Source: Promethearchaeia archaeon | Lineage (GTDB): Archaea; Asgardarchaeota; Lokiarchaeia; Sigyniarchaeales; SOKP01 | DNA length: 15,541 bases | Direction of reading: 5' to 3' | Assembly (NCBI GenBank): GCA_029856045.1 | Contig: JAHQWG010000052.1 | Coordinates: 1-15,541 of the forward strand | Shown here: positions 1-15,541 of the stretch, piece after piece | How the letters are laid out: the number at the start of each line of letters is the position of its first letter | Numbering within the stretch: position 1 is the stretch's first letter | The notes under the pieces: model-generated | Told to the model about the DNA's origin: nothing | The model's input: only the letters and a program-made list of their open reading frames with translations | Database searches by the model: none | Made by a program: the position numbers and the translations under genes

Positions 1-188
1 CTTGTTTTAGCCATTAAATAAAATATTGAAATATGAAATTTATATTTTTTAAAATTGAAAAATCGAATAAGGAATCTATTGCTAAAAATAATTTTTATTG
101 AGAAGCTTAAGAATTAAGTATAATATTATATGTACCAAAATTTAATTATAATTTAATTGAGAAATAATAATTTTTGAATGATGATTTT

Positions 189-1040
189 ATGCTAAAAGAA
201 AAATTGATTAAAAAACAGCCGTTTGAGGGAAATATTGTTATAATAACTGGAGGTTCTACTGGTCTAGGAAAAGATACTGCTAAATGTGTTGTTCAATTAG
301 GGGGAAGTGTTTGTATCATTGCGAGAAATGTAGAAAATTTAAAAAAAGCTGTTAATGAAATAGAAAGTTTAAAAGTCAAAGATGACCAATTTGTTGAGAT
401 GATTTCTTGTGATACAACTAAAATGGAACAACTAAAACCTCTTTTAACGGAATTTATAGAAAAACATGGGACTCCAGATTATTTAATCAATAGTGTTGGC
501 TATGCATATGCACAATATATCGAAAACCTTACACTTGAAGATTTTAAAAGAAATATGAGTGTTAATTATTATGGTCAATTAATACCAATACTAATAATAT
601 TACCATATTTTATGAAAGCTAAGAAAGGTTATATCGCAAATGTCTCTTCTATGTCAGGTTATATTGGAACAATGGGTTTTGCTACCTATGTACCTTCTAA
701 ATTCGCAGTTGTAGGATTATCTGAAGTATTACGTCAAGAATTAAAACCTTATAATATAAATTGCTCTATTCTTTACCCTCCTGCTATGGATACTCCTGGT
801 TTTAAAAAAGAAAATGAAACTAAACCAAAAGAATGTTTCATTATTGAGGAGAGAGGCAAATTATTACAGCCTGAAGTAGTAGCAGAAGTATTTATTGAAG
901 GAATTTTGAAAAAAAAATTTCAAATTTTTCCTGGCGAAGCAAAATTTATCTGGAGAATGTATAGACTTCTTCCTAGATACGTTCGCTATTTAGCTGACAA
1001 GATGTATTTTAATGCACGAAAAGAATTAGGTAAAGAATAG
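189..1040 (+). CDS. Short-chain dehydrogenase/reductase, 3-ketodihydrosphingosine reductase (KDSR)-like subfamily
   Basis: TGGSTGLG Rossmann motif, catalytic Ser region (NVSS) and YVPSK (YxxxK). The segment YPPAMDTPGFKKENETKP resembles the KDSR-type PPDTDTPGF.EEN.TKP loop. The track starts at TTG 174; the in-frame ATG at 189 is the more plausible start. Confidence 0.85.
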   Translation: MLKEKLIKKQPFEGNIVIITGGSTGLGKDTAKCVVQLGGSVCIIARNVENLKKAVNEIESLKVKDDQFVEMISCDTTKMEQLKPLLTEFIEKHGTPDYLINSVGYAYAQYIENLTLEDFKRNMSVNYYGQLIPILIILPYFMKAKKGYIANVSSMSGYIGTMGFATYVPSKFAVVGLSEVLRQELKPYNINCSILYPPAMDTPGFKKENETKPKECFIIEERGKLLQPEVVAEVFIEGILKKKFQIFPGEAKFIWRMYRLLPRYVRYLADKMYFNARKELGKE

Positions 1041-1195
1041 ACTATATAAATGATTTTTTAATTTATTTTTTTATAATTATTCATTTAATACCTTGCTGAT
1101 ATAAAAAATTGAATGAACAATTAATAGGTATTATTGATCTTGAAATCATTTACCTAATAAGATAAAAAAAATAAAAAATAAAAAAAAAGTAGTTA

Positions 1196-2869
1196 TTATT
1201 TTTTGTGTGAAACTATAATTTCAGTTCCGAATAATATCTTTTTTGCTGTTTCAAAAGCAAAGTTATAGTCGAACACCTTCTTTCCCTTGGTATTAGTTGC
1301 ATCCTTAAAAACCTGGCTTTCGACTTTATATTTTAAACGCCCAATATCCAGAGCACCGATCCCATAAATACCCGGATAAATCTCATCGTCATTAGAATTT
1401 GGTTTTAATCCTTCAATCCCATATGGTGGAACTAAATTAATATCGAGAACAATCTTGTTTGGCGGGAGTTTTTCCATTAATTCTTTTGATATCATTTGAA
1501 TTCCGGCTTTTGCAACTGACCAAATTATATCGGCATCTTTTACTATTTCAAATTTCTCCTCATCAGTGGATGCCGCTACTCCAATTATTTCAGAAGCATC
1601 TTTACCAGCCTTTTCCGTTAATTTCTTTGCAAGTTCTTTTACAGCCTTTTCCCGACGAGAAATTATTATGGGTGTAGCGTGAAATTTAGCCGCGAGTATC
1701 GCTCCAATTTGCCCTACTGGTCCAGTACCCCCTAAAATGACTATTTTCTTTCCTGTAAAATCTGTTATTCCATGTTTTCTTGCAATTTCTATGGTTTTAG
1801 CAACAACTGCAGAAGCTGTAGTATGAGCTCCACGGGGATCTATAATTACAGGCGCCTCAAAAGGTGGAACAAGCGCATTTTGTATCTCTTCTGCAACTCT
1901 CTCTCCTTCATCAACATTTGATCCACCAACAAAATAAACGGTTGGAGCATTTGGTTTTCGTGAAAACATAGCATCTTGGACCAACTTTGCGACTCTATCA
2001 GATGTAATTTTGCAAAATGGAATAACAACATTAAATCCTGCATCATAGGCCATATTTATATCAAAAGGTGAAGCATATTCATCAGTATCAAAAAAATACA
2101 AAATACTCTCCGCTTTCTCTTTTTTCTTTACCTTTATTGGAATTATTTCAAGAACAGAGGTATTTATTAGTTCTTTTACTGAAGAAATATCATCCAAAGA
2201 TTCTTTAGCAACTTTTTTGATATTAATTTGTTCAATTTCAAGTCCTAAGTCATCTGCAAGATTTGTAATGCCTTCAAAATGTCTTTTATCACTTATAAAC
2301 AGTGCCTTTAAATGTTTTTTTTCGACTTTTTTCGCCAATTCAAAAATCCCCATCATCATCCAAGATTCGCGGATTTTATATCTTATCTCATTTTCCTGCT
2401 TATTATATTCATCAGATAAATGTTCTCTCCACATTACTAACTGTTGATAATGAGGATCATTCGGATGAATTCCGCCTTTTTCTTTTAATTGTTGAATTTC
2501 TGTATTTAATTTTTGAATAAGATCTTTACTACCATTCAATCCCGAAGAAATATAATTTAGAGCATTCTCGGGGATGCCTATCATTTTGTAGGGAATCTCA
2601 TTCTTTCTGAATAAATCTACGAATTCATCTTCATAAAGCAGTCTATCATTTGACCTCATCCCTTTATCCTCTACTACGAAGTCAGGGCTATATTTATTTA
2701 CTAAATTTTCAACAAATTCCATATATTCCTTAGAAACAAAAAATAAATTTGCAGCAATGGCTTCTTCCCCTGTCGGCTCTTCTAACGACCAATCTATCGG
2801 AAATTCACTCTCAACTAATACTAACTTAAGAGTCTTATTTTTTAAAGGTTTTAATTCTAAAGATTGCAT
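1196..2869 (-). CDS. mtdB: Fusion of an N-terminal TraB/Tiki-like domain (~230 aa) and an NAD(P)-dependent methylene-H4MPT dehydrogenase (MtdB/MtdA family); NADP-type fingerprint
   Basis: C-terminal half has DTDEYASPFDINMAYDAG, LVQDAMFSR, DPRGAHTTASA, GGTGPVG and DINLVPPYGIEG, all typical of MtdB/MtdA. GAGGT SD lies upstream of the ATG. Confidence 0.8.
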   Translation of the reverse strand: MQSLELKPLKNKTLKLVLVESEFPIDWSLEEPTGEEAIAANLFFVSKEYMEFVENLVNKYSPDFVVEDKGMRSNDRLLYEDEFVDLFRKNEIPYKMIGIPENALNYISSGLNGSKDLIQKLNTEIQQLKEKGGIHPNDPHYQQLVMWREHLSDEYNKQENEIRYKIRESWMMMGIFELAKKVEKKHLKALFISDKRHFEGITNLADDLGLEIEQINIKKVAKESLDDISSVKELINTSVLEIIPIKVKKKEKAESILYFFDTDEYASPFDINMAYDAGFNVVIPFCKITSDRVAKLVQDAMFSRKPNAPTVYFVGGSNVDEGERVAEEIQNALVPPFEAPVIIDPRGAHTTASAVVAKTIEIARKHGITDFTGKKIVILGGTGPVGQIGAILAAKFHATPIIISRREKAVKELAKKLTEKAGKDASEIIGVAASTDEEKFEIVKDADIIWSVAKAGIQMISKELMEKLPPNKIVLDINLVPPYGIEGLKPNSNDDEIYPGIYGIGALDIGRLKYKVESQVFKDATNTKGKKVFDYNFAFETAKKILFGTEIIVSHKK

Positions 2870-2891
2870 TTTTTAATTTACCTCATATTTT

Positions 2892-3590
2892 TTATTCAAT
2901 TTGTGTTGCGTGTTGTCCTATTTTTTTGAAAACTCTATTAACATTAATTTTTTCAACTTTTATTTCTAAATCATCTGCTAGAGATTTAATTCCATCAGAA
3001 TGTTCCTTATCACAGATAAATATTGCTTTTAGATTTTTCTTCTCAATCTTCCTTGCTAAATCAAGAATCCCCATCATCATCCAAGATTCTCGGACTTCAT
3101 ATCTTATCTCATCTTTTTGTCTGGAATATTCATCTTGTAAATGATCCCTCCACGCAATTAATTGCTGAAGGTTAAAATCGTTAGGATGGACACCACCCTT
3201 CTCTTTTAAATTCTCAATTTCTACTTTAATTTCTCTTAATAGACCTACATCTCTATCTATTGTCGAAGCAAGATAACCCAGAGCATTCTCGGAAATATCT
3301 ACCATTTTATATTGAATGTTAAATTTCCTGAATAAATCTACTAAAGCATCTTCATATTGTAAATCATCGCCTGAGCGCATTCCTTTCTCTTCCACTATAA
3401 AATCAGGCTTGTGATCTTTTACCAGATCTTCAATAAATTGCAAATATTCTTTAGACATAAGAAATAAATCCGCAGTAGTCATTTTTTTATCTGATGATAA
3501 TTCCATCGACCAATCTATCGGAAATTCACTCTCTACCAATAACAATTTAAGAGTTTTATTTTTTAAAGGTTCTAATTCTAATGTTTGCAT
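2892..3590 (-). CDS. Stand-alone paralogue of the N-terminal domain of the Mtd fusions (TraB/Tiki-like, unknown function)
   Basis: Colinear with aa 1-220 of 1196..2869 (ESEFPIDW, PDFIVEEKGMRS, KEKGGVHPND, RESWMMMGILD, ICDKEH). AGGAGGT SD upstream. Confidence 0.85.
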   Translation of the reverse strand: MQTLELEPLKNKTLKLLLVESEFPIDWSMELSSDKKMTTADLFLMSKEYLQFIEDLVKDHKPDFIVEEKGMRSGDDLQYEDALVDLFRKFNIQYKMVDISENALGYLASTIDRDVGLLREIKVEIENLKEKGGVHPNDFNLQQLIAWRDHLQDEYSRQKDEIRYEVRESWMMMGILDLARKIEKKNLKAIFICDKEHSDGIKSLADDLEIKVEKINVNRVFKKIGQHATQIE

Positions 3591-3608
3591 TTCTTTTTTA
3601 CCTCCTGT

Positions 3609-4238
3609 TTAAGTTAAAATTAAAATTGATTTTTTTTTCATAATTTTGTTAGTCTCAAAATTAATAACCTTGATACTTTGAGCTTCAAATAACTTTTTCA
3701 ATTCAGAAAACAATTCTTTATGGGTAAAATGGATAAAATTAATCTCATCTTCATTGATCATCTCAATTATATCTAATACTTTTTTTATGATCCATAAAGG
3801 CCTTAGTTTTAAGTCTAAATAATCTTCTTTGTCTTTTACTTCACTTTTTAAGAGATGTATCCATGAGAACAGGTTTTGAGCCTTTAATGACTCTTTTTCA
3901 GCAGGATTTAAACAGAGGTTTTCATATTCTCCTTGAAGTTCCTCAACTTGTTCTTTTTTATCTGATATCTCATTTAATAAATGGATTTTTGCGTAATCAG
4001 GGATATTAACATAATAATACGGCGTCTCAAAATTATCAAAAAACTGTGCTAAAGGAGTCTGATAAATCTTTTTTAATTCATCATCGCATAAATCAATCGT
4101 AGCAAAATTGAATTTTTTTCCTCTTAAGAGAATCAATAAATTATCATATTCTGCATCTGATAATTCTTTACTTTCCTTTTCTATTAGACATAAAGAAACT
4201 TTCTTTTCTTTTATCGGTTTTAATTCCAATACTTCCAT
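3609..4238 (-). CDS. Hypothetical protein, divergent member of the same domain family; first gene of operon 2
   Basis: Clear paralogue of 6260..6919 (FNFATIDL, IPDYAK, EISDKKEQ, AEKESLKAQNL, WIIKK). Same MxxLELxP start as the other family members. Confidence 0.8.
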   Translation of the reverse strand: MEVLELKPIKEKKVSLCLIEKESKELSDAEYDNLLILLRGKKFNFATIDLCDDELKKIYQTPLAQFFDNFETPYYYVNIPDYAKIHLLNEISDKKEQVEELQGEYENLCLNPAEKESLKAQNLFSWIHLLKSEVKDKEDYLDLKLRPLWIIKKVLDIIEMINEDEINFIHFTHKELFSELKKLFEAQSIKVINFETNKIMKKKSILILT

Positions 4239-4355
4239 TTTTTTTATCCCATTCCAAATTTTTAGGTATTTTTTTTTTCTTGAATTTTTTTATTACTATT
4301 TAATTGATTTAAATGCAATAATTTAATATATTTGATAAGAGGAATTTTGGACAAC

Positions 4356-4375
4356 TTGACTAATTAATTAGTCAA
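4356..4375. promoter_or_regulatory. Perfect 20-bp palindrome TTGACTAATTAATTAGTCAA, putative operator upstream of operon 2
   Basis: Exact inverted repeat in intergenic DNA about 120 bp upstream of ATG 4238. A counterpart lies at 7030-7049. Confidence 0.65.
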
Positions 4376-4382
4376 ATTGACC

Positions 4383-4512
4383 ATTTTTTTTATCATAAAT
4401 TAAAAGAATTTCTATTTTATAACTAGTTGTGAAAAAAATTTGACAAAAAAAGTTTGATAAAATTGACAATTGGAATAATCAAGAAAACAATTTTTTTTAT
4501 CATAAATTAAAA
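4383..4512. repeat. 23-bp exact direct repeat ATTTTTTTTATCATAAATTAAAA (4383-4405 and 4490-4512)
   Basis: Two identical copies read directly in the intergenic region between the two Mtd operons. Confidence 0.75.
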
Positions 4513-4562
4513 TATGCTTTTTAAGAATAAAATTAAAAAAAAAAAGTGAGTTTTGAATTTAT

Positions 4563-6245
4563 TTAGCGAGATATTACCATTTCTTTGCCAAATAATATTT
4601 CTTTTGCAATTTCAAAAGCAATATTATAATCGAATATTTTTTTTCCTTTAGTCTTAGTAGCTTTTTTAAGAATAGAACTTTCAGTTACAGATTTTAAATG
4701 GCCTATTCCTAATGCCCCGATTCCAAAAATTCCGGGATATATTTCTTCATTATCATATTTTGGTTTTATACCTTCAATACCATACGGTGGAACCAAATTA
4801 ATGTCTATAACGATTTTATTTTTTGGCAACTTACTCATTAATTCTATTGATAAAATTTGGATTCCTGCAGCTGCTAAAGACCAGATTATGTCAGCATCTT
4901 TGACTATTTTAAATTTTTGCTCATCCGTTATAGCGAATTCTCCAACTATTTCAGAAGCGCCTTCTCCTGCCTCTTCAGTTAATTCTTTTGCAAGTTTCTT
5001 AACGGCTTTTTCACTCCCTTTATCCCATGTCTCAACTAGAACTGTTTTACATTTTTGTTTTGCCGCAATTACTGCTGCAATTCGTCCAACTGGACCCGTG
5101 CCTAATACAACCGCTTTTTTTCCAGAGATATTATTTATCTTATGTTTCATTGCAACTTCTAGAGTTTTCGCGACTATTGCCGAAGCTGTAGTATGAGATC
5201 CTCGTGGATCTATAATTACAGGAACTTCGAAAGGTGGCACTAAGGACTTCACAACTGTTTTCGCAATTTTTTCACCTTCTCTTACATTTGCCCCACCAAT
5301 AAAAAAACTGGTCGGTGCTTTCGGTTTTCGTGAAAATATCGCATCCTGTACAAGTTTTGGCACTTGTTCAGCTTTTACATTGCTAATAGGAATGACTACA
5401 TCAAACCCTGCATCATATGCCATATTAATATCAAAGGGAGATGCATGCTCATCTGTATCTAAGAAATATACAATTTTTTCTAAAGAATTTTTATTCTTAA
5501 TTTTAACGGGAGCAACTTCCATAAGTGATACCTTTACGAATTCCTTTATCGTATTTGGTTTCTCTAAATCTCCAATATTTAAAATATTTTTCTTAACTTC
5601 AAATTTTTGAATTTCTACTCCAAGGTCATCTGCAAGGGTTGTAATCCCATTAAAATGCCTTTTATCACAAATAAATAGACATTTTAAGTTTTTCTCTTTC
5701 TGTTCTCTTGCCATATCAAGAATCCCCATCATCATCCAAGCTTCACGGATCTTATACCTTATTTCTTCCTCTTGATTTTCGTATTCCGCCTGTAAATATT
5801 CTCTCCACGTTAATAATTGCTGAAAATAGTGATCATTAGGATGAACCCCTCCTTTTTCTTTAATTTTTTCAATTTCTGCTTTAATCCCCTTTAAAAGTTC
5901 TACATTCTTGTTTATTGCTGAAACGAGATAACCAAGTGCGTTTTCTTCAATGTCTACCATTTTATAAGGTATTTTAAAATCTCTAAATAAATCTACAAAA
6001 GCATCATCATAATGTAATTTATCACTGGAACGCAATCCTTGTTCTTCAACTGCAAAATTTGTTTTATATTTCCGTAACATATCTTCAATAAGCTTAAGAT
6101 AATCTTTTGACATAAAACTGAAATTTAAAGATTGTTCAAGCTGCTCTTTTGTTGGTTCCAACCACCAACCAATTGGAAACTCACTTTCCATTAATGTTAT
6201 TTCTAATTTCTGGTTTTTTAATGGCTTTAATTCAAGTACATTCAA
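4563..6245 (-). CDS. mtdB: Fusion of an N-terminal TraB/Tiki-like domain and an NAD(P)-dependent methylene-H4MPT dehydrogenase (MtdB/MtdA family); NAD-type fingerprint
   Basis: DTDEHASPFDINMAYDAG, LVQDAIFSR, DPRGSHTTASA, GTGPVG, DINLVPPYGIEG. Full-length paralogue of 1196..2869. TTG start lies 10 nt after GGAGG, the same spacing as the ATG at 3590. Confidence 0.8.
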   Translation of the reverse strand: MNVLELKPLKNQKLEITLMESEFPIGWWLEPTKEQLEQSLNFSFMSKDYLKLIEDMLRKYKTNFAVEEQGLRSSDKLHYDDAFVDLFRDFKIPYKMVDIEENALGYLVSAINKNVELLKGIKAEIEKIKEKGGVHPNDHYFQQLLTWREYLQAEYENQEEEIRYKIREAWMMMGILDMAREQKEKNLKCLFICDKRHFNGITTLADDLGVEIQKFEVKKNILNIGDLEKPNTIKEFVKVSLMEVAPVKIKNKNSLEKIVYFLDTDEHASPFDINMAYDAGFDVVIPISNVKAEQVPKLVQDAIFSRKPKAPTSFFIGGANVREGEKIAKTVVKSLVPPFEVPVIIDPRGSHTTASAIVAKTLEVAMKHKINNISGKKAVVLGTGPVGRIAAVIAAKQKCKTVLVETWDKGSEKAVKKLAKELTEEAGEGASEIVGEFAITDEQKFKIVKDADIIWSLAAAGIQILSIELMSKLPKNKIVIDINLVPPYGIEGIKPKYDNEEIYPGIFGIGALGIGHLKSVTESSILKKATKTKGKKIFDYNIAFEIAKEILFGKEMVISR

Positions 6246-6259
6246 TTCATTTTTACCTC

Positions 6260-6919
6260 CTATTTTATAAATTGATTTGAAGTTATTACATTATTTTTAA
6301 CACTGAAAGTTCGATCTGAGATTTCAGTGTTTAAATTATGAATAATAACACTTATTTTGAATTCCTGAAGCAATTTTTCTATTTCAGGAACTAATTCTTC
6401 AGGACTAAAATGCAAAATAATTAAGGAATTTGTTTTATTAGCTCTTGCGTTATCAAATATTTTCTTAACGATCCATTGAGGCTTAACTTTTAATTTTAAA
6501 TAATTTTCTTTATCATTAACCTCATCTTTTAATAAAACTATCCAAGAGTCTAAATTTTGAGCCTTAAATGAATCTTTTTCGGCAGAATTAGATAATAAAT
6601 TTTCATATTCCGCCTCTAATTCATTAATCTGTTCTTTTTTATCGGATATTTCTTCTGATAAATAACCCTTTGCATATTCAGGGATATCAACACCCCAAAA
6701 TTGGATTAATAAATCTTCCAAAAACTTTGCTAAGGGTGATTTATTTAATTCTTTTAAATTTTTACCCATTAAATCTATAGTGGTAAAATTAAATTCACAA
6801 TTTTGTAAAAAATCCCCTAAATTTCTTGCTTCTACTTTTGATAATTTATGATTTTCTTTATTAATTATATATACAATAATCTTCTTATTTTCAGGTTTTT
6901 CAATTTCTAAAACTTCCAT
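6260..6919 (-). CDS. Hypothetical protein, divergent member of the TraB/Tiki-like family; first gene of operon 1
   Basis: Paralogue of 3609..4238. ATG at 6919 (MEVLEI) matches the paralogue's start (MEVLEL) better than the track's 6928. Its TAG stop overlaps the GGAGG SD of the next gene. Confidence 0.8.
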   Translation of the reverse strand: MEVLEIEKPENKKIIVYIINKENHKLSKVEARNLGDFLQNCEFNFTTIDLMGKNLKELNKSPLAKFLEDLLIQFWGVDIPEYAKGYLSEEISDKKEQINELEAEYENLLSNSAEKDSFKAQNLDSWIVLLKDEVNDKENYLKLKVKPQWIVKKIFDNARANKTNSLIILHFSPEELVPEIEKLLQEFKISVIIHNLNTEISDRTFSVKNNVITSNQFIK

Positions 6920-7026
6920 TTTAATCAAAAATCTTTATTTTTAATTTTTTTTTTTTAATTTATTCTTTTCTCGAGTAATAAACCTTATTTTATAATAAAA
7001 ATAATTTGATAAAAGAAATTTTATAT

Positions 7027-7052
7027 ATTTTAACAATAATTGTTGTTAAAAT
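7027..7052. promoter_or_regulatory. Near-perfect 26-bp palindrome with core TTAAC-N10-GTTAA (7030-7049), putative operator in the divergent intergenic region
   Basis: ATTTTAACAATAATTGTTGTTAAAAT has one mismatched pair. Same geometry as 4356-4375. Confidence 0.6.
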
Positions 7053-7416
7053 TGGGAGAAGTGAAAGAAATTAGTCATCGATGATTTATCAAATAATCAT
7101 TATTTAAAACAGTTTACTAAAAAAAATTGAATACGTCTTTTTTCCCTTCATTCTATGTAATCTTAAAGAAAAAATCTCGTTTTTTAAATAACTTGAATTA
7201 TCTTTTTTTTTTTTTAATTAATTTTATTTTCAGTTTAAAAAATTGGTATTATTTCTTTTTGAAGATTTTTGATCAGTAAGATTTTTATTTTTGATAATTT
7301 TATTTATCATAGTAGAAATGATAATTATTTTTTTTAATTATAATAATATTCAATTTTCGACAAAGAAATATAATTTCAAAATAATGTTTTATAAAATTTA
7401 TTAAAAGGAGATTGAA

Positions 7417-9948
7417 ATGGATATATATTCAATTTTAGCTCATCCATTTAGGAGGAAGATTTTACTACTTCTTGATAAGGAAAGTTATATCGCTTACACG
7501 GATTTGATGGACAGGTTAGGTTTAGAGACTACTGGGCAATTAAATTTTCACCTTAAAAAACTTGGGACTTTAATAAATAAAGATAAAAAATCCTATTTTC
7601 TCACGGAGGACGGAAAACGAGTTATAAATTTAATGAATATTGATAAAAAGATTTTGGCAGGCGAGGATATTGAATATTTAGATAAAGTTGGTAGTGAGAT
7701 TAATCGTGTAGGGGTTATTATTTGTAAGTGTAATACTGAAATTTCAAATCTTATAAGTATTAATGCACTTGAAAATTACCTTAAAAGAATTCCCAATGTG
7801 GTTACTGTGAAGATTTTTGATAATCTTTGTCAGGAGAAAAATATGGAACAGATTACTAAATGGTCTAAGGATAATTATTTGAATAAGATTGTTATTGCTG
7901 CGTGTTCTCCAAAAACTCATCTGCATATATTTGAGAGAATTTTTGATGGAGTTATTGATAAAGTTAATATTGAGATTGCTAACATCCGGGAACAATGTTG
8001 TTGGGTACATCAAAAGGAACCCACTTTAGCGTTAAAAAAAGCACAAATTTTAATTGAAGCGGCGGTTGAGCGCGTAGCATTACAAAAAGATGTTCAAGTA
8101 AAAACAGTTAAGATTGAAAAAAGTTGTGCTATTTTGGGTGGCGGAATTGCAGGGATGACACTTGCATCAAGTTTAGCAAAGGCTGGGATTAAAGTCTATT
8201 TAATTGAAAAATCCCCAACATTAGGAGGTAAAATTGCCAGGTGGAGTAAAATTTATGGAATGGGTGATTGTTCAATTTGTCTTATGTCAGAAATGATAGG
8301 TGAGGTCGTAAAAGAAAAAAATGTCGAAATTTATACCAATACTGAGATTGAGAAAGTTTCGGGTGAGGTAGGAAATTTTTCGATTGATTTAATTAAAAAG
8401 CCCCGATATATTGATGAAAAGAAATGTACTGGATGTAAAAGATGTATTGAAATTTGTAGTATAGAAAAAAGTAATCAATATGAATTTGGATTAACAGCAA
8501 GGAAGTTAATTTATATTCCTTATGTTCAATCTTATCCATATGCTCCAGTGATTGACCAAGAAGATATTGAAACTTGCCGACAATGTAGAATTTGCGAGCG
8601 AGCTTGCAACAATAATGCGATTGATTTGGATCAAAAACTTGAAAATATAAGGATTAGAGTTGGAACAAAAGTAATAGCAATAGGTGCAGATTTTTATTCT
8701 GATCTAAAGTCTTATAAATATAATCCCCAAAATGATATAATTACAACACCGGAATTTGAACGTATTCTATCAGCGGATGGACCAACAGAAGGTAAAATTT
8801 TGAAACTTTCAGATGGGAAACCCCCGAAAACTATCTCAATAATTCAATGTTTAGGCCCATTTGATGATTTGCCGGAACATTGTAGTACTCTCGCTTTAAA
8901 ATATTTGGAATCTATTTATTTACAGATTCCAGATTGTAAACTCAATATATTTTTTGATTTGAATAAAATTAGGAAATCTAATGGGTTCATGTTAGACCCA
9001 TCTGATGAAAAATTTCATTATTATGACAATATTGAAATTATAGAGAAAGGAAATAAGAAAATAATTATTTCTGATTCAGAGCAGTATCCCTCTGATATGA
9101 TCGTGTTAAATGTCAATTTTGTTCCAAATAAAGATTTAAAAGAACTTCGAAAGACATTAGATTTTACATTAGACGATCATGGTTTTATGAGTGAAGAAAC
9201 GCTGGCATCAGGTATTTTTGGTGTCGGTTCAATTAAAGGTCCATTAGATTATAATTCAGTGATCTCTTCTTCTAATGATATCGCTATTAAAATTATTTCA
9301 TTGTTATCAACTGATTATTTAATTACAGAATTTAGCGGTATCGAAATCAAAGAAGAGAATTGCGGATTGTGTGGTTTATGCATATTATCCTGCCCTTACA
9401 ATGCAATCACAATTGAGGCAGATAAAATTACTATTGATAAATTCAAATGTAAAGGATGCGGAACTTGTGTAAGTGTTTGTCCCACAAATGCACTTGACTT
9501 AAACATTGATACTACTGAAAAGATACTGAAATCAATTGAAGTATATTCTAAATTCAATTTAAAACCAAAAATAGTTGCATTCTGCTGTCGTTCTTGCGGA
9601 TATGGTGCAGCCGATGAAGCTGGTCTAAAGAAACTTTCCTATAATCCCAACATCTTTATTATTAAAGTTCCATGCACAGGGCGGGTAGATGCGAGTTTAA
9701 TTTTTAAATCTTTCAAATTTGGATTTGATGGAGTAATGATTATTGGTTGCAGAAAAGATTCCTGCCGATTTATAAATAGTGTAGATCAAGTAAAACAAAA
9801 AGTTAAACTTTTAAGAGAAGTTTTAGGTCCTATTGCTGAAAAACGAATAATACGTAAATCATTAAGCGCCGTCGAGGGCAATAAATTTGCAGAGATTGTA
9901 AATTCTTTTTATCAGAGATTATCGGAGGAGATTAAAAATGAAACCTAG
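7417..9948 (+). CDS. hdrA: Winged-helix (ArsR-like) DNA-binding domain fused to heterodisulfide reductase subunit A and a C-terminal MvhD domain
   Basis: aa 1-75 wHTH (LAHPFRRKILLLL...TGQLNFHLKKL...YFLTEDG). HdrA motifs CKC, AACSP, NIREQCCWVH, GGGIAG, DCSIC, four CxxCxxCxxxC ferredoxin motifs and EFERIL..DGPT. MvhD motifs FCCRSCGY, VPCTGRVD and DGVMIIGC...C. AGGAG SD upstream. Confidence 0.9.
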   Translation: MDIYSILAHPFRRKILLLLDKESYIAYTDLMDRLGLETTGQLNFHLKKLGTLINKDKKSYFLTEDGKRVINLMNIDKKILAGEDIEYLDKVGSEINRVGVIICKCNTEISNLISINALENYLKRIPNVVTVKIFDNLCQEKNMEQITKWSKDNYLNKIVIAACSPKTHLHIFERIFDGVIDKVNIEIANIREQCCWVHQKEPTLALKKAQILIEAAVERVALQKDVQVKTVKIEKSCAILGGGIAGMTLASSLAKAGIKVYLIEKSPTLGGKIARWSKIYGMGDCSICLMSEMIGEVVKEKNVEIYTNTEIEKVSGEVGNFSIDLIKKPRYIDEKKCTGCKRCIEICSIEKSNQYEFGLTARKLIYIPYVQSYPYAPVIDQEDIETCRQCRICERACNNNAIDLDQKLENIRIRVGTKVIAIGADFYSDLKSYKYNPQNDIITTPEFERILSADGPTEGKILKLSDGKPPKTISIIQCLGPFDDLPEHCSTLALKYLESIYLQIPDCKLNIFFDLNKIRKSNGFMLDPSDEKFHYYDNIEIIEKGNKKIIISDSEQYPSDMIVLNVNFVPNKDLKELRKTLDFTLDDHGFMSEETLASGIFGVGSIKGPLDYNSVISSSNDIAIKIISLLSTDYLITEFSGIEIKEENCGLCGLCILSCPYNAITIEADKITIDKFKCKGCGTCVSVCPTNALDLNIDTTEKILKSIEVYSKFNLKPKIVAFCCRSCGYGAADEAGLKKLSYNPNIFIIKVPCTGRVDASLIFKSFKFGFDGVMIIGCRKDSCRFINSVDQVKQKVKLLREVLGPIAEKRIIRKSLSAVEGNKFAEIVNSFYQRLSEEIKNET

Positions 9949-10699
9949 TTTCTTAATCGAATCATTGACTTCTTGTAGTGGTTGTATCTCAACAATGATT
10001 TCATTAGATATCTTTCCTCAATTTCTTGATAAGGTAAATCTCGTTCGTTGTTCATTTATGAGAGATGAAAATAATATCACTGAAAATGATATCGCTTTAA
10101 TTGAGGGGTGTGTTTCAGAGGAAAAACAAATCGATATTCTTAAAAATATTCGGAGTAAATCCAAGAGAGTAATTGCTTTAGGAACTTGTGCCGCTTTTGG
10201 AGGAATGCTTGCACTCTCAACGGTAAAACAAGCAGAACCTATATCTAATTATATTGAAATAGATGGAATAATTCCTGGATGTCCACCACCTTCTAAATTA
10301 TTAGGTAATTGTATTATTAGATTGTTAGAAAATAAAGATATAGTTTTACCTGAAAAAAACGTTTGTGCAGATTGTGAATTTAGAACTGATGATATTGAAA
10401 AAAAATTTAAGAGACGAATCAATGCAATAATGCCGAAAAATTATAATGTAGATAGTGAAATTGAAGATAAGCGTTGCTTTTTAGAAAGGGGAATTTTATG
10501 TTTGGGACCAATAACTAGAGATGGTTGCGAGTGTAAGTGCATTAAATTTGGCCTTCCTTGTGATGGGTGCATGGGACCAATTAAAAATGATTTCACCTCT
10601 AATACCATTAATTTTTTGAGCACGGTAAATCTTGCCAAAGGTCTAAGGAAATATAAAGGAATTTTCTATCGTTATTCAAAACCAAAAACCAAGAGGTAA
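9938..10699 (+). CDS. mvhG: [NiFe]-hydrogenase small subunit, group 3 (MvhG-like)
   Basis: SCSGC, IEG, GTCAAFGG, IPGCPP, CADC, CFL, CLGP, GCECKC and PCDGCMGP motifs. Overlaps the end of hdrA by 11 nt. Confidence 0.85.
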   Translation: MKPSFLIESLTSCSGCISTMISLDIFPQFLDKVNLVRCSFMRDENNITENDIALIEGCVSEEKQIDILKNIRSKSKRVIALGTCAAFGGMLALSTVKQAEPISNYIEIDGIIPGCPPPSKLLGNCIIRLLENKDIVLPEKNVCADCEFRTDDIEKKFKRRINAIMPKNYNVDSEIEDKRCFLERGILCLGPITRDGCECKCIKFGLPCDGCMGPIKNDFTSNTINFLSTVNLAKGLRKYKGIFYRYSKPKTKR

Positions 10700-10705
10700 A
10701 AAATT

Positions 10706-12010
10706 ATGAAGAAAGTAGTTGATGTATGCACCCGGGTTGAAGGACATGGAAATATAAAAATTTTACTTCAGAAGGATGAAATTACAAGTGTGAATTTTGA
10801 TCTTGAGATATTTCGAGGGTTTGAAAATCTATTGATTGATAAAAGGTTGATTGATGTTCCTAGAATTGCATCAAGAATATGTGGATTATGTCACGCATCA
10901 CAAACAATAGCAAGTTGCAAAGCAATAGAGAGCATGTATGAAATTGAACCCTCTCTACAATCAGTTCTTTTACGGCGATTATTAATGATTGGTGAGTTGA
11001 TAAAATCACATTCAATGCATTTCTTTTTTCAAGCATTTCCCGACCTTTTTGTAATTTTGGATAAACAACCAAAACCACTCTCACTGAATGAATTAGTCCA
11101 TTTTGATTCTAAATTAACTTCAAATATGTATGAATTAATAAAAATCGGCAATGAAATTGTGAATTTATTTGGCGGAAAATCCGTTCATTTAATAACACCC
11201 ATTATTGGTGGTATATTTTTTTCACCCTTAAAAAAAGAAATAAATCTTGCACGGAGATATCTACAAAATTCTATAAATAATTTAAAATGGGTTATTGAGC
11301 GTTTCATAGAGATATTTTCTCAATTTGATCCTCCTGTTGTTTATTCCTTACCAAATCCTGCTTATATGGGAATGCATAATGATGAAAAATTTGATCGGTA
11401 CAGTGGAATCTTACGATTGGCACAAAATAATAAAATTATCGCTGATTTTCCCGTATATAAACATTCACAATATTTTGATAAGCAGGAAGATTTACATGGA
11501 ATTGATTTCTATCTAAAAAACGACCAAAACATTCTTGTTGGCCCACTCGCACGGAATAAAATAATTAAAGATTATGGAATAGATGAACTGCAATCCTATA
11601 TTGGTCTTTTTAATAAAGAATGGCAAAATAGTATTTTATTCTCAAATTTTATTAGACTAATTGAAATGTTGTTTTTTTCTTATGAAGGTTTATCAATTCT
11701 AGATGAAGCTGAATTGATACAAAAAAATGATATAAGTCCCATTAATTTTTTAAAAAATAATGAAGGAATCGGCATGGTTGAGGCACCCCGAGGAACGCTT
11801 ATACATTATTATCATGTAAATAAAAAAAGATTAATTGATAAAGTGAAACTTTTTGTTGCAACTGAAATTAATTTGCCCATTATTGATGAAATCCTTACAA
11901 CACAAAGCCAAGAATTGTATGAAAGAACTGGTGATTTAAATCAGATCAAAAAACAAGCACAAATGATTATAAGATCGTTTGACCCCTGTATCTCTTGCGC
12001 AACACATTAA
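10706..12010 (+). CDS. mvhA: [NiFe]-hydrogenase large subunit, group 3 (MvhA-like), lacking the C-terminal extension
   Basis: TRVEGHG, RGFE, L1 RICGLC, VEAPRGTLIH and L2 DPCISCATH followed directly by TAA. Confidence 0.88.
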   Translation: MKKVVDVCTRVEGHGNIKILLQKDEITSVNFDLEIFRGFENLLIDKRLIDVPRIASRICGLCHASQTIASCKAIESMYEIEPSLQSVLLRRLLMIGELIKSHSMHFFFQAFPDLFVILDKQPKPLSLNELVHFDSKLTSNMYELIKIGNEIVNLFGGKSVHLITPIIGGIFFSPLKKEINLARRYLQNSINNLKWVIERFIEIFSQFDPPVVYSLPNPAYMGMHNDEKFDRYSGILRLAQNNKIIADFPVYKHSQYFDKQEDLHGIDFYLKNDQNILVGPLARNKIIKDYGIDELQSYIGLFNKEWQNSILFSNFIRLIEMLFFSYEGLSILDEAELIQKNDISPINFLKNNEGIGMVEAPRGTLIHYYHVNKKRLIDKVKLFVATEINLPIIDEILTTQSQELYERTGDLNQIKKQAQMIIRSFDPCISCATH

Positions 12011-12019
12011 TTTTTTTTT
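12011..12019 (+). terminator. Oligo-T tract, candidate archaeal intrinsic terminator of the hdrA-mvhGA operon
   Basis: T9 run immediately after the mvhA stop in a convergent intergenic region. AT-rich background limits confidence. Confidence 0.4.
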
Positions 12020-12168
12020 AAAATATAGAATATACTATTGTCTTGTAATTATAGATTTTTATTATAAGAACTTTTAAATTTAAGTTATTAAAATAATTTT
12101 CATAGAGATAAAATTAATTAATCTTTAAAATACACCAAAAAAAAAATATTCAATAATAAAGTTGGTAA

Positions 12169-14430
12169 TTATTTCTCTTCTTCCTTAAATATTTCCACTA
12201 TTTTATCTTCAGAATCTCTGAAAGGATGCAGAGCTCCTGTCCAATCCGGAAGATAAGTTTTATGTTTTTCCTCGAACCATTCAACAAATTCTTTTAAAAG
12301 ACTACGGTTTTCTAATGATTGTCTTCCTTTTACAAATAATGCTGAGAAAATATATTTCCCATATTCAATTATAATTGTGATATCTCCATGGTCAATAGTC
12401 TTTAGTAACTCCGAACTTTTTGTTGCTTCTTTAATGAAGGCTGTAATAGCAGTGAATAGACCTGCAATCAAGCCTGAATCGGCAATATCTCCCACTTGCT
12501 TAAAGTTATGGCTAACTAAATCCCTTCCATCTGAATAAATTACATAAAGTCCTTGCAGCTCGACTTTTTCATAATCATATGTGAATTCTGGAATCCAAAA
12601 AGAGATTTTTCCATTATAAAATAGATATTTTAAAGTAAAATAAAATCTACGCATTTCTTCCTTCTCTATTGGTCTAATTTCTTTCAAAAACTTATTATTC
12701 TTGATTATTTCTAATAAATCTTTAACTTCTTCTCTTTCTTCAATTTTTTCTGCTTTAACTTCTGGTTCAGGAGTTTTTACTACTAAATATCGATAGAGAT
12801 CTGTAACATATGCATCAAACTTTGGAAATTCAGAAATTCTTGAAAAAGAAATCTTTTCGACCATTTTTTCTCCCTTAAAAACATTTTTAGCAATAAAGAT
12901 TTTATTTAAATAATATAAAATTAATCCCCAGATTAATAGATTAAAAACATAGCGTGTATAAGTGAATGGAATCGCTAAAATTTCTAATAATGGAAATCCA
13001 CCTTGAGTTGAAAGGTTGACTTTGAACAATACTGTCCTTATTGTGTAAATATTTTTATCAAGAAATGAAAAATAAGCTGGTGAACCAGTAATCCAATATT
13101 CTTCCGGAGCAAAATTGATTGGAGGATAAAAACCTGCAAATCTAACCAATATTGAGATTAAAATGACAATCCCAAGATAGATAAAAGAAGTCATAGCAAT
13201 CTTTTTAATAAACTGCATACTTCTCGAGAAAAGATATGCAAAAAGTATAACAGAAAAAATTAAGATAAATGTATTTATGATATTAAATAGGTCTAATCTC
13301 AACGCCTCTTCTAAAAATATATTATTTCCATAAGAAATATCAGCTTTTAGTAGTAGTTCGTCAAAATATTCTTGACTCATAATTATCCCTATCTGTAATG
13401 GATTAATTAAAAATTGGTAAATAATAAGGAAAATTACACACCCTCCTACGCCAATAATTAAAGGAATATACCAATTTGTCCAATCTATCTTTTTTTTCTT
13501 CGTTTTTGTTCTTTTCCATAAATCAATTAACTTTATAAAAATTAAAATCGCAATAGGTTGAAAAATTTTATGGAATAAAATAAATATTCCAGCACCCATC
13601 ATAAAATATGCGAAGAAATAAAGTATGAAAACGTAATTTGTAGTAGTATCTGCTAAAAATAATAAAATGCTTAGAAGAGATATTGGAGTTCCTACTTGAA
13701 ACAAACTTCTAAAAGTATCTTCTCTCAATTTTTCTCCAATGTATACTCCTTTAAAGGAAATTTTACTACTATACACCAAGTGAATCCCAACTAACAGTGT
13801 AGCAATATATACAAATAAAATTTCCACAAACCATCCCATAGTTGTTGTACCTGTGGTTAAATCAATGCTCTCTAAACCTAAAAGTTCGATTATGACGGAT
13901 ATTAAGTATAGAGATATTGGCAAAAGAACAATTAATAATTTTAAGAGTTGTTTTTCTTCCGACCAATCACCTTTTATTAGTCCCTCTTCTATCATATCAG
14001 AAGGACTTTTTTTAAATTCAAAAGTTAGATCGGCAAGTTTATCCCTCATAACTCCCGGTTCTTTTCGCAATTTTCTCCATAATATAAGAAACGATAAAAG
14101 TGGACCTACTAAAAATATAAATGTTAAAGTTACAAAAGGATATTGGAAAAAATAGCCAATTAGAGACATCATATGAGAAAATATGAAAAAAAATGCCATA
14201 AAAATATTTTCTTGTTCTTGGGGATGCAATTGAAGCTCCTTAGGATCGATATCTGTTTGAAACATGATTGGTAAAATCCAATATACTAGAAAAAAAATAA
14301 CAATTCCTAAGAAGACTCTTAAGTATAATTTTCCAATTAATCTTTTATAAATAAAAGGAATTGGAATCGCCAAAAAAATGATTGGTAGCCCATTTAAAAA
14401 CAATAAATAAAATATTTCTATCGGTTCCAT
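12169..14430 (-). CDS. Multipass membrane protein (about 12-13 hydrophobic segments) with a C-terminal longin/roadblock-like domain
   Basis: Hydrophobic helices span aa ~5-510. The last ~130 aa (GLYVIYSDGRDL...DSGLIAGLFTAITAFIKE...IIIEYG...FEEKH...DWTG...F) follow the longin-like pattern common in Asgard proteins. Confidence 0.7.
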   Translation of the reverse strand: MEPIEIFYLLFLNGLPIIFLAIPIPFIYKRLIGKLYLRVFLGIVIFFLVYWILPIMFQTDIDPKELQLHPQEQENIFMAFFFIFSHMMSLIGYFFQYPFVTLTFIFLVGPLLSFLILWRKLRKEPGVMRDKLADLTFEFKKSPSDMIEEGLIKGDWSEEKQLLKLLIVLLPISLYLISVIIELLGLESIDLTTGTTTMGWFVEILFVYIATLLVGIHLVYSSKISFKGVYIGEKLREDTFRSLFQVGTPISLLSILLFLADTTTNYVFILYFFAYFMMGAGIFILFHKIFQPIAILIFIKLIDLWKRTKTKKKKIDWTNWYIPLIIGVGGCVIFLIIYQFLINPLQIGIIMSQEYFDELLLKADISYGNNIFLEEALRLDLFNIINTFILIFSVILFAYLFSRSMQFIKKIAMTSFIYLGIVILISILVRFAGFYPPINFAPEEYWITGSPAYFSFLDKNIYTIRTVLFKVNLSTQGGFPLLEILAIPFTYTRYVFNLLIWGLILYYLNKIFIAKNVFKGEKMVEKISFSRISEFPKFDAYVTDLYRYLVVKTPEPEVKAEKIEEREEVKDLLEIIKNNKFLKEIRPIEKEEMRRFYFTLKYLFYNGKISFWIPEFTYDYEKVELQGLYVIYSDGRDLVSHNFKQVGDIADSGLIAGLFTAITAFIKEATKSSELLKTIDHGDITIIIEYGKYIFSALFVKGRQSLENRSLLKEFVEWFEEKHKTYLPDWTGALHPFRDSEDKIVEIFKEEEK

Positions 14431-14514
14431 TTATAATGCCTTATTTTTTATATTAAATTATTTATAATATACGTTAATTATTTAAATGATTATATAAATA
14501 TTTGCTGATCTTGG

Positions 14515-15541
14515 ATGAATAACATAGGGATAATCTCAGATAAAGATTTTGGAATTTTAAATGAACCACCTTTCCCCCGACCTTATTTTGAAGCATTTGA
14601 AACACCTTTAAGAATTAAATGTATTATGGATTACTTTGAAAAAAAGAACTTATTTGAAGATAATAGGATAAAAAAGATTCCAATAAGAAATTTTGAAAAG
14701 ATTGAGGCAATACTTGAATTAGTTCATACTAGATACCATATTGATTCAATAAAATATTTTTCAAATTTGGCTTCTGGAAGTGTTGGTGAAACTGTTTTCA
14801 TTACTGAAGAGACATTTAAATTAGCAAAAAAAGCAGTTGAAGGAACAATTACTGCTTTTAATTCCGTCATATCAGGAGAAGTCAATCAATCATTTGCTTT
14901 CATAAGACCTCCGGGTCATCATGCACTAAGAGATGTAGCTTCAGGTCTGTGCATTTTTAATAATATCGTAGTGGGTATTCAATATTTAAGAAAAATAAAA
15001 AAAAATGCGAAAAAATTCGCCATTATTGATATAGATAATCATTATGGAGATGGAATCGCCAAATTTTTTTATGAAGACCCTGAGGTCCTTTATTTTTCAA
15101 TTCATGAGTATGATTTTGACCAAGGGGAACTGGGTTTTATTCATGAGCTTGGAAATAATGAAGGTTTAGGCTATAACATTAATTTTCCAATACCTCCCAA
15201 AACTACTGATAAGTATTATTTAGATTTTTTTGATATTTTAGAGGCAGTGTTTTCAGAATTTAAACCTGAAATGATAATTATCGCCTGTGGATTTGATTGT
15301 CACTACACCGATCCCATCGGAAATTGTTTGCTTACAGCCAATTCCTACATAAAATTTACTCAAAAATTATTAACACTCGCAAATAATGTATGTAATGGGA
15401 AGATCTCATTTATCCTCGAAGGAGGATATAGCTTAAGTGCATTACCAATATGTTCTTACGCTATAGTTAAAACACTACTAGGTGATATGGTTAATCTACC
15501 TTCTCAAGAAAAAATAGAATTTCCCGAGGATTTAGATATCT
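14515..15541 (+). CDS. Zn-dependent histone deacetylase family protein (HDAC/AcuC/APAH), 3'-truncated by the window edge
   Basis: Manual translation from ATG 14515 (MNNIGIISDKDF...) is open to the end and contains RPPGHHA, GLCIFNN, DIDNHYGDG, SIH, GFD and LEGGY. Confidence 0.9.
   Translation, partial: MNNIGIISDKDFGILNEPPFPRPYFEAFETPLRIKCIMDYFEKKNLFEDNRIKKIPIRNFEKIEAILELVHTRYHIDSIKYFSNLASGSVGETVFITEETFKLAKKAVEGTITAFNSVISGEVNQSFAFIRPPGHHALRDVASGLCIFNNIVVGIQYLRKIKKNAKKFAIIDIDNHYGDGIAKFFYEDPEVLYFSIHEYDFDQGELGFIHELGNNEGLGYNINFPIPPKTTDKYYLDFFDILEAVFSEFKPEMIIIACGFDCHYTDPIGNCLLTANSYIKFTQKLLTLANNVCNGKISFILEGGYSLSALPICSYAIVKTLLGDMVNLPSQEKIEFPEDLDI

Follow-up and report, generated by a model that had tools for sequence, protein, structure and literature searches.

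In acetogens, MetFV-HdrABC-MvhD methylene-THF reductase clusters place hdrA-mvhD beside a C1-pterin redox enzyme, and the flavoenzyme PutA controls a divergent gene pair. PutA belongs to the trigger enzymes, which carry a fused DNA-binding domain, together with BirA, NadR and RbkR, the last being a characterised archaeal fusion of a wHTH with a riboflavin kinase that has palindromic operators and is autoregulated (PMC5397151). A wHTH can also act as a protein-protein interface within an Hdr-related complex, as described for BamF of the class II benzoyl-CoA reductase (bioRxiv 10.64898/2026.04.10.717634). Hydrogenases with an output in gene regulation are represented by the group 2b HoxBC of Cupriavidus necator, acting with HoxJ/HoxA; the large subunit of regulatory hydrogenases has no C-terminal extension (PMC8159394) and carries a Gln in place of the His conserved among other [NiFe] hydrogenases, a residue that "seems not to be involved in H2 sensing" (PMC5665086). 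The methanogen MvhAGD-HdrABC complex (5ODC, 8RVU) is electron-bifurcating. Compared with these systems, the locus described here is probably, though by no means surely, a module of gene regulation, self-contained and conserved among Loki-type Asgard archaea, in which a hydrogenase complex would regulate through a dyad in the DNA.

Gene content and conservation of the locus

The window, i.e., the whole stretch of DNA that was analysed, comprises 15,541 nt (positions 1-15,541, forward strand, of contig JAHQWG010000052.1) from assembly GCA_029856045.1 of a Promethearchaeia archaeon (Asgardarchaeota; Lokiarchaeia; Sigyniarchaeales; SOKP01 in GTDB), with the focus on positions 1196-12010; the genome searched amounts to 3.34 Mb. 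The positions and strands of the ORFs bear out the original prediction that a wHTH-HdrA operon is divergent from the first of two Mtd operons. The plus strand encodes an 843-aa wHTH-HdrA-MvhD fusion, the proposed regulator (7417-9948), an MvhG-like [NiFe] hydrogenase small subunit (9938-10699), whose gene overlaps hdrA by 11 nt, and an MvhA-like large subunit with sensor-like traits (10706-12010). On the minus strand, operon 1 encodes a 222-aa small protein (6260-6928), outside any Pfam family but with orthologues in relatives, and a 560-aa fusion of an N-domain with an MtdA/MtdB-type dehydrogenase (4563-6245). Operon 2, also on the minus strand, encodes a 209-aa small protein (3609-4238), a stand-alone 232-aa N-domain paralogue (2892-3590) and a second N-domain-MtdA/MtdB-type fusion of 557 aa (1196-2869). 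The operons are duplicated, as had been proposed, and their products are true paralogues: the fused proteins share 59% identity, the small proteins 48%, and the 232-aa protein is 56% identical to residues 1-226 of the fused protein.

Both fusions match the Pfam family Mpt_N above its cut-off (94.6 bits in the 560-aa and 86.6 bits in the 557-aa protein), and residues 256-554 of the former align with full-length MtdA (1LU9/6TLK, E 1e-32). The closest known enzymes are thus MtdA/MtdB, which methylotrophs use as NAD(P)-dependent methylene-H4MPT/H4F dehydrogenases; substrate and cofactor of the fusions are putative. The window genes are unrelated to the F420-dependent Mtd of methanogens, whose canonical form is encoded elsewhere in the same genome; the analogy with methanogen mtd/hmd in the original prediction therefore concerned a different enzyme. 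Unlike MtdA/MtdB, the proteins of this genus carry a fused extra domain of 250 aa, which also occurs as separate paralogues. All homologues of the 232-aa N-domain protein are hypothetical proteins from Loki-type MAGs, and its AF2 model (pLDDT 82.7) gave no clear fold match.

In about 18 of the 22 relatives having both units, wHTH-hdrA-mvhGA adjoins the Mtd-type genes divergently, so the linkage that had been put forward for a synteny check is conserved. It spans about 13 genera in two or more families, the related genomes counted being non-independent samples, and the divergent pair is also present on two metagenomic contigs (L058, L059). Among 41 genomes, both units were found in 22, neither in 13, only Mtd-like genes in five and only the HdrA fusion in none. 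On a further related Asgard contig (L060), the divergent partner is MetV+MetF (MTHFR) in place of Mtd.

The hydrogenase/flavoprotein subunits

The homologues of HdrA, MvhD, MvhG and MvhA of the MvhAGD-HdrABC complex were recovered with E-values from 1e-119 to 1e-26. The 843-aa fusion matches HdrA (8RVU, E 5e-119) and MvhD (5ODC_D) in the PDB, the Pfam families HTH_24, HTH_20, FlpD and Fer4, and FAD motifs; its match to NCBIfam HdrA2 (E 8e-177) is below the cut-off. The small subunit was identified by Pfam Oxidored_q6 and NCBIfam VhuG (E 6e-37) and the large subunit by its best PDB match, MvhA (5ODC_F, E 2e-47), and the best matches of both assign the hydrogenase to group 3c. As in MvhAGD-HdrABC, HdrA still has the FAD motif, the cysteines for the N-terminal cluster and the two ferredoxin-type motifs. 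In contrast to that complex, the locus contains no HdrB/C genes, HdrA and MvhD form one polypeptide, a wHTH is added at the N-terminus, and the cysteines of the Fe-S motif CxGSRD...CSxxCC are lost and not conserved.

MvhA differs as well. In its L1 motif, RICGLCHASQ, a Gln replaces the His seen in 5ODC_F, 7T2R and 9SFI, at what is presumably the position of Q67 in HoxC, and the protein ends in DPCISCATH with no extension, whereas 5ODC_F runs 25 residues further. Among 21 orthologues, the Gln is found in 20 and the zero-length tail in 18. MvhA thus appears sensor-like, bearing two traits given in the literature for H2-sensing hydrogenases. By analogy with HoxBC, an output in gene regulation may be proposed; unlike HoxBC, the subunits are archaeal and MvhA/MvhG-like, a histidine kinase and a response regulator are missing, the domain predicted to bind DNA resides on the HdrA-MvhD subunit, and sensing is putative.

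It is also conceivable, although we consider it unlikely, that the complex is primarily a working hydrogenase/flavoprotein serving the oppositely encoded C1-pterin enzymes, in the manner of MetFV-HdrABC-MvhD-type assemblies, and that its wHTH merely makes expression of the module follow, by autoregulation, the catalytic or redox state of the complex, as in PutA or RbkR. The module-like gain and loss of the HdrA fusion together with the Mtd-type cluster is consistent with this, as is the precedent of RbkR. With MetV+MetF as its partner on contig L060 and Mtd-type genes here, the Hdr/Mvh unit has a C1-pterin redox enzyme beside it more than once. The acetogen MetFV-type clusters are alike in this pairing but include HdrBC and have a reductase where our locus has a dehydrogenase; a physical complex with the partner here would be hypothetical. 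In addition, the FAD motif and most Fe-S motifs kept in HdrA may mean that it still works as an enzyme and is not purely a sensor. Nevertheless, HdrBC are missing from the locus and HdrA lacks one cluster motif. In MtdA-type enzymes, hydride passes straight between the pterin and NAD(P), and these enzymes are not known to carry an electron-accepting cofactor; the small and N-domain proteins contain no Fe-S motif, only one near-invariant Cys. The traits of MvhA, typical of low-activity sensory hydrogenases, likewise speak against this reading.

Conserved dyads upstream of the operons

Matching palindromes had been claimed for both Mtd operons. Both exist, P1 (4356-4375, TTGACTAATTAATTAGTCAA) being perfect and P2 (7030-7049, TTAACAATAATTGTTGTTAA) having one mismatched pair, but they agree at only 10 of 20 bases and match in their half-sites alone. 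Palindromy by itself is not significant: 20-bp palindromes with at most one mismatch occur 520 times genome-wide, or once per 6.4 kb, so that about 2.4 are expected in the window, where three were found, and the loose pattern TTRAC-N10-GTYAA showed no genome-wide enrichment (21 seen vs. 15-19 in Markov simulations). The significant point is that, in gene orientation, P1 and P2 each precede by exactly 7 nt a 19-nt box, AAAATTYCTYTTATCAAAT, which has just two occurrences in the 3.34 Mb genome, both on the minus strand at the Mtd operons (7004-7022, AAAATTTCTTTTATCAAAT, for operon 1; 4330-4348, AAAATTCCTCTTATCAAAT, for operon 2), whose promoter regions are duplicates. This candidate promoter box, of which cTTRTCAAAT and TTTWTATT are kept across genera, would consist, in operon 1, of a candidate half-site/BRE and, after it, a T/A-rich TATA-like run.

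The common core of P1 and P2 is a dyad, TGAYAA-N6-TTRTCA, that is conserved across genera and occurs at the putative promoters of hdrA and of both paralogous Mtd-type operons. The hdrA site (O_hdrA, 7292-7309, TGATAA-N6-TTATCA), which escaped the original prediction, lies 107 nt upstream of the hdrA ATG and is one of six perfect matches in the 3.34 Mb genome and one of two outside ORFs. The core of P2 (O_op1, 7031-7048, TAACAA-N6-TTGTTA, 5+5) is located 102 nt upstream of the 222-aa protein start and that of P1 (O_op2, 4357-4374, TGACTA-N6-TAGTCA, 5+5) 118 nt upstream of the 209-aa protein start. It speaks against a regulatory module that both palindromes are merely 5+5 matches in the source genome; their orthologous sites in the same genus read TGACAA-N6-TTGTTA and TGATAA-N6-TAGTCA (6+5), respectively. 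Operon 2 has two more dyads, also absent from the original prediction: TGACCA-N6-TTATCA (5+6; 4378-4395), 21 bp from O_op2, and TGACAA-N6-TAATCA (6+5; 4464-4481), which belongs to the upstream one of the two copies in a 107-bp tandem duplication (4343-4405/4450-4512).

Across genera, the dyad is found 85-110 nt upstream of the small gene and 65-131 nt upstream of hdrA, with conserved half-sites and a variable, mostly non-palindromic centre. In a sample of 13 loci, with most genera represented by a single locus, 25 dyads matching at 11/12 or better were counted in 7.6 kb of target intergenic DNA vs. six in 162 kb elsewhere, a roughly 90-fold enrichment, and three in 9.9 kb of AT-rich control windows. 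Genome-wide, 26 such dyads lie outside ORFs, three of them in the window, and within the genome the dyad is essentially confined to the locus. On the Mtd side, some 40 bp separate the main dyad from the putative TATA box on its downstream side, as would suit an activator, but a weaker dyad lies 24 bp downstream and overlaps the candidate BRE, so that either sign of regulation is conceivable.

The dyad also co-occurs with the proposed regulator, as anticipated. Where the units are separated, by 14 kb or on different contigs (G020, G023), both dyads stay with them, and in G009 the dyad accompanies hdrA and its neighbouring small gene. It likewise stands beside wHTH-hdrA on a contig with a different neighbour and no Mtd (L055), whereas in four genomes that lack the HdrA fusion no dyad of at least 11/12 was found in the vicinity of the distant Mtd-like genes. 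Against the module, the more distant lineages L056, L057 and L060 have a weak N6 dyad or none.

The wHTH as a candidate DNA-binding domain

The wHTH (residues 1-75) is ArsR-like, with a Pfam DUF7347 match of 49 bits (cut-off 27.6) and a sole PDB sequence match, to the ArsR-family protein 1Y0U (E 0.009). Its recognition helix, TGQLNFHL, and wing residues are its most conserved parts and are invariant across 32 wHTH-HdrA orthologues, and outside the genus the N-terminal 95 aa are 63-80% identical vs. 52-69% over the full protein. A point against the module is that in family f4 a Q of the recognition helix is changed to I or K with no clean correspondence to changes in the dyad. A homodimer model of residues 1-98 reached an ipSAE of 0.59 vs. 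0.01 for the best control; among proteins of solved structure, the ipSAE mark was reached by 20 of the 30 pairs and one of the 23 single chains; contact agreement among runs was at least 66% and pLDDT at least 83. The modelled interface involves residues 1-13 and 68-82 and leaves the recognition helix free. The wHTH is therefore predicted to form an ArsR-type dimer, although, as ArsR dimers have already been solved, the model shows likeness, not binding.

One could instead propose that an unlinked transcription factor binds the dyad, with the wHTH of HdrA as a structural adaptor off the DNA and co-regulation only because the products of the locus work together. BamF offers a precedent for such an adaptor, the genome encodes other DUF7347 wHTH proteins, some of them stand-alone, and a clear N6 dyad is missing at some wHTH-hdrA loci. 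We find this improbable, since a dyad almost confined to the locus should have a dedicated local binder, and the neighbourhoods in relatives contain no other conserved DNA-binding gene. The dyads that accompany wHTH-hdrA even beside a non-Mtd neighbour, their absence from the fusion-less genomes, the conservation of recognition helix and wing, and the distance of the closest wHTH paralogue in the genome (just 37% identity) also argue against it. That the palindromes have no function and arose by chance in AT-rich DNA or remain from the operon duplication is very hard to sustain, because their high frequency, the limited agreement of P1 and P2 and the duplicated promoter regions would fit such an origin but half-sites conserved at fixed positions in about 13 genera, their enrichment and a third, perfect copy on the non-duplicated hdrA side contradict it.

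A proposed hydrogenase-based regulatory module

In the regulatory module that we favour, the wHTH-HdrA-MvhD fusion, MvhG and MvhA would form a group-3c-derived [NiFe] hydrogenase/flavoprotein complex, whose ArsR-like N-terminal wHTH would bind TGAYAA-N6-TTRTCA as a dimer. As HdrA-MvhD has its own putative DNA-binding domain and a rare conserved site lies on its own and the Mtd promoters, the complex probably switches these genes, and the dyad at hdrA implies autoregulation. As with trigger enzymes, palindromic operators lie at the module's own promoter and at functionally linked genes, binding here being predicted; unlike them, a multi-subunit hydrogenase/flavoprotein is involved, and the proposed effector is H2 or redox state, not a metabolite. 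The hydrogenase/FAD/Fe-S part would sense this signal, perhaps H2 or the cellular redox state, and thereby alter DNA binding, in an activating or repressing sense and with a hypothetical effect on the direction, cofactor choice or flux of the C1 step. The genes of the NAD(P)-type C1-pterin dehydrogenases, together with the sensor itself, would then be expressed according to the H2 or redox state of these Loki-type Asgard archaea.

Organization of the locus

The window is a complete 15.5-kb contig of a Loki-type Asgard genome (3.34 Mb, 29% GC), and its gene layout is divergent as the original prediction described. A plus-strand unit encoding a wHTH-HdrA-MvhD fusion of 843 aa (7417-9948), MvhG (9938-10699) and MvhA (10706-12010) is head-to-head with operon 1 on the minus strand, which consists of the genes for a 222-aa small protein (6260-6928) and for a fusion of an N-domain with an MtdA/MtdB-type domain (560 aa, 4563-6245). 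Operon 2, on the same strand as operon 1, comprises three genes, for products of 209 aa (the small protein, 3609-4238), 232 aa (2892-3590) and 557 aa (a fusion of the same composition, 1196-2869). The two operons are tandem paralogues, with 59% identity between the fusions and 48% between the small proteins. Immediately 3' of the operon-1 stop codon, a run of 11 T on the minus strand resembles a terminator of this operon. A short-chain dehydrogenase gene (174-1040, plus) is preceded by a 20-bp all-A/T near-palindrome at 139-158, and a histone-deacetylase-family gene (14515-15540, plus) runs off the contig end. The 753-aa protein encoded at 12169-14430 (minus) has no Pfam or NCBIfam match and its conservation is limited to the genus. 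Immediately 3' of Mtd, other genera encode a Cdc48-like ATPase with a double AAA module (733-773 aa; compared loci L025:11492-14124, L029:9559-12411, L033:232-2843 and L058:915-3191); it is not found in the window, and the 753-aa protein is not that ATPase.

The Mtd-type enzymes and their accompanying family

By sequence, both fusions have a genuine MtdA/MtdB-type dehydrogenase as their C-terminal half, with predicted methylene-H4MPT/H4F and NAD(P) activity: these halves match Mpt_N at 86.6 and 94.6 bits (cut-off 27), and residues 256-554 align over full-length MtdA (1LU9, 6TLK) with an E-value of 1e-32. None of the window's proteins matches PF01993, the F420-dependent Mtd; the only such match in the genome is a canonical F420 Mtd on another contig (C2:2698-3507), and Mch and FolD are also encoded elsewhere. 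Methanogen mtd and hmd encode enzymes from other families, dependent on F420 or H2. Therefore, the analogy with methanogen mtd/hmd expression cannot be transferred directly to these genes, which are of the MtdA/MtdB type and lack PF01993. A genome with candidates of both types, F420 and NAD(P), for one step would fit a regulated choice of cofactor.

One family with five copies in the window comprises the N-terminal 250 aa of the fusions, the 232-aa protein and, as more distant members, the small proteins; it has no match in Pfam or NCBIfam, and no fold comparison was convincing. The AF2 model of the N-domain (pLDDT 82.7) retrieved nothing from the PDB with Foldseek at E <= 0.001. Two candidates from a wide VIA search, the ChaN fold (2G5G; Z 8.7, rmsd 4.4, 150 aligned) and the N-domain of a CbiL-type methyltransferase (Z 8.5), were rejected as lying within the tool's stated noise.

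A conserved dyad in the intergenic regions

Both Mtd operons had been proposed to carry matching palindromes, at 4356-4375 (operon 2 side) and 7030-7049 (operon 1 side). Palindromes do occur at these coordinates, the first perfect and the second with one mismatched pair, but they are poorly matched, with only 10 of 20 bases in common. Near-palindromes of this kind and length (20 bp) are found once per 6.4 kb across the genome; their palindromy in isolation is thus unremarkable, and their placement is what counts. When the promoter regions are aligned, a 19-nt box, AAAATTYCTYTTATCAAAT, lies exactly 7 nt downstream of each palindrome, and it occurs only at these two Mtd promoter regions in the whole genome. 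A loose common pattern, TTRAC-N10-GTYAA, was found 21 times genome-wide against 15-19 expected and was dropped as an operator in favor of a dyad with six-base half-sites.

This dyad, the conserved element in the orthologous intergenic regions of relatives, spans 18 bp (TGAYAA-N6-TTRTCA). Its half-sites are conserved by sequence, while the six central bases are variable and mostly lack self-complementarity, which argues for a dimeric DNA-binding protein rather than an RNA hairpin. Scoring the bases matched in each half-site, nearly every genus presents a 6+6 or 5+6 dyad 85-110 nt upstream of the small gene, and many genera a second strong dyad 65-131 nt upstream of hdrA. In most genera of family f1, the dyad is followed after ~18 nt by cTTRTCAAAT and a T/A-rich run, a putative BRE/TATA. 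These genera share an ACTTAG-like motif ~27 nt beyond this element, possibly at the transcription start. Several genera have a weaker dyad exactly 24 bp downstream of the main one, overlapping the putative BRE.

In the window, the hdrA-side dyad (7292-7309), absent from the original prediction, is perfect, and the cores of the two palindromes are 5+5 versions located at 7031-7048 (operon 1) and 4357-4374 (operon 2). Operon 2 has further dyads at 4378-4395 and 4464-4481, within a 107-bp tandem duplication. This duplication lies between the Mtd-type operons (4343-4405 and 4450-4512, 75% identity over 63 nt), and each copy holds a pair of dyads 21 bp apart together with the string TTTTTTTTATCATAAATTAAAA.

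Across 13 loci, one per genus for most genera, the target intergenic DNA contains 25 dyads matching at least 11 of 12 bases in 7.6 kb, against 6 in the remaining 162 kb and 3 in 9.9 kb of AT-rich control windows. Three perfect dyads counted as outside the target DNA stand upstream of genes for mini-paralogues (76-93 aa) of the helical hairpin in the small protein, and are therefore probably genuine sites as well. In the relatives G005, G022 and G015, a perfect dyad follows the Cdc48-like ATPase gene and precedes such a mini-paralogue; the window has none. The 3.34-Mb genome contains six perfect dyads, two of them outside ORFs. At 11/12 or better, 26 are located outside ORFs genome-wide, mostly A/T-only variants, and 3 of these are in the 15.5-kb window. 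With just one other perfect dyad outside ORFs, no second locus of a wider regulon can be claimed in this genome. That dyad (G000:C36:25862-25879, in this genome's contig C36; L051:2863-2880) sits 337 nt upstream of a ThuA-like gene, with a proteasome subunit gene on its other side, and may be due to chance.

Linkage and co-occurrence in relatives

The synteny called for by the original prediction was recovered: in about 18 of the 22 relatives with both units, a full-length wHTH-HdrA orthologue adjoins, and is divergent from, a small/N-domain/Mtd cluster. This linkage spans two families, and the metagenomic contigs L058 and L059 show the divergent arrangement too. Of the 41 genomes compared, 22 contain both units and 13 contain neither; five have an Mtd-like gene only, and none has the HdrA fusion only. 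Of the Mtd-only genes, four are distant, at 30-42% identity, and one lies at a contig edge. In G032, the only complete relative in the search (one contig of 4.4 Mb), neither unit is present.

The dyad also co-occurs with the proposed regulator, as had been anticipated. Where the two units are separated (14 kb apart in G020, on different contigs in G023), a 6+6 dyad is present both at the Mtd cluster and at hdrA or its contig, and G009 has two 6+6 dyads in the hdrA intergenic region. In four genomes that lack the HdrA fusion, the Mtd-like genes have no dyad of at least 11/12 nearby. In a contig of another set, termed Hel-type, wHTH-hdrA stands opposite an unrelated 177-aa gene, without Mtd, and their intergenic region still contains two strong dyads, with no others in 12.8 kb. 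Therefore, as the dyad is kept at separated units and at the Mtd-less Hel-type locus and was not found near the Mtd-like genes of the four fusion-less genomes, the operator follows wHTH-HdrA. Its signal is fainter in the more distant contigs L056, L057 and L060, where the spacing or orientation of the GACAA half-sites is altered.

The divergent neighbor in Hel-type contigs is a conserved, family-less protein of 175-177 aa with the motif FLKGGKxCKRxPGF (L055:6132-6665; L056:5383-5916 and 6151-6684; L057:5904-6431); BLAST did not relate it to the small or N-domain proteins. In one metagenomic lineage (L060:3957-5593), MetV (PF12225) and MetF (MTHFR, PF02219) replace the Mtd cluster opposite wHTH-hdrA-mvhGA, so that a different C1-pterin redox enzyme fills its position.

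The winged helix as a candidate DNA-binding domain

The wHTH matches Pfam DUF7347 (PF24038) at 49 bits (cut-off 27.6), scores under the cut-offs of HTH_24 and HTH_20, and has a single PDB sequence match, the ArsR-family repressor 1Y0U (E 0.009). In 32 diverse orthologues, the recognition helix (T39-G-Q-L-N-F-H-L46), the wing and K55, Y60, L62, T63 and G66 are invariant; outside the genus, the first 95 residues are 63-80% identical, against 52-69% for the whole protein. A two-copy model of residues 1-98 gave an ipSAE of 0.59, against 0.01 for the best control, with pLDDT of at least 83 and at least 66% of contacts shared between runs; among proteins of known structure, 20 of 30 solved as pairs reach the ipSAE mark used, as does 1 of 23 solved as single chains. 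The modeled interface involves residues 1-13 and 68-82 (first and last helices) and leaves the recognition helices unobstructed. Because ArsR dimers have already been solved, this homodimer model is a likeness to ArsR, short of proof. Together, the family match, the conserved helix and wing, and the predicted homodimer point to an ArsR/SmtB-like domain, for which the conserved dyad is a cognate-looking candidate operator.

Within the genome, the nearest paralogue of the wHTH shares just 37% identity with it, and no other conserved DNA-binding gene was found near the locus. In family f4, both the recognition helix (Q41 to I or K) and the dyad (outer T to A) are altered; in G015 the helix is altered and the dyad is not. 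The idea that the wHTH is a protein interface and not a DNA binder has a counter-example to its credit, as the wHTH of BamF serves in this way in an HdrA-like complex; the tracking of the wHTH-HdrA gene by the dyad points instead to DNA binding.

A second DUF7347 wHTH-enzyme fusion in this genome joins the wHTH to an ATP-cone and an anaerobic ribonucleotide reductase, NrdD (709 aa; G000:C35:125948-128077, minus; L052:948-3077), an arrangement reminiscent of bacterial NrdR logic. No palindrome was obvious by eye in its 175-nt upstream region.

The HdrA-MvhD fusion and its hydrogenase

The wHTH-HdrA-MvhD fusion is one uninterrupted 843-aa ORF, an architecture found in 151 clusters at 90% identity and given only generic names in public records, "hydrogenase iron-sulfur subunit", "FAD-dependent oxidoreductase" or "heterodisulfide reductase subunit A". 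As in the trigger enzymes PutA, RbkR, BirA and NadR, a predicted DNA-binding domain and an enzyme are fused on one polypeptide; the other hallmark, an operator on its own promoter and on linked genes, is seen here by comparison only (7292-7309, 7031-7048, 4357-4395). The wHTH-HdrA orthologues have no in-frame stop, and the putative DNA-binding copy is therefore Cys-type and selenium-independent; most other HdrA paralogues in these genomes have 1-5 in-frame TGA, probably encoding selenocysteine.

HdrA, MvhD, MvhG and MvhA of the MvhAGD-HdrABC complex are all represented in the window. In contrast to that complex, HdrA lacks the full cluster set, as it retains the FAD motif, the N-terminal cluster cysteines and both ferredoxin motifs and has lost the CxGSRD...CSxxCC cysteines family-wide, and the ORFs of the window include neither an HdrC gene nor one with a CCG domain, as would be expected of HdrB.

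MvhA and its orthologues carry RxCGLC[HY]ASQ, with the Gln in 20 of 21, where the canonical MvhA 5ODC_F and the related 7T2R and 9SFI have His; we take this position to be that of HoxC Q67. MvhA terminates at DPCISCATH (DPCxxCxxH in orthologues), with a tail of 0 aa in 18 of 21 sequences and 6-11 aa in the other three, whereas 5ODC_F continues for 25 residues beyond this end. Both features resemble the H2-sensing regulatory [NiFe] hydrogenases (group 2b), for which a large subunit without C-terminal extension (PMC8159394) and a Gln replacing an otherwise conserved His (PMC5665086) have been described, although the latter study doubts a role of the Gln itself in sensing. Unlike group 2b, the window's MvhA best matches MvhA/VhuA and sulfhydrogenase (group 3), and no kinase is encoded in the locus. 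Therefore, this hydrogenase would be at most sensor-like in function, not a group 2b member. The MvhA traits, the motif loss in HdrA and the absence of HdrB/C from the locus favor a sensory or at least specialized role, compatible with catalysis.

Interpretation

Our results bear out the observation behind the original prediction in part and lend its interpretation partial support. We consider it somewhat probable that the locus is a local regulon under a DNA-binding hydrogenase/HdrA complex, most likely a variation on two known kinds of system, trigger enzymes and H2-sensing hydrogenases. The alternative that the Hdr/Mvh complex is a working enzyme that also autoregulates is less probable but stays alive: the MetV and MetF genes that stand opposite wHTH-hdrA in one lineage recall the MetFV-Hdr-MvhD gene clusters of acetogens, and this partnership speaks for such an enzyme. 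A further proposal goes beyond the local regulon and is more tentative. It holds that wHTH-HdrA-MvhD/MvhG/MvhA could be a dedicated sensor of H2, or of H2-linked redox state, that is itself the transcription factor, without kinase or second messenger, and that switches Asgard NAD(P)-type C1-pterin dehydrogenase operons by hydrogen supply.

Literature searches for a wHTH on HdrA, DUF7347, Lokiarchaeal MtdB or a TGACAA/TTGTCA motif in archaea found nothing relevant, and no description of H2 sensing by Asgard archaea was retrieved. The locus also draws attention to the small and N-domain proteins, an uncharacterized family found together with an MtdA-type C1 enzyme. Hydrogen exchange has a central place in current models of Asgard physiology, as it has in the syntrophy from which eukaryotes are proposed to have arisen. 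If the sensor proposal is correct, a hydrogenase/flavoprotein complex with its own DNA-binding domain and a short, defined operator would provide a direct link from H2 or redox state to transcription, a new architecture alongside the bacterial HoxBC-HoxJ-HoxA sensor.

Follow-up and report, generated by a model that had tools for sequence, protein, structure and literature searches.

The TIKI superfamily, which includes Tiki, EreA/Bcr135, ChaN, HopBA1, RRSP and PMT C1/C2 along with the TraB/PrgY/GumN proteins (PF01963), is built on a core of five parallel strands with flanking helices (PMC6254334). In RRSP, all four residues of the 2His/2Glu site and an Arg are needed for catalysis; mutation of the first His abolishes activity, and the second His and a Glu have been proposed as the catalytic pair (His4030-Glu3930). 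MtdA and MtdB of Methylorubrum extorquens are NAD(P)-dependent methylene-H4MPT or -H4F dehydrogenases. In methanogens, Hmd and F420-Mtd form a hydride-shuttle pair (PMC12350162).

The window (the whole stretch of DNA analysed, 15,541 nucleotides from a Promethearchaeia archaeon) contains five minus-strand ORFs, each with one common domain of about 210-230 aa, confirming the five tandem paralogues claimed in an earlier, sequence-only reading of this DNA. The features are as follows:

6260..6919, minus strand: type A paralogue A2, an ORF of 219 aa from an ATG at 6919, which opens operon 2
4563-6245, minus strand: whole B-Mtd2 fusion ORF, 560 aa
5550..6245, minus strand: type B TraB-like domain of B-Mtd2 (aa 1-232), B profile E 8.5e-103
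5502..5525, minus strand: linker arm LMEVAPVK of B-Mtd2, immediately ahead of the Mtd core
4563..5438, minus strand: MtdA-like NAD(P)-type methylene-H4MPT dehydrogenase core of B-Mtd2, Mpt_N 94.6 bits
3609..4238, minus strand: type A paralogue A1, an ORF of 209 aa, which opens operon 1
2892..3590, minus strand: stand-alone type B domain, an ORF of 232 aa
1196-2869, minus strand: whole B-Mtd1 fusion ORF, 557 aa
2174..2869, minus strand: type B TraB-like domain of B-Mtd1 (aa 1-232), B profile E 6.5e-104
2132..2155, minus strand: linker arm VLEIIPIK of B-Mtd1, immediately ahead of the Mtd core
1196..2068, minus strand: MtdA-like dehydrogenase core of B-Mtd1, Mpt_N 86.6 bits, full-length MtdA match
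7417..12010, plus strand: divergent hydrogenase operon of an HdrA-MvhD fusion, MvhG and MvhA (Pfam FlpD, Fer4, Oxidored_q6, NiFeSe_Hases)

The other features that had been read from the letters of this locus were likewise found: all five proteins start with M-x-x-L-E-(L/I), after which come Pro and Lys residues, the type B motifs SKEY..F(V/I)E.LV....PDF.VE, IPYKM, RE.WMMMG and LFI.DK.H..GI are all present with slight variation from copy to copy, and two B copies are each fused to a full-length MtdA-like dehydrogenase. A search of the 3.34 Mb genome confined both the domain copies and the Mpt_N matches to these five genes.

Judged by sequence, the C-terminal part of both long proteins is an MtdA-like NAD(P)-type methylene-H4MPT dehydrogenase. 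Mpt_N (PF09176) lies at aa 268-347 of each, at the scores listed above (Pfam cut-off 27 bits), and the C-terminal 304 aa match the MtdA structures 6tlk and 1lu9 over their full length (E 7e-33, residues 2-292 of 304). This end-to-end alignment of 300 aa with MtdA/MtdB (PDB 1LU9, 6TLK, 6TGE) takes in the Mpt_N domain and the Rossmann G-x-G-x-x-G common to both, with the dinucleotide-binding glycine motifs GGTGPVG of Mtd1 and LGTGPVG of Mtd2 aligned to AGTGPVG of MtdA; the two cores are 65% identical to each other. Bacterial MtdA and MtdB are single proteins of about 290 aa whose chain starts with the first strand; in the present family a conserved arm and a 230 aa domain stand ahead of the core, either in the same chain or encoded immediately 5' of it. 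The linker arm is similar to the arm at the N-terminus of the A and B domains and is conserved in fused and split forms, and its motif occurs seven times in the 1.09 M residues of the genome, four of them at this locus. The fusion had been thought undescribed, in agreement with a literature search that found no published description of it and with the public database names of homologues, which are 'hypothetical' or plain Mtd.

The N-terminal domain is unannotated, as had been stated, with no match in Pfam, NCBIfam or PDB-sequence profile searches. Its likeness is to the TIKI superfamily. It appears to have the strand and helix order of that superfamily, five strands with helices between them and a helical insert that separates strand 3 from the Arg helix. 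The motifs are colinear as well, with a Glu at the end of strand 2, then R-x-x-(W/Y)-M, and (G/D)-x-x-H-x-x-G last. It differs from that superfamily in having Phe or Tyr for the first catalytic His in type B, in a 20-residue insert after strand 1 with a conserved Trp, in being cytosolic, with neither a membrane anchor nor a signal peptide seen, and in being always tied to a dehydrogenase, a context that we found reported for no TIKI member. It had been proposed that type B lost the first His and kept the Glu, Arg and last His, and that type A lost nearly all of these residues, and both proposals were borne out in the wider family. Over 41 B copies, the position of the first His is Phe in 34, Tyr in 6 and His in a single copy from family f19; position 67 is Glu in 37 and Asp in four, R167 is kept in all 41 and H197 in 40. 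E67 (as Glu or Asp), R167 and H197, with E68, Y106, E168 and W170, are 98-100% conserved, 12 Bathyarchaeia copies have the very same putative pocket residues, and B-Mtd2 retains E20, E22, E67, E68, Y106, R167, E168, W170 and H197. Type A is degenerate, with the Glu, Arg and last His lost: it has Asn, Asp or Ser in place of the first His, Ile or Val at E67 and Leu or Ile at H197, and A2 is without both E67 and H197. In two phyla B retains Glu67, Arg167 and His197, which A has lost.

The strictly conserved Glu-Arg-His set and five acidic residues would suit either a binding site or an active enzyme whose mechanism has changed. Type B could be an active TIKI-type hydrolase with a modified site (His197, Glu67, Arg167, Tyr/Phe23 and extra glutamates), the fusion being bifunctional and type A a regulatory pseudo-subunit; the substrate could be a peptide or a C1-carrier species that Mtd makes or uses, for example a wrongly formylated pterin side-product. 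The near-invariance of the site in B, unchanged in Bathyarchaeia and drifted in A of the same genomes, favours this, as do the catalytic assignment of the RRSP pair equivalent to H197 and E67 and the one copy with His at position 23. However, the first His, on which RRSP activity depends, is missing from 40 of the 41 copies, and there is no pathway gap: the source genome encodes canonical Mch (E 3e-109) and FolD (E 2e-65) as well as Ftr and F420-Mtd, and Mch is found in 135 of 201 Asgard genomes, including nearly every carrier of the domain. FTHFS and FTCD_C were looked for in the source genome and not found. An active hydrolase is, in our view, a serious possibility that is nevertheless rather unlikely.

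The preferred reading takes type B as a binding module of TIKI descent. The kinship with TraB/Tiki has some support as remote homology at the level of sequence profiles. Of the parallel that the sequence-only reading had drawn, the colinear pattern found support at profile level and membership of PF01963 did not: hmmscan of all five proteins and 21 homologues gave no match to PF01963 up to E 1. The Foldseek check that had been suggested likewise gave no support, with two models yielding no TraB/Tiki match, nor any other, against the PDB at E <=1e-3, and top rows of ribosomal protein S2 and HARP. In hhalign comparisons with aligned TraB PF01963 proteins, the best result was P 1.9e-5 over 164 colinear columns, and other alignment versions gave P 1.3e-4, 5.9e-4 and 1.4e-3 with an identical C-terminal register, which in all four versions extends from the Arg to Gly-x-x-His. 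The Prob value, 17-78%, varies with the alignment used, and the full-length match is also alignment-dependent, with the addition of Bathyarchaeia sequences leaving a weaker one of 42 C-terminal columns only (P 1.4e-3). In AF2 models of the stand-alone B domain (pLDDT 79.7 and 87.0), strands and helices alternate, with five strands in all, and there is a helical hairpin of 80 residues. The domain might be a generic five-stranded alpha/beta fold with a helical hairpin, unrelated to TraB/Tiki and with motifs alike by convergence or chance. This is improbable, since the four versions share their register at P 2e-5 to 1.4e-3 when reversed, block-shuffled and unrelated-family controls (MvhG, MvhA, PhoU and Mtd alignments) gave P 0.026-0.69, and the matched positions are exactly the invariant residues of TraB, with E67, R167, M171 and H197 of B paired to E50, R200, M204 and H228. 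In addition, an independent search with protein-language-model features placed TraB/GumN as the nearest Pfam-named cluster (score 0.82), and the longest structural alignments were to ChaN and HopBA1, at about 145 residues against about 115 for methylases. Tetrapyrrole methylase (PF00590) had no match at E <=1e-10 in 13 relatives.

Types A and B are homologous, a point on which the earlier reading could have failed: they have 27% identity (BLASTP E 3e-13), their profiles match at Prob 99.9 and P 6e-33 over 199 columns, and A2 is matched by the B profile at E 3.6e-14. Within each type the copies are closer, with the three B copies mutually 51-57% identical and A1 and A2 48% identical (E 3e-56). 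For A1, an exhaustive search found just 62 representatives, nearly all of 190-220 aa. A always lies directly 5' of B, and in genus g4 A, B and Mtd are three separate genes in that order. The five-copy array, which recurs in three further genomes of the genus, is genus-specific, and the single B-Mtd fusion is the ancestral and widespread form in Asgards and Bathyarchaeia. Type B would be the original form, usually an N-terminal fusion to Mtd, and type A a later duplicate without the pocket residues. The five copies may have arisen by duplication of an A/B-Mtd operon and then further duplication of the B domain of one copy; in the tree, stand-alone B is the sister of the B domain of B-Mtd1.

Linkage to Mtd is obligate in the genomes surveyed, as all 53 domain-positive genomes among the 201 Asgard genomes scanned have Mpt_N fused or adjacent. 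The domain was not found in the cultured Promethearchaeum syntrophicum, and the Bathyarchaeia copies were found by a genome-wide pattern scan. HdrA-Mvh genes adjoin the module in 13 of 19 Asgard loci examined, a count that takes in this window. In families f7 and f12 they share a strand with B-Mtd, which comes fourth in the gene order; in Bathyarchaeia the F420-Mtd gene directly precedes the B-Mtd fusion. One further reading makes the domain a non-orthologous methenyl-pterin cyclohydrolase and the fusion a bifunctional enzyme of the FolD kind. Its sole support is by analogy, in that a domain resembling a hydrolase is joined to a methylene-pterin dehydrogenase, and we reject it as highly implausible because the source genome has its own Mch, Ftr, F420-Mtd and FolD, almost every carrier has Mch, and the catalytic His is lost.

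We return to the reading of the domain as a divergent TIKI offshoot that partners Mtd, with B a non-proteolytic module for binding or assembly and A its inactive partner, a proposal in which our confidence is evenly balanced. The archaeal family, of about 210-245 aa in Asgards and Bathyarchaeia, would be cytosolic and descend, with great divergence, from the TraB/Tiki (TIKI) hydrolase fold, and its members would occur solely in partnership with MtdA-like NAD(P)-dependent methylene-tetrahydromethanopterin dehydrogenases. Type B, having apparently exchanged the first catalytic His of the 2His/2Glu site for Tyr or Phe and kept Glu67/Glu68, Arg167, His197 and a putative acidic and aromatic pocket (E20, E22, Y106, E168, W170), may bind a ligand or a short peptide arm and so assemble or regulate Mtd. 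Mtd would thereby be placed near hydride-shuttle partners, the HdrA-Mvh hydrogenase in Asgards and the F420-dependent Mtd in Bathyarchaeia. Type A is a fully degenerate paralogue, a parallel to the inactive PMT C1/C2 case, and is probably a dead subunit that pairs with B; A/B hetero-oligomers and a scaffolding role would fit the tight gene coupling, with A-to-B gaps of -13 to +25 nt. As with Hmd and F420-Mtd, a pair of methylene-H4MPT dehydrogenases that differ in hydride partner could take the pterin through a cycle and so move reducing power between carriers. The likeness is an analogy of context alone, in which coupling through the TraB-like domain is hypothetical, and we know of no complex of Hmd and Mtd. 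More speculatively, and with only a slim chance of being right, the former peptidase could have become a peptide-docking socket, its putative Glu-Arg-His pocket binding the basic arms (hydrophobic-x-hydrophobic-x-Pro-hydrophobic-Lys) that precede the A, B and Mtd modules; linked by these arms, Mtd trimers, A and B would form a defined assembly that docks on HdrA-Mvh or F420-Mtd. If so, the methenyl/methylene-H4MPT couple would be a bound hydride shuttle between H2, F420 and NAD(P).

Asgard archaea and Bathyarchaeia are abundant in sediments and for the most part uncultured, and their energy metabolism has been reconstructed from genes alone, with the tetrahydromethanopterin pathway central in the models. 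Nearly every NAD(P)-type Mtd of theirs carries a strongly conserved domain that has no annotation, beside genes for an electron-bifurcating hydrogenase or F420-Mtd, and one component of this step is therefore missing from current pathway maps. A one-carbon enzyme thus has a dedicated partner domain not previously annotated, and the conserved B and degenerate A in one operon would be a clean natural example of an enzyme fold put to new use.

The window comprises an entire contig (15.5 kb) from an Asgard (Promethearchaeota) genome of 3.34 Mb and about 30% G+C; close database matches are publicly named Promethearchaeota or Lokiarchaeota. The five minus-strand genes at 1196-6919 make up two operons with a 324 nt spacer between them, and encode a TraB-like domain (type B), its paralogue (type A) and fusions of B to an MtdA-like core (B-Mtd):

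6260-6919, minus strand: A2 (operon 2), followed after 14 nt by B-Mtd2
4563-6245, minus strand: B-Mtd2 (operon 2), fusion, downstream of A2
3609-4238, minus strand: A1 (operon 1), followed after 18 nt by stand-alone B
2892-3590, minus strand: stand-alone B (operon 1), followed after 22 nt by B-Mtd1
1196-2869, minus strand: B-Mtd1 (operon 1), fusion, last gene of the operon

Mpt_N, the domain of NAD(P)-type Mtd, is present in both long proteins (87 and 95 bits; Pfam cut-off 27), and the 304 residues at their C-termini match MtdA structures along the whole length (E 7e-33). No further copy of the TraB-like domain or of Mpt_N was found in the 3.34 Mb genome beyond this locus. Pairwise identity is 51-57% among the three B domains and 48% between A1 and A2. 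Homology of all five paralogues, and the type B motifs quoted in the sequence-only reading, were confirmed: A matches B by BLASTP (3e-13) and in profile-profile comparison (Prob 99.9%, P 6e-33, 199 columns), with two B-specific inserts absent from A. The residues that follow the glycine motif are I-I-S-R-R-E-K in Mtd1 (1651-1700) and L-V-E-T-W-D-K in Mtd2 (5050-5100), a difference that suggests unlike nicotinamide preference of the two paralogues. Two perfect TTRAC-N10-GTYAA palindromes (4356-4375 and 7030-7049; 0.08 expected) precede the start codons of A1 and A2 by 118 and 111 nt, respectively, and may be an operator common to both operons.

The phylum was represented by 201 genomes, of which 53, from six families or more, carry the domain; in all 53 Mpt_N is fused to it or encoded just downstream. 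Seven of the 201 have Mtd without the domain; an eighth, at first Mpt_N-only, holds a divergent fusion. Most often the module is one B-Mtd fusion of 555-610 residues. Type A is restricted to Lokiarchaeia-type lineages and always lies directly upstream of B (spacing -13 to +25 nt), and in one genus (g4) A, B and Mtd are three separate genes in that order. In a quick tree all A proteins form a single clade, B tracks taxonomy, and the stand-alone B of the window and the B domain of B-Mtd1 are sisters. The five-copy array is thus the product of an operon duplication and a domain duplication within this genus. When 185,579 species genomes were scanned for the pattern, 167 relatives emerged, some in Asgards (Loki, Hel, Hermod, Hod, Jord and Sigyn) and others in Bathyarchaeia (34-37% identity); the cultured Promethearchaeum syntrophicum has no copy. 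Two contigs with the archaeal fusion are titled bacterial (L062 and L111; Nanopelagicaceae and Sulfotelmatobacter), and are probably mis-binned contigs of public MAGs. Some Asgard genomes carry three consecutive Mtd paralogues (locus L041, 6325-9960; locus L042, 6699-10196). In genome G156 all three lack the N-domain, yet two start MELL(E/K)(I/L)K, like the A/B arm described below, and these starts may be a remnant of a deleted domain.

The TraB-like domain had no Pfam, NCBIfam or PDB-sequence match, and Foldseek returned none with either AF2 model of stand-alone B. As these direct searches were silent, the TraB hypothesis was put to direct profile-profile comparison with PF01963 proteins collected from related Asgard genomes.

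Profile comparisons with TraB (query; Prob; P; aligned columns)
B only, 21 sequences (tool alignment); 28.9%; 5.9e-4; 115
B only, wider set; 53%; 1.3e-4; 38
A + B, 83 sequences; 77.8%; 1.9e-5; 164, colinear
A + B plus Bathyarchaeia; 17.5%; 1.4e-3; 42

All four alignments share one register, which places R167-E-S-W-M171 on TraB R200-N-x-Y-M204 and D194-x-x-H197-x-x-G200 on G225-x-G-H228-x-x-G; in the 164-column alignment two further invariant TraB residues, E50 and the first His (His26), pair with E67 and Phe23, respectively. A reversed control had P of about 0.3, 30 block shuffles never fell below 0.026, and four unrelated families of real proteins ranged from 0.22 to 0.69. A protein-language-model search ranked the TraB/GumN cluster first among Pfam-named neighbours, with a score of 0.82 that makes it a lead only. 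The AF2 models (pLDDT 79.7, rising to 87.0 once the alignment was deepened) predict five strands alternating with helices, plus an 80-residue helical hairpin. The TraB/Tiki affinity originally proposed gains support as a remote homology from profile comparison (P 1.9e-5 to 1.4e-3, one register) but none from the direct searches. Remote homology to TraB/TIKI is likely, and we do not place the domain in the catalytic TIKI/TraB family.

The active TIKI site consists of 2His/2Glu and a conserved Arg, each essential in RRSP (PMC6254334). The corresponding residues were counted over 41 B domains and 42 A proteins.

Site residues in types B and A
Position 23 (first His): B, Phe 34, Tyr 6, His 1; A, Asn, Asp or Ser
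Position 67: B, Glu 37, Asp 4; A, Ile or Val
Position 68: B, Glu 40; A, Asp 40
Position 167: B, Arg 41; A, Arg or Lys 40
Position 197: B, His 40; A, Leu or Ile

In B, Y106 and W170 are invariant, E20, E22 and E168 are conserved to 90% or more, and 12 Bathyarchaeia copies keep the same site residues unaltered. These counts agree with the earlier observation that B has lost the first His and retained Glu, Arg and the last His. Selection on B therefore maintains a specific site, no longer that of a canonical TIKI hydrolase, and A is degenerate. The main rival reading, which we consider less likely than a binding role, is that of an active, modified hydrolase.

Every A, B and Mtd module is preceded by a similar short arm (hydrophobic-hydrophobic-E-hydrophobic-x-P-hydrophobic-K). 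In each of the five genes an arm lies in the opening 10 codons; the A/B N-termini read V-L-E-L-K-P-L-K, and the linkers carry:

2132-2155, before the Mtd1 core: VLEIIPIK
5502-5525, before the Mtd2 core: LMEVAPVK

The strict motif occurs seven times in 1.09 million open-frame residues genome-wide, four of them at this locus. In other genera, Mtd genes that are split off retain the arm, and Bathyarchaeia linkers have the version Q-V-K-P-V-I-x-K. The substrates of TraB, PrgY and Tiki proteins are short peptides or N-termini, and for this reason binding of the basic arm in an acidic pocket of the TraB-like domain is an attractive, if unproven, idea.

An HdrA-MvhD, MvhG, MvhA operon adjoins the module in 13 of 19 Asgard loci examined, including the window, with B-Mtd as the fourth same-strand gene in families f7 and f12. 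At other loci the neighbours are HdrD-like, HdrA, MvhD and FrhB-like genes, or else NfnB-like ones. The HdrA-like protein of the window (7417-9948, divergent from operon 2) is a single polypeptide of 843 residues with a DUF7347 winged-helix-type domain at its start and an MvhD (FlpD) domain at its end. Loci with the module split into A, B and Mtd have, downstream on the same strand, a gene for a Cdc48-type double AAA ATPase (L035, 9401-11698; L036, 9492-11756; L105, 5766-8066), which at L105 is followed by an 84-residue fragment of the TraB-like domain. One paper mentions bathyarchaeal Mtd only as being of methylotroph type (PMC7886697). In most Bathyarchaeia loci examined, an F420-dependent Mtd gene (PF01993; E 1.5e-119 in the one copy Pfam-scanned) lies directly upstream of the fusion on the same strand, with Ftr and FrhB-like genes close by and a PhoU-AbrB gene convergent downstream (L108, L112, L115, L121 and L123, about 3000-6750); a PhoU-AbrB neighbour is also seen in Asgard families f8 and f13. 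The genome of the window itself encodes canonical Mch, Ftr, F420-Mtd and FolD, and Mch co-occurs with the domain across the phylum; the domain therefore fills no cyclohydrolase gap. Tetrapyrrole methylase (PF00590) had no match at the strict threshold of E 1e-10 or better in 13 genomes (this one and 12 relatives), and a match in 14 of 14 control genomes; this absence would fit reports that Asgards lack diphthine synthase.

We found no published description of the fusion, in keeping with its initial reading as undescribed. The most likely role of the TraB-like domain, to which we give about even chances, is binding or assembly without proteolysis, with A as an inactive partner. The finding itself is real: an unannotated, deeply divergent TraB/TIKI-like module is the obligate partner of NAD(P)-type Mtd in two archaeal lineages.

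Follow-up and report, generated by a model that had tools for sequence, protein, structure and literature searches.

The window, the whole stretch of DNA analyzed here (15,541 nucleotides), comes from an Asgard (Loki-type) archaeon and carries two copies of a one-carbon dehydrogenase gene close to each other. The gene for P0001 (1196..2869, minus strand) encodes a 557-residue fusion of a type-A accessory domain, about residues 1-245, with an MtdA-fold dehydrogenase of the S-R-R class, as judged from the open reading frame, translation, Pfam, a PDB match and a structural model. The gene for P0002 (4563..6245, minus strand) encodes a 560-residue fusion of a type-A accessory domain with an MtdA-fold dehydrogenase of the E-T-W class, as judged from the open reading frame, translation and Pfam. 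Three stand-alone paralogues of the accessory domains, recognized by translation and sequence identities, lie on the same strand. P0003 (type A, 232 aa, 2892..3590) lies 22 nt upstream of the P0001 gene and P0004 (type B, 209 aa, 3609..4238) is the first gene of the P0004-P0003-P0001 unit, while P0005 (type B, 222 aa, 6260..6928) lies 14 nt upstream of the P0002 gene. P0003 is 59% and 55% identical to the N-domains of P0001 and P0002, and P0004 is 27% identical to P0003 (E 3e-13) and 48% identical to P0005. The earlier note had called the pair Mtd paralogues. This label needs correction, and a reading of the pair as simple paralogues of a plain Mtd was rejected, since each is an accessory domain of about 245 residues fused to an Mtd domain and three further free copies of the extra domain adjoin them. 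Pfam gave no match for P0003 or the type-A accessory domain, and a Foldseek search with the accessory-domain model also gave no match. VIA-align, used as a test for the EreA/ChaN/TIKI/TraB-like superfamily fold, matched the domain to ChaN (2g5g, Z 8.2, 147 residues) and HopBA1 (5t09, Z 7.8, 142 residues), scores which are within the noise band of the tool.

The region upstream of the P0004-P0003-P0001 unit (4239..4562, minus strand) contains TTGAC-N10-GTCAA, then AAAATTCCTCTTATCAAAT. The region upstream of the P0005-P0002 unit (6929..7416, minus strand) contains TTAAC-N10-GTTAA, then AAAATTTCTTTTATCAAAT. Alignment of these regions identified an operator-like sequence common to both operons, which argues for putative co-regulation of the two operons rather than alternative expression. 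The second region is also shared with divergent hydrogenase genes (7417..12010, plus strand), which Pfam and the conserved neighbourhood identify as a DUF7347-HdrA-MvhD fusion and MvhG-like and MvhA-like [NiFe] hydrogenase subunits. This HdrA-Mvh neighbourhood beside Mtd-type genes recurs in another Asgard genome.

By domain content and fold, both proteins group with the MtdA/MtdB/MtdC family of Mpt_N and Rossmann methylene-H4MPT dehydrogenases. Pfam identified Mpt_N (PF09176) in P0001 and P0002 with 86.6 and 94.6 bits (E 1e-24 and 4e-27; gathering cut-off 27), at residues 268-345 in P0001, and both proteins match crystallized MtdA (6tlk/1lu9) with E about 1e-32 over residues 254-545. The earlier note had proposed superposing models on MtdA. 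This was done at the fold level, and the P0001 model shares the MtdA fold (E 1e-23, TM 0.92, rmsd 2.0 A, 296 columns). The superposition was made with the P0001 model; the Mtd domains of P0002 and P0001 are 66% identical. Weaker NCBIfam and Pfam Rossmann matches were mixed, npdG for P0001 and 2-Hacid_dh, 3HCDH and hemA for P0002, and were set aside as evidence. The active-site residues of MtdA are said, from work attributed to Ermler et al. in 2002, to be Phe18, Thr102, Lys256 and His260, and their equivalents were read from the match to the MtdA sequence. The equivalents of the first three, F269, T351 and K513, are shared by the two copies and by every group compared. At the His260 position every Asgard fused protein has Glu (E517), MtdB-type proteins have Gln and MtdA-type proteins have His.

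The dinucleotide-binding beta-alpha-beta unit of P0001 (1646..1732, minus strand) translates to GGTGPVGQIGAILAAKFHATPIIISRREK and runs from GGTGPVG to IIIS404-R405-R406-EK, as defined by translation, the model and clade conservation. That of P0002 (5019..5105, minus strand) translates to LGTGPVGRIAAVIAAKQKCKTVLVETWDK and runs from L-GTGPVG to VLVE405-T406-W407-DKG, as defined by translation and clade conservation. The codons of S404-R405-R406 are at 1652-1660 and those of E-T-W are at 5025-5033. Thus, translation reproduced the contrast of IIISRR with VLVETW quoted in the earlier note, and its span of 1651..5103 brackets both motifs. In the alignment, P0002 has a four-residue insertion (W-D-K-G) relative to P0001 and a one-residue deletion ahead of the glycine loop. 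The AlphaFold model of P0001 (557 aa, pLDDT 86) places beta1 at 375-379, the glycine-loop helix at 384-395, beta2 at 399-404 and the start of the next helix at 407. Thus, in the model Ser404 ends beta2 and Arg405 and Arg406 are in the loop after it, so that the Ser404/Arg405 site is, on the modelled structure, the canonical cofactor-discriminator position. E405 of P0002 aligns with Ser404, the final beta2 residue. In ADP-binding beta-alpha-beta folds, an acid that closes strand beta2 hydrogen-bonds the 2'- and 3'-hydroxyls of the adenosine ribose and excludes a 2'-phosphate. P0002 has the classical NAD-type ADP-binding fingerprint, GxGxxG with an acid at the C-terminal end of beta2 (GTGPVG, E405), and P0001 is without the acid of this fingerprint. 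The beta-alpha-beta cofactor rule does not always hold, and S-R enzymes often just prefer NADP. A ribose contact by Glu405 or Arg405/406 is predicted here from this general rule and from equivalence with R152/K153 of MtdA.

The closest known system is MtdA of Methylorubrum extorquens AM1, the NADP-dependent methylene-H4MPT/methylene-H4F dehydrogenase (PDB 1LU9, 1LUA, 6TLK, 6TGE), which is reported to use NADP+ (PMC11669175) and accepts both H4MPT and H4F (PMC9012536). The two-domain fold is alike (Mpt_N and Rossmann; TM 0.92, 29% identity), as are catalytic F18, T102 and K256. However, NADP-specific MtdA is a stand-alone protein of about 288 residues, whereas the archaeal proteins add the N-terminal domain of about 245 residues and replace H260 with the invariant Glu. 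The MtdA sequence reads C-G-R-K at the beta2-end position, and its signature, a small residue followed directly after beta2 by Arg and Lys/Arg, is present in P0001, which shares the x-R-(K/R) loop. P0002 lacks it and has Glu-Thr-Trp and the four-residue insert where MtdA has Gly-Arg-Lys. MtdB of methylotrophs belongs to the same family and is a methylene-H4MPT dehydrogenase that is reported to use NAD or NADP (NADH or NADPH; PMC3227643). In the MtdB comparison, which comprised the Methylobacillus, Methylovorus and Methylotenera orthologues, the motif was (A/G/S)-H-(R/K) without an acid; MtdB-type proteins also differ by Gln at the H260 position and by being unfused. Glu at the beta2-end position was found in no bacterial group compared. 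Two other enzymes are more distant. The F420-dependent Mtd (PF01993) shares the reaction and the C1 carrier but has an unrelated fold and another electron carrier. FolD, the methylene-H4F dehydrogenase/cyclohydrolase, has a distantly related fold and performs NAD(P)-linked C1 dehydrogenation, but belongs to PF00763/PF02882, is H4F-specific and has cyclohydrolase activity.

Among fused homologues, 109 were typed, 29 as S-R and 80 as E-T-W, and eight more were left untyped. Only these two motif classes occurred among the listed fused homologues. Ser is conserved in 100% and Arg in 97% of the S-R class (n=29), and Glu, Thr and Trp in 100%, 96% and 100% of the E-T-W class (n=80). The difference between the classes is not chance. 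The strict Thr and Trp after Glu exceed what ribose discrimination requires, a point against the cofactor reading given below. Eleven columns discriminate the clades, and eight of these surround the dinucleotide site (glycine loop, beta2 end or post-beta4 loop). In classical lore GxGxxA is linked to NADP. As a cofactor rule GxGxxG versus GxGxxA was uninformative here, since many Glu-type sequences carry GxGxxA (GAGPVA). The S-R clade is monophyletic (FastTree 1.0; IQ-TREE SH-aLRT 100) and is nested with E-T-W sequences in a clade with support of 100. Almost every one of the nearest outgroups is of the Glu type (ETA, ETG, ETD, ETW, EPY), with one S-L-N, and the clade nearest crystallized NADP-specific MtdA carries S-R in 11 of 11 sequences. 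The trees place the Asgard split inside the archaeal clade, independent of the MtdA/MtdB pair. These phylogenies indicate that Glu is probably ancestral and that S-R-R would be a single derived switch after duplication. Because the S-R clade has one origin inside a Glu-bearing radiation, its history would be neofunctionalization, and the subfunctionalization suggested by the earlier note, read as a symmetric one, was rejected on the tree.

The two forms are unevenly distributed. Both genes are kept in four of four genomes of the genus, and in the 41 family genomes sampled, 10 had both types, 7 had S-R only, 17 had E-T-W only and 7 had neither. The earlier note had asked whether relatives keep both variants. 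Most relatives keep one form, which shows that the two genes do not make up an obligate pair. In some lineages the S-R and Glu forms seem to be interchangeable, and this is hard to reconcile with a strict division of labour. Since the F420-dependent Mtd, Mch and FolD are encoded in the source genome as well, the pair is accessory; the F420-dependent Mtd is present in 41 of 46 family genomes.

The reading that we consider probable, from the sequences compared, is that P0002 is NAD-type, that P0001 became NADP-type after a derived switch, and that one C1 pool would feed both through co-regulated operons. The last gene of each operon would encode an MtdA-fold methylene-H4MPT dehydrogenase that carries a lineage-specific accessory domain. 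P0002 would retain the ancestral Asgard-family state, Glu at the C-terminal end of beta2 (E-T-W), and is predicted to be NAD-specific because this Glu would bind the ribose hydroxyls and exclude the 2'-phosphate. The S-R clade may have been born once, by duplication inside Lokiarchaeia, with replacement of Glu by Ser and Thr by Arg, loss of the W-D-K-G insert leaving the second Arg, and gain of a Lys after beta4. P0001 is predicted to be NADP-preferring because these changes would re-create the (S/G)-R-(K/R) pocket of NADP-specific bacterial MtdA. Both enzymes probably interconvert methylene- and methenyl-H4MPT, because they share their catalytic and pterin-side residues. Together, and alongside the F420-dependent Mtd of the genome, they would allow one C1 pool to deliver or draw electrons as NADH and NADPH, and the MtdA and MtdB of methylotrophs, a known pair that splits C1-derived electrons in this way (PMC3227643), are a functional analogy. 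The opposite specificity proposed in the earlier note is supported, indirectly, by the beta2-end position in the model, the clade invariance, the clustering of differences at the dinucleotide site and the S-R motif of the MtdA clade; the actual cofactor preference, like the pterin used, the flux direction and co-expression, is inferred. An anabolic/catabolic split and a pterin-mediated transhydrogenase cycle are conjecture.

A different arrangement, which we consider rather unlikely, is that both enzymes and the F420-dependent Mtd, by acting on a common methenyl/methylene-H4MPT couple, form a three-way redox hub. Through the pterin it would serve as an F420H2:NAD(P)+ oxidoreductase and as an NADH/NADPH transhydrogenase, in place of Fno and PntAB and controlled by the neighbouring hydrogenase regulator. 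Methanogens offer a precedent in their Hmd-Mtd cycle, in which redox exchange passes through this couple, and the F420-dependent Mtd and Mch are at hand. No canonical Fno was found in the source genome, where TIGR01915 matched only the Rossmann domain of P0001 itself and the best PF03807 matches were ProC and a HIBADH-like reductase, and PntB was not found in this genome, which is rated 100% complete. The operator-like sequence common to both operons, one of them divergent from the HdrA-Mvh genes, and the recurrence of this linkage in another genome also favour a hub. However, most relatives carry one NAD(P) form, so a transhydrogenase role cannot be general, and a cycle running without control would dissipate the NADH/NADPH disequilibrium. 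In addition, three large proteins with a GltD/NfnB-type Fer4_20 domain are encoded in the source genome, so that NAD(P)H-linked alternatives are on hand. A speculative elaboration, somewhat less probable again, is that in Lokiarchaeia the F420-dependent, Glu-type (NAD) and derived S-R-type (NADP) Mtd would act on one methenyl/methylene-H4MPT pool as a three-way F420H2/NADH/NADPH exchanger in place of Fno and a transhydrogenase, switched with the HdrA-Mvh hydrogenase through the common operator and possibly assembled as a complex built by the type-A and type-B domains.

The two enzymes could also have the same or overlapping cofactors, each accepting NAD and NADP, with the motif merely tuning affinity or stability. 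Dual specificity is known in the family from MtdB (PMC3227643), and lineages with a single form must cover all needs with one enzyme. The MtdB-type motif, however, is a small residue with His/Arg and no acid, and a beta2-end Glu in 80 of 80 sequences, against Ser in 29 of 29 with Arg in 97% of the sister clade, is what would be expected of specificity and not of tuning; the clade differences also cluster at the cofactor site. We judge overlapping cofactors to be unlikely. It is much less likely that the paralogues differ chiefly in the pterin (H4MPT or H4F) or in the reaction, with the cofactor motif secondary. MtdA uses both carriers (PMC9012536), the genome encodes Mch and FolD, and one discriminating column, F521 versus L526, is one helical turn past catalytic K513/E517. 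However, this is the only one of the 11 columns near the pterin side, and F269, T350/T351, K513, E517, D476 and N478 are identical in the S-R and E-T-W clades. Least probable is that the Glu-type site binds another ADP-containing cofactor, such as FAD, or a tight, non-exchanging NAD. Taken alone, the beta-alpha-beta segment of P0002 has its best matches (E 0.03, not significant) in thioredoxin reductase and dihydrolipoamide dehydrogenase, whose FAD-binding motifs also end in hhhE, and ribose discrimination does not account for the invariant Thr-Trp. These E-values are at chance level, and the whole domain has the MtdA fold, in which nicotinamide meets pterin. We know of no protein with this fold that depends on a flavin.

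The closest relatives that eukaryotes are known to have are the Asgard archaea, whose energy metabolism has been reconstructed almost wholly from gene names. Such genes are usually labelled just 'Mtd' or 'MtdB-like' in these reconstructions. The literature searched yielded no paper on NAD and NADP types of Asgard Mtd, but one may still exist; as far as we found, a Glu-type, presumably NAD-specific MtdA-fold enzyme has no characterized example there. If one enzyme is NAD-specific and the other NADP-preferring, the electron carrier of the C1 branch would differ among lineages with one, the other or both, and the redox balance of syntrophic amino-acid or C1 oxidation would need to be redrawn. The family would also represent a natural, phylogenetically polarized cofactor switch, from Glu-Thr-Trp-insert to Ser-Arg-Arg, that is open to mutagenesis. 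With the predicted NADP-type and NAD-type pair, one-carbon oxidation could supply both cellular electron pools.

The minus strand of the window, which has a G+C content of 29% and forms contig C52 of a 3.34-Mb genome with a completeness rating of 100%, carries five related genes, closely packed into two units. The first unit consists of P0005 (6260-6928), a free accessory-domain gene, and, 14 nt behind it, the fusion gene P0002 (4563-6245, 560 aa). The second unit begins 324 nt downstream and contains two further free accessory-domain genes, P0004 (3609-4238), which is 18 nt ahead of P0003 (2892-3590), and the fusion gene P0001 (1196-2869, 557 aa), which P0003 precedes by 22 nt. The nearest protein relatives carry labels of Lokiarchaeota, Promethearchaeota and other Asgard groups. 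The window also contains an SDR gene (174-1040) and a 753-aa ORF (12169-14430, minus strand) for which Pfam gave no match at E <= 0.001; a histone-deacetylase-family gene (14515-15540) flanks this ORF.

Both fusion proteins open with a domain of ~245 residues that has no match in Pfam or NCBIfam; Mpt_N (PF09176) comes next, and then a Rossmann domain. Their C-terminal ~300 residues match the crystallised MtdA of Methylorubrum extorquens at an E value of about 1e-32, and the AlphaFold model of P0001 (pLDDT 86) superposes on this enzyme (6tlk/1lu9) with a TM of 0.92 and an rmsd of 2.0 A. The unannotated accessory domain (~210-245 residues) is present in five copies within 1196-6928 (minus strand), of which two are fused to Mtd and the other three stand alone. 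Type A comprises P0003 and the N-domains of P0001 and P0002, P0003 being a free copy of that N-domain. Type B comprises P0004 and P0005, which share 48% identity; it is more distant, at 27% identity to type A, and provides the first gene of each operon. The P0003 model (pLDDT 85) has an alpha/beta core and a long helical hairpin. Foldseek identified no match for this model, and VIA-align gave noise-level scores only, with two members of the EreA/ChaN-like superfamily, ChaN (Z 8.2) and HopBA1 (Z 7.8), among the few rows that span most of the domain.

The earlier note assigned opposite nicotinamide preferences to the two Mtd paralogues, and the motifs it quoted were reproduced to the letter by translation of both segments. 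P0001 reads GGTGPVG...IIIS404-R405-R406-EK, with the S-R-R codons at 1652-1660 (minus strand), and P0002 reads L-GTGPVG...VLVE405-T406-W407-DKG, with the E-T-W codons at 5025-5033 (minus strand). In the alignment, P0002 has four more residues than P0001 after strand beta2 and one residue fewer before the glycine loop. An acidic residue ending beta2 binds the ribose diol and repels the 2'-phosphate in ADP-binding beta-alpha-beta folds. Since beta2 of the P0001 model comprises residues 399-404, with the next helix starting at 407, Ser404/Glu405 is the last strand residue, the classical NAD/NADP discriminator position. Arg405 and Arg406 of P0001 are in the loop after beta2, and S-R-R was matched to G-R-K of MtdA in the HMMER alignment.

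Only two classes, (T/I)-S-R-(R/N/S) and (V/I/L/A)-E-(T/P)-W, were identified among the 120 P0001 homologues listed. The full-length fused proteins numbered 117, and 109 were typable (29 S-R and 80 E-T-W). Ser is present in 100% of the S-R class versus Glu in 100% of the E-T-W class, and Arg in 97% versus Thr in 96%; the Trp is also present in 100% of the E-T-W class. Only 11 columns are fixed inside each class yet unlike between the classes, and eight of these are at the dinucleotide site: the glycine-loop indel, A398/C, T403/V, S404/E, R405/T, the Trp insertion and two columns after beta4 (G453-K454 versus A-A). The other three comprise two N-domain columns and F521/L. F269, T351 and K513, the equivalents of MtdA F18, T102 and K256, are the same in both classes, as are D476 and N478. 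Because most of the class differences are at the dinucleotide site and the catalytic equivalents are unchanged, the functional divergence of the two classes appears to be centred on the cofactor pocket. Both genes look intact and are predicted to be active.

Mtd isoenzyme pairs that differ in nicotinamide use are already known in methylotrophic bacteria, and the predicted NADH/NADPH split of P0001 and P0002 mirrors the MtdA/MtdB pair of these organisms. P0221 was the best match of two fragments of the crystallised NADP-dependent MtdA, so its clade was taken as the MtdA clade; S-R is present at the discriminator positions in 11 of 11 sequences, and His at position 260. MtdA is NADP+-dependent (PMC11669175) and accepts H4F or H4MPT (PMC9012536). 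Given this dependence and the S-R of the MtdA clade, P0001 appears to bear the mark of a known NADP enzyme. The source-named methylenetetrahydromethanopterin dehydrogenases of RuMP-type methylotrophs (Methylotenera, Methylobacillus flagellatus, Methylovorus) are of the MtdB type, with (A/G/S)-H-(R/K) or G-Y-D as the motif and Gln at position 260. Their discriminator position has no Glu, and Asp is rare (D-H-F in two representatives). Judged by sequence, the NAD mark of P0002 appears stronger than that of any characterised family member.

A profile search of 1.84 billion representatives was used, and 224 Mtd domains were aligned; the trait columns, about 6 of 312, were kept in the alignment for the trees. 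In FastTree, a 42-tip S-R clade (support 1.0) is sister to a 70-tip E-T-W clade, and more E-T-W, E-T-A/G and E-T-D clades branch outside both. IQ-TREE (LG+C20, 57 chosen rows) gave SH-aLRT values of 100 for the S-R clade and for S-R plus E-T-W, and nested S-R within E-T-W at moderate support values (83-89); the nearest outgroups have Glu in all but one. Since S-R lies among Glu-type sequences and the outgroups are nearly all Glu, Glu is the ancestral state in this archaeal Mtd clade, and S-R-R is one derived switch after duplication. Other Asgard families have an older, separate T-S-R lineage, which groups with bacterial MtdA-like proteins.

Matches were found in 61 of 201 sampled genomes of the phylum, and all were fetched and typed. 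Retention of both variants by relatives, raised in the earlier note, holds in the genus, where both genes are present in four of four genomes and the tandem spacing is unchanged wherever they share one contig, but extends to only 10 of 41 genomes in the family. Two of these 10 have a trio of S-R, E-T-W and E-T-L; the remaining family genomes have S-R only (7), E-T-W only (17) or none found (7). The pair is thus recurrent but optional. Beyond this family, three families have T-S-R only and one has E-T-W only; the further motifs A-E-P-(Y/F) and I-S-P also occur there, and a single genome combines two E-T-W copies with one L-S-R copy. Many Mtd copies are unfused, the accessory domain then being a separate upstream gene. 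For example, locus L079 of another Asgard genome (GCA_019058095.1, contig JAHLWC010000095.1) has a split E-T-W-type set of 204, 240 and 332 aa, divergent from an adjoining DUF7347-HdrA gene. The same locus encodes a 483-aa protein of the F420-binding FrhB/FdhB type (4136-5587), which has a faint match to TrmB, directly downstream of an S-R-type Mtd fusion.

The genome studied also encodes Mch, a canonical F420-dependent Mtd and FolD. F420-dependent Mtd is present in 41 of 46 family genomes; thus, the NAD(P)-type enzymes are normally additional to it. Three of the five genomes lacking a match belong to genus g3 (G019, G113, G156). Two of these have a row of three MtdA-like genes, none of them fused (T-S-R-R, E-T-W, E-T-L), as if the NAD(P) enzymes stood in for the F420 enzyme; in the third, only one copy was found. 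The upstream regions of both Mtd operons contain TTRAC-N10-GTYAA followed by a near-identical AAAATTYCTYTTATCAAAT box (palindromes TTGAC-N10-GTCAA / TTAAC-N10-GTTAA, at 4331-4375 and 7005-7049), and the box at 7005-7049 is within the divergent promoter region of DUF7347-HdrA-MvhD/MvhG/MvhA genes. The common palindrome and box suggest common regulation of the two operons rather than alternative expression.

Probably, the Glu-type enzyme uses NAD(H) and the S-R-R type NADP(H). Both would interconvert methylene-H4MPT and methenyl-H4MPT, with P0002 coupling the reaction to NAD(H) and the derived P0001 to NADP(H). The H4MPT couple is strongly reducing, so in an Asgard cell living by fermentation or syntrophy both enzymes would run mainly oxidatively. 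The Glu-type enzyme would supply NADH for disposal, perhaps as H2 through the neighbouring hydrogenase, and the S-R-R type NADPH for biosynthesis.

The pterin-mediated transhydrogenase cycle of the earlier note, extended to F420, is a possible role of low probability, and the many single-form genomes speak against it as a general one. In this genome, rated complete, canonical Fno was not found (TIGR01915 matches only the P0001 Rossmann domain, and the best PF03807 matches are ProC and an HIBADH-like reductase), nor was PntB; three proteins of 860-930 aa have a GltD/NfnB-type Fer4_20 domain. MtdB uses NADH or NADPH (PMC3227643); overlapping dual specificity of both enzymes here is unlikely. That the Glu-type site holds another ADP-cofactor is the most improbable reading; it was prompted by a likeness, at chance level, between the P0002 motif and beta-alpha-beta motifs that bind FAD. 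A difference in pterin between the paralogues is hardly more probable. A possible candidate marker of pterin preference or mechanism is the position of MtdA His260, one of the residues named for the MtdA active site (E517 in P0001, window ~1319-1321, and its P0002 equivalent at ~4680s, both minus strand). It is an invariant Glu in the sampled Asgard S-R and E-T-W proteins and Glu in eight of nine other fused forms, whereas MtdB-type proteins have Gln there and MtdA-type proteins have His.

Within the library searched, no paper on an Asgard NAD-to-NADP Mtd switch, the Glu-type class or the fusion and operon context was identified. New relative to the bacterial pairs are a Glu-type Mtd class with no characterised member, the fusion and operon context of the Asgard Mtd pair, and a predicted NAD-to-NADP switch that is independent and polarised within an archaeal clade.

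Follow-up and report, generated by a model that had tools for sequence, protein, structure and literature searches.

The analyzed window comprised 15,541 nt of a Promethearchaeia archaeon genome (GCA_029856045.1, JAHQWG010000052.1:1-15541) and contained three consecutive genes on the plus strand. The first gene (7417–9948) encodes a protein of 843 aa in which an ArsR-like winged helix (wHTH), a linker, HdrA and MvhD follow one another in a single unbroken frame, with a GGAG sequence 7 nt upstream of the ATG. The second gene (9938–10699, 253 aa), whose 5′ end overlaps the 3′ end of the fusion gene by 11 nt, encodes an MvhG-like small subunit (PF01058; VhuG, 127 bits; VhuG/Oxidored_q6-like), and according to the gene-neighbourhood comparison its position was kept in 40 relatives. 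The third gene (10706–12010, 434 aa) encodes an MvhA-like [NiFe] large subunit. The ORFs and profile matches agreed with the sequence-only reading of the locus as an in-frame wHTH-HdrA-MvhD fusion followed by MvhG and MvhA, and the claim that hdrB and hdrC are missing from the operon also held: no gene encoding a CCG-domain (HdrB-like) protein was found in the window or beside any relative examined. Elsewhere in the genome, there were 41 CCG matches, and a canonical Vhu-type hydrogenase with HdrCB was retained at another place. No kinase gene was found in the window, and no second DNA-binding gene was consistently linked to the operon across relatives, many of which carried an frhB-like gene inside the operon.

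A search with the N-terminal 100 residues revealed the same domain set, approximately 840–855 aa in size, in at least 153 clusters. The three-gene order was identical in approximately 40 Asgard genomes belonging to seven families (20 genomes of seven families in one count) and was also kept in distant versions of the fusion with 38–40% identity, and the window was matched in DNA runs from 14 studies. It should be noted that no RNA runs containing the locus were listed and that one genome of this order, a single contig of 4.4 Mb, gave no match to the fusion. The probability that a small regulator gene and hdrA had been misjoined is practically nil: no supporting point was found for it, the fused frame recurred in more than 150 clusters and approximately 40 independently assembled genomes as well as in the runs of 14 studies, and no in-frame ATG, GTG or TTG was present at the usual HdrA start. 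Thus, the architecture, for which a search across Asgard genomes had been proposed, recurs in several families and is neither an assembly artefact nor unique to this contig.

The winged helix occupies positions 7417–7656 on the plus strand (residues 1–80 of the fusion). Residues 2–71 matched DUF7347 (PF24038) in Pfam with 49 bits (cut-off 27.6) and, weakly, HTH_24 and HTH_20; with the latter profile (cut-off 27), the window protein scored 17.9 bits and the homologue P0124 30.8 bits, below and above the threshold, respectively. The A. fulgidus ArsR-type structure 1y0u in the PDB matched the N-domain with an E-value of 0.009. In the AF2 model (pLDDT 89), helices at residues 3–7, 10–22, 27–34, 39–52 and 64–80 and strands at residues 53–56 and 59–62 formed the topology α1-α2-α3-αR-wing-α5 (αR-β1-β2-α5), and the best Foldseek matches of this model were CadC, ArsR, NolR and YodB (TM 0.6–0.73) and also Rv0081; the model therefore gave the ArsR-type fold that had been proposed from the sequence alone. 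The recognition helix TGQLNFHLKKL corresponded to residues 39–49, and 111 of 120 fusion proteins carried the pattern TGQLNFHL[KR]K[LI], with T39, G40, N43, H45 and L46 being invariant. Pairing of the winged helices, which had likewise been suggested, was predicted with an ipSAE of 0.63 (best control 0.02), the interface being formed by residues 1–13 and 68–85 (α1/α5); at least 61% of the contacts agreed between runs, with a pLDDT of at least 85. In the benchmark, 20 of 30 solved homo-pairs scored at least this high, as did one of 23 single chains, and the pass of the wHTH pair may reflect likeness to ArsR dimers, because such dimers have already been solved.

Features shared with ArsR/SmtB repressors (CadC 1u2w, NolR 4omy, 1y0u) are the fold, the signature of the recognition helix, the α1/α5 dimer as predicted and a candidate dyad operator that overlaps the promoter of its own gene; however, the domain studied here is covalently joined to a redox enzyme of 750 residues and has no metal/thiol site. 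Residues 1–96 contained no cysteines, no ArsR-type site of Cys/His ligands in α3N or α5 was found, and no ligand site was evident in the wHTH. Consequently, any switching signal would have to originate in the HdrA body and pass through the linker (7657–7704, plus strand; residues 81–96), a flexible, disordered 16-residue segment recognized by its pLDDT (<50 at residues 84–92 of the full-length model) and its low conservation in distant families. In the structure of class II benzoyl-CoA reductase described in a preprint, the MvhD-like adaptor BamF contains a wHTH that contacts BamI, so that a winged helix can be a protein-contact module in Hdr-like complexes (10.64898/2026.04.10.717634). By analogy, the wHTH could be a structural or docking module for another protein, with the palindrome described below bound by an unrelated regulator, but this is improbable: the ArsR recognition-helix signature is kept, the nearest structures are those of DNA-bound repressors, the domain stands undocked on a disordered linker in the model, and the predicted ArsR-type dimer leaves the recognition helices free.

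A perfect operator-like palindrome, TGATAA-TTTTAT-TTATCA (7292–7309, unstranded), was found directly 3′ of a TATA-like run (7282–7291) and 108 nt upstream of the ATG, with an extra half-site TGATAA at 7320–7325. The element is conserved in orthologous promoters, where it lies 3–4 nt after a conserved TTTATATA box. A distal operator-like site, TAACAA-TAATTG-TTGTTA (7031–7048, unstranded), departs from the pattern by two symmetrically placed mismatches and follows AAGAAATTTT; its context is conserved across genera, and same-genus relatives have comparable upstream sites at −363 (perfect) and −392 (one mismatch). Four related sites with one or two mismatches (starts 4357, 4378, 4464 and 4485; 4357–4502, unstranded) are clustered in an intergenic region within the neighbouring array of paralogue/Mtd-like genes. 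The two densest 200-nt intervals for related sites in the whole genome were the one at this cluster and 7274–7473.

Among 54 non-redundant upstream regions, TGAYAA-N6-TTRTCA was found as a perfect match in 21 (0.03 expected) and with one mismatch in nine (0.85 expected), although these counts were made in the very promoters that had yielded the pattern, so that loci with frhB as the first gene provide the only true prediction test. The loci without a palindrome within 400 nt had a co-directional frhB-like gene in front, and sites were present upstream of frhB in six of six frhB-first loci; the palindrome thus moves with the promoter. In a second genome set, a promoter-region site was found in 20 of 20. 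By family, the palindrome occurred in f1, f3, f21 and f14 and, with one mismatch, in f9, and no site with up to one mismatch was found within 400 nt in f18 promoters. The dyad element and the wHTH domain share one phylogenetic range of conservation, and the element stays with the promoter in operons that have changed, which further argues against a mere docking role of the domain; an unlinked transcription factor could nevertheless be the binder. Promoter k-mer enrichment was discarded as evidence for the motif, since it mostly reflected shared ancestry.

The whole 3.34 Mb genome contained six perfect sites, two intergenic and four inside ORFs; the other intergenic site (C36:25862) lies upstream of a ThuA/GATase-like gene that shows no evident connection. 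Sites with up to one mismatch were not enriched genome-wide (21 intergenic sites versus a median of 17 for 119 permuted palindromes), and a large regulon was therefore rejected. Any regulon would be tiny, contrary to what one would expect of a global H2 sensor.

The HdrA body (7705–9552, plus strand; residues 97–712) was delimited by the match to PDB 8rvu_a, which aligned over residues 94–709 (E-value = 6e-119), and by invariant Cys columns, and the MvhD-like [2Fe-2S] domain (9553–9948, plus strand; residues 713–843 and the stop codon) by PF02662 (116 bits) and 5odc_D (E-value = 1e-25). The HdrA2-like profile covered residues 97–837 and FlpD/MvhD residues 719–836. The fusion fell short of the curated HdrA scores in NCBIfam, with 590 bits versus 1100, 441 versus 1300 and 388 versus 1400. 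The HdrA2 protein of Methanosarcina partners with HdrB2C2 and is not known to have a wHTH or an adjacent hydrogenase. Its profile (NF040770) was the best NCBIfam match, with the same HdrA-MvhD fusion order (590 bits versus 1100). Compared with the MvhAGD-HdrABC/Vhu complexes of methanogens (5ODC, 8RVU), the subunit types and cofactor sites are the same, with retention of both ferredoxin domains, the N-terminal cluster, the FAD motif and the CxxC pair; however, the complex studied here has a predicted N-terminal DNA-binding domain, MvhD fused to HdrA, no HdrB/HdrC alongside, no HdrBC-feeding cluster, Gln for His and no tail in MvhA, and scores far below the NCBIfam cut-offs.

The flavin-domain [4Fe-4S] cluster (C...CSxxCC, presumably the motif of its ligands) passes electrons to HdrBC (PMC9012536, PMC13580544). 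In the window protein, this motif is degenerate (IQCLGPFDDLPEHCSTLALKY, two of four Cys), and by an anchor-based count 108 of the 110 Loki-type fusions that could be scored had lost it (0 Cys in 65, 1 Cys in 36 and 2 Cys in 7). The DCSIC pair is retained, including the Cys that ligates the cluster of the partner protomer, which speaks for a dimer. Every Cys of the ferredoxin domains (N-terminal, inserted and C-terminal) is invariant, as is the FAD GxGxxG motif. Judging from these sequences, the invariant FAD motif and ferredoxin Cys, together with the common FrhB-like partner, point to real electron throughput. They favour an explanation that we regard as rather unlikely overall, namely, that of a trigger enzyme: a metabolic H2:ferredoxin oxidoreductase whose wHTH would provide feedback on its own synthesis only, as in PutA and BirA, with no dedicated sensing, or, with the FrhB-like subunit encoded in the operons of many relatives, an H2-dependent bifurcating reductase of ferredoxin and a second carrier. 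An essentially local regulon and the canonical His and four-Cys flavin-domain cluster kept in distant lineages also support this explanation.

The large subunit bears on the same question. Among solved structures, it is closest to MvhA and other group 3 enzymes, the best match being MvhA 5odc_F (E-value = 1.7e-47); the VhuA profile gave 171 bits against a cut-off of 800, below the curated family score. The four Ni-Fe cysteines are kept (RICGLC, DPCISC), as expected for a catalytic trigger enzyme. The L1 motif is RVEGHG, and L2 is RICGLCHASQ, with Gln at the position of His in other hydrogenases; this His is conserved in all non-sensory [NiFe] hydrogenases, and Gln is of the sensor type (PMC5665086). 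The protein ends with DPCISCATH-stop and has no cleavable tail, 5odc_F being 25 residues longer, and an absent C-terminal extension is a trait of sensory hydrogenases (PMC8229454). Of the features of group 3c (Mvh/Vhu), the Ni-Fe Cys and the MvhD partner are present, and the L2 His and the cleavable tail are absent. Judged by its residues, the hydrogenase part in the window lineage looks adapted to signalling over bulk catalysis. Within the wHTH-linked clade, Gln was found only in families f1 and f3; the tail was wholly absent only in f1, and f3 retained a short tail. The Gln, missing-tail and lost-cluster traits were confined to f1 and f3, or to f1, f3 and f21. The wHTH and the operator were also present in more distant lineages, in which the canonical His, the four-Cys cluster and a short tail on MvhA had been kept. 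Thus, the wHTH and the operator are older than the sensor-like traits, which are consequently not needed for a regulatory function.

Cross-genus identity was 62–80% for the wHTH, 62–69% for HdrA, 54–59% for MvhG and 45–55% for MvhA, so that conservation peaked in the wHTH and was lowest in the hydrogenase large subunit, whereas the canonical VhuA-type subunit of the genome had 79–91% identity across the same family. Such rapid evolution of the catalytic subunit argues against a purely metabolic enzyme with feedback, as do the degenerate L1 proton-transfer motif in families f9 and f14, the sensor-type Gln and absent tail in the window lineage, and the canonical Vhu-type hydrogenase with HdrCB that is retained for bulk H2 metabolism. 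Beyond the sequence-only reading, new evidence was thereby provided by the palindromic operator, the MvhA substitutions, the lost HdrBC-facing cluster and the wHTH-peaked conservation gradient.

Since a conserved, predicted DNA-binding domain of the repressor type coincides with a matching, near-unique palindrome in its own promoter, the complex probably reads H2 or redox state and switches genes directly. On balance, we lean towards a DNA-binding hydrogenase-flavoprotein complex that would autoregulate and probably sense H2 or redox state. In this model, a dimeric complex (wHTH-HdrA-MvhD/MvhG/MvhA)2 would pass electrons from the [NiFe] hydrogenase through Fe-S clusters to the [2Fe-2S] cluster of MvhD and on to the HdrA flavin, each HdrA bearing its ArsR-type domain on the flexible 16-residue tether. 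The two winged helices, paired via α1 and α5, would bind TGAYAA-N6-TTRTCA, which is flanked by the TATA box and the predicted start of transcription, and thus repress the operon; binding probably extends to a second site 100–250 bp upstream and to the related sites of the neighbouring Mtd-like operon. The balance between electron input from H2 and the ferredoxin pool, which is reached via the conserved ferredoxin domains, would alter the redox state or conformation of the HdrA N-terminal domain, where the tether is anchored, and thereby change DNA binding.

The sensor interpretation of the sequence-only reading stood in part: recurrence, fold, predicted dimer and the absence of hdrBC speak for it, and the complex may be more than a pure sensor, given the invariant FAD site and ferredoxin-exit clusters and the FrhB-like partner. 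A hydrogenase wired via Fe-S clusters and flavin to a DNA-binding domain would allow H2 partial pressure, weighed against the ferredoxin pool, to set transcription. The stronger proposal built on this, that of a one-component H2 sensor with no kinase or second messenger, specialized for signalling in the Loki-type clade, is tentative and somewhat doubtful. The conserved throughput sites, the FrhB-like partner and the canonical traits in distant lineages make a working enzyme that also regulates equally possible.

In PutA, the redox state of the flavin controls the switch, and the enzyme represses its own operon. PutA and BirA are enzymes with a DNA-binding domain, and the plan proposed here resembles that of PutA, with an N-terminal domain on a (flavo)enzyme and repression of its own operon; unlike PutA, the domain is an ArsR-type wHTH rather than a ribbon-helix-helix, the enzyme is an unrelated multi-subunit metalloenzyme, and H2 is the likely signal. 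To our knowledge, the known H2 sensors are all bacterial and act via kinases; HoxBC/HupUV (group 2b) signal through a histidine kinase (the PAS kinase HoxJ/HupT) and a response regulator. The window MvhA shares with them the Gln for the active-site-adjacent His and the absent C-terminal extension (PMC5665086, PMC8229454); however, it does not belong to group 2b, its nearest relatives being of group 3c, and the DNA-binding domain is within the complex itself. No description of the fusion was found in the literature on DUF7347, on wHTH/ArsR domains with HdrA or on Asgard hydrogenase regulators, in agreement with the sequence-only reading, whose author was not aware of such a system. A survey of archaeal fusions reported HdrA-HdrA and HdrA-MvhD, and not wHTH-HdrA-MvhD, proteins (PMC11237513).

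Asgard annotations of "MvhADG-HdrABC" lump at least two very different systems. The 18-bp candidate operator and the 96-residue domain form a concrete pair to probe. Naturally occurring variants, some with the sensor-like substitutions and the lost Fe-S cluster and some lacking these changes, form a series that could reveal how a regulator arose from a bifurcating enzyme. Exchange of H2 has a central place both in the partnerships of Asgard archaea and in syntrophy-based models for the origin of eukaryotes. If the proposed reading is true, the hydrogenase complex itself would be a transcription factor in these organisms, unlike kinase-based sensors.

The wHTH–HdrA–MvhD fusion gene (7417–9948, plus strand) encodes a protein of 843 aa and is tightly packed on the same strand with the genes of an MvhG/VhuG-like small subunit (9938–10,699, 253 aa) and of the [NiFe] large subunit, mvhA (10,706–12,010, 434 aa); the closest solved structure to the latter is MvhA of the Mvh–Hdr complex (5odc_F, E-value = 1.7 × 10−47). 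The ATG of the fusion gene at position 7417 is preceded by GGAG. Profile matches were obtained for DUF7347 at residues 2–71 of the fusion protein (49 bits at a cut-off of 27.6; HTH_24 and HTH_20 also matched weakly), for HdrA2-like proteins at residues 97–837 (590 bits) and for FlpD/MvhD at residues 719–836. Since the usual HdrA start position contains no in-frame start codon, HdrA can be made solely with the N-terminal domain attached. The in-frame joining of an ArsR-like winged helix to HdrA–MvhD, seen in the sequence-only reading, was confirmed, and the lack of hdrB and hdrC in the operon, also noted there, held, with no HdrB- or HdrC-like gene found within the window. Beyond the operon, the window contains the gene of a polytopic membrane protein (12,169–14,430, minus strand, 753 aa) with no Pfam match and a histone-deacetylase-family gene (14,515–15,540, plus strand) that continues past the window end.

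The fusion is real and old and is not unique to this contig. A search using residues 1–100 only recovered at least 153 clusters of approximately 840–855 aa with an identical Pfam set and 63–80% identity over the N-terminus, named as Promethearchaeota, Loki-, Thor-, Hod-, Hermod-, Hel- and Odinarchaeota. An exhaustive profile-free search added further full-length relatives with just 38–40% identity, in which DUF7347 was also N-terminal and genes for both hydrogenase subunits, small and large, also lay downstream. In a phylum survey of 301 genomes (match over residues 1–240 in a single frame, approximately 845–900 aa), the fusion was found in the window's own family (about 50 of 68 genomes), in five other families and in part of family f9, and was not found in several other families. 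The gene order fusion–mvhG–mvhA was identical in 20 of 20 genomes from seven families, and the window stretch itself was present in DNA runs of 14 marine and salt-marsh sediment studies. The literature searched contained no description of HdrA, or of a hydrogenase complex, bearing a DNA-binding domain, and the sequence-only reading likewise named no described system with this architecture; the complex would belong with known kinds of systems, namely, enzyme-fused one-component regulators and H2-sensing hydrogenases, and form no new category.

Residues 7–69 of the fusion protein align with the ArsR-type repressor 1y0u. The AF2 model of the N-domain (pLDDT 89) had the ArsR topology α1-α2-α3-αR-wing-α5, and its nearest solved structures were CadC, ArsR, NolR (DNA-bound), Rv0081, YodB and QsrR (TM 0.6–0.73), so that the expected wHTH fold is borne out by prediction. 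The recognition helix TGQLNFHL[KR]K[LI] was found in 111 of 120 fusion proteins, with T39, G40, N43, H45 and L46 invariant even in distant versions. Residues 84–92 were disordered when the full-length protein was modelled (pLDDT 87), which suggests that the wHTH is carried undocked on a flexible tether. A wHTH homodimer was predicted with an interface of α1 (residues 1–13) and α5 (residues 68–85), scoring 0.63 versus 0.02 for the best control, with run-to-run contact agreement of at least 61% and pLDDT of at least 85; of the solved homo-pairs, 20 of 30 reached that mark, as did 1 of 23 single chains, and the pass may reflect likeness only, because ArsR dimers have already been solved. To our knowledge, HdrA is dimeric in all solved complexes, and the fusion HdrA conserves the DCSIC pair, which in methanogen HdrA provides a Cys ligand to the cluster of the partner protomer; therefore, two winged helices per complex are expected.

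The inverted repeat TGAYAA-N6-TTRTCA was spotted by eye in a comparison of operon promoters. Among 54 non-redundant upstream regions of 400 nt each, a perfect operator-like site was present in 21 and a one-mismatch site in 9, versus 0.03 and 0.85, respectively, expected from first-order Markov simulations, counts that overstate the case because the pattern was derived from those very sequences. The site was found in families f1, f3, f21 and f14 and, in one-mismatch form, in f9, among which the remaining intergenic sequence was unalignable. All loci lacking the motif had a co-directional FrhB-like gene directly before the fusion gene, and the single genuine prediction test was the expectation of the motif upstream of the frhB-like gene in such frhB-first loci. 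In Loki_b32, two perfect sites were located 261 and 92 nt before frhB, with no others in 18.5 kb; in a second locus set, sites preceded frhB in 6 of 6 frhB-first loci, and a promoter-region site was present in 20 of 20 genomes. The common layout comprised two sites, usually 96–170 nt apart, the distal one preceded by AAGAAAATTTT and the proximal one flanked by GATCA repeats and lying 3–4 nt after a conserved TTTATATA box, which is where an archaeal repressor site classically lies. It should be noted that GATCA/GATCAT words were conserved around the proximal operator in the arrangement GATCA-N-ATTTATATA-N3/4-operator-TAGA-GATCAT (promoters of loci L028, L048, L055, L057, L091, L095, L097, L099, L103 and others) and could represent the site of a second protein or a methylation motif. 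The fused winged helix was the sole DNA-binding domain that constantly accompanied the operator-like element; a purely structural role for it, which has a precedent in BamF, fits poorly.

In the window, the proximal operator-like site (7292–7309) is a perfect match, the distal one (7031–7048) is symmetric and palindromic with two mismatches, and four related sites are clustered at 4357–4502 within the adjacent gene array. The 3.34 Mb genome contains six perfect sites, four inside ORFs and two intergenic, and both of its densest 200-nt site windows are at the fusion locus. Sites with at most one mismatch showed no overall genome-wide enrichment, and any regulon would thus be local. The best-supported reading is a dimeric hydrogenase–flavoprotein complex that would bind the palindromes of the operon's promoter and probably also the sites of the neighbouring operon. 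In other genomes, an frhB-like gene heads the wHTH–hdrA operon; one of the six perfect palindromes (G000:C44:55026–55043) falls within the 5′ end of that gene's closest homologue (57% identity), and could be due to chance or functional.

The HdrA part retains the FAD motif, the N-terminal-domain cluster and the inserted and C-terminal ferredoxin domains, and the MvhD [2Fe-2S] ligands and all four Ni–Fe cysteines are also kept. The L2 motif of the large subunit is RICGLCHASQ, whereas that of MvhA is RICGICQVAH; its Gln, limited to families f1 and f3, occupies a position that we equate with HoxC Gln67, four residues after Cys63. In every f1 member, ...DPCISCATH forms the exact C-terminus of the large subunit, whereas 5odc_F is 25 residues longer; the large subunits of other families have short C-terminal tails, and regulatory hydrogenases likewise lack a C-terminal extension (PMC8229454). 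In contrast to canonical Mvh–Hdr, the flavin-domain motif C...CSxxCC retains just two Cys in the window protein; of the 110 Loki-type fusions that could be scored, 108 have 0–2 Cys in it, and the distant families f18, f14 and f9 have it intact. This motif is presumably the ligand set of the flavin-domain cluster HA4, which published structures place on the route leading from FAD to HdrBC (PMC9012536, PMC13580544). Another departure from canonical Mvh–Hdr is the degenerate L1 motif of f14 and f9: at the MvhA N-terminus of their loci L039–L043, RxEGH is replaced by TRIEGDS or TKVGGPS, with the four metal cysteines, the canonical His and the 4-Cys cluster of HdrA all retained. At locus L023 (P0126 context), a distant wHTH–HdrA–MvhD/MvhG/MvhA operon lies directly downstream of NuoE-like, NuoF-like and Fer2 genes and a small-subunit–ferredoxin fusion gene, which may form a different electron-input module.

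When genera of the family were compared with the window's proteins, identity was 62–80% for the wHTH, 62–69% for HdrA, 55–65% for MvhD, 54–59% for MvhG and 45–55% for MvhA; in f9 and f14, the wHTH was still 44–50% identical, with MvhA down to 24–25%. In terms of sequence identity, the DNA-binding domain is the most constrained part of the wHTH-linked system. The one other [NiFe] hydrogenase in the genome is Vhu-type (VhuA model 423 bits; G000:C35:55900–60250, minus strand; locus L044 7912–12224), with a 438-aa small subunit, a VhuA-like large subunit without the C-terminal Cys motif, and HdrC-like and HdrB-like genes, with no HdrA, downstream; the gap of approximately 300 nt after vhuA could encode a VhuU selenopeptide. 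Its large subunit, detected in 59 of 71 genomes, is 79–91% identical across the family. These gradients indicate that the wHTH-linked hydrogenase is a second system that evolves fast, next to a canonical hydrogenase under strong constraint. Contigs C32, C44, C15, C46 and C36 of the same genome carry about ten more HdrA paralogues with adjoining MvhD-like genes, several of which contain 1–4 TGA codons in frame, as would fit the selenocysteine-containing HdrA and VhuD reportedly present in Asgard archaea.

In the proposed mechanism, electron input from H2 would alter DNA binding of the complex, and the tether, by connecting the wHTH with the N-terminal domain of HdrA, would provide a path by which redox state could act on DNA binding. 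In methanogen complexes, this N-terminal domain bears the shuttle cluster HA3, described as moving with the mobile arm during turnover (PMC13580544), and by analogy a mobile HA3-bearing domain at the tether makes such a route plausible. The complex may be chiefly a sensor, or it may be a working enzyme with autoregulation as well, that is, a trigger enzyme. In favour of the latter are the invariance of the ferredoxin-exit clusters, the occurrence of an FrhB-like partner in many relatives, the very limited regulon and a wHTH older than the sensor-like traits, whereas those traits themselves, together with the gradient of conservation and the retention of a canonical hydrogenase, argue for signalling.

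Divergently upstream of the fusion gene (1196–6928, minus strand) lie five tandem paralogues of an unnamed family, all starting with MxxLE(L/I)KP and with no Pfam match for the shared family. The two long paralogues (1196–2869 and 4563–6245, minus strand) combine an N-terminal domain of methylene-H4MPT dehydrogenase (Mpt_N) with a Rossmann-type C-terminus. In another genus, a homologue with 40% identity is likewise divergent beside the fusion gene, and the related sites within the array suggest that the same factor may control the paralogue genes too. If the fusion factor does control these neighbours, H2 sensing would, tentatively, be linked to a redox step of the Wood–Ljungdahl methyl branch.
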